Source: Pavona decussata (Eukaryota). From it: a stretch of DNA of 64,000 nucleotides. The position numbers were made by a program, and so were the translations under genes. This document shows positions 1 to 64,000 of this stretch, piece after piece. The notes under the pieces are model-generated. The model did no database searches, was not told where the DNA came from, and saw nothing but the letters and a program-made list of their open reading frames with translations. Numbering within the stretch: position 1 is the first letter of the stretch; every line of letters begins with the position of its first letter. The DNA lies in NCBI GenBank assembly GCA_977016875.1, contig CDRNST010000143.1, positions 868,001-932,000 of the forward strand, in the 5' to 3' direction.

Positions 1-1138
1 GAACCGTGCCAAAATTTTTCTGTTTTGTAAATGGGCCTTAAATGGGTCTTTAAAGAATAGCCTGCGAGCAAGCTGTCTATTAGGTCTGCGCGAGAGGATT
101 TGCCCCCAACCCAATCCTCTCGCTAAAAAAACCCCATTAATTTGGCACCAGTTGCACGCCATATATTGACCCCTGGTATTAGTACACGTTCCTGCGCATC
201 GCTGCAGTATCGGGAAATGAAACACATACGCGCACAATTTTTGGTGTCTCGTCAACATTCCAGTCTTCTCAAAGTTATTTCTTTTCCTCGCTTCCTGGTT
301 AAAAAAAAACTCGTTAGATACTTAGTTACGAAACGTTGAATATCAAAAAAGTTTCCGTTTCGGAGGAAGGATTTTTTTGGGGCGTTACTTTTTTCAAGGA
401 GAGTTTTTAACGAGCATATTTTGTTATTGCTACGTTTTGTCTTTATTAAGTAGAATTAAGGTATATTACAAGGTATATTATAAGGTATTTACAAGCATCA
501 TAAACTTATATTCAACATTTATTCTGTGAAATCGCACGGAATATCGCCTGATTCTTAGTCGACGAGGCCGTAGGCCGATTTGGAGATGATCTTTATTTTT
601 TCATTTTTCTTCCTGATACACGATATACGCACGATATCTGTTGACTACGGACGAGGAATATTCAATGTGCCATGATCACATTTGGGCAGTGTTACAATGC
701 GTTGAATAATAATAATAATTTTGAATATGTGAGTGTCAACGGGTTGGCTATGATTACTGAATATGTTCTTTTAATCTTGACGCATGCCATATTTTCTCGA
801 TTTGCGGCGGCAGTTTTGCTCACTTTAGACACATGCGGATTTGAAGCAGAGTTCAATGTATCAGTATCGTACAGTATTTTTTACCGATACACGTGGTAGC
901 CATGCGGGAATGGTTGCCGGGGTAGGAAAGTGGGGTCCTGTTATAGACAAAAATTGTTACTTTTCATCAGTCTCCATCATCAGAATGCGTCTTTTTGACA
1001 TTGCATGCAACTGTCCGAGTGAAGTGGCAACCAGTGTTTTGTTCTGCCAACGCTCGATGAGACGTTTAAAATACTTCTAATATAAAGATCTACCTGTGAG
1101 TTAAAGATTAACTTTGACCAAAAAAATAAAAAGAATAG

Positions 1139-1400
1139 AGAGGCCGCATGGCCTTGTGGTTAGCGCGCCGGACTTGTAATCCGGAGGACCTGGGTTCAAG
1201 TCCCGCTCTAACCACTTGGATTTGTTTCACGGTAGCCCCGTTTTCAAATCCAAGGCCACGCTTTGTAAATAGCTAACTGGTTTGCCTCCCACTAGTTGGG
1301 AATTTTAACAAAGGTTATCTTCAGTTTGTATCTTTATTTCACTCATTTATAGTGTCCTCAATTAGCGCTAGAGCTTTAAATACTTCGACACTTAAAAATC

Positions 1401-1431
<31 letters not shown>

Positions 1432-1432
1432 T
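1139..1432 (+). mobile_element. tRNA-derived SINE
   Basis: A box TGGCCTTGTGG, anticodon-like arm ccgga-CTTGTAA-tccgg, B box GGTTCAAGTCC, no paired acceptor stem, non-tRNA body and a (TTTA)n tail at ~1400-1431. Confidence 0.85.
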
Positions 1433-4142
1433 TGTTATTCCCTGTTCGAGACCAAAAAAACAAATAAATAAATAAAAAAGTAAAATCGCACACTCTGTTA
1501 CAGCTGAATTTGAAAACCCTTAACATACCGTGATATGCATTAAACCCCACCCTCCCGACCGAGGCAACAATTCGGCACGACAATACAAGTGATTGTCATT
1601 AAAGTGATCTTTCTTTCATCTTTGCTGGGGATTGAGCAAACTAACCGCACCACTTTTTGGCGGCAACATCGAGATGCGTAGGATGAATGGAGGTGTTTCC
1701 TGCCTCAATAAATATCGGCCGGGATTGTGGTCAAAATTTCGATTCGAGATAATAAAAACCGTATTGACTTCATAAATTGGTTGAAGATAAATTGCAAGTT
1801 GTGCGTCATTTCTAAATTTGCGGTCACGACCGCCGGGATTCAGGTCAATGGCAAAATAAGTTACAAGAAAATTAACTTTCATTCAAGTTAAATCTTGTTT
1901 CATGTGATTTCAATTAAAGGTTTGGTATGACACCCTGTAAAAGTTACTGGATCATTTAAACCCGTGTACCTCAGCATTACTTGGTTGTAGTGCTGTTTGT
2001 TTATCAAAATATTTTGCAAATTGAAGGTGTCATTTTTTATTCCCTTTCAAAGTTAGGAGCTTTTACGAGTCAAGAGTTAAAGTGCGAATGGAATGTTGTT
2101 CAATATACTCCCGAAAAATCGACAAGCATGGAAACGGTCCAACATCAGCATTGCAAACGTGCCCGATTTCTGAACGAATCGACAAAATGGGGATTAATGC
2201 CGCTTCCGTTATAATTCATCGTACAGAGTTTACTTAAGCCCAGACTGGTAATACTACCAAAGCGTTTTGGAACAGGCTCAATATGCCTTATCGTGCAGGG
2301 TGAACTGTGATTGGTTGAGTGTAACAAGTTTCACAAATATTAGCTCTGCTTTGGGACAGCTAATATAATTTTCGCATTCACCTAACATTTTTTAATCTGT
2401 TAGCACTTCTTGTGAACATTCTAACCGCATTCAATTCAATTTCACGCATTCTCCAAGTGGGTGAACAAACCGGAGGTAATTGTTGCAAAAAGCGTTGCAT
2501 TGTTTTCTCTCTGCACGAAAACGCTTTCAGGAGTCCCATTTGCAGGTGAGTGAAAATTGGCGTGATACTTAGTTTTGTTTCAACTTTACACCTCCGATGG
2601 CTCATCAGGGATCTAATTAATCCTTAATCTTACTGATCAGTAAAGTGTAATACCAGACTGAGTAATGTACTTCTAAAGAATAACTTGCATATAAGAACAC
2701 GTAAACTTTTACCTTAGCACTGATTCTGAACCATGTTTGTGAGCTGGATTTGAAAGCACAGCACCCAGGTCGACTAGCGATTTATTAGATATCTCGGCTT
2801 TGGTTGGATTGTTTCAAGAGTGCGTAGACAACGTATTGAGTTTAATAGCTGAACGTCACGACAGCTGACATGCTGACAACAAGAGGCAATCCAGTTTGGA
2901 AAAGGAGTGTTTTCTATTTCCTACTCATTTAACACTATTTGATCGAGATGTTTTCATTTTCTATCTATCGGATGGGTAGGTTTCATTTTAAAAACATCGC
3001 CCCCATTCTTTCACTCCTTACCCCGCCCACTATACATTCTCCCGTGAAAACTCCGTTATATGTTTTTTCAAAAGAGTGATACTCAACTGAATTTAAATGT
3101 TTATTGTAAGCGGAGGGATGGAGCGGGATTTGAATTTTTTGCTAACGTTTGTTTTAGGCAAATGGAAATTTCACGGTGAAGTTAGAATAAGAGAATACAG
3201 TATTTCTTTTTACTTCAATTAGTGAATCAAATCCCCTCAACCCGGCGATAGAAACTAAAATTAAATCTTCTTTGTATCACAAGAATGAAAGTACTCAAAA
3301 TTAACATCTACTCTGTGTTACAATCGATTCTTCGCTTGACAAACGTTTTAGCTTAAAAAATGCGTTATTTGCCGGATGTCAGGGTTTCACTTGATTTGCT
3401 TTAAGTGTTTTGATATAGCATTGATACAGACCGACTTTGATCCCCCGGCGGTGAATACCGCCCTCGCAAAACTTTCAGTAACTATTCAGACCCCTATTCA
3501 GAAGAAGCGAAAAGTTGGAAACCTTAATGAAAGCTTGCGAATTAAAAGTAGTCTTATACTCGGTAAAGCTTTCAGATAGTTTCGATTTGTAACAAAGTAT
3601 TTGCCGGAATAATCGTGCACCGTCGGTTTGTCAAAAGTCACGACGTGACCCTCGGCTTTTATCCGTGAAAGGTAGGTTCTACAAGCATAATATTTTCAGT
3701 TCACAGTATGCGAAATATTTTTTCAGTTTTTTTAAAGTTTCGAAAGATGTAACGATCAACGACCATTTTAAGCTTTTTTAGTTAACTGAGGTAAGTCTAG
3801 CCGCTTGGATTTCAGAAAAGCAACGAAAACTCAAATGGTCTCGGGCCAGAAGTTCATTTAAAAAAATTCGAACGCGCCACTGTTTTAATTTACAGAAATT
3901 TCCCGAAAGAATAATTTTTATTAGCCTTTTCATTCCCAGTTTCCTTTTTAGCGTTTTATTGGTTTAAAATTTGTTAATTTAGATTTTCTCACTTTCTTCA
4001 GCTGTCCAAACTTCTTAGTAGCTTCTTGTCTGTTTGTATGTTGTTTTCTTTTATATTCTGTAAGAAATTTTCTTATTAGGTTCTGATCACGAAATTCCAT
4101 TTCCCATTTCAACACATGCCTCCACAGGGGATTATATTACCC

Positions 4143-5480
4143 CTTATTGCATGGCTGGCGCCTCGAGCGGGTAAGATGAATCAAATTCTACGCTGTGATT
4201 GGCTACCCGAGTGGACAAGATAGAGCTTTTATCTTGCCGCTCGGGATTACCCGTTGCCGGTTCGCTCGCCGGGCGAAACGTTTAATCCACGAACTGACAA
4301 TGCGATCTTTTCTTCGATTTTCTTGTTGCTCCGGGGAAAACGCTCACTAAAATGTTAGAAAAACTCACAACATTTGCATAAAGAAAAGGAAAGGAATCTG
4401 AAAACATCTTGGTGTAGTGAAATTTTGTTTTAGCAGGGTCATAAGCTCCTGGTTTTAGCTATTGTTAATGTGATGTTGAATCGGTGAGTTGCTCGGCCGT
4501 AGTGTTAGATCTTATAGAGATTAATTTAGTAAAACGCTGTTGTCGCAAGTCGAATGCTAAAATTGATTAGTTCTCCCAGTTTGCAATAACTGCAAGTCAG
4601 GTTCTTCTAATAGTGACTAATTTGTGAATGAAGTATTACTGAACTCGAAACTCGCATGATCTTGAGGGCATATTTCTCATACTTGAAGTCCTAAGATTAT
4701 AGGTCTGTTAATATTGTTAGAAGGCAGCTGTGTGCTTGAGATCTGAACAAAATTGAGACTTAAGTACTGCTAGTTTATGCAAGTTTTCATTCAAAAATAA
4801 CGTTTTTCTCATACTGATTCTCTCATATCTTCGCTTCATGTCACGCTAGGAAAATTATGTTTGCTTTAAATTGCAGCTTTAACATAGGAGTATTCAATTT
4901 GTGTTGCGATGTTTTGTTGAGAGAAATTGTTTTCACGCAAGGGTCTGCCGAAAATCACTGAAATTCCAGAAAGGAGTCCAGAAGGGGGTCCTGTTTGGGG
5001 GTCCAGAAGGGCCGGTCCGCTTTTAAGGGTCCTAATTTTGTGCCGTCCCCGTCCCTAATATCTTCCCACGCTTGCGAAAATCTAAATTTTGCGTACTTAG
5101 TAATTGTTTACTTCCTTTAAACCGTTGTAAAAGTAGATCCTTAAGATATATAATTTTGGGTTTTCAGTTTTCCATGATTACATGCTACGTCAACTGGCAG
5201 CATTATCGTTCGCGGTTCTTTGCAGTTTTCACGTCTATGACATGCTAAGCCAGAAATGTACTGAAAATAAAGGCTTGCCCCATACAGACGGCTGTGGAGA
5301 ATTTTTGTCAGAGCAGAACAGTTTCATGTTTTGTTTTTGTACCCGTTTGACTTGAAGGTAAAGCTATATAATAAATATCAATCCAGAAAACGCCAAAAAA
5401 AAAAAAAAAAAAAAAAAAAAAACCCGAATGAGGCCAATATTCAGCCATCTTGACCGTTCACGTTCTCAAAGTCGATAAAG
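4143..5480. mobile_element. Probable non-autonomous Crypton-like repeat with internal insertions
   Basis: One end (ttattgcatggc...ctgtgattggctacccgag) and the other (ggccaatattcagccatcttgacc) resemble the ends of the Crypton at 62519-63821. Boundaries are approximate. Confidence 0.35.
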
Positions 5481-5535
5481 TGCTGGCGGAGAAAATACAC
5501 TGGAAATATCCAACATTCGTCACAAGATAATTTTA

Positions 5536-5745
5536 CAGTGCGACGCGCCTTACCGTGGCCACCCAACAAACCTTTTTTACATATTAGCTAATCAGGATAC
5601 GTGAATTTGATCAACGGTCACGCCTCCTTGCAAAGTCCACCAGGCAAGTGACGCAACAACGAATTATTGAAATATGTCGTTTTGTATTTTATGGCTAGCT
5701 TGAAAAAATGTTTGTTGGGTGGCCACGGTAAGTCGCGTCGCACTG
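5536..5745. mobile_element. Tc1/mariner-type MITE
   Basis: ~40-bp TIRs CAGTGCGACGCG...GGCCACCCAACAAAC / GTTTGTTGGGTGGCC...CGCGTCGCACTG, flanked by TA. Confidence 0.8.
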
Positions 5746-8700
5746 TAAAACCCAGACCCTTACCAGTGTATAGTTAGGTTTGATCGTGGCTGATTTCTCC
5801 TCAAGTTCAGCTGAGCTGATAAAGCCGAATTGACTGGAAAATTTCTCGGGGTGGTCGGTCATTTAGGAGATTACGACGCCTTTGTAATTTCTTCCTTTGC
5901 ATTTTATTTTCCATTTTCCTGGAGAAAGAGCTCTGTAAGCTTAAGTTTTATTTTCCCGAAATTTAAGATTTAACACTAAACTTTATTTTGGTGGAATAAT
6001 TTTTTTGGCAATTTTTGTCCCTCGATCAAATTTTTTATGGGTGAATAATTTGTTTCAGTTCTCATTTTAGAACATAGACGATCGTAGGTTTGTCAAGACT
6101 GGTGATGGGGCTGTTATTAAAAACAAAACAGTAAGACAACAGCAAGTTGACACTTTTATTTGACAGTGGCATTCTTCCTTTAAATAAAAGTCCTCAAATC
6201 TATTGGGCCCATGAAAACATTTAGTAACGGGGGCTTTTCGTTGAAGATGGTTTGTAAATTTGACGCGTTCCTTTCTTTAACCAAAACTGTGTTTCTGTCT
6301 GGTGTGAATACAGTCGCCAGTTTGACCTTTCATTGTTTTTATTATGTAAGTAGCCGGACGGTGCAACATAGATTTCACTGGCGGGATGCGGGATCAACTT
6401 ACTTGAAAAATCCTCTCGTTTTGCTAACTTTTCAATTAAGTACGACTAGAATGGCTTTGCGTACGGTAGATAAACGAAAAAGGTTAAACTGCAAGTAACT
6501 TAAAATTCAAGCCAGCCGTTCATAGACGGGTCCTCATATGTATTTCAAATATTTATCCAAGTACCTCAAAAAGGTCAGTGCAATCAGAGAAAAATAGATG
6601 TCGCGTGTTTACTTCGGTTTAGGTACTTTCAATTTTTAAATTTTGTGGCCAGTAAGCATGCAATTGTAGCATATGAGAGACTCTTAAATGAACTGACTTA
6701 TGCTGGTTCGGACTGACACGTGAGACGTCGGTATGGCTTTAATTTCAAAGTTGCAAATGAAAAACTCCTGAAATAGCGTTAACAAAACAAAAACCAACAT
6801 CGACTGCGGATTGTAACAATATTGTACCTTTATATATGCTTCGTATGTTTGAAGTTTGGAATAAACGCCTTCGGGTAAACGTGCAGTATTAAGCTTTGGA
6901 GGTGATAATGGGAATGTCACTCGCGATCGGTATCTATTATCTGCATGCTTGGGGAAATTACTTTTTCCGTAAGCGAATTAGTCGTAGGTACTTGCGAAAT
7001 AGTGCGAATAGCATCACGGAAACTTCCCGCCAGTCGTTTCCAGTTGATGACTGATATGTAAAACATTCAAAACCACCTGTATCTACAACAAGTGAATCCA
7101 TTTGACCCGGCGCACTTGTTTTATTTTCAGTTGATGTTGAAAAAAAAAATTGGTAGGCTAGTATTCTACAACTGCAAGACTGAGAAACCAGCAACCCGCT
7201 AAAGAGCTTGGTGAAGCACGAAAGATAAAGATAATGTTCACTTAGTAGGTTCGCTAACCATATCAAGACTCCGTAAACCTAGGCCTAGCGGAACCGTATC
7301 ATCACCCCGTCGCCGCCCTTTTTCATGATTTACCATGCGACTCGCATGCTATCCGATGATCTTTCATCACTTTAGGCTCCTAATAAAACTCAAAGAGAAA
7401 TACTTGCGACTCTGAGCATTGGTTTCTGAGGAGTGACGCAAGTTGTAGAATTTCAGTGTGTTTGTAAACACAGTGTCCGAGAATACTGTCGCGTGCACGC
7501 TATTCGCTACTCGGAAGTCTTACTTGTTAACTTGTGGTAAGCATAACAACTGCAACCCCGCTTGGAATTTTTATCCTTGTGACCAGCGATGTCAAAACAA
7601 AATCACTTTAGTCCGATTATTTACCAAGGCTATACAATTTCTACCTGTGTGTGTGGCCAAATAGTTCGGTCGATTCCTAGAGAATTATGCCAGTTATGGC
7701 CTTTCTTTAACCGCAAAGTTACGTCATAGCAAAGGCTTTCTACAAGTTACAATGAGTTGCAATGGCCCTTCCAGAAAACTGTAGGTACATCTAAAGATTG
7801 CAATGGTATAATGACCTGACGTTCACGTTTCTTACTCTGACATTCCACTAACCAAGCGACATGTCAGAAGATATATAACACGGAAATGCAGTAATTATAA
7901 GTGCGAAGCTAAAAGTTCAAGTATGAAAAAAAAAAAAAGGTGATATATCTGTATATATCGAGTGATACGTGCTTTGTCATGTTGGCGTGCTTTTGCAAAG
8001 GGAAGAACTGGCAAACGTAATTGTTTTATTACAGAAAAAATCTTCATCGAGTCACAGGTTACGGATACAAAGATTGAACGTCTTTTTAACTGGTACCTAA
8101 TGCTTAATGCCCTGTTGCGCATTGTGTTATCCTTAAAAATCAGTGCAAAACACAAGTTTAACATTGTTGCTCCGTTAAGTACTGAATCTCGTATGGATAA
8201 GATATAACCCTCGTTAAAATCGAGGGTGAATACACACACTATTTACTTTATGTGATATCATGCCACCGCACAGTAAACTGACTTTTGCCGCGAGGCGCAC
8301 TGCCCTTGAATCTAGTGGAATCGTAAGTCGTTGTTCAGCTGAGCTCTTTTATGAACAACACGTGCATATCATAGGCGATCACGTAAACTTACTACAGAAC
8401 TGCTGTACTCTCGCAGCAATTTGCTACTGTTGATTTATTCATCATTACAGAGAAACTGTCACAGGAAACTATTAGGTCAAAGCAGCGACGCGTGTGGGAA
8501 TTTGGAAAAAAGATTTCAAAATGTTGTTAAAACATACTTGTTTCAATTTCCGTTAACGAAACCACCAGTAATGTTTTGTCTATTTTAACATGATAGGCAT
8601 AATTTCCTTCATACCTTATCATTTTTCACAACAAACTTTGCATCACGTCCTTTCTTTTACAAACCAAAGTCGCACTCTTTCAAATGAACAGGTGCATGTA

Positions 8701-11445
8701 TCAGGGCATAGACAGAGATAAATCAGGCCCACATAGTTTCATCTCAGGTTAATTTCGTTAAGGACAGTGACAAGTCGTGAAATATTACGTCAAGAATTCA
8801 GAAACACTATCCCGGAGATCCCTCAGGAATGCCATTTAGCCCATTTACAAGTAGAGTAAAGAAAAGCTTAGAATGCGACCTTTGGACAGAGAAAACCGAG
8901 GTTTTCGAAAAACGCCGACGTAACATCAGTAATATGCGCATGCTCTCGTGTAATTGGCGCTTCTGTAGGCGATGAAGCGTTTTAGTGTGGACAGCAAAAT
9001 GGTAAGAAAAGCATAAGTGGGAAAAGAAAATATTTGTACGTTTTTCAATTTATTTGGTTAGTGTGAGCGGGGCCTTAAACTGCTTCTACGTAATTTGCAC
9101 GAGTAGAAAATTGTTGTTATTGATTGCTCACTTTGACCTCGTCATTTCCTTGCTACAAGACGTAAGACCAATGTGAAGATCCGGATTTGATTATGACACA
9201 CATTAAACTGTTACTTTTCATAGTCCAAAGAGTTTGTCATAACGGGAATCATGTTACAATGGTAATTTCATTAAAAAGTAACATTCGATGGGCATTATAT
9301 ATATATTTTGGGATACACTTAACGAATTCAAGGGGGAGGCAAAATTTTTATGTCCCATTTTAATCATTCCTTTCGTAATTTCAAGTTATTAATTGAACCG
9401 AAACGACAGCTAGTTAGAGACTTATCAGTAAGGTCAATCAGTCAGGAAATGACTGGACTTGAGGCGTTCGGGCTCCGCATTCCCTGCTATATGATGCATG
9501 TCTTCTGTTTCTTTTGTACGAGAAACTTAATTTCACCAAGATTTAACTTCTTCCCACCCAGTTTTGAATAATATCCGATAAACAATATTTTGGGAAAGAG
9601 CTTGCTGATCGTACTAAAGGGAGCCCGGTTTCCTGCTAAGATAACGGGCCGGATGTACTTGATGTGCCACCTATATAAATAAGACTTTGTTGAAAATGGT
9701 TTGTATATTTAAGAAACAAAAGATTGTTGAACTTTGGGTAAATCAGTCAAACAACTATTTCATGGATATTCCAATGAATCGTAGTTACACATTCTTACTG
9801 AAAGGGATGCCGTTAATTATGAACTTGACTCAAGAACTGTGAAACTTTGAACACGAGCACAAAATTTAAACGCAGTGCAAACTCAAAGTTCCTAACGGAC
9901 CCTATCGTTTTCTGTTGGAATGAAGATGACGGAGTCTTTAACAGATGGTATTTCGTAAGAAGTTTTAGCCGGCGGAGGTGGAATTTTTTAATTAGACCTG
10001 AGACAAACGAAGAACGTGGTGGGCACTTAAGCTAATGAGCTAATTTCTGTTGATAGATGTTTTCCGCTACTTCGTTGTGATTTCACCTTGAAATATTCAA
10101 TGCGACGTTTTCAATTACGATCATGTATCAAACATTTCCGGTTGAAATTATACCGTTTCCTTTAACTGATCAAAAGCTCACTTATCTTATTTCAAATGAC
10201 AAAGAAGGATGCCGCAATCATGTCGAAAATTTGTAAAATCTTTTAACCATTTGCTTTGAACTAGAAAGGTATCCAGTCTTTGGTCAACTACTTTTCATAC
10301 GACGGAATCTTCTAGTATATATTTCACTTACAACTTTGTTCTTGTGTCAGGCCGCACCTGATAGTACGAAACTTGTACAGGGCAGAAAGGAAAATGGATG
10401 GAAAGGTGATCGTTTGCTAAAGCAATAAGTTGAATTGTTGAAAACGTGAAGCTGTTTTTATAACCGCAGTGTGATCGCGTGTTAAAGAGCCATTGATCTG
10501 TAAATTGAGCACCTAATCAGGATGAACACCTTGGTGGCCTCTAATTTGGGGACATCGTAAACCGTACCAACAGACAACCTGACTTGTAAATAATTTTGGC
10601 GGGTAAAAAACGAAACATGAGCTGTCCCGCAGTTTGAGAAGGAGGGAGAGGGCGAATCTCGCCACTGGTTTAGAAAATGAGCATAATAACTCGTTTAAGC
10701 CACAAAAGGGTGAAAAATTTTAGGACCAGGTCTTTTGGTTAAAGTTTCCTTCATGTTGTTACGACAAGGAAAAGAGATGGCCGGTCACGGTCTTCTATAA
10801 TAATCGTAATACTTGATCAGATGTTGAAACATCAACCCTTATACCAATAAACGAGTACCAGGTTTGAAGAACGTGTTTTAAAGTTTCGATTAATGTTATT
10901 TCCCGTCAGTGCTACATTACCTTAATTCTTATCAACTGAAAGCTCTACCGCGCACTGTAAGGTGGATCTCCGAGAAAACCGGCGAAATAGAGAAAGAGAG
11001 AGAGAAAAAGGAGAAGAGCCTAGTGGTCAGCGCATTCCCAGTGACCGTGGGTGGTCCAAACAAAATGGTCCCAAATAAAACACATTTCGTTCAGATCTAA
11101 GTGAGCGCAAGTTCAATCTCCAACGAAGTCTCTCTACGCAACGGCCGCACGTGATATATTTACTATTTTTGTTTTTTTATTGCACGCTGGGTCTCCTTGC
11201 GTACTTCGGCCCACGAGTATAGAATTTCCCGCCAACACAACTTCTATTTCCTGTTCCGCGTCTGAAACACCAATCAGATGATCACATTGCATAATTCTGT
11301 AACTGGAACCGATCAAAATAAAACACTATTAGTATTTACGATAGTCCATTCATTCATCAGACTTGCAGAAACTACGATGCCAATAGTACAAACCAACGAC
11401 CCTGGAAAGCACGAAGTATAGTGAACCAGGCAAAAACACTGGAAC

Positions 11446-14400
11446 ATGGAGTTAGAACTTTATCAAACGATATTTATACTGACGACGCTGTTTAGCGGAT
11501 CTGATGCGAGGCCCGCCGCCTCCAGACAAACGGCAATCATTGGACTGAAGCAATCTGCCGTAAGTATCGTGTTGAGCTTCGGTAGTAATAACTTAAGCTG
11601 GGTCATAGTAGTGATCGTAAAAGAGAATAACATATGGGTCATGATCAACTGACGTTGTGTCAAAATACTGTCTAATCCACTGCGTTTCAATTCGAATTTG
11701 TTTTCAGAAATATCCACGTATTTCTCAGCTTCAAAAACCACAAGAGGACATATCTTCAAGACAAGGAATGCTTAGTAAGCTTCTGCCAGTGGTGGAAAAG
11801 GAACTTCAATCCAAGATCGACAGAATAGGAGTTATTAAGAGACATAAACGAACTGGCCAGTTCCGCAGAGAGTTTTTCTTTCCCTCCAAGGTTGACCACG
11901 TTTCACATACGAGCAAACTGCCGGCTGTCGAAATCACGCAAAGGACGGTGGGTCGCCTTGGCGGCCTTATCCGGCGAAAAGCTGCCGCGAAATTCAACAA
12001 ACTTGAACGTGCAAAAGTGCGTCGACGTCGCTATGTAAAACAAGGGTCTCAGTGGCACCATAACAACATCACATGGAATATTGATTGCTGGAGCACTAAG
12101 TTATCGCAGAATGTAGCTAAAACTACTTTAACAAAAGCATTCAGGCTTTGGGCTGAAGTGAGTCCACTGCAGTTCAGTTGGGTCGATCCACCAGCCAGCG
12201 TTGACATTACCGTGAAGTTTGCTAAAGGTATGAAAGAGTGAGAATTTATAGATACTTGGTTGTAGTTTCTGTTCTTTGTCAAACTCTCTTATTTATCTAC
12301 ATTCTTGTTTATAGTTGATTAGACCACATGTAGAGAAAATCATTTTAATTTGAAATTACGTGCCGTTTGCCGCCACTGTTAACTATATGAATCAATTTTA
12401 TGCAAGGCTTAGAAATTCACGAAAAAAACTCATTCAGGAAAAAAACGCGAATTCTATGATGACGCGCAGATCAGAGGTTTTTTCGGCATTCAATGATCAC
12501 ACATGAAATGCATTAGCACTTGCTATCAACACCTTTAATGAACAGAAAAATGGTTCATTTTTATTTTGATCTCTATTTTACTTGTTGCAAGTTTTGCAGT
12601 TTGCTCTTTTACTGTTTCCGTTTGTATCAGACTACTATTTACAATATTTCACATCAACCAGATTACCAGTTTTGTTTTGAAATGTAAGAAGTTCCGGAAG
12701 AGGTTATTCACAAATGTAAATCGTTTCCACAGATTGTATTTTCTGCTCACGCCACTGCTGACGAGCCTATTAGAAACCAGTTACATAAAAAAGCGATTTA
12801 CGAGCATCGCAGACCAGGTCACTGATCCCAATTTCCTCTGTAATATTTCTATTAAATTTTATGAAATCTGCACTTTGCACAATCCCTCGTTTAGCCGCTT
12901 TTTATTCCGGGGGGGGGGGGGGGGTACTCCCATATATGGGCTATATAGGTACGTGCCGCGAGATAAGTGTATGGTTTTTGAGGTTCTCAGTCAGTCCTTA
13001 AATAGGGTATCATTTTTTCTTCATTGAGCAACGCGTTCCTGGATTAGTCCTTAGATAGGGTACCTAAATTGTATCAGTTAAATTGAAGCTTGTAAGCGCC
13101 ACGTTTTACGAAAAAGAAATGGCTTTTTAAAACTAAAGTGTCCGCTGAAGTATTAGAGAAGCGATTTTCATAGAGATTTGTGTTTATCCGTGCACATCAG
13201 CCGTTGTTTTGGTCCCTTGAATAGGTTGTCATTTTTCGGGTTCGGTCCTTAAAAAGGGTATCCGTTTTCCCTTCCTTTACCCTTAAATAGGGGACGTTAG
13301 GGTTCGAGAACCTTCGCGGTACACCCCTATCGAAAATTTTCGGGAGTACCCGCCCCCCCTCCGGGTTTTCATTTCTATTCTGCAGATTTGAAATTCGAAC
13401 TACGTATTCCACATTCCGTTCTTTCGTCGGTTTTCTGTTACTTTGACAGTCTATCATAAAGAATTTCCAGTTGATTCTAGAAAACAAATCTCATGTGGCA
13501 AATCAGTGGCACGCATCCCTTACGTGGTCTCTTAATTAAGAACCCTGGGCAGTCATTTTGTGTCTATGGCCGTAGGGTATGTACCCAAGTGTTCTTCCAC
13601 ACCCACAGAACGACCAAATTCGCCTGTGTGCTCTAACCGGTTGTATTCAATTCGTCTCTTTTTTCCGCGGAAAGTGAATGCAGATCAAACTTTCAGCCCA
13701 AGTTTTTTTTTTTGGAACAAAGTTTGGCTGAGAAAGTTTGACAATACTTTATTCTTGGTGGTCATTGTGTTCACGCCCGGCTCACACCACACCGGATAGA
13801 CTCATTCGATCACATGAAAACCTTTTTCCGGCTAGAGTGTTCGACAAGAAACGATATCGTTACCAAAGTAAGGTACTAGTAACGAGGGCATTCTTTCGGA
13901 TTTATTTTAAAAGAAAGGATATATGAGAGAGAGAATGCACGAAAAATCACTTACCAAAAGAACGCAATCGACTTATTCCCCCCCCCCCCCTTCCCCCCCC
14001 CCCCAAAAAAAAAAAAAAAAAAAACCCTCAAACTCGAAAAGCGAAAATCTGGCTCTTTTGGGTAACTGTCCTCATTCCGGACCTTATTCTATTCTCTCTT
14101 TTGTGTTGTTTTGTTTTGTTTTCTCTGTACCACTAACACTTAATTATAATTCGTTCATGTCGTAAACGAGTAGAACCCAGAAAACAAATACTGTTCATTT
14201 TGCAATTCTACTGAGCCGGACGGTGTTCGTGTATAAATTCCGGAATAGCCCTGCCTTCCTTTTTTTCTGAGAATTATCAACGTTATTAGTCGGGTTGCGG
14301 ACAATTGCTTGGCACCTACGTTTGACAAACCGGAAAAGTTAATGAGCAGTATTCGCAGGTCACCGGACGGAACACCAGACAGTTGGCAGCAATTCTATAA

Positions 14401-17400
14401 GCGAGAATAAGAAGGTGTAAGTTCTACGGATTGAGTGTTGCAATGGCGTCATCGCTTGCATTCTCTCACGATCAGTCTATCCCAAGAAGAGCCTGCCTAA
14501 AATAGAAGTATTTCCTGTTAACTTTTTAGTTCAATGGAAACTTACCGTCATGAAAATTACTTCGGTAGTTTTCCGATATTTAAGAAAAAGGGGGCAGCAA
14601 ACGTTGTCATGGTTTTCTCAAAACAACACCCTAAGACACTTGAGTTACAGACCAGCGATTGAATTTTTCGGCCCGGGCCATCTTACCTGACGGTGTCCGC
14701 CTTAGAGAGGTGTCCACTTACGAGACTGTTCACTTTAGATAACGATGACCAAAAGCTTGCCAAAAGAAAAGGAATCCGAAGAAAATCTAGCGATTTTGAC
14801 AATGCAATTTATTCTTGAAAGTGAGATATCTTTTTTTTTTCACCCCAACCAGTTGCAAAGACGGATGTAAGCGAACCGTCGAGAAAGCTAACATAATACA
14901 GTAAACTCTCGCCTTGCGGACACCTCGCTATTACAGACACCCCGATAATACGGGCAGCAGCTAAATCCCCGGCAAAAATAGATTCAGACGTTTAACTGAA
15001 ATAAGTTCCCTCTATGACAGACTCTCGCTATTAAGGACACAAACTCGCTGTCTCGAAAGTCTCCGCATTAAAGGGAGTTGACTGTACTCCTGAAGGAGCG
15101 ACCTATGATATCTAAAGTACTGTAGCTCTTTCTCGAAGGGGGGTCACAATCCCTTCATTAGGTTAGTCTGCGTAGCAGGCGTAACCGGGAAGGGGGAGAA
15201 CAAGTGAGAGAAAAAAGGGGAACTGGAGAGAGGTTCGCTCTCCTCCACTTTTTTTCTCTCACATTTTCCCAGCCCAGGCCCCGCCACTCTGGCCTCCCCA
15301 GCTTGGTTCCAGAATTTTGAATTTTGTGGAGTTGCGACAGAGAAGCGGGTTGATTTGATCTTCAATAACTTCGATAGAACGTGATCATCGTATTTCCTAT
15401 GTTATTTGTTTTTGTACCCACCCGTCTGTATCAAACTATTGGTGTATTAAAAAATTGAGTTCTTCCAAACTTGTACACGTTTTTTTTTTGAAGTTCGGAC
15501 TAAAGTACATGACAATATTCTCTATTTGACTAAGAAAATGTACCATGTTCCTGCAATCATAGAAACACATTTTTTAAAGCAACCAGAGCGCCTAATTATA
15601 CTAAATAGCTAAGCTGGCCAGGCCAATCGAACATCTCTTACGGCTAAAAAGTTGACCAGTTTTTGTGAGAGAAGATTTAAAAAAAAATAAATAATAATTA
15701 ATTGATTAATTGATTAATCAATCAATTAATTAATTATAAAGGCTATCAATAAGCCAGACGCATTTGGTGTATCAGTTACGATTTCTTCTTTTGTGGGAAG
15801 GATGTGGGTACAGTTTGGCGACAACTTTGATTACTGAGATGGAGCCAATATTATTGTGGAAACCGCTGAGGAGGATTTTGTGGGTTAGCTAATGTCTCAT
15901 TTGTTTGCTTCTTGGCTTTTGTCTCATTCTGTCTAACTAAGTTCATTCCGTATCCAAAAAATGATCATTGAAGGCGAAGATGTTGTTTGCAATCTCACAG
16001 CTCCGGCCCATGGAGTTTGATCTTTTTTCTTTTAAGTCAGTTATTCCTTCCCACTTAGTTTGTGTTCCTGGGTCAAAGCTGTTGTGAACAAAACAAGCTT
16101 AATAGAGGGTCGTACAGGGGGGGTCCTGGGTCAAAGCTGTTGTGAACAAAACAAGCTTATAGAGGGTCGTACAGGGGGGGTCTCTTGCACGATTTACGAA
16201 CAGAAAAAATAGCAAATCACGGATCACAGAAATGAAAATTTCGTTTTCAAGCTCTTCACAGGTCACGCAAAACCTTCAGGTCACGGATTACGAAGAATAA
16301 TTTATTACATTCACGTTTCACGGGAAATAAAATCAGCTAATCTTAATGATACGTAATTGCTTACGTTTTAATTAATGCTGGCTAAAATTCAGGATTGTTC
16401 TTTGTGAGCCACAAACAGTTGGATTTTGAAAGCCTTGGCCAAGATCAATTCATACAAAACCATTTGCTATTTCAATAGTGATGAATTCATAAGTGCATGC
16501 GGTTGGACGCTGTCTATGACGCCACCAAAATCCACGCCTTACCGGACATCTCAGTAAAGTAATCTGAAAGAAATTGTAGAGAATAATGGCATTCTGCCAC
16601 CGACAATTCGATTTGGTTTTCTTCATATGAAAAAGCAACAATGTTTGGGAATGTTTAGAATTTTATTTCAAGCTTCGCGACTTAGGTTGTATAATCCTTT
16701 TTCCTCTTTTTTATTCCTTTTAATGATGGTAAGTTGCACGTGGTCTATCTAACCGTAACGTCATAATCATCGTGTTTTCTAGGGACGTCTAAGCTAAGGT
16801 GACAATCTGGCCTTTTGCCGACGGTATTATCCTGTATAAGTACGGCTCAACTCAAATCCTCATGTTGCCCGAGCAAAGTGCTAAAGAAAGCATCCTATTA
16901 TAGAATATAGTGTTTCGTTTTGTTTCCCAATATCCGATTATTTACCTTTAATGACCATCTGGCTCTCTGACACTGATCTCTGACGCAGTTTTTCTTTTTC
17001 CATCAAGACAAACTTTAAACTGGTTTTGAGCAAAGGAAAATACGAACGGACAAATGAGGCAAACGTAGTGTACAAAAAATTCAACGTTACCCACAACTTG
17101 GTACAAGTAAAGCTTAAGTAATGGATGCAGTCGGAGTAACTTTAACTTTCTTTGGTATAAATTCTGTTGCTGAAATTTTCAGCAGGATAAAATACCCACG
17201 GTATCATTCTGATTGTCACAACCTGCAAACGAAGCAGGCACTCATGACGAGAAAATCACCTGCTGCTTGTCAAATGTTCTCGCCACAATAAACTTTTTTG
17301 CATTCTTACCGTTTAACGTAGTACTCCAGCACTCGTGAACAAATGACCAAGCCACGAGTAGTCTGAGCAAGAACAGCGGTTAGCGGTTGTGTTGAGTATT

Positions 17401-18858
17401 AGGTGTAGAAATCCATATTTCTACCGGAGCGTATTCAATGGCGTCCTGACGCCATGACGCGAGGACCAGTCCCCCCGGTAGCCAGCAGTTAGTGTACGTG
17501 CCATAGTGCATTCATTACTGTTTTTAGTATTACTGGCCAACAGCCAACCAAACTGTCAATTTCCTCCACTAGGGGATCATGGCGATTCCGAGGACTTTGA
17601 TGGCGCAGGTAGGGTTCTTGCCCACGCTTTCTACCCAAACGCAGCCCTAACAGGGGATATTCACTTTGATGACGACGAACCGTGGACTACCTCTTCTGTT
17701 AGCAGTAACAGTGACAAGCAGTTGTTGCCGGTAGCAGTACACGAGATAGGGCATAGTCTGGGACTCATGCACTCTAAAGTATCAGGCTCCATCATGGATG
17801 CATTTTACAGCAGCCAAAACAACAAAGTCATTCTGAGTGATGATGATGTCAAGGGAATCCAAGATATTTATGGTATGCTATTTTTCATCCTTACTTATTT
17901 TTTTCCATTTTACTACTTCACCTTGACGATCAGAAAATGTAAATGCAATTATTATTATTACAGAGCTGGCTGTATTGCTGGCTGTTGGGCGCTTTTCTCT
18001 TTTAATTCCTTGTTTTTCTTTTCTTCTTCCTCACTTGCTTTTGTTCGATGCTCTTTTTTCCTGTCCTTTTCCTTTCCTTTCTTTTCTATCGTTTCCGTTT
18101 CCTTTCTTAAATATTGTTTTTTTCTTTTCTCTACCCTTCTCTCATGCTCTTCTCTGTTTTACGTTTCGTTTCCTTTCTTGAACTTTCCGTTTCATTCCTC
18201 TTTGCTACTGTCCGTTTATCATGTTTGCTCAATGGGTTCTTTTATTCTCTTTGAAGGTAAGTGTACTCCAACAGTGACTGCCATCGAATCATGGATGAAG
18301 GATGGTAGAACTTACATTTTTGACGCATCCAATTTCTGGCGCCTCAACGATTATGGTGGTGAAAGCGACCGTGGCTACCCAAAGCAGATATCCTCAAATT
18401 GGCAAGGTGTTCCAGACGACATCGACGAAATATTTCTCTGGGCTCACAACTGGAAAGTCTATTTTTTCAAAGGACATCAGTACTACAGATACAACGATTT
18501 TGACGGCAAAGTTGATTCCGGTTACCCTAAAAACATTTCGCAAGGATGGTTCGGATTACCAGCCGATGGAATTGATGCTGGGTTTTCCTGGAGTGATTAC
18601 AACAGTTACTTCTTTAAAGGGAGCGAGGTGTACAAGTACGATAACATTAATGACCAAGTTGCCTCTGGATACCCTAAACAAATCAAAGACGTTTGGCCTG
18701 GTATACCTAACAACATCGACAGTGCATTCCGGTGGTATTATGACGGTAATACGTACTTCTTTAAAAATGAATATTACTGGGCGTGGAACGACACCACTAA
18801 TCAAGCAATGGGCCCTTATCTTATCCGCGATCACTGGAAGAATATTTGTAATGTTTAG
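11446..18858 (+). CDS. Secreted matrix metalloproteinase (M10A, MMP21-like), copy 1; join(11446..11559,11708..12227,17573..17872,18257..18858), 511 aa
   Basis: Signal-peptide-like exon 1 ([21 protein letters not shown]). GT-AG introns in consistent phases 0,1,1. Furin site RRRR|Y at 12020-12031. Catalytic motifs [21 protein letters not shown], zinc motif [12 protein letters not shown] and Met-turn SIMDAFY. Four hemopexin repeats bounded by Cys (KC...ICNV*). CDS total 1536 nt with no internal stop. The [11 protein letters not shown], GSIM, YGxC and terminal WxxxCxV pattern resembles MMP21 from memory. Confidence 0.93.
12907..13365. mobile_element. hAT-like MITE in MMP copy 1 intron 2
   Basis: Termini CCGGGGGG..GGTACTCC / GGAGTACC..CCCCC.CCGGG. 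Absent from the equivalent position of copy 2 (~26175). Confidence 0.7.
14899..15084. mobile_element. Tc1/mariner(Tigger)-like MITE predating the duplication
   Basis: TA-CAGTAAACTC...GAGTTGACTG-TA. The homologous copy is at 27821-28006. Confidence 0.7.
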
Positions 18859-19157
18859 AGGTGAAATTATCTGGATACATAAAAAGATGATAATTGTAAG
18901 TATTAATTAAGATGACTCACCTCATTACTACTTGATCTATCCGTTACTCGTTTTAGTCTGGACTTTGTTACTCATAATACCTTTGCTTGGCACTGGCTAA
19001 GTCTGCTTATATTTATCACTTACTATTGCTTACGGATTCCTTCTAGTTAACTTCTAAACTAGCCACTTAACACTCAGGCTCACCTGTTTGAGGCTGCGGC
19101 GCAAATGCGTCTCAGTACTAATTCAAGCTTAGTCAGTGTAGTTCAATTTTGGTTGTA

Positions 19158-19625
19158 CAGTCGAAGCTGTATTAAGCGGCACCATTTCAAGCGGTCACCC
19201 TCTATTATACAGTGAGTTGTCAAAGTTCTGAGAATCACTTTCCTTAATTCTTTTAATTTTGACTTTTGCTTAGTGCATACGAGCTGTTTATGCTGTCTTG
19301 ACCTGTTTTTAAGACTCACTTTGTAAAAGAAAACCACTCAACATAGGTACAGGTAATTGCATTTGTAACGACCACCTGTACTTTATTACTCCGTTTCTAT
19401 GCCATGTTCTCCTTTGTCATTCCATTTTACTGATCGCTGCAGTTTCTTAAGCAAGTAAGCAACTGTACACACAACTTAGTGTACACAGTAAACTATACAC
19501 TAAGTAATCAAATGTTAAAAAATCGCGTTTTTGTGTATTTGAAGTGTATTCTGTGCAACCTGTATGGGCATTCCCCGAGGGTGACCACTTTGAGGTAGAT
19601 TCCTACCTTAATACAGGCTGGACTC
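19158..19625. mobile_element. Tc1/mariner-like MITE downstream of MMP copy 1
   Basis: TA-CAGTCGAAGCTGTATTAAG...CTTAATACAGGCTGGACTC-TA imperfect TIRs. The region is absent from copy 2. Confidence 0.65.
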
Positions 19626-20269
19626 TATTTTCTATGCGAAAAAACGTGTAGCGTATCAAGGTAACACCGGATTTATCATAAGTAAAATTTTATAAATTAA
19701 CTGATAATAGCTGTGTCGCCACATAACAAAAAGCTTAGGCAGTATAAAATAACGAGCAGCTCTCTAACATTCAGCTTCAAGCAGCTCATGTTCACACTTT
19801 CATGTACTATGCCCTTAAAAAATACATTGTGTTCCTACGTGAAGTTACACAAGCTAATCCTGGCGATCACTCGTATGTACCTTATTTATATTATTCACTA
19901 CAGTTAATGGCTCTTATTCATTTGTCAATTAAAAGTTTTATTTAAAACTGACGACTTTGAGTATAAAAGAATACTCAGGATAACGAAAGAGGAGAGGGTA
20001 TATATATTCCTGTGCTGGTAATAGGACTATGTGGAATGCATTAAACAAGTGTACAAGTGCAGTAGAAAGGTCAAAAGATTTGTCGACGGTATGTCGTGGT
20101 AGCACAGAGTGCTATTATCTTTAAATTGTGTGAACAACAACTTTGCAGAAAAAAAAAACGTTTTGCAAATCGAACTATAATTTTGTTGTTGGTGCGAATA
20201 CTGAGCACACTGAATATTTTAGATCCTCTTGTTTTATCGACGTGGTTCTTACGAGCCAAAAACAATGCC

Positions 20270-20940
20270 GTGAATGTACTCGACGTGGTTCTTCCGAACT
20301 GAAAATTTAAATCGTTAATGCTATTGTTATATATATACACGAAAAAAATTGAAACATATTTGCACTTGAATTGTGACTAATTTACGAGTATGTCAAATAT
20401 TTATGTCTGTGAATGTACTCGACGTGGTTCTTCCGAACTGAAAATTTAAATCGTTAATGCTATTGTTATATATATACACACAAAAAATTGAAACATATTT
20501 GCACTTGAATTGTGACTAATTTGCGAGTATGTCAAATATTTATGTCTGATCTTAAAACAAAACAACCTGTAATAGGTTACTGCATTTTAAACTAACCAAC
20601 GTGGACGACGTGTTCATCCGAACTAAGAATTTAAATCATTATTGCTATTATTATTATTGTGACTAATTTGCGAGTATGTCAAATATTTATGTCTGATCTT
20701 AAAACAAAACAACCTGTAATAGGTTACTGCATTTTAAACTAACCAACGTGGACGACGTGTTCATCCGAACTAAGAATTTAAATCATTATTGCTATTATTA
20801 TATGTATATATATACGAGAATTGAAACATATTTACCCTTAAATTGCGACTAATTTGCGAGCTTGTCAAATATTTATATCTTATCTTAAAAAACAAACAAA
20901 CAAACAACCTGTAATAGGTTACTGCAGTTTAAGCTAGCCA
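20270..20940 (+). repeat. Local tandem duplications (~140-150 bp units) specific to unit 1
   Basis: gtgaatgtactcgacgtggttcttccgaactg... occurs at ~20270 and ~20409. ttgtgactaatttgcgagtatgtcaaat... is repeated at ~20510, ~20657 and ~20843. Unit 2 has a single copy (~32735-32930). Confidence 0.8.
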
Positions 20941-21257
20941 ATTGTAAATAGTGTTCTGAATTTTGTGCAAAATATCAGAAACTGCTTGTAGCCATGTGCT
21001 CACTTTTGAGATCATAGCTACTGGCTGTATATCGGTACATAACTTCTATTTAAATACCTCAAATTCAAATGATGCATTCAAAACCTTTCTATGATTGGCA
21101 TTTGTTACTGTTCATATTTCTGCTGTACTTTTGTACAATCAGAGCTCTTCTATGCAATTATAACGTTACATATACTTTCTATAAATATTAACTCGACACA
21201 TGTTAATTACGTTTTTATATTCTTTATTGTACATATAATAATGTTTTGAAATATAAT

Positions 21258-21513
21258 ATCATGGGTGACAAATTACTCCTGGGCGAGAAATTTCAGCGTT
21301 CATTTATAATTTCACATGTGAAATTACAAAATTGCTATGGCAACGTTCAATAAACAACTTTAACTAATTTGTCACCCATGATATTAAAAGGTAATCAAAT
21401 GGTATACTCGTGAAATTAGGAAATAATTCCCCAAAGTCTAATAATTAAACTCGCTTTTAATTTTGACAAAACGCGCGTGAAATTATTTCATTCGTCACCA
21501 TTTGATTACTTAT
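21258..21513. repeat. Hairpin-type interspersed repeat (also ~33213-33472)
   Basis: Inverted repeats atcatgggtgacaaatta / taatttgtcacccatgat and gtaatcaaatggt / accatttgattac. Confidence 0.55.
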
Positions 21514-22907
21514 ATTTACTCAGCTTAGTGCATTTTCCAATGTTCTAAGGCGAACATTTTTCCATCGCAATTTTTTCGCTGTGTTGTGTGTAGGTGGCAA
21601 ATAGCTGCAATAAGTGTGTATCAAGGGTATTGAATTTGTAAAAAAAAAAAACAAGAGAAAGAAGAAAGAAAGAAAAACATTAGTTTTGTTATAACCCTTA
21701 TATACGAGATACTGTATCAGTAAAATCGGCGTAACTTTTAATTAAGTATAATTTCAAATCATAGATGCATTTGATATCGAATCAACAGAATCGACATTTA
21801 GCGGTGATCGAAAAGTCAATTTGAATTAAGCAATTATTCTATTTCAACGTATTCTATTCATGATTTAAAATAATATATAACAAATATCTGTGCGTTTTTG
21901 TTTAATGACTGTTGTAAAATTAAGCCAAAATAATCACATACGGTCAGTTGTTCTGAACCTCCCTCCTCCTCACCCGTCCAACAAAAAAATAAAAATAAAA
22001 ACAGTAAAAAGAAAATGGATAGAACAATCATGGCTCGAAGCAAAACATGTCCTCTCAGGACGCAGAAAAACGCCGCCACCTTGTTTGCTCTTACCTGTTA
22101 TATGACCTGTCAGGATAGCTTATTTCGTGTACTTTAAAAAGAACTTTGCTTCGATTGATTTAGAGTTTGGAGTACGAGCTTTTTTTAAATGTCAACGTAA
22201 ACGTATATTTACAGCAGTCATTCTAAAAACGCCCAGGCTTCCTTAGCTTTGTCTAGTTTGCTTAATGTCTGTCGTTGTTTCAGTGTAATAGTAATCACAA
22301 TTTTGTGTATTTGTGTTCATTTAGTTCCTATTGAAGTAAACCATCGAAATAAACCAATGCTTTGTTTAATCTCTATTTGTTCTGTCCTGTTTTTACTAAA
22401 ACCTGACGTTCTTATAACTTTCAAAATAAACTGCTTAGCCCTTGATGCTTTCCATACTTAGTGGGGCTACTGGCAGTACCTATTTTCCTTAAGGTAGAAT
22501 TGCAGAACACGCGTGAGTTCGCCCAAGAGTCGCTCAATCAAGCCCGTCACCCGAAATTGTAAAGGTAGAAATTTTACGGCTTTTCCTTTAACTGGTCAAA
22601 TGCTCACTTATCTTACTTCAAATGACAAAGAAGGATGCCGCAATCATGTCGAAAATTTGTAAAATCTTTTAACCATTTGCTTTGCACTTGAAAGGTATCC
22701 AGTCTTTGGTCAACTAATACTGATTCATACGACGGAATCTTCTTGTATATATTTCACTTACAACTTTGTTCTTGTGTCAGGCTGCACCTGATAGTACGAA
22801 ACGTGTACAGGGCAGAAAGGAAAATGGATGGAAAGGTGATCGTTTGCTAAAGCAATAAGTTGAATTGTTGAAAACGTGAAGCTGTTTTTAGATCGCGTGT
22901 TAAAGCA

Positions 22908-24066
22908 CAGGTAGCCCAAGCTCGAAATATGAGCGCTAGTTACGCAACGGTTGAAAAATATAAGGATTTGTATGGGAGAAAAACAGTTTATTTTAGAGGC
23001 TAAAAATATGAACGAATTTTTAAATAAAAATCACCCACCTTACTTCTCTTGTGTATTTCTTACCTCCTATGTTGTTTTTAGGGCGATTTAGCGCGATTCC
23101 AGTGAGTTTTAGTTCCATCGATATATATATAGGATACATAGAGGAGAAGGGGGGGGGGGGGGGTGAATAGGGGTATGTAAATCCGCCTTTTTAGCCTCTA
23201 AAATAAACCGTTTTTCTCCCCTACAAATCCTTATATTTTTCAACCGTTGCGTAACTAGCGCTCATATTTCGAACTAAAACTCACTGGAATCGCGCTAAAT
23301 CGCCCTAAAAACCACATAGGAGGCAAGAAGTACACAAAAAAGGTAAGGTAGGTGATTTTTATTTAAAAATTCGTTCGTGTTTTTAGCCTCTAAAATAAAC
23401 CGTTTTTCTCCCATACAAATCCTTATATTTTTCAACCGTTGCGTAACTAGCGCTCATATTTCGAACTAAAACTCAGGGAGAGGGAGAGGTCCAATGTCGC
23501 CACTGGTTTAGAAAATGAGGATAATAACTCGATTAATCCAGTAAAGGGGGAGGAATTTTCTGAGGACCATCAACCGTTGCGTAACTAGCGCTCATATTTC
23601 GAACTAAAACTCACTGGAATCGCACTAAATCGCCATAAAAACCACATAGGAGGCAAAAAATACACAAAAAAGTAAGGTGGGTGATTTTTATTTAAAAATT
23701 CGTTCATACTTTTAGCCTCTAAAATAAACCGTTTTTCTCCCATACAAATCTTTATATTTTTCAACCGTTGCGTAACTAGCGCTCATATTTCGAACTAAAA
23801 CTCACTGGAATCGCGCTAAATCGCCCTAAAAACCACATAGGAGGCAAGAAATACACAAAAGAAGTAAGGTGGGTGATTTTTATTTAAAAATTCGTTCGTA
23901 TTTTTAGCCTCTAAAATAAACCGTTTTTCTCCCGTACAAATCCTTATATTTTTCAACCGTTGCGTAACTAGCGGGGAAGGGAGAGGTCTAATGTCGCCAC
24001 TGGTTTAGAAAATGAGGATAATAACTGGATTAATCCAGTAAAGGGGGAGGAATTTTCTGAGGACCA
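22908..24066. repeat. Complex insertion of ~192-bp units (one inverted, several tandem) upstream of MMP copy 2
   Basis: tcaaccgttgcgtaactagcg... recurs at ~23240, 23432, 23570, 23761 and 23953, with an inverted copy at ~22923-23115. Absent from unit 1. Confidence 0.8.
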
Positions 24067-24829
24067 GGTCTTTTGGTTAAAGTTTCCTTCATGTTGTTAC
24101 GACAAGGAAAAGAGATGGCTGTTCACGGTCTTCTATGATAATAGTAATACTTGATCAGATGTTGAAACCTCAACCCCGATATCAATAAACGAGTACCAGG
24201 TTTGAAGACCATGTTTTTCCCGTCAGTGCTGCATTACCTTAATTCTTATCAACTGAAAGCTCTACCGCGCACTGTAAGGTGGACCTCGGAGAAACCCGGC
24301 GAAATAGAGAAAGAGAGAGAGAAAAAGGAGAAGAGCCTCTAGTGGTCAGCGCATTCCCAGTGACTGTGGGTGGTCCAAACAAAATGGTCCCAAATAAAAC
24401 ACATTTCTTTCGGATCTAAGTGAGCGCAAGTTCAATCTCCAACGAAGTCTCTCTCTACGCAAACTGCCGCACGTGATATATTTACTACTTTTGTTTTTTT
24501 ATTGCACGCTGGGATTCCCACCGTACTTCGGCCTATGAGTACATATACATATAGAATTCTCCGCCCACCGACAAGTTCTATTTCCTGTTTCCCATAGCCC
24601 AGCGTCTGAAACACCAATCAGATGATCACAATGCATAATGCTGTAACTGGAACCGATCAAAATAAAACACTATTAGTAGTTACGATAGTCCATTCATTCA
24701 TCAGTTAGACTTGCAGAAACTACGTTGCCAATAGTACAAACCAACGACCCTGGAAAGCACGAAGTATAGTGAACACACAACGACCCTGGAAAGCACGAAG
24801 TATAGTGAAACAAGCAAACACACTGGAAC

Positions 24830-27144
24830 ATGGAGTTAGAAATTTATCAAACGATATTTATGCTGACGACACTGTTTAGCGGATCCGATGCAAGGCCCGC
24901 CGCCAGACAAACGGCAATCATTGGACTGAAGCAATCTACTGTAAGTATCGTGTTGAAGCTGGGTCATAGTATTGATCGTTAAACAGAATGACATCTGGGT
25001 CATGATCAATTGGCGTTGTGTCAAAATACTGTCTAATCCACTGCGTTTCAATTCGAATTTGTTTTCAGAAATACCCACGTATTTCTCAGCTTCAAAAACC
25101 ACAAGAGGACACATCTTTAAGACAAAGAATGCCTAGTAAGCTTCTGCCAGTGGTGGAAAAGGAACTTCAATCCGAGATCGACAGAATAAGAGTTATTAAG
25201 AGACATAAACGAACTGGACAGTTCCGCAGAGAGTTTTTCTTTTCTTCCAAGGTTGACCACGTTTCACCAACGAGCAAACTGCCGACTGTCGAAATCACGC
25301 AAAAGACGGCAGGTCGCCTTGGTGGCCTCACCCGGCAAAAAGCTGCCGCGAAATTCAACAAACTTGAACGTGCAAAAGTGCGTCGACGTCGTTATGTAAC
25401 ACAGGGGTCTCAGTGGCATCATGACACCATCACATGGAATATTCCATCCAATGGCTGGAGCACTAAGTTATCGCGGTATGAAACTAAAACTACTTTAACA
25501 GAAGCATTTAGGCTCTGGGCAGAAGTGAGTCCACTGCAGTTCCGTTGGTTAGATCCACCAGCCAGCGTTGACATTACCGTGAAGTTTGCCAGAGGTAAGA
25601 AAGAGTGAGAATTAGATGTACTTGGTTGTAATTTCAGTTCTTTGTCAAACTCTGTTATCTATCTACATTCCTGCTTATAGTTTGTGTTTAGTTGATTAGA
25701 CCCGGCCACATTAGGGAAAATCATTTTAATTTAAAATTATGTGCCGTTCGCCGCCACTGTTATGCAAGAAAAAATTATTCGGGAAAGAAAACGCGAATTC
25801 TTTGATGACGTGATCAACCCCTTTAATGAACCGAGAAATATTCTGTAAAATGGTTCCTTTTTATTTTGATCTCTATTTGGCTTGTTAAAGTTTGCTTTTA
25901 CTGTTTCCGTTGACATCACACTATTTTTAACAATCAGATTACGGGTTTTGTTTTGAAATGTAACTTCCGGAAGAGGTTATTCACAAATATAAATCGTTTC
26001 CTCAGATTGTATCTTCTGCTCACACTACTAATGACGGGCGTATTAGAAACCGTTGACATAAAAAAGCGATTTACGAGCATTGCAGACCAGGTCACTGATC
26101 CCAATTTCCTCTGTAATATTTCTATCAAATTTTATGAAAGCTTCGCTTTGTGCAATCCTTCGTTTAGCCGCTTTTTATACCTATCCGACAGGTTTGAAAT
26201 TCGAATTCCGTTCTTTCGCCAGTTTTTGTTACATCATAAAGAGATTCCAGTTGATTCTAGTAGAACAAATTTTATGTGGCAAATCAGTGGCACGCATCTC
26301 TTTCGTGGGCTATTAATTAAGAACCCTATGCACCAAAGTGTCTTTCCACACCCACAGAACGACTAAATTCGCCCTTGCGCTATGATCGGCTGTTTCTAAT
26401 TCGTTTCTATTTTCTCCGGAAAGTAAATGCAGATCAAACTTTCAATTCAAGATTTTTTTAGAACATATTTTGGCTGAGAAAGTTTGACAATACTTTATTC
26501 ATGGTGGTCATTGTGTTCACGCCCAGTTCACACCACACCGGATAGACTCATTCGATCACATGAAAACCTTTTTCCGGCTAGAGTGTTCGACAAGAAACAA
26601 TATCGCTACCAAAGTAAGGTACTAGTAACGAGGGCATTCTTTTGGAACTATTTTAAAAGAAAGGATATATGAGAGAGAGAATGCACGAAAAATCACTTAC
26701 CAAAAGAACGCAATTCGTTGTTTTGTTTTATTTTTCTGTACCACTAACACTTAATTATTATTCGTTCATGTCGTAAACGGGTAGAACCCAGAAAACAAAA
26801 ACTGTTCGTTTCGCAATTCTACTGAGACGGACGGTGTTCATGTATAAATTCCGGAATAGCTCTGCCTTCTTTTTTTGTTCTGAGAATTATCAACGTTATT
26901 AGTCGGGTTGCGGACAATTGCTTGGCACCTACGTTTGACAAGCCGGAAAAGTTAATGAGCAGTATTCGCAAGTCACCGGACGGAACACCAGACAGTTGGC
27001 AGCAATTCTATAAGCGAGGATAAGAAGGTGTAAGTTCTCCGTATTGAGTGTTGTAATGGCGTCATCGCATGCATTCTCTCACGATCAGTCTATCCCAAGA
27101 AAAGCCCGCCTAAAATAGATGTATCTAGCAATTATTCCACGAGC

Positions 27145-27185
<41 letters not shown>

Positions 27186-30100
27186 AGCGCCAAGTTGGCT
27201 GTAATCATCTCATATCCAACAAGCGCAAGTTGAATAATTGTTTTATTAAAAACAATCAAGAAATATTGCTAGATCTTACTGATTTCACTGTGCAAGAATA
27301 ACCAGCAGACAATTTAATGGTCGCCATTTCTCGGCCATGGTATAATGGCTCAGAAACCATGGCCGCTAAGCCAATCAAATCCCTCGAATTGCATTATCCA
27401 ATGATTCAGTTTTGAAAAATTCCTGCTAACCTTTTAGTTCGATGGAAACTTAGAGTTTTCCGATACTCCGGCAACGGTGTGGTTGAGGTAGAGCCACATC
27501 TCTCTCCAAGGAGACCAACTCTATCCGTCTGTTTTACAGAGCGAAAAGCCCTGTAAAGACACTTAAGTTACAGACCAGCGATCTAAGTTTTCGGCCCGGG
27601 CCATCTTACCTGACGGTATCAGCCTTAGAGAGGTGTCCACTTAAGAGACTGTTCACTTTAGACAATGATGACCAAACGCTTGCCAAAAGATTAGAAATCT
27701 GAAGAAAATCTAGCGATTTTGGTAACGCAATTTATTCTTGAAAGTGAGATTTCTGTATCTTTCACTCCAACCAGTTGCAAAGATGGATGTAAGCGAACTG
27801 CCGAGAAAGCTAACATAATACAGCCAACTCTCACCGTGCGGACACCTCGCTATTACAGACACCCAGATAATACAAACAGCAGCTAAATCCCCCAAAAAAA
27901 TAGGTTCAGACGTTTAACTGAACTAAGTTCCCGTTATTACGGACTCTCGCTATTAAGGACACTAACTCGCTATCCCAAAGGTGCCCGCAATAAAGGGAGT
28001 TGACTGTACTCTTGAAGGAGCAACCTATGATAGAGTACTGTAGCTCTTTCTGGGAGGGGGATCACATTCCCTTCATTAAGTTAGTCTGCGTAGCAGGCAT
28101 AATCGGGGAGGGGAAGAAAAAGTAAGAGAAAAAAAGGGAACTGGGGAGAGCTTCTCTCACCTCCATTTTTTCTCTCACATTTTTCTGGCTCCGTTCCGCC
28201 ACTCTGGCCTCCCTAACCTGCGATCAGGCGTTTTTTTTTTTTTTCGTGGAGCGCGAAAGTGTGGCAGCGCGAGAGTCGGCGGTTCGGGATGAGATGTAGG
28301 GAGGGAGGGAGGGAGGGAGGGAGGGAGGGAGGGAGGGTATGATTGCAGGTTATGGCCTCCCCAGCTTGGTTCCAGAATTTTGTGGTGTCGCGACAGATAT
28401 AAGCGGGTTAATTTGATCTTCAATAACTTCGATAGAACGTGATTATTGCATTTCCTATGCTATTTTTTTTGTACCCACCCGTCTGTATCAAACTATTGGT
28501 GTATTAAACCTTCGAGTTCTTCCAAACTTGTTCACGTGTTTTTGCAGTTCGGACTGAAGTGCATCACTACATTCTCCATAACATTTGACTAAGAAAATGT
28601 ACCCTGTTCCTGCAGTTATAGAAACACATATTTTAAACCAATCAGAACGCCTAATTATGCTAAATAGCAACAAGCTGGCCAGGCCAATCGAACATCTCTT
28701 ACGGCTAAAATGTTGACCAGTTTTTATTAGAGAAGATTAAAAAAGAAAAGGCTATCAATAAGACAGACGCATTTGGTGTATCAGTTACGATTTGTTCCGT
28801 TGTGGGAAGGTTGTGGGTACATTTTGGCGACAACTTTAAGTGAGATGGAGCCAATAATATTGTGGAAACCGCTGAGGAGGATTTTGTGGGTTAGCTAATG
28901 TCTCATTTGTTTGCTTCTTGGCTTTTGTCTCATTCTGTCTAACTTAGTTCATTCCGTATCCAAAAAATGATCATTGAAGGCGAAGATGTTGAACATTTTC
29001 AATCTCACAGTCCCGGCCCATGGAGTTTGATCTTTTTTCTTTTAAGTCAGTTATTCCTTTCTACTTTATTCGTGTTCCTGGGTCTAAGCTGTTGTAAACA
29101 AAACAAACTAAACAATTCGTAATTGCTAACGTTTTAATTAATGCTGGCCAAAATTCAGGATTGTTCTTTGTGAGCCACGAACAGTTGGATTTTGAAAGCC
29201 TATGCCAAGGTCAATTCAGACGAGACCATTTGCTATTTCAAAAGTGATGAATACATAAGTGCATCCGGTTGGACGCTGTCTATGACCCCACCAAAGTCCA
29301 CGCCTTACCGGACATCTCAGTAAAGTAATCTGAAAGAAATTGTAGAGAATAATGGCATTCTGCCACCGACAATTCAATTTATCTCTCTTTATCTGAAAAA
29401 GCAACAGTGTTTGGCCGTCAATGTTTAGAATTTTATTTCAAGCTTCGCGACTTAGGTTGTATAATCCTTTTTCCTCTTTTGATGATGGTAGGTTGCACGT
29501 GGTCTATCTAACCGTAACGTCATAATCATCGTGTTTTCTAGGGACGTCTAAGCTAAGGTGACAATCTGGCCTTTTGCCGACGATATTATCATGTATAAGT
29601 ACGGCTCAACTCAAATCCTCATGTTGCCTGAGCAAAGTGCTAAAGAAAGCATCCTATTATAGAATATATAGTGTTTCCGTTTTGTTTCCCAATATCCGAT
29701 TATTTACCTCTAATTACCATCTGGCTCTCTGACACTGATCTCTGACGCAGTTTTCCCTTTCCATCAAGACAAATTTTAAACTAAGGTGATTAAAAACTTG
29801 ATGTTTCTTTCGAAAAATTCGTTGATTTTGAACTTATCGCAAAGGAAAATACGAACGAAATTCAACGTTACCCACAACCAGGTACAAGGAAAGCTTAAGT
29901 AATGGATGCGGTCGGAGCAACTTTTAACTTGCTTTGGTACAAATGCGGTTGCCGAAATGTTACATTAAGTCCATTAAGTTTTCAGCGGGATAAAATACCC
30001 CCGGTATAATTCTGATTGTCACAACCTGCGAAAGAAACAGGCGCTCTTTTCTTTGAAGAGATGTAAACTCATAACTGACGAGAAAATCATCTGCTGAGTG

Positions 30101-32180
30101 TCAAAATTTTGTCACCGCAATAAACGTTTTTGCATTCTTACCGTTTAACATATTACTCGAGCACTCGTGAAGCAAATGACCAAGCCACGAGTAGTCTGAG
30201 AACAAGCCGAAAAATTACTTACCAAAACAAGAAGGGGAACCCTTTGGCGGGTGGTATGAACTCAGGATTTGGAAACAACCTGCAACAGCCAATCTTACTG
30301 TATTACAGAGTAGAGTGTTTCAGACTTTTGGGGACTTGGAAAGTTTTCAAAAATAATAAAATGCATTATCGTTTGTCTCGTGAGGTAGTCACTTGGGATG
30401 TAGATTGTGACGTTTCGGCTGCTTGCTGCGATCGGTGCATTTTGTCCCTTAAGTTTTTCAGCGAGAGGTTGTTCCCTCAGAAGTTTGTTGTTGGGAATTT
30501 TTTTGTACATGGAGTTATGGAAGCTAGAAGTTAGTGTATGTGCCGTGCTCTGAGGCCATAGTGCATTCATTACTGTTTAAGTATTAGTAGCCAACAGCCA
30601 ACCAAACTGTCAATTTCCTCCACTAGGGGATCATGGGGACACGCAGGACTTTGATGGCGTAGGAAGGGTTCTTGCCCACGCTTTCTACCCAAACACAGCC
30701 CTATCAGGGGATATTCACTTTGATGACGACGAACCGTGGACTACCTCTTCTGTTAGCAGTAACGGTTACAAGCAGTTGTTGCCGGTAGCAGTACACGAGA
30801 TAGGGCATAGTCTGGGACTCATGCACTCTCAAGTATCAGGCTCGATCATGAATGAATATTACAGCGACCAAAACAACAGAGTCATTCTGAGTGATGATGA
30901 TGTCAAAGGAATCCAAGATATTTATGGTATGCTATTTTCATCCTTACCTATTTTTTTCTATTTTACTTCTTCACCTTAACGATCTGAAAATGTAAATACA
31001 ATTATTATTATTCTTATTAATATTATTATAGAGAAGGCTGTATTGCTGGCTGTTGCGCGCTCTTACCTTTTAAGAACGAACATTGAATAATTTGTATACC
31101 TTGAAACATGACAGCACCGGCAATGAATAGATAAATTGTACACTCCCCGAAGTAGTTTTGGGTAGTTTTGAACCGTCTCGCCAACAACGAAAAAATCGCA
31201 TTGAGCTCAGTAAATGTGATATTTGTTTATGGGATATAATGATTGATGTTCATAGAAAAAAATCAGCGAAATCGGTGAAAAGTCGAAATTTGCCTTATCC
31301 GTTCTTACGCGAACAGCCTCTTAATTCTTTGTTTTTCTTTTCTTCTTCTTTACTTGCTATTGTCCAATGCTCTTTTTTCCAGTCCTGTTCCTTCCCTTTC
31401 TTTTCTATTGTTTCCGTTTCCTTCCTTAAATAACTTTTTTTCTTGTTTTCTCTACTTTTCTCTCATGTTCCTCTCTTGTTTTGGTTCCGTTTCCTTTCTT
31501 GTCCTTTCCCTTTCATTCCTTTTTGCTACTGTCCGTTTATCATGTTTGCTCAATGGCTTTTTTTTATTCTCTTTGAAGGTAAGTGTACTCCAAAAGTGAC
31601 TGCCATCGAATCATGGATGGGGGATTATAGAACTTACATTTTTGACGCAACCAATTTCTGGCGCTTCAACGACTATGGTATTAAAAGCGACCGTGGCTAC
31701 CCAAAGGAGATATCCTCAAATTGGCCAGGTGTTCCAGACGACATCGACGAAATATTTCTCTGGGGTCACAACTGGAAAGTCTATTTTTTCAAAGGACATC
31801 AGTACTACAGATACAACGATTATGATGGCAGGGTTGATTCCGGTTACCCTCTAGACATTTCGAAAGGGTGGTTTGGATTACCAGCCGATGGAATTGATGC
31901 TGGGTTTACCTGGAGTGATTACAACAGTTACTTCTTTAAAGGGAGCAAGGTGTACAAGTACGATAACATTAATGACCAAGTTGCCTCTGGATACCCTAAA
32001 CAAATCACAGACGTTTGGCCTGGTATACCTAACAACATCGACAGTGCATTCCGGTGGTTTTATGACGGTAATACGTACTTCTTTAAAAATGAATATTACT
32101 GGGAATGGAACGACAGGCTCCATCAAGCAATGGGCCCTTATCTTATCCGCGATGGCTGGAAGAATATTTGTAATGTTTAG
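24830..32180 (+). CDS. Secreted matrix metalloproteinase (MMP21-like), copy 2; join(24830..24940,25069..25594,30627..30926,31579..32180), 512 aa
   Basis: Paralog of copy 1 with identical intron positions and phases. RRRR|Y furin site, [12 protein letters not shown], Met-turn SIMNEYY and hemopexin domain ending [11 protein letters not shown] total 1539 nt, open. Confidence 0.93.
27127..27420. mobile_element. Hairpin-headed interspersed repeat inserted in copy 2 intron 2
   Basis: ~110-nt imperfect palindrome at 27129-27240 (caattattccacgag...ttgaataattg). The empty site is in copy 1 near 14510. Confidence 0.7.
27821..28006. mobile_element. Tc1/mariner-like MITE (paralog of 14899-15084)
   Basis: TA-CAGCCAACTC...GAGTTGACTG-TA. 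Confidence 0.7.
28214..28352. mobile_element. Small TIR element with 9-bp TSD and internal (GGGA)n
   Basis: TAACCTGCGATC...GATTGCAGGTTA flanked by direct repeats TGGCCTCCC. Copy 1 has a single TGGCCTCCC at ~15290. Confidence 0.85.
31071..31320. mobile_element. DNA-transposon fragment inserted at TTAA in copy 2 intron 3
   Basis: Absent in copy 1 intron 3. Right end ccgttcttacgcgaacagcctc-TTAA; the left end retains only taagaacg. Confidence 0.55.
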
Positions 32181-34473
32181 AGGTGAAATTATCTGGATAC
32201 ATAAAAAGATGATAATTGTAAGTATTAATTAAGATGACTTACCTCATTACTACTTGATCTATCCGTTACTCGCTTTAGTCTGGACTTTGTTACTCATAAT
32301 ACCTTCGCTTGGCACTGGCTAAGTCTGCTTATATTTATTACTTACCTTTTACTACAGTTAATGGCTCTAATTCATTTGTAAATTAAAAGTTTTATTTAAA
32401 ACTGACGACTTTGAGTATAAAAGAATACTCAGGATAACGAAAGAGGAGAGGGTATATATATTCCTGTGCTGATAATAGGACAACGTGGAATACATTAAAG
32501 AAGTGTACAAGTGCAGTTGAAAGTTCAAAAAGTTTGTCGGCTGTATGTCGTGGATGGCACAGAGTGCTATTATCATTAAATTGTGTCAACAACAACTTTG
32601 CAGGAAAAAAAAAAACGTTTTGCTAATCGAACTATAATTTTGTTGTTGGTGCGATTACTGAGTACACTGGAATATACTTATTTTAGATACTCTTGTTTCG
32701 TTTAACGTGGTTCTTACGACCCAAAACCAATGCCGTGAATGTACTCGACGTGGTCAGTTCTTCCGAACTGAACATTAAATCCTTAACGCTATTGTTATAC
32801 TGTATATATACGCAAAAAATTGAAACATATTTGCACGTGATTTGCGACTAATTTGCGAGTATGTCAAATACTTATATTTTATCTGAATAAAAAAAAAAAC
32901 CTGTAATAGGTTACTGCAGTTTAAGCTAGCCAATTGTAAATAGTGTTCTGAATTTTGTGCAAAATATCAGTAACTGCTTGTAGCCTTTGAGATCATAGCT
33001 ACTGGCTGTATACTTGTACATAACTGCTATTTAAATACCTCAAATTCAAATGATGCATTCTAAAACCTTTCTATTAATGGCATTTATTACTGTTCATATT
33101 TCTGTTGTAACCTTGTACAGTCCGAGCTCCTCTATGCAATTATTTACTCAACACGTATTAATTACGTATTTATATTCTTTATTGTACAAATAATAATGTT
33201 TTGAAATATAATATCATGGTGACAAATTACTCCTTGGCGAGAAATTTCAGCGTTCGATCATTTGTAATTTCACATGTGAAATTACAAAATTGCTATGGCA
33301 ACGTTCAATAAACAACTTTAACTAATTTGTCACCCATGATATTAAAAGGTAATCAAATGGTATACTCGTGAAATTAGGAAATAATTCCCCAAAGTCCAGT
33401 AATTAAACTCGCCTTGAATTTTGACAAAACGCGCGTGAAATTATTTCACTCGTCACCATTTGATGACTTATACTTAGGCATTTTCCAATGTTCTAAGGCG
33501 ACCATTTTTCCATCGCAATTTTTTCGCTGTGATGTGTGTAGGTGGCAAATAGCTGCAATAAGTGTGTATCAAGGCCAAAGGGGTATTGAATTTGTAAAAA
33601 AAAGAGAGAGAAAGAAGAAAGAAAAAAAAATTAGTTTTGTTATAACCCTTATATACGAGATACTGTATCAGTAAAATCGGCGTAACTTTTAATTAAGTAT
33701 AATATAAATCAGACATTTAGCGGTGATCGAAAAGTCATATTGAATTAAGCATTTATTCTATATCTGTGCGTTTTTGTTTAATGACTGTTGTAAAAGTAAG
33801 CCAAAATAGTCACATACAGTCAGTTGTTCTGAACCTCCCTCCCTACAAAAAAAAGAAAAAAAGTAAAAAGAAAATGGATAGAACAATCAGAGCTCGAAGC
33901 AAAACATGTCCTCTCAAGACGCGGAAAAACGCCCCCGCCTTGTTTGCTCTTACCTGTTATATGACCTGTCAGGATAGCTAATTTCGTGTACTTTAAAATA
34001 ACTTTTGCTTCGATTGATTTAGAACTTGGAATACGAGCTTTCTTTAAATGTCAACATAAACGTATATTTACAGCAGTCATTCTAAAAACGCCCAGACTTC
34101 CCTTGTCTAGTTTGCTTAATGTCTGCCGTTGCTTAGTGTAATAGTAATCACAATTTTGTGTATTTGTATTCATTTAGTTCCTATTGAAGTAAACCATCGA
34201 AATAAACCAATACTTTCTTCAATTTCTATTGTTCCGTCCTCTTTATACTAAAAGCTGACGTTCTTATAACTTTCAAAATAAACTGCTGAGCCCTTGATGC
34301 TTTCCATACTTTGTGGGGCTACTGGCAGTACCTATTTTCCTTAAGGTAGAATTGCAGAACACGCTTGAGTTTGCCCCAGAGTCGCTCAATCAAGCCCGTC
34401 ACCCGAAATTGTGACATATTTACTCACGCACGTCGAGTTTCCGTGCGCTTGTGTATCGCTTGACTATCCCTAA

Positions 34474-34670
34474 AGGCTGGTTTCCATATGATCGCGGATC
34501 GCAGATTGCAATAAGGTCTGCGATCGTCTGCTATCATATGGAAACTACTTCTGCGATCGTCTGCGATCCTGCGATCGCGATCGCAGAAGATAGAACCATG
34601 TTCTATCTAAAGGCTGATCGCAGACGATCGCAGACCTTATTGCGATCTGCGATCATATGGAAACCAGCCT
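34474..34670. mobile_element. PIF/Harbinger-type MITE
   Basis: TIR AGGCTGGTTTCCATATGATCGC / GCGATCATATGGAAACCAGCCT with TAA target-site duplication and internal GATCGC repeats. Confidence 0.88.
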
Positions 34671-35138
34671 TAAGAGAAAGGGAACTTTTTCAGTATTTTG
34701 ACTATGAGACGATAGTAACCTCGAGATTACCGCCTTGAGACTACTTTCAATGGCCCGAAGTGTCCGATCTAAAAAGTCCATTCGAGGCGCCTTGTTGGTC
34801 ATCATCCATTTATGTAACGAACGCGCGGAATAATTGTTAAACTGATTCTATATATAGCGATTATGTCAGTAAGTTATATTGTTATCCCAGTCCCTATGAT
34901 AATTATGATTATAAATTTTGGTTATTTTCTCTTACAAGATGCCCTATCTCTACAACCACCCAGCTTTATGTTGAAATATTTTAGAAAACATTTACGGGCA
35001 CGATGACCCATTTTCCCTCTTGCTGTTTTCGAGTTATCACGTCAGTACTAGCTGGGACCAATCAGTGAAAGTTTTAAAAAAATGTTACGTGAACTTTTAT
35101 TTCGAGACAATCGCCAACTTCCAAATCCATGCTACTTA

Positions 35139-35378
35139 GGGCTCGGTTGATCAAAAGCCGATTAACGCTTATCTACGATTAAAAGTTAACCGAGGTTTTC
35201 AGCACGCCCACTAAGAAGACTCTTAAAAGCTAATTGAAAGCTCATGGTAGAGAAAAGTCGACGCCAAAACTGAGGGACAAAAATCTTTTGGAAAAACTTT
35301 ATTCGTTAGTAATTAAACTAGAATCAAAGTTCACGTTAACCCAGATTAGCTTAATCGGGCTTTGAACAACTGGGCCCA
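35139..35378. mobile_element. Degenerate MITE
   Basis: Imperfect TIRs gggctcggttgatcaaaagccgattaa / ttaatcgggctttgaacaactgggccc. Confidence 0.6.
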
Positions 35379-35394
35379 GGTCTTTATATACGGA

Positions 35395-35562
35395 NNNNNN
35401 NNNNNNNNNNNNNNNNNNNNNNNNNNNNNNNNNNNNNNNNNNNNNNNNNNNNNNNNNNNNNNNNNNNNNNNNNNNNNNNNNNNNNNNNNNNNNNNNNNNN
35501 NNNNNNNNNNNNNNNNNNNNNNNNNNNNNNNNNNNNNNNNNNNNNNNNNNNNNNNNNNNNNN
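35395..35562. other. Assembly gap (168 N)
   Basis: Run of N. Confidence 1.
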
Positions 35563-35712
35563 GGCTAAAATTTAAAAAGATATTAAAAAACCAAACGTTT
35601 TTGAATAATTAAGTCATCCTCAGAGTAAAAAGCAGAAAGACTTTTTACTCTGAGGATGATTTAATTAGTCAAAAACGTTTGGTGTTTTAATATCTTTTTA
35701 ACTTTTTAGCCT
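35563..35712. repeat. ~70-bp-arm inverted repeat, Penelope-like terminal remnant
   Basis: ggctaaaa...gtcatcctcagagtaaaaag / ctttttactctgaggatga...ttttagcc, containing a degenerate CTGANGA...(G)AAAC motif. Confidence 0.6.
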
Positions 35713-35752
35713 TGGAAATAGTATTGTAAATCTCAAGCGAATATTGTGGACA

Positions 35753-35815
<63 letters not shown>

Positions 35816-35840
35816 GTTATTATTATTACTACTATTATTA
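35753..35840 (+). repeat. (ATT)n microsatellite
   Basis: Direct observation. Confidence 0.95.
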
Positions 35841-35956
35841 ATTTTAACGATTGCGCTATGTATTCAGGCGGTATTCATGCAGCAACTAAGAAGGCAACGT
35901 CAAGAGTTACTTTTCTTTAGAAACGGCGTTACTCAGTTTTCAGGAGTTGAATCGAT

Positions 35957-38900
35957 CTACCCTGAGTCGTGAGCCGGAACAGAATACGTTGAGCTCACAG
36001 ATCGCCTCAAATGCATAGGAAAGTCTTTCGCCGTAGCATCATTGAGTTCACATTCCCCTTCTTCTTTTCCTACCTTAGAGTAGTAGTTGATTGATTTACA
36101 CAAAGGATTGTTCACACACAAAAACGCACAATGAATTAGCGACGATGTGTACCGCTTGTAGATCACATGATAGGCAAATGCCTTTTGCTCATAAGTGATG
36201 AAGAACTGTTCTTTGCTCATCTCATTCTTGTCTGGATAGAGAAGAGAAAAGTTTACAAGATTAACGCCCGATCCACACAACTGCGCTTTTCGTTTGAAAC
36301 CGTTTACTTTTTGATGCGTTTCCTCAACTGTCAAAATGCCAGTGAAAACGAGACGTGTGAAAACGGTGTACTTAAACGAAAACCCATTCTTTAAAGCAGA
36401 AATGAAAATGCATCATCCCCCCCCCCAAAAAAAACCCAAACACACAAAAAAACAACAACAAAAACGTTTAGATCAGAGTAGAAACATGATGACGCCGGCT
36501 TTTTTTAAACGCTGAACGCTGTTTTAGTTTGGACAAACGGCAAACGAATAATGGGGTTAGTTTCTAAAGAAACTGTGGTTCTGCTTCAATGGCCATTGGG
36601 AGTGGAAAAGAATGTTCGGCGGCTTTATCATCAGAGTTGATAAGGTAGTTTAACCGCTAAAGAGATTCGAGAGCGGACGTTCTGAGCGTTAGCCCTTTGG
36701 TCAGAGCGTATCGTCTCCGGGAAACGCTCTGACGAAAGGATAACGCTTGAAACGCTTGGATTTCTCCGACACTTATGGTGGCCAAATTACCTTATGATTT
36801 TTGTTGATAAAACAAAACGTACATTCATTTAGTTTGGATGGTTGGCGAAAACGCATAACAAAGTAACCGCTTTTAAGAAAAAAAAAGCAAGTATGGAGAA
36901 CAATAATTCTTACATTGTCATCGCTCATGGTTATCACTCCAGTGCAGGCGTGTTAGAGTTAAAAGGAGTTTGCATGAGGCCTCTTGGAAAAACGCGCAGA
37001 AAAAAGTGTACACCGGGACGCGTAGGATACGCAGGAAAATCAAAACAACCTAATAGCACGACCGGGGAAAACGTCCCGCTTCGCCTGAAAACATGCTTAT
37101 TCAGCAAAAGTAAGGTGTTGCAAATCTTTAAAATGGACCGATGATTTGTATGCATTATACAAACTATTCAAGTGACTTTGAATAATGTGCATGGAGCCTA
37201 AGGTGTATCTTCCTCAGCTCCCCTTAAGGGCTCGTTCCCTCGAATCTGGTTCTTTCCATGGTGCGCGAACGATATCTCGCCGCTCGACTATTTTGAAAGG
37301 GCTCTACGACTTTCGCCACTCTCTTGTTGATCTGTATTCCCAGAAACCTAAGCATGAAGGTGGAGCATTTGTCACGTTGTAATCAGGATCTCAGGGATCC
37401 AGTGTCCTTTTATACAAAGAGTGTACTGCACCATGGGGCGAACATAACAAAATATTTTATCCTTGTCCCCCAGCCGACGTATTGAGCCCATAACCTTCCG
37501 CACACTGCTTGAATGCAATTTGATCTCTACTTAGATAAGAACATGGGTTCGACTCCCCTCGGTAGCCCAGATTTTTCTTAGTAGCCTCATGCTAAAAGTT
37601 CTCTCAAATTACCTTGTCCCTCGAAGGGCTGCGCGAATTTGCATACGTACTCATACCACATGTTACAAGGCGTATCATTCCACTTGCCATTAGCTGCTAC
37701 TAGAATCACACAATCACCTATCCCAAAGTCATCATCTGGCTCGCTATCTCCCCAGTTTGTATACGAAACAGTGCTGCCATCGGACCAAACAAAAGTTCCT
37801 TCGATATCTGTGTCGGTAAGGCCGACAAAAACTGCGCTTTTTCCTCCGGTGAGACTGCGGACGAATTCGTTTTCTTGAGCGCTGTGAATTGAAGCCAGAT
37901 TTGCGCCGTGTTGTTTGCACAAAGCTGAAGCGTTGGAAAACGGAGTTTGCTCAGAGGATACCCAGTAGCAGGCTTGATTCCATTCTTGCCAGCCGGCTTT
38001 ACATTGGATTGACCTGGCGTGCCAGGGTAATCCGATAACTGAAAGAGCGAAGATAAAGGGAAAGTACTGAAGAAAAGGGGAATGAAAAAGGAAGTGTGAT
38101 TAAAGTATTTCGTTTATAGGCCTCCACTGGCTCGTCTGTAGCTGTACTTAATTCTAGCCGGCGAGCAAGGTTCCCTTCGTTTGCCTTAGCGCACTCTTCG
38201 CACTCTGATATTCCTTTTTTTAATTTTTTTTCTGCAATTCACTCAACTAATATATTTCATACAAAAGATCGCAACGGATATCCGGCTCGAATTTATCAGT
38301 TTGCTAAATCGGGTTCTCTTTCTATAATTTCTTTTGTATGGAAAGAACAATGTGCTATAAAATAACGACCGCATTCAAATTGAGTCTAAATTAAACAGTA
38401 TATTGCTTAAAAAAATAATAATGCAAGATTATACTTTGGAATAGCCCAGACTGGATTTAATGCCTCTTGGAACGGTTGTGAAATTTAAAGGTGCTTAACT
38501 GACATGTAAAAACCTTTCCGAACTTTTTTTCTGTATTAATTTCCTGAAATCTTATTACCGAACCGGTATAGAACAAGAATAATAATAATAATAACGAAAT
38601 GCTATCCTTGGTCAACAAGCAACTCCGAGTCCTATAAGCCCAATATAAAGCTCATTATTAAAAATAACCACAATCGGTGTTTGGTGTGCCACGTTTGCTC
38701 AGTTTTAATCCTCGTCTTCGGATTACCCCGAATGTTTTAATAAAAAAGAAAATGCTACATGTAATAAAAATATATCATAAAAATCAAATTTTTTGTTATT
38801 TGAGCGCAGGTGAAAGGTCTTTTTTTTTGTTTCCGTTGAGCGAATTAAAAAAGAATACATTTCAATAAAAGCAACAATTGTGACGTTCAAGGGCCATTTA

Positions 38901-40125
38901 ACACCCAGAAACGATTAAATGCATCGTGGATATTGTGCAATTTTTCTCAATAGTTAGCACTTTCATACTAACATACCTGGATTGCACTTGTTATTGGATG
39001 TTAAAATAAGTTCTTCATTCGAATAAAATCGTAAAACATTAAAGAAGCTTCGCTTTCTTCTTCACTGAACAAAGCAAAGTAAATTACTTCGCTTTATTTT
39101 CAACAATACGACCCAAACTGGTTTTTACAATACCTCCTTTTTTCTAAAAAGTACCTCTTATTCGGCCAATTCTCGAAAAGTGGCATTTTCTTGATAAAAC
39201 GTACCTGCACAATACGGATTCGGTAAGGGCAGTGTTTTTGAAAATGTAACAATATTTTTGAGAGTTCGGCTTTATATAAGTAATCTTTTGAATTTTGGCG
39301 TTATAATTGTCTTTTGGTGAGAAAAAATTGTAAGTTGAAAAGATAAATCACAAGAAATGTTTAATTCTTTCCCCAACAAGGAATTAAAGTTTTGCCAAAA
39401 GGAAAAATCTTTCTCAGCAAACAAAACTAAATTTCAAGATTTATTCACTACATATCGTCGGGTAGCGTAGTTCGTAGTTAATAAGGAGCGATATTATCTC
39501 GTCGACTGTGCTTCAAATAAATCTTGCAATCCATTATGACTACTAGGACTGGAATTATTGAAAGGAACTAGGGAAATATCACGTAAGATATTTTTGGTGA
39601 GAATAAATAATTGCTTCAAATTGTTAGCTTAGACTTTGGCAGGTGCTTGTATGAGGAAAAGATTTATTGGTTTCGCAAATATTCCGCCCTTTTCGTCAAA
39701 AATAGAATTTTGCTCAAATTTGTCGGTCTTATTTCATTATTTGTTACCAGTTTCATTAAAAAACCTATTTTCGATTATTTTTGCCGGATTCACTAAAATG
39801 GATTTATCTTGCGAACCAACGACCGACCCGTGATCGCTTGATCAATTGAACATAGTTGAAACACTGTTTTAATTCGCAATAGATTCTGTGAGTTTACACC
39901 AGTGAACGCTTCAAGGGAATTGCCTTTGAGTTAGGAACTGATTTTTTTGAAGAAATTTTCAGTTTTTTCTTAGGTAAGGGAGGTATTGAATTATAAGCAA
40001 CCGATAAACTAGTGTTTTTTTTTTAAAGAAAAAAATGCAACATGTCATAAAATAACAAAAACAGGAAATGTTAACTTACTAGTGAGTGCAAGCCGAACCA
40101 CTGAACACCACGTTCGGCGAGACAT
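35957..40125 (-). CDS. Secreted C-type lectin domain + PAN/apple domain protein; complement(join(35957..36231,37613..38038,40080..40125)), ~248 aa
   Basis: Exon 1 MSRRTWCSVVRLALT ends at a GTAAGT donor and joins in phase 1 to give signal-like ...LALTIIGLPWHARS. Exon 2 is a full CTLD (CKAGW..CY, LASIHS.EN, VGLTD, WSDG, EPD, DC, WND.PC, YVCK). Exon 3 has the PAN pattern CAFLC..NPLCKSINY...CELN. Both introns are phase 1 with pyrimidine-rich AG acceptors. The last exon could alternatively splice onward near 35960 (G|GTAG). Confidence 0.82.
36632..36810. mobile_element. Penelope-like inverted-repeat remnant with degenerate minimal hammerhead motifs, in lectin intron 2
   Basis: gacgttctgagcgttagccctttggtcagagcg pairs with cgctctgacgaaaggataacgcttgaaacg, which has a CTGACGA...GAAAC core. 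Confidence 0.65.
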
Positions 40126-43100
40126 GCTTTTGCAAGGAATGGCAATTGCACTAAATTTACCTGCTACCCGTTTATTTTAAACGCAGCAGCCTGACTCGCT
40201 CATTTTGATTGTTTGCTGATTTAAATTCATAAAGGAATCGCCGACTTACATCCACAGAAATGCCAAATACTATTTCTCAAGTACGTGCTGTCGGAACAAA
40301 TTACAATATTTAATATAACCATTAACATACCACTTTAAGAAAGCCGACGTCAGTGGCCTATTTTAGTTTCAGTGTTCAATCTGTTCGACTCTTGAAAATT
40401 GCCTTCAGCTTCGTAAAGTCAACAAGACTCTGCATAACGAGAATGCAAATAGTGGATGTGGATGGCGGATGGCCGATAAATCTCTTCCTAAACCATTACA
40501 TCTGTTTAATACCGGATGGTTTTAATTTTTTTCTCATTTCAGCAGATACTGAAGAGCAAGGTTAAAGCAGTCAAATTTCGCAATTGGGGTGTACTTTTTA
40601 AACGCGGTTTGATTTCTGAAAACGTGCCGGATCATCGTAATCATATTATATCTTATTTTTGCACTTGTACGTAATTTTACACTGATATAAGAAAAGGAAA
40701 ACACAAAAATGACAGTGTATTTCACTAAAGGATTCCGCATTAAACCGTGGTGGTTAACGACGCAACTCGTATCATATCCGCGCATATTATGTATAAAACC
40801 GTGGTTTCCACTGAACCTTATTTTCTATTTGAACTTTATTTCATCACTAAGTGTACATTACATTTAAAAGTACATTAAATGTATAAATTAATACAGAGAA
40901 ATGAAACTTCTTTCACTAAATACACTGGACCGCGGGTAGCGAAAGCCATTAATCGAAGCGGGCAGAGTAAGACAAGTAAAAGATATAAATAAGGGATAAG
41001 AATATACTAAGAGAAAGAGACCATTTTAAAACACAGACAAATAAAAAATACAGTAACTTTTCGCGTGCAACCCTAAACGAGACCTTTACGGCTTAATATA
41101 ATGGTGTTTTGCCCAGAACACTCTAAGTGAGACCAAAATCCTAAATTTACACCCCTAAGCGAGACGACGAGCATCCCCGCCCCTTTCATATGAGAGTCCC
41201 CCCCGGGACTTTACTGAGTTTTGTAGGGGTGTTTGCACTCTTGTTACCTTTCGTACATTGTCGTGAGCTCTCGTCACCTATCTGTCGTTCTTGTCCACTT
41301 ACTTCTACTCCAGCGCGCTATCGACTTCTCATGCACCCACTCGTAAGCTATGCTTAACCTTACAGTGCTCTCGTTAAATTCATAGGTTCTCGTTGTTTCT
41401 CTAGCACCACGTCAATTCCCATGATCTCTCGTTAACGTAACTCCCGGCATGCACTCTCGTCATCCCTCGTGCACTCCCTTCTACACTCGTGTGTTCTCGT
41501 CTTCTGAAGGCTTGGATACACAGTGCAATATTGTATCCAACATTTCGAGCAACTTCTAAAGTTCACCTGTCCCCTCTCCGCAAAAAAATTTCAACAAAAA
41601 TAATGTTGCAACTTGGCTGAGCCTTTACTTTACTACGCTCTGGTTTAATGTCGAATTTACTCTCATCCCTTTTCCTTTTCGATCTCCCTCGAACGTCCTC
41701 GTGGTGTTTCAACTTAATTTCCAACCCGCGTTACTTTTGTGTGTTTTCATAAACGCTCCAATGTCGTCGTACGTCCTCTTGCGCCGTTTTTGTTTTATAA
41801 AAAGTTTAATCATTCGAACTAGTGATATGCTCTGTTGAAAAAAGTTATTTTCCAGCCAAAAAACTTAGAAAAAGTACGGGCGCTCAAAATATGCATGCAC
41901 CGTTTTTTTCTTTTTTTTTTTATTTTAAGGTAATTAAAGGGGCTATGTCAGCTGGGGGACATGCGCAGTTAGCGTCCGTGCGTTGATAGAACCACTTTGA
42001 AGTTGTTGGCCCAACTTTTTCAAATACAGTCGGAGAGTTCAGGAAGCTGACGCCCTTTTCATCCGTGCCTGAATCGCGTTCATCTTTGGAAAGTTAGCTA
42101 ATCTTTTTATTTACAAAGATTCCTCTGTATTTACAGACGCTGTTTGTTGCAATATTTCTGAAATCGTTTGCTCTTGGAGCTCTATTAATGTGGATTTGCG
42201 GTGTCCACTCGCGGCGGCCGTCGTTCTGGCTTCGGGCAAAAAAGAATATAAGACAGCAACGGCACAAAACATTAAGTTTGGAATTGAGGACACCAAAGGA
42301 TTTGCCTGGCTTGTTATTAGTTTTATTAGACCTCGCTTGACCTCGATATTGCTATGAATGCATTGACATATGATGGGTGTAAATCAGACATGAATACAAA
42401 TACTTCTTTGATTGTTTTGACAAGCCGACTTTCTCTTCGTGCCACAATTGTGTGTATAAATAAATCAGTTACGTACAGTGTAATTTCGTAGTTTTGCAGG
42501 GGCAACCGCGGGTTTTGGACGTAATTTTTAGAGCACAAGTAGTTTTGCAATTGCAAGTATCGGCATATAAACAAACGGAACTCACACGTAAGTCACACGT
42601 ATTAAAAATATTAAAAGACTTCTCCGCCAAACAATCGTACACCACTTCGCAAAGAAAATTTTGTGAAAGTTTTAGGTTTTCTTGTTGCCAAATTTTAGTC
42701 TTCAATTTTAGAAAATTATTCTATGAAGTAAAGTTTCATTTTCGAAGTGGTGTACACTAAAAAAGCGACATGGTAAGCTGTTAAACAGTTTGGTAGCAGA
42801 AAACAATTTGATCATCACGAAACTTTTGATAACAAACCAATAGAATAAGGCGATGATTTTGTTCCCCAAACTTAAACTAACTTTACAACAGCTGCAAAAC
42901 CATTTAGCTTGCCACGTCGCTTTAAAAGAACTTGTTCAACTAGCAAGTGAAGTCAGCAAAGACTAAGAGCTTAAACTGTTGCAGAAGAAAGGTCGATATT
43001 AACGAGTGAAAGTATCATTTTGGTTTAAATGATCAAGTTGGAAGTTCATGATGTTTTGAAATATTACGAATTTTTTTTTGAAATTCTTTGTACTTTGAAT

Positions 43101-43856
43101 TTCTCAAGTTCTCATGCCTAATCCATGTTTTCAAATTCAAAAATAATTTTTCTGGTCAATCCATTTTCCACTTATTTTGAGTGAACATTTTGGAGAATAT
43201 CGATACAATATCTATAATGATATTTGGTCTGTTTGCTCTTAAGCTTAACACAATGTTGATAGTTGAAGATAATTTCTCTTCATTAACGTTCCAGTTCCAA
43301 ATAAACGTTTTGCAAACATCTAGAATTTTTTCTACATATAAACTAAGGTCACAGCTGGTTCGTTTATTTGCTAATAATATTTAAAAATTTGATGATTAAC
43401 AACACAGTTTTTTTGAGTTTATTTGGTGCAATTATTGTTTATTTTTGGAAATATTTTTGATGATATAAGCTCAATTTCTTTTCTTCTTTGACAGCACATA
43501 ATATTTTGGTTTCTATTTCGAGTTAAAAATACGTCATTTTACTCGTTTTTCTTGTCCCACGCAACACTGAGTCAGTTGAACAAGATCTTAAACATAAAAC
43601 TTTAATACTACAAAACTAACGTCTAGTTGAAAAAATGGAAAATAAAGAAACTCAAATGCCAAACTAATGATCCCCGTCTAAATTTTCCCACCGATACGAG
43701 TAAGAAATATCGGCCTGAAATTTAAAATAGTGTATTTTGCGCCAATGATTTAATTATAGTCAGCAGGACCACAAAAGACATAGTACAGATTAGCTTTGCT
43801 ATATGCGGGTTGTACATTTTTCTAATTTGTTAAATTTTAAATTATCGAAATAAAAT

Positions 43857-43866
43857 GATTGATTGG

Positions 43867-43916
<50 letters not shown>
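43857..43916 (+). repeat. (GATT)n microsatellite
   Basis: Direct observation. Confidence 0.95.
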
Positions 43917-43917
<1 letters not shown>

Positions 43918-46900
43918 CAGATTATTTTACCAAGTTTCACTTGACTCTAAAATTCTGAAGTAAACTTTTCATTTTCAGAAAGAAGTCTTTTCAATTGTAT
44001 ATGATTTTAGATTTTTTCTGCTTCAAGATTTCCGATTCGGCAAAAACGTTAATTTGTAAGTTCACCAACTTGATGTTCCCAAAACTTTCAAGACGATCAA
44101 ACTCGAATTTGTCCTGGTTTACAGTACATTTGAAGCCGACCAGAAGAAACTTATTTCGCCTATCGGCTGCAATATATAATTTGTTGTATTCTCGTAAAAA
44201 TTCCAAAATAATTACCAAATACGATATCTGGAGAATAATTAGTTGGAATAAGGAATAAAAAAACTGTGGCCTAGTTTTGGTATTAATAGTGTTCAAAATA
44301 ATTTATACAAAGAAATCAAACAAACCGCACTCGGTATAACTTAAATGAAATTACATTCTTTTTTTGTTTTCACAATTTCATTCAATTTGATTTAAGAATT
44401 TCATAATATTTTTGAACGTGAAATAAGTGTGAACAGCATACACAACTCCGTTGAACGTAGCCCATTCATTTTTGTTTTACAGCAAAATTTGAATTGAAAT
44501 ACAATGCAATTGTAAAATGTTCCGTGGAATATTTCAAAATGAATTTGAATTTTGTAAATAACTCGGTTGAACGCATAATCCATTCAATTTCTTTTCACAG
44601 AAAAATTTGAAAATTCAAATACAATGCAACAGAAAGTAAAATGCCCTGTGGAATGTTTAAAAATGAATTTGAATTTTGCGCCTTTGCTGAAAGCGCAATA
44701 AATTTCTTCAAAGTTCACCCTTTTTGTGTTACCTCTATTATTTAAATCAATTTTTTATCAAAATGGCGAAAGCCTTTTTTTCTTGGCTTGCAAAGTTCTA
44801 ACAAAAAACTGTTTCCGAACCGAGAAGCGATTTACGTGGAACTTAACATCAAAAGTGCATTTTTATTTTATTTATCTCTGCCAGAATTAAAATGCTGGGA
44901 AAATCGTTCAATCTTTTGTGGTCCACAACTCTAATGTGGTGCTGAAGACGTTCGCAAGATGTTAACTGAACATTATTCCAACCAGACGCTTGTTTTATCA
45001 TACATATTACAGCATGTAAAGGGAACATAAGAAATATCAGAAGGTTCCTACATAATGTTTCTTCTTCAGTAAGTGATAAAATTTTGGCCTGGGAACTTGT
45101 CGTTTAATAAGTCAAATGTTTGACGCAAGACTTTAACAATTTAATTTGCAATACAAGTTTCCATGGGGATCCTCTTTAAAGCCTTCTGTTCCCTTGACAG
45201 CAGTAAACGGAGGTGGAACTGCTAAGTGTAGATACCTAATTTTAATTTTTGTTCTCGTCGCGAATTGGCCAAAACTCGAGAGTTTATTTTGAAATTTGAA
45301 GCTTTCAGTTACTTCGTAATTCAGTCAAAAAATCAAGGTAATCAACAAAATTTTAGTTTCCATTTCACACACCAAATGATACAGAATTTTGAATATTTTT
45401 GTAGATAATCAGGCAATTTCAAATGGAATTTACCAAAACGAAGAGAAGTCCAATACTGAAGAATATATTTTGAAATTTAAGTGTCCATTTTTTTAAGGTC
45501 GTCAACACGATTTCAAGTCACAGACCAAATGATATTAAATTTGGAAGATTTTTTATATATAATCAGGCAGTTTGATGTCAAATTAACCAAGACGGAGAGA
45601 GAACCAAATAAATAATTTTGAATTTTAAGCTTTTCTTTCCTTTTAAATTCAGTCAAAAGGTTAAGCCCATCCACTTCTCAAACCAAATAATCTATAGTTT
45701 TCAAGACTTCTGTAAACAATTAGGTAAATTTATATTGACCTAATAAAAAAAAACGTTTCTTTTGGATGTTTCCAATTCCATCAAATCATATAAAAGCGAA
45801 GAAAGAAAATGCAGTTGCTAGTCCCATCTCTAAATATCCTTCAGGCAGTGGGTTGGTGTGCGAGTGTGTCACTTGCTTTAATTGATTGTTTCGACTTAGC
45901 CTTTAAGTATGTTTTAGATTTCATTAAAGAAAAGAAAGAAGCAATTTTTCAGTTTTGATCGAGCTGTCCTTTTTGCCAGCGTTATTTTTTTCATTTTCCA
46001 TTTAAATATACAACTTGCAGTTCTACCTTGGAAACAGCATATAACTGAAAAATAATTTAACCTATTTCTAAAAAGCGCAACACTGAGCGATCGCCGATCT
46101 TGACATTTTCAATACATCCCAATTTTGCTTCAATTAAAAAAGGTTAACCAAAGTTTCAAGTTATATTTTTTGGAAAATGTATCATATAAAACAAATCCGT
46201 TGACATCGCGAACTGAAAAATGACGGCCTTATTAAACTTTCAATTGTCATTATGGAATGATCTCTCAGAGCTAACGCTAACATGCTTAAACCGCTATGCA
46301 AAATAATACCTTAAGGTATATTTCAGAAGTATTAAAAGAAATTCTGCTGCACCGACAGTGTTTTCAAAATTAAAGGGCCATATTTTAATGAACGGATCAC
46401 CAATTAAATGCTGGTGAATTGAAGATTAAGTAGGACTTTTCACACACCGCCACCATCTTTCATAGGTATCATTTTTTCAATACTTTTTCCTCTTTTCTGA
46501 TCCTTTTGCTCCTCCTGTCCTGTCTTTATTCTCGTGCAAAATGTCCTTTTTAAAAGTGAAACAAGCAAAACTCATGAGTTCAACAAATATGCCAAAATAA
46601 AACCAATACATATGCTTTGTTAAACACTTTGACACTTTAAGGTTCTGAAGCCCTGCTCTCCTCCGGCAACCCCCGAAAAAAATTCAGAATAGATATCCGA
46701 GTTTCATTTGGCAGAGCAACGAAAAACAAAAAGCATCAAAAGAAAGTACTGCTCAGTCGCTTTCACTTGAATGGTCACACTTAAGGATTTCGCTCAAAGA
46801 CTCAAAAGTTAGAACCATCTTGTGCATGCTGTATAGCTTGATTGCACGTGACGTCATGGCGGCCATGCTGGTGGTATGGAACAATAAAATTTTCCATTTT

Positions 46901-47385
46901 TTCCATTTTTTTCCATTTTTCTCCTTTCTCCAGCGAGGGCCAACTGTAAGTACCCCATACAAAACGTTAGAGTATAAAGACCTTCTTAGGTTTTTGCCGA
47001 CAAAACCCCAGGTTTCTTCACGTACGTTCAGGCGACGTGTTATAATCTTTGATTCTGACACAAAAATGTCACAGAAATGTTCCTGTGCTGAAAGTAAACG
47101 AGAGATGTACGGACTCAATGGCCCACTTATACATGTCATCAAGTTGTAATTGACTCATCTCAATTTTCCTATACACTAAAAAACAGTTGAATAGTTCCGC
47201 GGTAGAAGAATTTGACAGTGTAATAAAGGTTTCGATTATGATACAATCACGGGCACAACAGGGCACAGGCGTCCTCTACTGTTAGTAACGTGGAGCAGAA
47301 TTTACTAGCATTCTTAACATACGTTTATTGAGGACGCACCAGGATCGAGATTATTCTGTTTTGAGACCACAAAGTTGTCAAGTTG

Positions 47386-49761
47386 TCAGTTAGCAAGATT
47401 TATAGAAAGCTTGTTAATGTCGCAATACTTAAAAACTAATTTTAGTTCCTCATTCATGATGGTTTCAAGATGCTGTAACTTATCACATGTGTAGAACATA
47501 TTTGTGTCATCAGCAAAGATTCGAAATGATAGTTTCTTAGAGCAATTTGGCAAGTCAGTAATATAAAGTAAAAATAAAAGTGGGCCTAGCGTTGACCCTT
47601 GCGGTATGCCACAAACAATCGTTTCATAACTGGATTTAGTATTGCCAATCTCAACAAACTGAGTGCGATTATGTAAGTAGCTTTTAAACCAGTTAAAGGG
47701 AGTTCCACGTACTCCATAGTGATAGAGTTTTGATAACAGAATGTCATGGTTCACAGTATCAAATGCCTTTGAGAAATCTAAGAAAAGACCACAGGTAACC
47801 ATTTTCTTATCTAAAGCCTTTTTGAGTGAATCAGTGATTTCTAAAATAGCTTGTTCAGTTGAGTGTCCTTTCCTAAACCCAAACTGATACTGATACAAAA
47901 TGTTATTTTTTTCTAAGAAATTATTTAGTTGATTATAAATTAGTCTTTCGAACACCTTACTAAAGGGTGATAAAGTTGAAATCGGCCTGTAGTTACCTGT
48001 GTTGGTGACATCACCATTTCTGTAAACTGGAGTGACCCGTGAGACTTTCATTACATTGGGCACTATGCCTGATTCAATTGATTGATTGTAAATTTAGGTG
48101 AAAAGTACTGACAGTGGATCAGCAGCTAGTTTTATTAATTTGTTAGGTATATCAATTGATGATTTATTTGCATCCAGGGTTTTAAACAAGGTAGAAACTT
48201 CAGGTTCAGTGACAGGAAACATAACAAAACTATTGGCTGGAGATGATGTGATGTATTGCAAAGGGTTTTCGTTGCTGTTCTCAATTTTGCTGGCCAGAAG
48301 TGGGCCAACATTAATAAAATGTTTATTGAACTGATCTGCAATATCAGCATTATTAGTGTATGCTTTGTTGTTCCTAAAAATTCTTTGCGGTGTAGACTGG
48401 GCCTTAGTTTTTCTTTTGATGAGTGTACCAATTAGCTTCCATGTAGCTTTTAAATTACCTTTGCACAGATCAAAGTGTTTACAAAAATAAGTTTTCTTAC
48501 TGATGTTTTTAAGGTAGTTCAATCTATTAGAATATTTTTTAAACTCACAGACTTTGCACGGATCTCTGGATAGAAAATGCGTTTTATACATAGTATGCTT
48601 AATTTTAATAGATTTAAGGATCCCTTTCGATATCCATGGTTTTTGTAGGAGTCTTTGTTTATTTCTTGAGGTTTGTTTTTTTGGTGCATGTTTGTTAACG
48701 ATCGATTTAAGTGTATCAATAGTGAGGGCAGTTATTTCATGCAAATCAGTACATTGCATAGTAATATCATTCCAATCAATCGCATAAACATCCTGAAGGA
48801 ATGAATCTGCATTAAATGTACTATCGTCTCTAAAGTACATTTTTTGTTTTTGTTTTTTAACCTTTATGTCAGTCATACAGAAAACTGGTAGATGATCTGA
48901 GATGTCAATAGTTAAAATCCCAGAAACCAAACTATTAACTGTATTTGTATAGATATGATCAATCAATGTTGTAGTATGACTAGTGATTCTAGTAGCCTTA
49001 GTTATTACTGGTAGAAGATCATGAGAGAAAAGCATATCAAGATATCCGCCTGTTTGCTGATGTGTGTGATGCTTTAAGAGGTCAATATTCATATCCCCCA
49101 GGATGTATGCATCATACTTGTTTAGATTTAACTCTTTTAGAAGTTCGTCAAATTTCAATGTAAATTCTTCCACATTTGCAGATGGGTGTTTGTAAACACA
49201 TCCAAGCATAATGTGTTTCTTATTATTACGAGGGTCTATTTCAACCCAGCATGACTCAACTAATGGGAGATCAATTCTTAGATCTGGTCTGGGAATAGCT
49301 TTAAGGTTCTTACTAACATAAAGGGCTGTACCACCTGCAAGGGTAGGTGAATCAGTATGGAAAAGGTGATAATTAGTCAGATCAACATTGGAAATAGAGT
49401 TTGGATTCAGCCGGGTTTCAGTAATGGCTATTACATCAGGCCTAGAATCTAGTGAGTAAAACATATCATTTAACAGGGTTAGGTTTTTAGTCAGACTTCT
49501 CACATTTCAGTGAAAGAGGGAGATACCTTTGCCTCGGCTATTATTTAGCGCATTATTAACCTTAGACATATTATAATAATCAGAATGTGGGTTAATAAAT
49601 ATCGAATCAGGGTCAGCTTCATCATTTTTATCTGGGTTAGGTAATAAATTATAGAGATCTGAATCCATGAGAGCATGAAATTGCCTAGACCAAATATTAT
49701 TAATGAAGCTAAATTCCCTATCATCTAATTCGTAAAAGGGTAATATCTGTAATGTGTTCAT
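47386..49761 (-). pseudogene. LINE ORF2 (endonuclease-reverse transcriptase) with two in-frame stops, C-terminus missing
   Basis: APE motifs NVRSL, AITETRL, GDMNID, TLIDHI and SDHLP. RT motifs NYRPIS, QFGFR, DFSKAFD, GIPQGSTLGP and FADDT. Single frame with TGA at 49507-49509 and TAA at 48094-48096; ends abruptly at KLSINLAN. Confidence 0.92.
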
Positions 49762-49834
49762 GTCATGGAATTCGTATATTAGATTTACATAAATTCAAAT
49801 AAAAAATATAAATATTATACTATTTAGCTCATAT

Positions 49835-50669
49835 TTATTCTCTGTTGCTTATCTGGTCAAGATAGTCTTCAAATTCCTCATGCGTCGTGAAAGCTTCAGT
49901 GGCAGATGCATCATTCACTTTCAGCATGATCTTCCCATTACTAGTCCACAAATATTTCACATTGTTCATCCGCTTGTATTCCTTGATTCGTCCGAGGAGC
50001 CTTTTTCGGTAGTTGGTCAAGGATTCATTTATGTAGATCTTACTATTTCCAGCGCTTGTTTCAGCGAGCGATTGCGAAGGCAAATGGCTTGTGTTCTTTC
50101 CAACCAAATTCTTTCGCTTCTTGTAGACTTCCTCTCTCTTATCTCTCTTTAGAAACTTAACGATCATGCGATTTTTAACTTTTTTGGAGTCAGGAAGCTT
50201 GTGCGCTGCAGCAATGTCGCTGTCTTCGATCTCTACTCCTATTAGAGAGCCGATTTCTTTGACAATTTGTTTGGGATTATCATGGGATGTGAGTGGTACA
50301 CCAGTAATCTCCAAGCTATCTCTCCTTAAGTACTGTTGTGTTTCATCCAGCGAACATTCAATTCGATCAATAGCCTCCACATATTTATCGATCGTTCCCG
50401 CCAGCTCACCATACTTCTGCTCGATCGAATCTGAAATCTCTTTGTATTTCTTATCAAGCTTAGCTGTCTGGCCATTGGATTTTTGTATGCTTTCAATAAC
50501 GGTATCATATTTCTTCGAGATAAACTCCTGCGTCGTCTCTTTCGGTCACAGCGTTGATACTTGACTTCAGCGCCAGGATCTCTGCTTTAATTTCCTGTCT
50601 TATTCTAGGCAAAAACTCTTCTTTCCATAATTTCCGCAAGTCTTGTATGCTTAGAAGATCAGTAGGCAT
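49835..50669 (-). pseudogene. LINE ORF1 (nucleic-acid-binding) with frameshift near 50540
   Basis: ATG at 50669 (MPTDLLSIQDLRKLWKEEF...). The frame shifts into TQEFISKKYD...DETQQYLRRDSLEITGVP... Confidence 0.8.
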
Positions 50670-50833
50670 AATTGTCAATTGTAGATTTCAGTTCAACGGA
50701 TTGTAGATTTCAATTTGAAACGGACATCATCAAGCACGTTTCGCCGTCATCATTATGCAAATCAACAGGGACAGGTGACAGGTGACAGGGACAGGTGTCT
50801 GTTTCTTGGGCGAGCGCAAAACGCGAGGTAAAC

Positions 50834-51278
50834 GTTACATCAAACGGTATGAGGTGGGTCACCCGCCGTTCTGATGGATAAAAAGTTAAAGCCTGAGTTG
50901 CTGTGTTAGCGCTTTCCATGTTACATCAGACAGTATGAGGTGAGCCACTCGCCTTTCTGATGGATAAAAAATTAAAGGCTGAGTTGTTGTATTAGCGTTT
51001 TTTATGTTACATCGGACTGTATAAAGTGTGTCATCCGCCGCTCTGACGGGTAAGAAATTAAACGCTGAGTTGAGGTGTTAGCGCTTTCTATGTTACATCA
51101 GACCGTATAAGGTGTGCCACTCGCCTTTTTGATGGATAAAAAAATTAAAGGCTGAGATGCTGTATTAGTGTTTTTTATGTGACATAAGACCGTATAAGGT
51201 GTGCCACCCGCCGCTCTGATGGATAGAAATTATAAAGCGCTGAGTTGCTATATTAGCGGGGTTCTTTTGTGTTACACG
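50834..51278. repeat. Tandem array of five ~86-bp monomers
   Basis: Units start at 50834, 50920, 51006, 51092 and 51179, with a partial unit at 51271. Confidence 0.9.
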
Positions 51279-52320
51279 AGAGCATGACACCGATATCAAC
51301 CATAACACTGGCTGTTCATTTCTTTTTCATTTAATTATTTTAACGAGTTTGCTTCACAGTCACTTCCTTCATTACTTCACCAGTTTTATAGTTTCGCGTC
51401 TTTTACTGCTTTTTTGTAAAATACTGACCTTACTGAAAAAAAGTGTTCTTTATGGTCCCCTCATTATGGTTTTGCTATGGTGTGAAAATAGATTTACAAT
51501 TTGGACATTTCGAGCACAAAGTGAATTTGTTGTGCCCCCTGTTCTGAAGGTGAGTATGGATTGTTCCATTTCATCGTAACTCGAGGGCCGCCCTCCTACA
51601 CTATGAATGTTTTGACGCCTACCCCCGGAACAATTACCCGGACGATGTACACTGCAAAATCAAGTTAGTCGTGTTTATGTTAAGCTTGAATATTCAAAAT
51701 TGTGATTGTCTAGCCAAATGCTTTTCTGTGTTAACTAATATCGTCTTGGCTAAGCGAGCCTTACCCTGGTTCTTTCTCTTATATTTCCTTTCTTTGAATG
51801 CCTACCATTTCGCATAATTAACAAGCGCCAATTCCTTATAGCAGAAGAATACGTCTCTCAATCTTTTGTCGTCGTATTTTCCTGGCCTCCCTTTCATTAG
51901 CGGCCCTTAGCAATCGCCTCCTTTTGTTCCTTGCTTTGCGCATCTTTATTTTTTTTTCCTCTAATGAACTTTCTCGCGACTTTCGTGGCATAACCAACCA
52001 CAATTTCGAAAGGGCATGCTTTCCTATGGTTCCCGCTAAACAGTACCGTAATATAATTCCGCAGTTGCGGTTCAGGATACTTGTATATGTTCCCGCGTTT
52101 CCACAAAGTGATACTTATTATCCAAATTCGAATAGACAGCGGCTTATCGCAAAACAATAGAAAACATTAGGTGGTAAAAATTTGCTTCGAAAGTGAATGT
52201 ACAACTAGTAGATCTAAACGATGGCGAATAGTTTGCGAGGTTTGTGCACAGGATGCAGACGAGTCGCATCTGACGAAATTCGGGCTAATATTTTTTCACC
52301 ATACAACTGCAGCGAAATTC

Positions 52321-55300
52321 GCAGAGTTTAATGAATAAATTAATGTGCAGATTTGTGACTACGACGAAGAACAAAATAACAAGATGCCTATACTGGCATT
52401 TACGCGCGATGCTTCATGTGGCCTCATTGATTTCCATTGTGTGCTTCGCAGATTTATAAAACTATCCCAGCTGATGGAATAGTTTGAGTCACAAAGATAG
52501 CGTTATGTTGTTTCTCTTGTGTTACGCCTCTTATCGTTGTACCGGAAATTCCAAAACTGCGTGATATTTTATCGTTGTGTTACTAGAAAAAATACCGAAA
52601 ATTCCTTTCTAATAACGTCATGCCTATGAGTGACCTTTCCTTCGCGCATTGTGGTTCTAAAACTGTCAAACAAAGCACGATTCTTTTTGCAAGAACTCTC
52701 CAATTTCCACCGTTTTAAATGTCGAGTGCTTCTTAGAAGTTATTCTTTCGATTTACCGCTTCAAAATGGTTAATTTTCCGTTTGAAAACGGCACACTTGA
52801 GTCCACAACATGTTAACAATATGGCCACCACAACTTTAATCCGGGTTTAATGAATTAAGCAAATGATGCTTTCACGTCACACAGGTAAGGGTAAGTGTAT
52901 CTCCTCCCTCGCGATATAAGCGACAAGAATGGATTTTGATTGGCCTCCTTTTGTTGAAGACAATCAGAACAATACATCCCTACTAGGAGAGGGCAGAGTT
53001 TAATGAATAAATTAATGTGCAGATTTGGGACTACGACGAAGAAAAAACACGATGCCTATACTGGCATTTATGCGTGATGCTTAATGTGGCCTCATTGATT
53101 CCCATTGTGTGCTTTGCAGATTAAAAAACTATCTTAGGTGATGGGATAGTTTGAGTCACAAAGATAGCGTTACGTCGTTTCCCCTGAGTTACGCCTCTTA
53201 TCGTTATACCGGAAATTTTATAACCGCGTGATATTTTATCGTTGTGTTACTAGAAATCATACCGGAATTGACTTTCTCGTAACGTCATGCTTCTCAGTGA
53301 CCTTTCCTTCGTGCATTATGGTTCTTGAACTGTCAAAAAAAGTACGATTCCTTCGCCAGGAACTCTCCAATTTTTAAATGTCGAGTGCTTCTTAGAAGTT
53401 ATTCAAAATGGTTACATTTCCGTTTGAAAACGGCACACTTGAGTCCACAACATGTTAACAATATGGCCGACACAAATTTAATCCGAGCTTAATGAATAAA
53501 TCAAATGATGCTTTGACGTCACACAGGTAGGGGTGGGTGGGTCCCCTCCCTCGAGATATAAGCGACAAGAATAGATTTTGATTAGCCTGCTTTTGTTGGA
53601 GACAATCCAAACAATGCATTCCTACTAGGAGAGGGCAGAGTTTAATGAATAAATTAATGTGCAGATTTGTGACTACGACGAAGAAAAAAAAAAAACAGAA
53701 GAAGGTGCCTATACTGGCATTTACGCGTGATGCTGTGTCTGATTCATTTATTCCAGTTGTATGCTTCGCAGATTGATAAAACTATCCTTGCCAATGGAAT
53801 AGTTTGAGTCACGATGATCGCGTTATGTTGTTTCCCTTGTGTTACGCTACTTATGGTTGTACCCAAAATTTTGGAAATTCCATTACGATAACGTAAGCGT
53901 ATCAATGACCTCTTCTCATTCCCATCATGGTTCTAGAACTGTTAAACAAAGCACGATTCTTTCTCCAGGAACTCTCCAATTTCCACCGTTTTAAATTTCG
54001 AGTGCTTCTTAGAAGTTATTCTTTTGATTTACCGCCTCAAAATGGTTGATTTTCCGTTTGAAAACGGCACACTTGAGTCCACAACATGTTAGCAATATGG
54101 CCGCCACAAATTTAATCCGAGTTTAATGAATAAATTAAATGATGCTTTGACGTCACACAGGTAAGGGTGAGTGGGTCCCCTCCCTCGCGATATACGCGAC
54201 AAGAATGGATTTTGACTGGCCTGCTTTTGTTGAAGACAATCAGAACAATACATCCCTACTAGGAGAGGGCAGAGTTTAATGAATAAATTAATGTGCAGAT
54301 TTGAGACTACGACGAAGGAAAAAACGAAATCCACCCATTTTTAGACACGGTATATTCCTCAGGGCATCCCGCGTAAAAAGAAATCTACCCGTTTTTAGAC
54401 ACGGTATGCCCCTCGGGGCATCCCGCGTAAAAATGATACCCGACCCAAACCTAGACACGGCCTGCCCTGCGGGCATCCCGAGTAACAAGATACCCCTAAT
54501 GGAATTAACCCAGAATGCTTAATGTAAAAATCAAATGATGATTTGACGTCACACAGGTAGGGATGAGGAGGTCCCCTCCTTCGCGATATAAGCGCCAAGA
54601 ATGGATTTTCATTGGCCCACTTTTGTTGAAGACAATCAGAACAATACATCCCTACTAGGGAAGGGAAGAGTTTAATGAATAAAATATTGTGTAGATTTGT
54701 GACAACGACGAAGAAAAACAATAATAAACAAGATGCCTATTGGCATGTACGCGTGATGCTTTGACTGGTTCATTTATTCCAACTGTATGCTTCGCAGATT
54801 TATAAAACTGTCCTTGCTAATGGAATAGTTTGAGTCACGAAGATCGCGTTACGCTGTTTCCCTTGTGTCACGCTTCTTACCGGAAATCGCGGAAATTCCA
54901 TAACGAGAACGTAAGCTTCTCAATGACCTCTTTTCAGTCTGCCATCGTGCTTCTAAGACTGTCAAACAAAGCACGATTCCTTAGCCAGAAACTCACCAAT
55001 TTCCACCGTTTTAAATGTCGAGTGCTTCTTAGAAGTTAATCTTTCAATTTACCTTTTCAAAATGGTGAAATTTCCATTTGAAAACGGCACACTTGAGTCC
55101 ACAACATGTTTACAATATGGCACCACAATTTAATGCAGTTTTAATGAAGAAATCAAATGATGCGTTGACGTCACACAGGTATCGGTGAGTGGGTCCCCTC
55201 CCTAGCGATATAAGCGACAAGAATGGATTTTGATTGGCCTGCTTCTGTTAAAGACAATCAGAACAATACATCCCGAGTAGGAGAGGGGAGGGTTTAATAA

Positions 55301-55466
55301 ATAAATTGATGTACAGGTTTGTGGGTACGAGGAGGGAAAAAAAAAAAGAAATCGACCCGTTTTTAGACACGGTATGCCCCTTCAGGGCATCCCGCGTAAA
55401 AATAAAAGAAAAAAGAAACGGAGCTCATTTTTAGACACGGTATGCCCCTTAAGGTTTCCCGCGTAA
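52321..55466. repeat. ~620-670-bp tandem satellite with hairpin-motif blocks
   Basis: Marker gagtttaatgaataaattaatgtgcagattt recurs at ~52321, 52993, 53635, 54269, 54665 and 55287. Confidence 0.9.
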
Positions 55467-55484
55467 TAAAGCAAAGAGGTTTCT

Positions 55485-56035
55485 TGGAGTAAACCTGATC
55501 GCTGAACTAGTGGTCGACCTTTGAGAGTTTACATTACAGTTATGTGTTGGTCTGCACGCTATTGAATGCTTTATGTGAGAAGCTAGATCAAATGACGTTT
55601 CGTTTGCATATTACACTTACAAGAAGAAGGAGACGGCTTATGATCTAGGTAGCTTGCGAGAGTAAGGAGGGCGCAACAGTTCTATAGATGTTACAAGAAA
55701 GTAAGTACTCATCATATAAGTTTGACAACATATTCTATTTGTATAGTAGGCTACGGCCCCTAGCCTTAAAAATATGGACAAACGGTATTTGTACCAGCAC
55801 ACTGGCGACGATAGCGATGTCACCGTATTTCATGGCATGATATGGAGCAGGGGCTTAAAAATACTCTTCGGCAGAGAGGTGTTCCACAAACGTGAGCTAT
55901 AATCTAATGGAACTTAAATACAAATCTTTGCAAACTGAAGATATATGGCCAAACATTTTGCTGATCAAACTTGAGACCTCAAGATAGGCGAGGGAACATA
56001 ATCAACCGGATTAGACTCGGGATAAGACTTTTCCA
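55485..56035 (+). repeat. Dispersed ~550-bp segment; second, insertion-split copy at 58150-58520 / 58849-58962 / 62036-62138, partial third copy at ~57190-57300
   Basis: Shared blocks such as aaacctgatc.ctgaa, ggtctgcacgctatt, tagcttgcgaga, caaactgaag.tatatggccaaa. Confidence 0.75.
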
Positions 56036-58291
56036 TAAATTTCTTGCAGTCATTTCACTGTGTTTCAACCAGACCCACACTTTTCAAATTCGATCAGTAA
56101 AGATGGTATAATTGTTTCAAAGTTCTAACACGATCCCAAAAGCTGTTGTACAAATAAACATTATGCTATGATGGTATGTAATTGTATGGCATGGTGCAAT
56201 TGTGTATTCCTCAAACACCCCCGCGGCCTCGAAGTGGTCGATCCCTGAAATTACAAAACGTAACACACAATTAAAAAGAGTGTCTGGAATCAATGAGGTC
56301 TTGAAAACCGTGGCTCTCTTTGCTTGAGTAACAACCTTTATGCAAAGGAAAAGGTAATGTTTTCAAAGGTACAAAACAGGATACAAAGAAAGAACTCGTT
56401 ACTTAGAGTAACGGAATAGCGCTCCTTATCCGAAACGCAAGACTGTGAGGGCTTCTCAAGGAAAAAGCAAAAATTTAACAAGTGAGATTGTCGTAAATTG
56501 TTTCACCGTCAAGAAAAATCGCTGAAAGATTGCTGGTGGGTCTAGAATTTCCTTCTTAACAACAACCCCTTTCATAACTGTATGTTTTTATAAGGGGACG
56601 GGGGGCGGGGAGCGGCTGGGCATTTTTTTCTTTTTTCTCTAATTTTAACGGATTAAAGCTGTTATAAAATATTCCAATAATTTGAAAGATATTCCTTTAC
56701 TTTCTGCCGAAACGCTTGATCTTTTATCTTACTTAACCTTTGCCAATTACTAAAAATATCATTTACCCTCCCTAATAAATTAAACACACTCTCACATTCT
56801 GGTGGTATCTCAGGTTGTTCAATTGGTAAAACGAAAAAAATGGTGTTGGTGTAGATTATAAAATTTCTTTGGTGCGTTTGGAATTCCCTGCTCAGTTTCG
56901 CGCGCGGTTGAATTGATCGATCAAGTAAACTTCATTTTGTTTAATTTCTCAGCTTGCAGATTCTCCTTTTTCCAATAAAGAGAAGTTACGTTCATATAGG
57001 GAATGATTCGAAATATTGTTCGTTTATTGACGGTAATGGCTCTAAACAAATACGTATGATCTTTAAAGCGCGCATTTCTCCAGTACACCAAGACAAATAT
57101 TTCGTTATCCAGGACCCAATAGCTCAGTACATGAGCACCAATCACAATGTTTAGTTAAAGCAGATTAACTTCTGTTAAACATAGCACAGAGGACTCTTGG
57201 AATATCTGAAGCCGTCAAGTAGTTGACCTCAGAGAACTGGTTCTGTGTTCTTCTGCACGCGATCCGTCAAATGAGAGGATCAGATAGTGCTTCACTTTCA
57301 TTTTGTATACTTTCGTTTTTCTTTTCTTTGAGTAGTAAACAGAGGCAACTTACGAGAATAAGGAAAGCGAACCAGTTCGTCTGCTTTTAATAGAAAGTGA
57401 ATAAAATAGATTACTCGAAGTGATCAACAATTGGAATTACAAAACGCTGCATAAAATTAAAAGAAATGGTTGCAGAAAAGAGCTTTTGATGACCTCTGCG
57501 CTTTATGTAAAGGAAAATAAGGAGAGAGGATGCAAAGCAATAACCCGTCCAGAGGTATTTATCTCTTGTCCATAACCGACATATGGTACCTTTCAAGAAC
57601 TTTAAACTTAGCCTTAAAAAAAACGCAGGCGACAAAGGCTCATTCTATGATGCAATACTCCCAGGGCGCATTTGTCACGATTTAATCTTTTGCTGGTGGC
57701 ATGATCATTAGTGAGAGGCGTTGATTTATATGTTTTACTGTCACGTGCAGTAGATCTAGTAATAAGGAAAATCAAAGAGAATTTGAATTTGAATTTCCTA
57801 CAGTGTCTCCTTTAAAGCTATATTTTCAATCTCTAAAGGACACTTTGCTAGCAGGGAACTCTTTCAATTCATTGAAAACGTTGCAAGTTAACCGACCTTT
57901 CAACGTTTGGAAGTATTGTTTATTGATTGGCGGTAAAATCTATAAATATACTCCACTATCCGCTATTTACTTATTGGGTTCCCCCTTATATTCCCAATGC
58001 GAATAGATCGTAAACGTCAAGGAACCAGCGTGTATTTCACATGGCTTGTAAATCATGATCTCATAGCTCAGTATTACAGAACTTTCACAATGTACGACGA
58101 TTTGTTTAACATAACCCAAACTCCTGTTTAACAAAGTAAAGATGATTCTTGGAAAAACCTGATCACTGAAACCATCAAGTAGTTGACCTTAGAGTGTGTT
58201 AACGTAAGAGTAGGGTTTTGGTCTGCACGCTATTCAATGTGTCATATGAGAAGATCAGATAACGCTTCGCTTGCACACATATTACACTTAC

Positions 58292-58338
58292 AAGAAGAAG
58301 AAGAAGAAGAAGAAGAAGAAGAAGAAGAAGAAGAAGAA
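58292..58338 (+). repeat. (GAA)n microsatellite
   Basis: Direct observation. Expanded relative to the homologous aagaagaag at 55621. Confidence 0.95.
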
Positions 58339-58519
58339 AAAGACGAGTAAGACGGGTAGAGATCTAGCTAGCTTGCGAGAATAAGGAGCACGCAACAGTT
58401 CGACAGTTGTTACGAGTAAGTAAGTGCATCATTTACGATTTACACCATATTCTATTTGTGTAGTAGGCTACAGCCCAGGGGCTACGGCTAGCTTTGAAAA
58501 TATGGACCAACGGTATTTG

Positions 58520-58848
58520 TGTGTATTATTTATGGAATAATCTCCCTGATGAGGCTAAAGATGCTAAATCCTACATTTCATTTAAGCGGAAAGTGAAGCA
58601 GATCTATTGCTCAGACATCAGCACATAAAATTTAAATTACCGACATCGCCATCACAATCTTTTACTACTATAATCTTACTATAATCTTAATATTAATTAG
58701 GTACGTATATATATTTGACAGTTAGGGGATCCCCTAAAGAAAAGTTTGCAAAAACTTGCTGGGATCTCCTGCCAACCATATATATGTATAATGTAGAAAA
58801 CCTATTGATTGTATATAGAATGGGGCGAATAAAACTGAAAATAAAAAT
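58520..58848 (+). mobile_element. 5'-truncated 3' end of a CR1/L2-type LINE
   Basis: Encodes LWNNLPDEAKDAKSYISFKRKVK (typical ORF2 C-terminus), then a 3'UTR hairpin and an AATAAA-rich tail. It interrupts the duplicated segment. Confidence 0.65.
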
Positions 58849-59643
58849 GACAAGTGGCGACGATGGCGATGGCATGATACGGAGCAAAGGCTTAAAATAC
58901 TCTTTGGCAGTCAGATAGAACTTGTTCTACAAATGAAAGCTATAATCGAATAGAACTTAAAACTATTACGATCCTCTGAAATTGTTCGTCTCGCATTTGA
59001 TCTCCTGCGTGGTTAAACGTCTTAAACACGTCTGACATTCGTTCGGCCCTCACGCACGAGTCGCTCGCTGTACAAACTCTTGATATCAAACGACGACTGA
59101 GCTGAAAAAACCGAACACTGTGTGGCAGATAACCACAATAAGTCTCAAACATGTCACACGAGAACCAGAACTTGACACATCTGGTAGAATGGAGGAACGA
59201 AACTGTTCGTGGAAAGGGGAAGAGGAAATGTCTCGACTGAATACACTGCTGGTTAGACATGGTCCGAAAAGCATAATGGTAGCAGTAATTGGCCAATCAC
59301 ATCACCGTATTCTTGCACCAGGGTTTTTAGGAGGGATCTTCACGCGAATCGGTTCCTTCGTCTTTGAAGACGGCTTTTCTTCCAAATGAAAGGATTCAAC
59401 AAGTGACGAGGTATGTAGGTGACCAGTGATTGTATTTTCTCATAATTTCCTTGGTTATTGTCGTCAATATTCGACTTCCTCGCAAGCTGTCCAATATGGC
59501 GGATTTTCTCCACGTGCAATGATTAATGAACGCGTTTGCTTTTTGACGCTATATCTTCAGGGTTCCAAGAAAAGAATTACACCATTTGTTTTATGGAGAG
59601 TAACTGTTGGATTTTAAGGCATCGCACCCCATCGCACCCGGTA

Positions 59644-61338
59644 TGGCGGGCCATCGCGTTCAAAAGCAGCTATCATGATATCTCTATGATATCTCGAGAT
59701 ATCTCTCATTATCATGATATCTTGATATCTTTACAAAACGATTTCTTCGTTTCGTAACTTCCTGAGAGATATCATGATAATATGATATCTCAAGATATCA
59801 TTACAGCATGATATCCGGAGAGATATCATGACGTAACGATATTTTGCCAAATAAGATCCTGGTCTGTCATCGTATTTTGTAATTGGAGGTCTGTAGCACT
59901 GTCTACCCTTCATGTGAACGTACTCTCTGACTTATTTTCCTCCATCCTGGCTCAGCAGAATACTATCGGTATCCCTTATTTAATCTAAAAGAATATATAG
60001 TCTAGAGTATTGACAAGGCTTAATGGAATAGTCGCATTGCTATAAGTTGTTATCCTGTTGCAGAGATAAGTGTCAGCTTATTCCGGGGAATCCAGAAAGA
60101 AAGGAAAGAGTAACTGAAACACTGTGGAACAATTGTAGAGCAAAACTGACACTTCCAATGAATTAAATTTGCATGCTCTAAACTAACCGAGATAAGGGAA
60201 TTATTATATTCACGAATTACGGCATTATCTTGTTCGGTATATAGGCACACTTTTTCGGCCGTTTTCTAGTTCGGTGAAATTAATTATCCACTATTTACCG
60301 ATCGAAACTCGGCCGGCCGGCTGTATTCCTAGATAGGGTGGCTTAAAACGTGTGCAGATTACAGTGGCGAAATCTGAAAACAGGTATGGATTTTTTGCGT
60401 GAACGGACAATTGTGATATTATGGCCCGGGGGAGGGGGGGGGGGGGGGAGAGGTACTGGAGTAACTAGGGAATACCCCGCCACTCCAAAAGTGACCCTGA
60501 AACGAGTGGATACGCGGCTACGCAGAAACAGTGGTAAATACCACCCCCTCTCCCTCATGTAGCTTCGTGGCTACGCAGCTACGCGGCTACGCGGCTACGC
60601 GGCTACGCAGCTACGTGGCTACGTGGCTACGCGGCTACGTGGCTACGTGGCTACGCAGCTACGTGGCTACGTGCCTACGCATTCTCATACTTTTTCGAGA
60701 GAGCACAATGCAGTTATAATATATTCGCGGTGTTCCTGCGGGTGTTCCTGTCTACTATGGAAGCGCATGAAAGTGACAATAGTCTTGAACAGAAACGATA
60801 ATTTTACTGCATTGATTAGTCTCATCTAGTTAATTACAGATAATTTAAGATTCATCGTAACCTGTCTGAATTTTGGCCGTTGCGGTTGCACTTGAGAGTC
60901 TGCAACTGCAACTCGCAACTAATAGCAATGCGACTATTCCAGTGAGCCTTTTCAGTACTCTAGACTATATATTCTTTTAGATTAAATAAGGGATACCGAT
61001 AGTATTCTGCTGAGCCAGGATGGAGGAAAGTAAGTCAGAGAGTACGTTCACATGAAGGGTAGACAGTGCTACAGACCTCCACTTACAAAATGCGATGACA
61101 GACCAGGTTCTTATTTGGCAAAATATCTTTACGTCATGATATCTCTCCGGAAATGATATCTCTCCGGATAGCATGCTGTAATGATATCTTGAGATATCAT
61201 ATTATCATGATATCTCTCAGGAAGTTACGAAACGAAGAAATCGTTTTGTAAAGATATCAAGATATCATGATAATGAGAGATATCTCGAGATATCATAGAG
61301 ATATCATGATAGCTGCTTTTGAACGCGATGGCCCGCCA
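59644..61338. mobile_element. Foldback-type non-autonomous DNA transposon, ~410-bp TIRs, TA-flanked
   Basis: 59642-60049 is the near-perfect reverse complement of 60917-61340. Termini TGGCGGGCCATCGCG / CGCGATGGCCCGCCA are flanked by TA. Confidence 0.9.
60565..60680 (+). repeat. 8-bp minisatellite (GCTACGYR)n inside the foldback spacer
   Basis: Direct observation of gctacgtg / gctacgcg / gctacgca units. Confidence 0.9.
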
Positions 61339-62518
61339 TAACTCACCGTTTATCCATGAACTCTGAATATTACAATGCCAGATTTTCGAGCGCGTGATGG
61401 TACATTATAATTCAAAAGGGTACGATTTCATAGAAGGACGACAGAATTGGTTTTGCAACTGTATGGAAGTGGTAATTAAATGGAGCAGTTTCAGCTGTAC
61501 CGGCTTTCGATCGATCGATCGCTAGGATCGCCGTGTAAAACCAACATTTTGAGCATTAAATTAGTCAGTCGATGTGCACTAACGGTAACCGGAGACAGCG
61601 TTTCGAATAAATTGCCGAATTAACCGACTTTCTGCCTTTTTGAAGTGAAGATTTGTCATTCCTTGAAATCCGCAGAGCACGAAGGTTTGTTTCAACTGAG
61701 TTTGAACCGACAACTTGCCCCAGCATGCTTTGCGGACCGTGTCCAACCACCACTGGACTGAATGCTTGTTATATTTAAGTTATGCACCTTCTAGTTTCCT
61801 TTCCAACAATGGAAATCGCATTTCTCTATACAGTATACTTCAAATAACTTGAGACTTCTCACCAAACTTGTTTTCTTTTTTTTTTCTCTAATTTTAAATT
61901 TACAACTGACTGTTTGCGGCAATGAGGCCTTTATTTGACGTGAATTGGTCGCCATTTTGAATTACGGCAAATGTTGGGTGTTTTACAGTTTCTGGAAGGG
62001 AACACGATGACAGGTCCATATATCCTTTGAAATATCGAATCTTTTCAAACTGAAGGTATATGGCCAAAGATTTTGCTAATCAAACTTGAGGCTTCTGATG
62101 GGCTTGGAGACATAATAACCGGCTTTGACATTTCCATATGGGACGGCGGGCAACTTTCGAAAAACTCTGGAGGTGTCGTGAGCCGGTGAAAACGACTTAA
62201 ATAGGACTACTTTACGGGCTTGACGAAATAAAGCATCCTGATGTGGAATAGGACAACTTGATCTATTCCCTTGACACCAATCACAATAATCGTTGCTTAG
62301 CAGTAAACTGAAATTTGATTAAAAAATAAAGGTTCAACTACTAAAGAAACAGCTCTTCTTGCGAGCATTACGGCTCCGCGTGGTAGTTTAGTATAAGTTA
62401 AAGGGGAAGTATCACGAAAATTTGATGTCATTTTAAAACCCAAAAATGTTTGTCTGACAACAGAAACAAAAAATAAATGTCTAGTTTTGCTATAAATTAT
62501 CACCCCCGTGCAATAAAA

Positions 62519-63821
62519 CTAACCTCTTACTAACCGAGCGCGAGGGCCGTACTGGGGAATATTGGCCCGAGGTCGTGGCAGTACGGCTCGAGCAAGCTAG
62601 GTTAGTAAGTAGTTTATTATATGGCACTCGGAGCAAACTTGTTTATTTTAAAAAAGGCACTTCCGGTCACTTGAATTCAAAGGGTTTCCGTCGTGACATG
62701 TTTTTGATGACGCGAGCAACCCAAAAAGAAGAAGCTACGGTACCACGAGGATAACATGAAAACAAATTTACTGAACGTTTACATGTTTATAGAAAAGACT
62801 TCAAGAACGATTTGTAGCGGAATTTGACGAAATTCTTAACAGCTGCGGTTTGTTTTTGAAACTCACAAAAGGGTTTCTTCGACCCCAGAAAATTTACTAG
62901 CGCATCACAAAGTACGGATCAAGAAAAGGTTGCTTTGAAAATCATTTTCGACTTTAAAAGAAGCAGCATTAATTAAGTCAATTGTCCTCTTCGCTCTCAT
63001 CTCTGGCTCGGAAACCCAAGTGTAGGGATAAAAACCACCACACAGTTCTTTGGAGTGCAACTGGATTGGAGTCGCAGAATTCTCCTGCCTCAAAAAGAGC
63101 ATCTTCTTCGTTTTCGTCAATCGCCCGAGCGGCTTGCAGCTTGTTTCTTCTGTCGTGCTCGCGAACTAGTGGCTTGAGCTTCGCAGCTAGAACTCTTCTC
63201 GATTTTTAAACTCATTGTCCTTGAGTATGTTGAATGGATATTTCTTCTCAGAGAAGTATCGCTGTATATATTGCGCTGAAAACTGGAAAATGTTGCTGGC
63301 TCGTATTCACCATTTTTCCTGCGTACGTTCATAAAAAAAAAAAAAAAAGAAATTGACAAAAGGTGATCAAGCTCGGACGAAGGTAGGCTTTCAATTGTTG
63401 ACTATTCAAGCCATTAGCTTCAATAAAACGGAGTAGAGTGTTCATATCAGAAGACTTCTTCCTTTTGTGTTTTCACTTTTCTGTTTGTTTATAAAATCCT
63501 CGATGGCTTCCACGGCTTTCGCAGATGCCTGCTTCAGAGGTTTCTAGATCTTCGGGATAGTAAAATTTGCTTTGTAAATGATATTCTTCTTCGTCTATGT
63601 TGGAATCAGTCTTTTGGGTAGTTTCTTTGCGAAGAATGAAAGTATTTTCAGGTTTTCTTTTCGCAGTTTTAGCTGCAAATTTTCAAATTTGCCGCTTGTC
63701 ATAAAAATACACGACTGATGACCATTTCCATGGAAACGGTCCCTATAGTAAAATCCCGACCAAGAAAGAGCCAATCAGAACGCGCGGATTTACCTCTCAA
63801 GACTACCTTGCCATATAATAA
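62519..63821 (-). mobile_element. Degenerate Crypton (tyrosine-recombinase transposon, DUF3504/ZMYM-KCTD1-related), internally deleted
   Basis: Frameshifted minus-strand translation: VRRKNGEYEPATFSSFQR..QRYFSEKKYPFNILKDNEF..SRRVLAAKLK...EEDALFEAGEFCDSNPVALQRTVWWFLSLHLGFRARDE. Hairpin end ttactaacc / ggttagtaa, and ttattatatggca (62615) inverted with tgccatataataa (63809). Confidence 0.8.
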
Positions 63822-64000
63822 TGTCGATTAGTGCCCCTGGCCAGAGACAGAGTCGGTCGGAATGGATTGAAACTTGAAAAAATGTTAGGCTAATGTTTTT
63901 CAAGTTTTCGTATTTTTGTTTCCAAAATGCGTTAGAACAGAGTACGAGTTGTTCCTGTCAAGAATTAAGTTGATTATTTTGTAGCAAAGTGAAGGTCTTA

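Follow-up and report, generated by a model that had tools for sequence, protein, structure and literature searches.

Gene organization and catalytic machinery

The 64-kb window, i.e. the whole stretch of DNA analysed, contains two tandem matrixin (M10A) genes, copy A and copy B, each comprising four exons (Table 1). In both encoded proteins a putative signal peptide precedes a propeptide of 125 aa, which leads into a complete catalytic domain and a hemopexin domain of four blades. The signal peptides of both copies were judged by eye, the N-terminus of copy A being hydrophobic. Searches with the window genes were run on single exons rather than on the joined spliced protein, and the fold, complex and tree analyses described below used either natural orthologs or the ORF at 17506-18858, which reads through intron 3.

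Table 1. Coordinates of the two matrixin genes and of their sequence features within the window (↓, predicted cleavage position).
Feature	Positions	Strand	Description
Copy A exon 1	11446-11559	+	ATG, 38 codons; signal-peptide-like N-terminus (21 residues) and first 17 pro-residues; 0 Cys
Copy A intron 1	11560-11707	+	GT..AG, 148 nt, phase 0
Copy A exon 2	11708-12227	+	Pro-region 11708-12031, mature part 12032-12227
Copy A exon-2 pro-region	11708-12031	+	108 aa, 0 Cys, net charge +20; RRRR at end (12020-12031)
RREFFFPSK	11864-11890	+	Copy A; best-conserved pro-region motif in comparison of 8 coral sequences
KVDHVS	11888-11905	+	Copy A; conserved solely among paralogs of the Pavona decussata genome
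LPAVEITQ	11918-11941	+	Copy A; MAFFT counterpart of Nematostella PRCGVTEQ; alignment-based, hhalign without statistical support
RRRR↓Y	12020-12034	+	Copy A; predicted furin-type proprotein-convertase site, R-x-R-R↓Y/F pattern
Copy A exon 2 mature part	12032-12227	+	N-terminal third of catalytic domain; ends phase 1; Peptidase_M10 profile positions 1-57
Copy A exon 3	17573-17872	+	Remaining catalytic domain: HGD..FDG..AHAF..GDIHFD, zinc site, Met-turn SIMD; Peptidase_M10 E=1.4e-35
Copy A zinc site	17740-17775	+	12 residues, within exon 3
Copy A exon 4	18257-18858	+	Four hemopexin repeats, Cys pair (KC...IC), stop codon; no hinge; Hemopexin E=1.3e-38, 4 stretches
Copy B exon 1	24830-24940	+	37 codons, 0 Cys
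Copy B exon 2	25069-25594	+	108-aa pro-region to RRRR↓Y, then catalytic-domain start; 0 Cys in whole exon
Copy B exon 3	30627-30926	+	Catalytic domain; 12-residue zinc site from 30794
Copy B exon 4	31579-32180	+	Hemopexin domain and stop

Both copies possess the zinc motif HExxHxxGxxH, with SIM at the Met-turn position. Beyond the strong exon-3 match, Pfam searches recovered Peptidase_M10 (PF00413) at the end of exon 2 (E=3e-9), so that profile positions 1-158 of 159 are represented, beginning seven residues past RRRR↓Y. The repeats matched by hemopexin (PF00045) are complete, and the exon-4 product carries Cys at positions 2 and 197, a pair that would form a disulfide. In an AlphaFold2 model of the ortholog P0003 (P0003:22-300; an ortholog, not a window protein), the catalytic domain was predicted at pLDDT >90, and the top 50 Foldseek matches to this model were all MMP catalytic domains (E ~1e-17, TM by target 0.80-0.90), including those of MMP-13, -8, -7 and -1 at 42-45% identity. 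Intact exons, a full Peptidase_M10 domain and four hemopexin repeats thus bear out an earlier reading of the same DNA, made from the sequence alone, in which the ORFs were described as intact and the zinc site as complete. Together, these findings support the conclusion that copies A and B are intact matrixin genes and have not decayed.

Absence of the cysteine switch

Latency of MMPs in animals, plants and fungi is regarded as depending almost universally on the PRCGxPD cysteine switch (PMC6949598, PMC7290392). Exon-by-exon translation identified no Cys in exon 1 or in the 108 exon-2 pro-residues of either copy, and the sole exon-2 Cys of copy A, residue 127, falls within the mature catalytic domain. 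When positions 9000-12300 and 22500-25700 were scanned in six frames with regular expressions, no PRCG-type motif was found, confirming the sequence-only reading that the stretch from signal peptide to RRRR↓Y contains neither a Cys nor PRCGxPD in either copy; the interval that it singled out, 11509-12031, opens in copy A where the signal peptide ends and closes with the final Arg of RRRR. One chance ‘RCGL’ was encountered on the minus strand in the same scan. PG_binding_1 (PF01471), for which no match had been expected, was likewise not found in the window exons at E<=1, nor in full-length orthologs at E<=0.1. Elsewhere in the Pavona decussata genome the profile of canonical prodomains was matched at least 24 times, with a PRCG-type motif in 7 of the 10 matches that were fetched, indicating that loss of the switch is specific to this clade.

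An apparent absence of this kind might also reflect a gene-model artefact, in which a missed or alternative 5’ exon supplies a PRCG prodomain. In possible agreement with such an exon, the 84 nt by which an RNA-like contig extends upstream beyond position 11362 were mapped to a separate 5’ exon, located 2.5 kb upstream of paralog L005. Upon closer inspection, however, this exon joins 5’ of tandem in-frame stops (TAG TGA, 11419-11424) located directly 5’ of the copy A ATG, and is therefore non-coding. Since these stops prevent any upstream exon from adding coding sequence in the copy A frame, an upstream coding exon was rejected. Furthermore, no PRCG occurs in any frame for 2.4 kb upstream, intron 1 spans just 148 nt, and ortholog transcripts begin at the same Met and run through. 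An upstream exon supplying PRCG, which had been named as the observation that would overturn the initial reading, was thus not recovered, and we regard an artefact of this kind as hardly credible.

An RNA-like contig of run X5, a run in which only exons are covered, displays a GT..AG joint corresponding to 11559->11708. The exon 1-exon 2 junction, which the sequence-only reading had proposed to confirm in RNA, has therefore been observed in a spliced RNA-like contig, but this contig belongs to a paralog rather than to copy A or B: it matches the 94%-identical L002, located just outside the window, at 9 of 10 variant sites.

Tandem array and selective constraint

Together with three further paralogs on the contig, copies A and B make up a five-member array, in which four members lack Cys in the pro-region and are intact over exons 1-2. 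Estimates of dN/dS among the paralogs range from 0.2 to 0.9, only moderately below 1, indicating that constraint on them is weak. It could accordingly be proposed that the array represents a decaying cluster of young tandem duplicates, which under relaxed selection are heading to become pseudogenes, with the missing switch forming part of the decay. Such a scenario would be consistent with the dN/dS of 0.5-0.9 obtained between copies A and B in all exons, and with the truncated exon 1 and frameshift of array member L004. Conversely, ORFs, splice sites, the zinc site, structural-site motifs and the hemopexin Cys pair are intact in both window copies, spliced RNA exists for paralog L002, and the Cys-free architecture has been kept in divergent coral genera and in transcripts. 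We therefore consider a cluster in decay to be highly improbable.

Properties of the propeptide

The description of the propeptide as very basic is upheld by composition, the exon-2 pro-part of copy A comprising 29 K+R against 9 D+E (pI 11.7). Moreover, a net charge of +17 to +25 and a pI of 11.5-12 are common to all Cys-free coral pro-regions, that of the divergent Stylophora sequence included, whereas canonical pro-regions range from 0 to +7; in the full-length orthologs of Oculina, Orbicella and assembled coral transcripts the net charge amounts to +20 to +25. The retention of such strong positive charge, and the limitation of the trait to stony corals in the sampled set, might indicate that the polybasic propeptide has gained a function of its own, either in anchoring the pro-enzyme to acidic matrix (glycosaminoglycans or the skeletal organic matrix of calcifying corals) or as a cationic peptide that is released, with loss of the switch as a side effect. 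Against this, an internal RHKR site differs between species, and sequence conservation is low, with pro-regions of different coral lineages sharing 39-45% identity. A function of this type is consequently doubtful.

No relatives of the propeptide outside corals were identified with Pfam, by comparing profiles with one another, or by searching 1.84 billion representative proteins with a profile. The last of these returned four matches, all coral exon-2-like fragments, while hhalign comparison to canonical prodomains aligned only RRRRY (probability 9%) and detected no prodomain homology. A word-index search with the P0003 pro-region similarly retrieved five proteins, all coral, and the best scores from a protein-atlas search with the pro-region (0.86) corresponded to phage and bacterial clusters that are unrelated; recognition did not reach the usual threshold and no lead emerged. 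In the AlphaFold2 model of P0003 (residues 22-300) most of the pro-region falls below pLDDT 50, with two low-confidence helices, a result which is no proof of disorder given that only ~9 alignment rows were informative in this region. Complex prediction of the P0003 pro-region against its own catalytic domain and Zn gave a score of 0.00, which speaks neither for nor against a contact between them. The R-x-R-R↓Y/F pattern recurs without exception in the cnidarian relatives examined, both window copies displaying RRRR↓Y.

Several pro-region residues were evaluated as possible replacements for the switch Cys. KVDHVS, put forward in the sequence-only reading as a candidate Asp/His zinc ligand on account of its presence in both copies, is conserved only among paralogs of this genome; other corals possess KTGRVL, KKGRII or KSGQGS at this position, and the candidate was rejected. 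Also rejected was Glu30 (VVE), which is replaced by Lys in the coral fragment P0183. Within RREFFFPSK, on the other hand, R53, E55, F57, F58 and K61 do not vary among 8 coral sequences, which conserve no acidic pro-residue other than E55. This pattern raises the alternative that latency has been kept through a non-thiol switch, in which RxEFFFPSK occupies the active-site cleft with Glu55 on the zinc until furin cleavage releases it. Such an arrangement would have precedent in the aspartate switches of karilysin and astacins, which are built on very different pro-segments (PMC6949598). Yet paralog L002, which is otherwise intact, has Lys in place of E55, the motif is lacking from the Cys-free Stylophora relative P0102, and in the P0003 model it is located in a segment of pLDDT <50. 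Taking both sides into account, a Glu55 switch appears unlikely.

Orthologs and evolutionary origin of the loss

Four orthologs, P0002 (Oculina patagonica), P0003, P0004 and P0006, have just two Cys apiece, namely the hemopexin pair, and an N-terminus (MELEIYQ...) homologous to that of copy A. Three of these (P0003, P0004 and P0006) derive from transcript-like contigs 1.6-3.6 kb in length, in which the ~500-aa protein is encoded in full as one unbroken reading frame, and the P0006 cluster includes Orbicella faveolata XP_020623825.1, named MMP-16-like in RefSeq. A phylogeny was reconstructed from 37 of 121 retrieved proteins together with two window rows, the remainder, including the long-branched P0031, having been left out. 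This placed the Cys-free coral sequences and both window copies in one clade (99/94) within a cnidarian clade (100/99), with Nematostella and scyphozoans as neighbours. The proposal of a distinct lineage without the cysteine switch is therefore confirmed among stony-coral orthologs. Within the sampled set the Cys-free trait is restricted to stony corals in this clade; two other invertebrate lineages among the matches also lack the Cys.

The sequence-only reading further proposed that the prodomain had been replaced, a view which comparison with the neighbouring lineages does not favour. In a Nematostella genomic ORF (L008:9734-10219), SSPRCGVTE is followed 33 aa downstream by RVRRF, the ORF continuing into the first part of the catalytic domain, and the jellyfish orthologs of Rhopilema and Sanderia carry PRCGVxD. 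MAFFT pairs LPAVEITQ of copy A with Nematostella PRCGVTEQ, thereby placing Val74 at the position of the switch Cys; across the coral genes this aligned position is occupied by Val or Phe, or falls in a 4-aa deletion (Oculina/Orbicella-type orthologs). Given that Nematostella PRCGV lies in the same exon and that the exon layout agrees, a swap is less likely than decay in place, and it is most likely that the coral prodomain decayed in this manner on the stony-coral stem. Homology of the coral propeptide to canonical prodomains is not statistically detectable, and decay in place is based on common exon structure, position and the suggestive MAFFT pairing.

Proposed mode of activation and its significance

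Taken as a whole, the observations are probably best explained by an ordinary cysteine-switch prodomain that decayed in place, leaving activation under convertase control. Here we infer signal-peptide function, cleavage by a convertase, the lack of latency and the decay itself. An ancestral cysteine-switch prodomain, still present in sea-anemone and jellyfish orthologs, would have decayed on the stony-coral stem to yield a Cys-free, polybasic propeptide of ~125 aa (net ~+20) that is predicted to be largely disordered. The protein would enter the secretory pathway via its putative signal peptide. A proprotein convertase of the furin type would cleave R-x-R-R↓Y, which is invariant, so that the complete catalytic domain would start with the usual Tyr/Phe and be followed directly by the hemopexin domain. 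As judged from sequence comparison, furin-type cleavage alone would then probably suffice for activation, without thiol-zinc latency and without a strictly conserved residue that could replace the Cys as zinc ligand. Inhibition prior to cleavage may be steric or weak, such that control would be exerted through convertase cleavage, expression and inhibitors. A non-thiol contact invisible to the tools used could still provide latency.

A more far-reaching interpretation, which we consider rather unlikely, is that stony corals possess a full-length hemopexin MMP under new control, in which the polybasic, Cys-free propeptide either blocks the zinc site through the Glu of REFFFPSK, a carboxylate switch of a type not known in animal MMPs, or tethers the pro-enzyme to acidic matrix, extracellular or skeletal, until release by a convertase. 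If true, the change would on either account be linked to the emergence of the calcifying lineage.

Under the preferred reading of decay in place, the significance of these genes lies in the loss of the cysteine switch from an otherwise complete furin-site hemopexin MMP, a loss which is retained across divergent stony-coral genera and phylogenetically bracketed by anemone and jellyfish orthologs with the switch. They hence offer a comparative system in which to ask whether the thiol switch is dispensable once activation proceeds purely via an intracellular convertase, and what a long polybasic propeptide does instead. Full-text literature searches found no paper in which coral or cnidarian MMPs are described as having lost the cysteine switch, and in current annotation the coral genes are filed as ‘MMP-16-like’, with the missing switch unflagged.

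Comparison with known systems

MMP-21 lacks a hinge and possesses an insert before its furin site. In the coral copies catalytic DIYG runs straight into hemopexin KC without a hinge, and there is a basic insert before RRRR, which is shared with the Nematostella ortholog, where it separates the switch from the furin site. The name MMP21-like, given to these enzymes in the sequence-only reading, is not supported by the comparison, in which no MMP-21 sequence was present among the 120 matches listed or in the tree; the best bilaterian matches were named MMP-17, -24, -25, -14 and stromelysin-3. More generally, the coral proteins resemble the furin-activated hemopexin MMPs (MT-MMPs, MMP-11, MMP-21 and MMP-28) in their putative signal peptide, RX[K/R]R before Tyr/Phe, HExxHxxGxxH and hemopexin Cys pair, but differ in lacking the PRCGxPD Cys and a detectable three-helix prodomain, and in possessing a polybasic propeptide. 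Counterparts with a cysteine switch are the orthologs of Nematostella vectensis (L008/P0009), Rhopilema esculentum (P0008/XP_065071686.1) and Sanderia malayensis (P0013), which fall in the same cnidarian clade and share the furin site. Nematostella also shares the arrangement of a signal-peptide exon followed by an exon in which the catalytic domain begins after the pro-region. These orthologs keep PRCGV, and the coral propeptide is far more basic.

Among animal MMPs, MMP-23 (CA-MMP) is also reported to lack the cysteine-switch motif and to be furin-activated, with no signal sequence, a short prodomain, and a cysteine array and Ig-like domain in place of hemopexin (PMC7290392). By contrast, the coral proteins combine a signal of the cleavable type (by eye) with a long propeptide and a hemopexin domain, and have no Cys array. 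Karilysin and astacins are metzincins that achieve latency without cysteine through extended, sequence-unrelated pro-segments (PMC6949598). Whereas the 14-residue pro-segment of karilysin places a defined Asp on the zinc, the ~125-aa coral propeptide has no strictly conserved Asp, Glu or His. The coral proteins do not amount to a novel enzyme type, since other solutions tolerated by the family are already known from MMP-23 and karilysin.

Gene structure and the missing cysteine switch

Reading of 10800-13200 and 17400-18960 resolved copy A, the first of two tandem MMP genes in the window, into four exons, and a second copy, copy B, lies 13.4 kb downstream (see table). A Pfam scan run per exon matched nothing in residues 1-114 of the exon-2 product, Peptidase_M10 from exon-2 residue 115 on through exon 3 (E=1.4e-35), and four hemopexin repeats in exon 4 (E=1.3e-38). 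The zinc site, described as complete in the sequence-only reading, is intact in both copies, together with the HGD..FDG..AHAF..GDIHFD motifs, the Met-turn and the hemopexin Cys pair. The propeptide was also said to be free of Cys, and this was borne out: in copies A and B alike, exon 1 and the 108 exon-2 pro-residues encode no Cys, and no PRCG-type motif occurs in the six frames of 9000-12300 and 22500-25700. PG_binding_1, by which Pfam recognises the usual MMP prodomain, was as expected not found in the exon products, even at E<=1. The observation stands, and its interpretation holds in part. An in-frame TAG TGA shuts the reading frame immediately 5' of the copy A ATG, and intron 1 is too short to conceal an exon. 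The exon-2 pro-part holds 29 Lys+Arg vs 9 Asp+Glu (pI 11.7) and ends in RRRR/Y. A second furin-consensus site, RHKR/T, lies inside the propeptide of both copies; other corals do not conserve it, having KLKRT, RLERG or RLQQI instead.

Copy A exon 2 encodes a sole Cys, residue 127 (NIDCW), within the mature catalytic domain. This unpaired Cys is shared with paralog L002 and missing from copy B, paralog L005 and all orthologs, which have PSNGW or similar instead. Both copies also share a stretch of about 450 nt, with one frame open, at the start of intron 2; it resembles a repeat or a duplicated piece of intron rather than an exon, because exon 2 joins exon 3 directly in orthologs. Elsewhere in the window, two minus-strand ORFs resembling by eye a PAN/apple-type module and a C-type lectin domain (including WNDTPCNMWYEYVCKF) are presumably exons of a neighbouring gene.

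Coordinates of features, in the window unless prefixed (C143, the same contig; G000, the source genome)
Feature	Position	Strand	Remarks
Copy A in-frame stops	11419-11424		TAG TGA
Copy A exon 1	11446-11559	+	38 codons, phase 0
Copy A intron 1	11560-11707	+	GT..AG
Copy A exon 2	11708-12227	+	173 codons + one base
Copy A RHKR/T	11840-11851		exon 2 residues 45-48
Copy A RRRR/Y	12020-12034		
Copy A Cys127 codon	12086-12088		
Copy A intron 2	between exons 2 and 3	+	~5.3 kb
Shared intron-2 stretch	12566-13027, 25953-26366		copies A, B
G17 run	12903-12919		copy A intron 2
Copy A exon 3	17573-17872	+	
Copy A exon 4	18257-18858	+	C-terminal WKNICNV, then stop
Copy B exons	24830-24940, 25069-25594, 30627-30926, 31579-32180		
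Copy B RHKR/T	25201-25212		
PAN/apple-like and C-type lectin-like ORFs	35957-36334, 37587-37922	-	
Long ORFs	47386-50380	-	by eye, resemble non-LTR retrotransposon endonuclease + reverse-transcriptase parts
L002	C143:936044-936559	+	exons 1-2 intact, Cys-free
L005	C143:861434-861952	+	exons 1-2 intact, Cys-free
L004	C143:772845-773357	-	exon 1 truncated, Ser-to-Cys in FFFPSK, frameshift at exon 2 end
5' non-coding exon	C143:858054-858083 (L007:1501-1530)		ends CACAAG/GT; 2.5 kb upstream of L005
Its diverged counterpart	~8039-8058		GT donor; ~3.4 kb upstream of copy A ATG
Canonical-prodomain clusters	G000:C319:306956-395984, G000:C12:1304960-1399159		

Transcripts and paralogs

Among the sequencing runs matching the window, X16 and X18 behave as DNA, since their coverage includes introns and flanks; coverage by X5 is confined to exon bins. 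One X5 contig bears the joint 11559->11708 (GT..AG), and another passes the exon-2 end at 12228 into sequence resembling the exon 3 start. The spliced contig equals L002, which is 94% identical and lies just past the window end, at 9 of 10 variant sites, and proof of the exon 1-exon 2 junction therefore applies to this near-identical sister gene and, strictly speaking, to neither window copy. A contig of X5 carries 84 nt extra upstream of 11362, the last 30 nt of which map with 2 mismatches to a 5' non-coding exon upstream of L005. This exon cannot provide a prodomain because of in-frame stops; its counterpart upstream of copy A is known here from DNA alone.

Exon-2 sequence occurs in five copies in the genome, all on this contig, of which L004 is probably a pseudogene on account of the changes listed in the table. 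A canonical prodomain profile gave at least 24 matches genome-wide and none on this contig, and a PRCG-type motif was present in 7 of 10 fetched canonical-prodomain loci. The organism has kept ordinary MMPs as well, with the loss being specific to the present cluster. Two large clusters in the Pavona decussata genome match the canonical profile, and the MMP family has undergone strong expansion there.

Phylogenetic distribution and origin of the propeptide

Relatives were retrieved with the uninterrupted ORF 17506-18858 (exon 3, read-through intron and exon 4). The closest full-length proteins include P0002 from Oculina patagonica, P0003 and P0004 (whole at ~500 aa on 1.6-1.8 kb contigs that are presumably transcripts), and P0006, a cluster with Orbicella faveolata XP_020623825.1, labelled 'matrix metalloproteinase-16-like'. 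All four start MELEIYQ, have a basic propeptide ending in R-x-R-R/Y, and contain exactly two Cys, both in the hemopexin domain; the propeptide of the more distant Stylophora pistillata P0102 is likewise basic and Cys-free. The next relatives, Rhopilema esculentum P0008, Sanderia malayensis P0013, and P0011, keep PRCGVxD before RRRR. As the Nematostella protein record P0009 is partial, the genomic locus L008 was read instead. Its ORF L008:9734-10219 includes SSPRCGVTEQNMRKGRETLRDFANRLRVTTTRRVRRFVTQGSKW, and one exon holds the switch, basic insert, furin site and catalytic-domain start, with a signal-peptide ORF directly upstream, a layout identical to that of the coral genes.

In a maximum-likelihood tree of 39 rows, most of them spanning the catalytic and hemopexin domains, with copy A represented by exons 3-4 and copy B by its hemopexin exon alone, the cnidarian sequences of this group formed one clade (100/99), as did the Cys-free coral sequences (99/94), with the Oculina/Orbicella group (100/97) as the sister of copies A and B (100/99) inside the latter. 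The neighbours of the Cys-free clade are anemones and scyphozoans, a topology that places the loss of the switch, within the limits of this sampling, on the stony-coral stem. Loss is rare and not unique, since the 121 retrieved proteins include two further lineages without the switch Cys, P0068/P0085 and the short-propeptide P0039. P0068 and P0085 (ENA) and P0039 and P0041 (JGI/ENA) are full-length hemopexin MMPs without it; the former pair retain a canonical-looking helix FQQFGSLEVKGSLDDDT with VENTPG at the PRCG place, and in P0039 a propeptide of merely ~30 aa precedes HKRY.

By sequence the coral propeptide is an orphan: a profile of nine coral pro-regions aligned with 19 canonical prodomains at RRRRY alone (probability 9%), and matched only four of 1.84 billion representative proteins, all coral exon-2-like ORF fragments. 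The sequence-only reading proposed a replaced prodomain; the exon structure, position and basic insert common to the coral genes and Nematostella argue instead for divergence in place. MAFFT aligned LPAVEITQ of the copy A propeptide with Nematostella P-R-C-G-V-T-E-Q, placing Val74 at the switch Cys, with Phe there in another coral's fragment and a 4-aa deletion in the Oculina/Orbicella group, a placement that is suggestive only.

Constraint and candidate zinc ligands

Across the paralogs, Nei-Gojobori dN/dS ranged over 0.23-0.84 in the pro-region and 0.14-0.94 in the catalytic part next to it, and the comparison of copy A with copy B gave 0.60 in exon 3 and 0.93 in exon 4. Constraint on the propeptide is no lower than on the rest of the gene, and is weak everywhere in these young duplicates. 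The hemopexin exons (18259-18855 vs 31581-32177) differ by 30.5 nonsynonymous and 7.5 synonymous changes, and a possible reason for their higher ratio is that selection on this substrate-recognition domain is relaxed or diversifying. Pro-region identity across coral lineages is 39-45%, and net charge is +17 to +25 vs 0 to +7 in canonical prodomains.

KVDHVS, formerly put forward as a zinc ligand, is kept in all five Pavona decussata paralogs and fails as a candidate because other corals have KTGRVL, KTGRII, KKGRII or KSGQGS at this position. Eight coral pro-regions share Q12, V29, S35, R39, V42, R53, E55, F57, F58, K61, T77, K103, R105, R107 and R108, and no conserved His, Asp or Cys. The sole acidic invariant, E55 (in R-x-E-F-F-F-P-S-K), is replaced by Lys in L002, one of the intact paralogs. 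AlphaFold2, given ortholog P0003:22-300 and a 44-row alignment, yielded pLDDT <50 across most of the pro-region and >90 for the catalytic domain, with two pro-region helices (P0003 residues 72-86 and 112-132); REFFFPSK sits in a low-confidence stretch. The Foldseek top 50 held no pro-MMP, the top matches being catalytic domains only.

Proposed mechanism and comparison with known systems

These genes would encode a secreted zymogen with a long, polybasic and mostly unstructured propeptide, which a furin-type convertase may cleave at the invariant R-x-R-R/Y in the late secretory pathway. Thiol-zinc latency would be absent, and inhibition before cleavage, if any, would be steric, or at most via Glu55; from 'no cysteine' we infer 'no latency'. 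The PRCGxPD switch is described as the general MMP device (PMC6949598; PMC7290392), with MMP-23 and karilysin as known exceptions. MMP-23 lacks both the switch motif and a signal sequence, with a cysteine array and Ig-like domain replacing hemopexin (PMC7290392), and karilysin uses an aspartate switch in a 14-residue pro-segment (PMC6949598). Unlike either, the coral genes combine a long propeptide with an ordinary signal, furin site and hemopexin domain.
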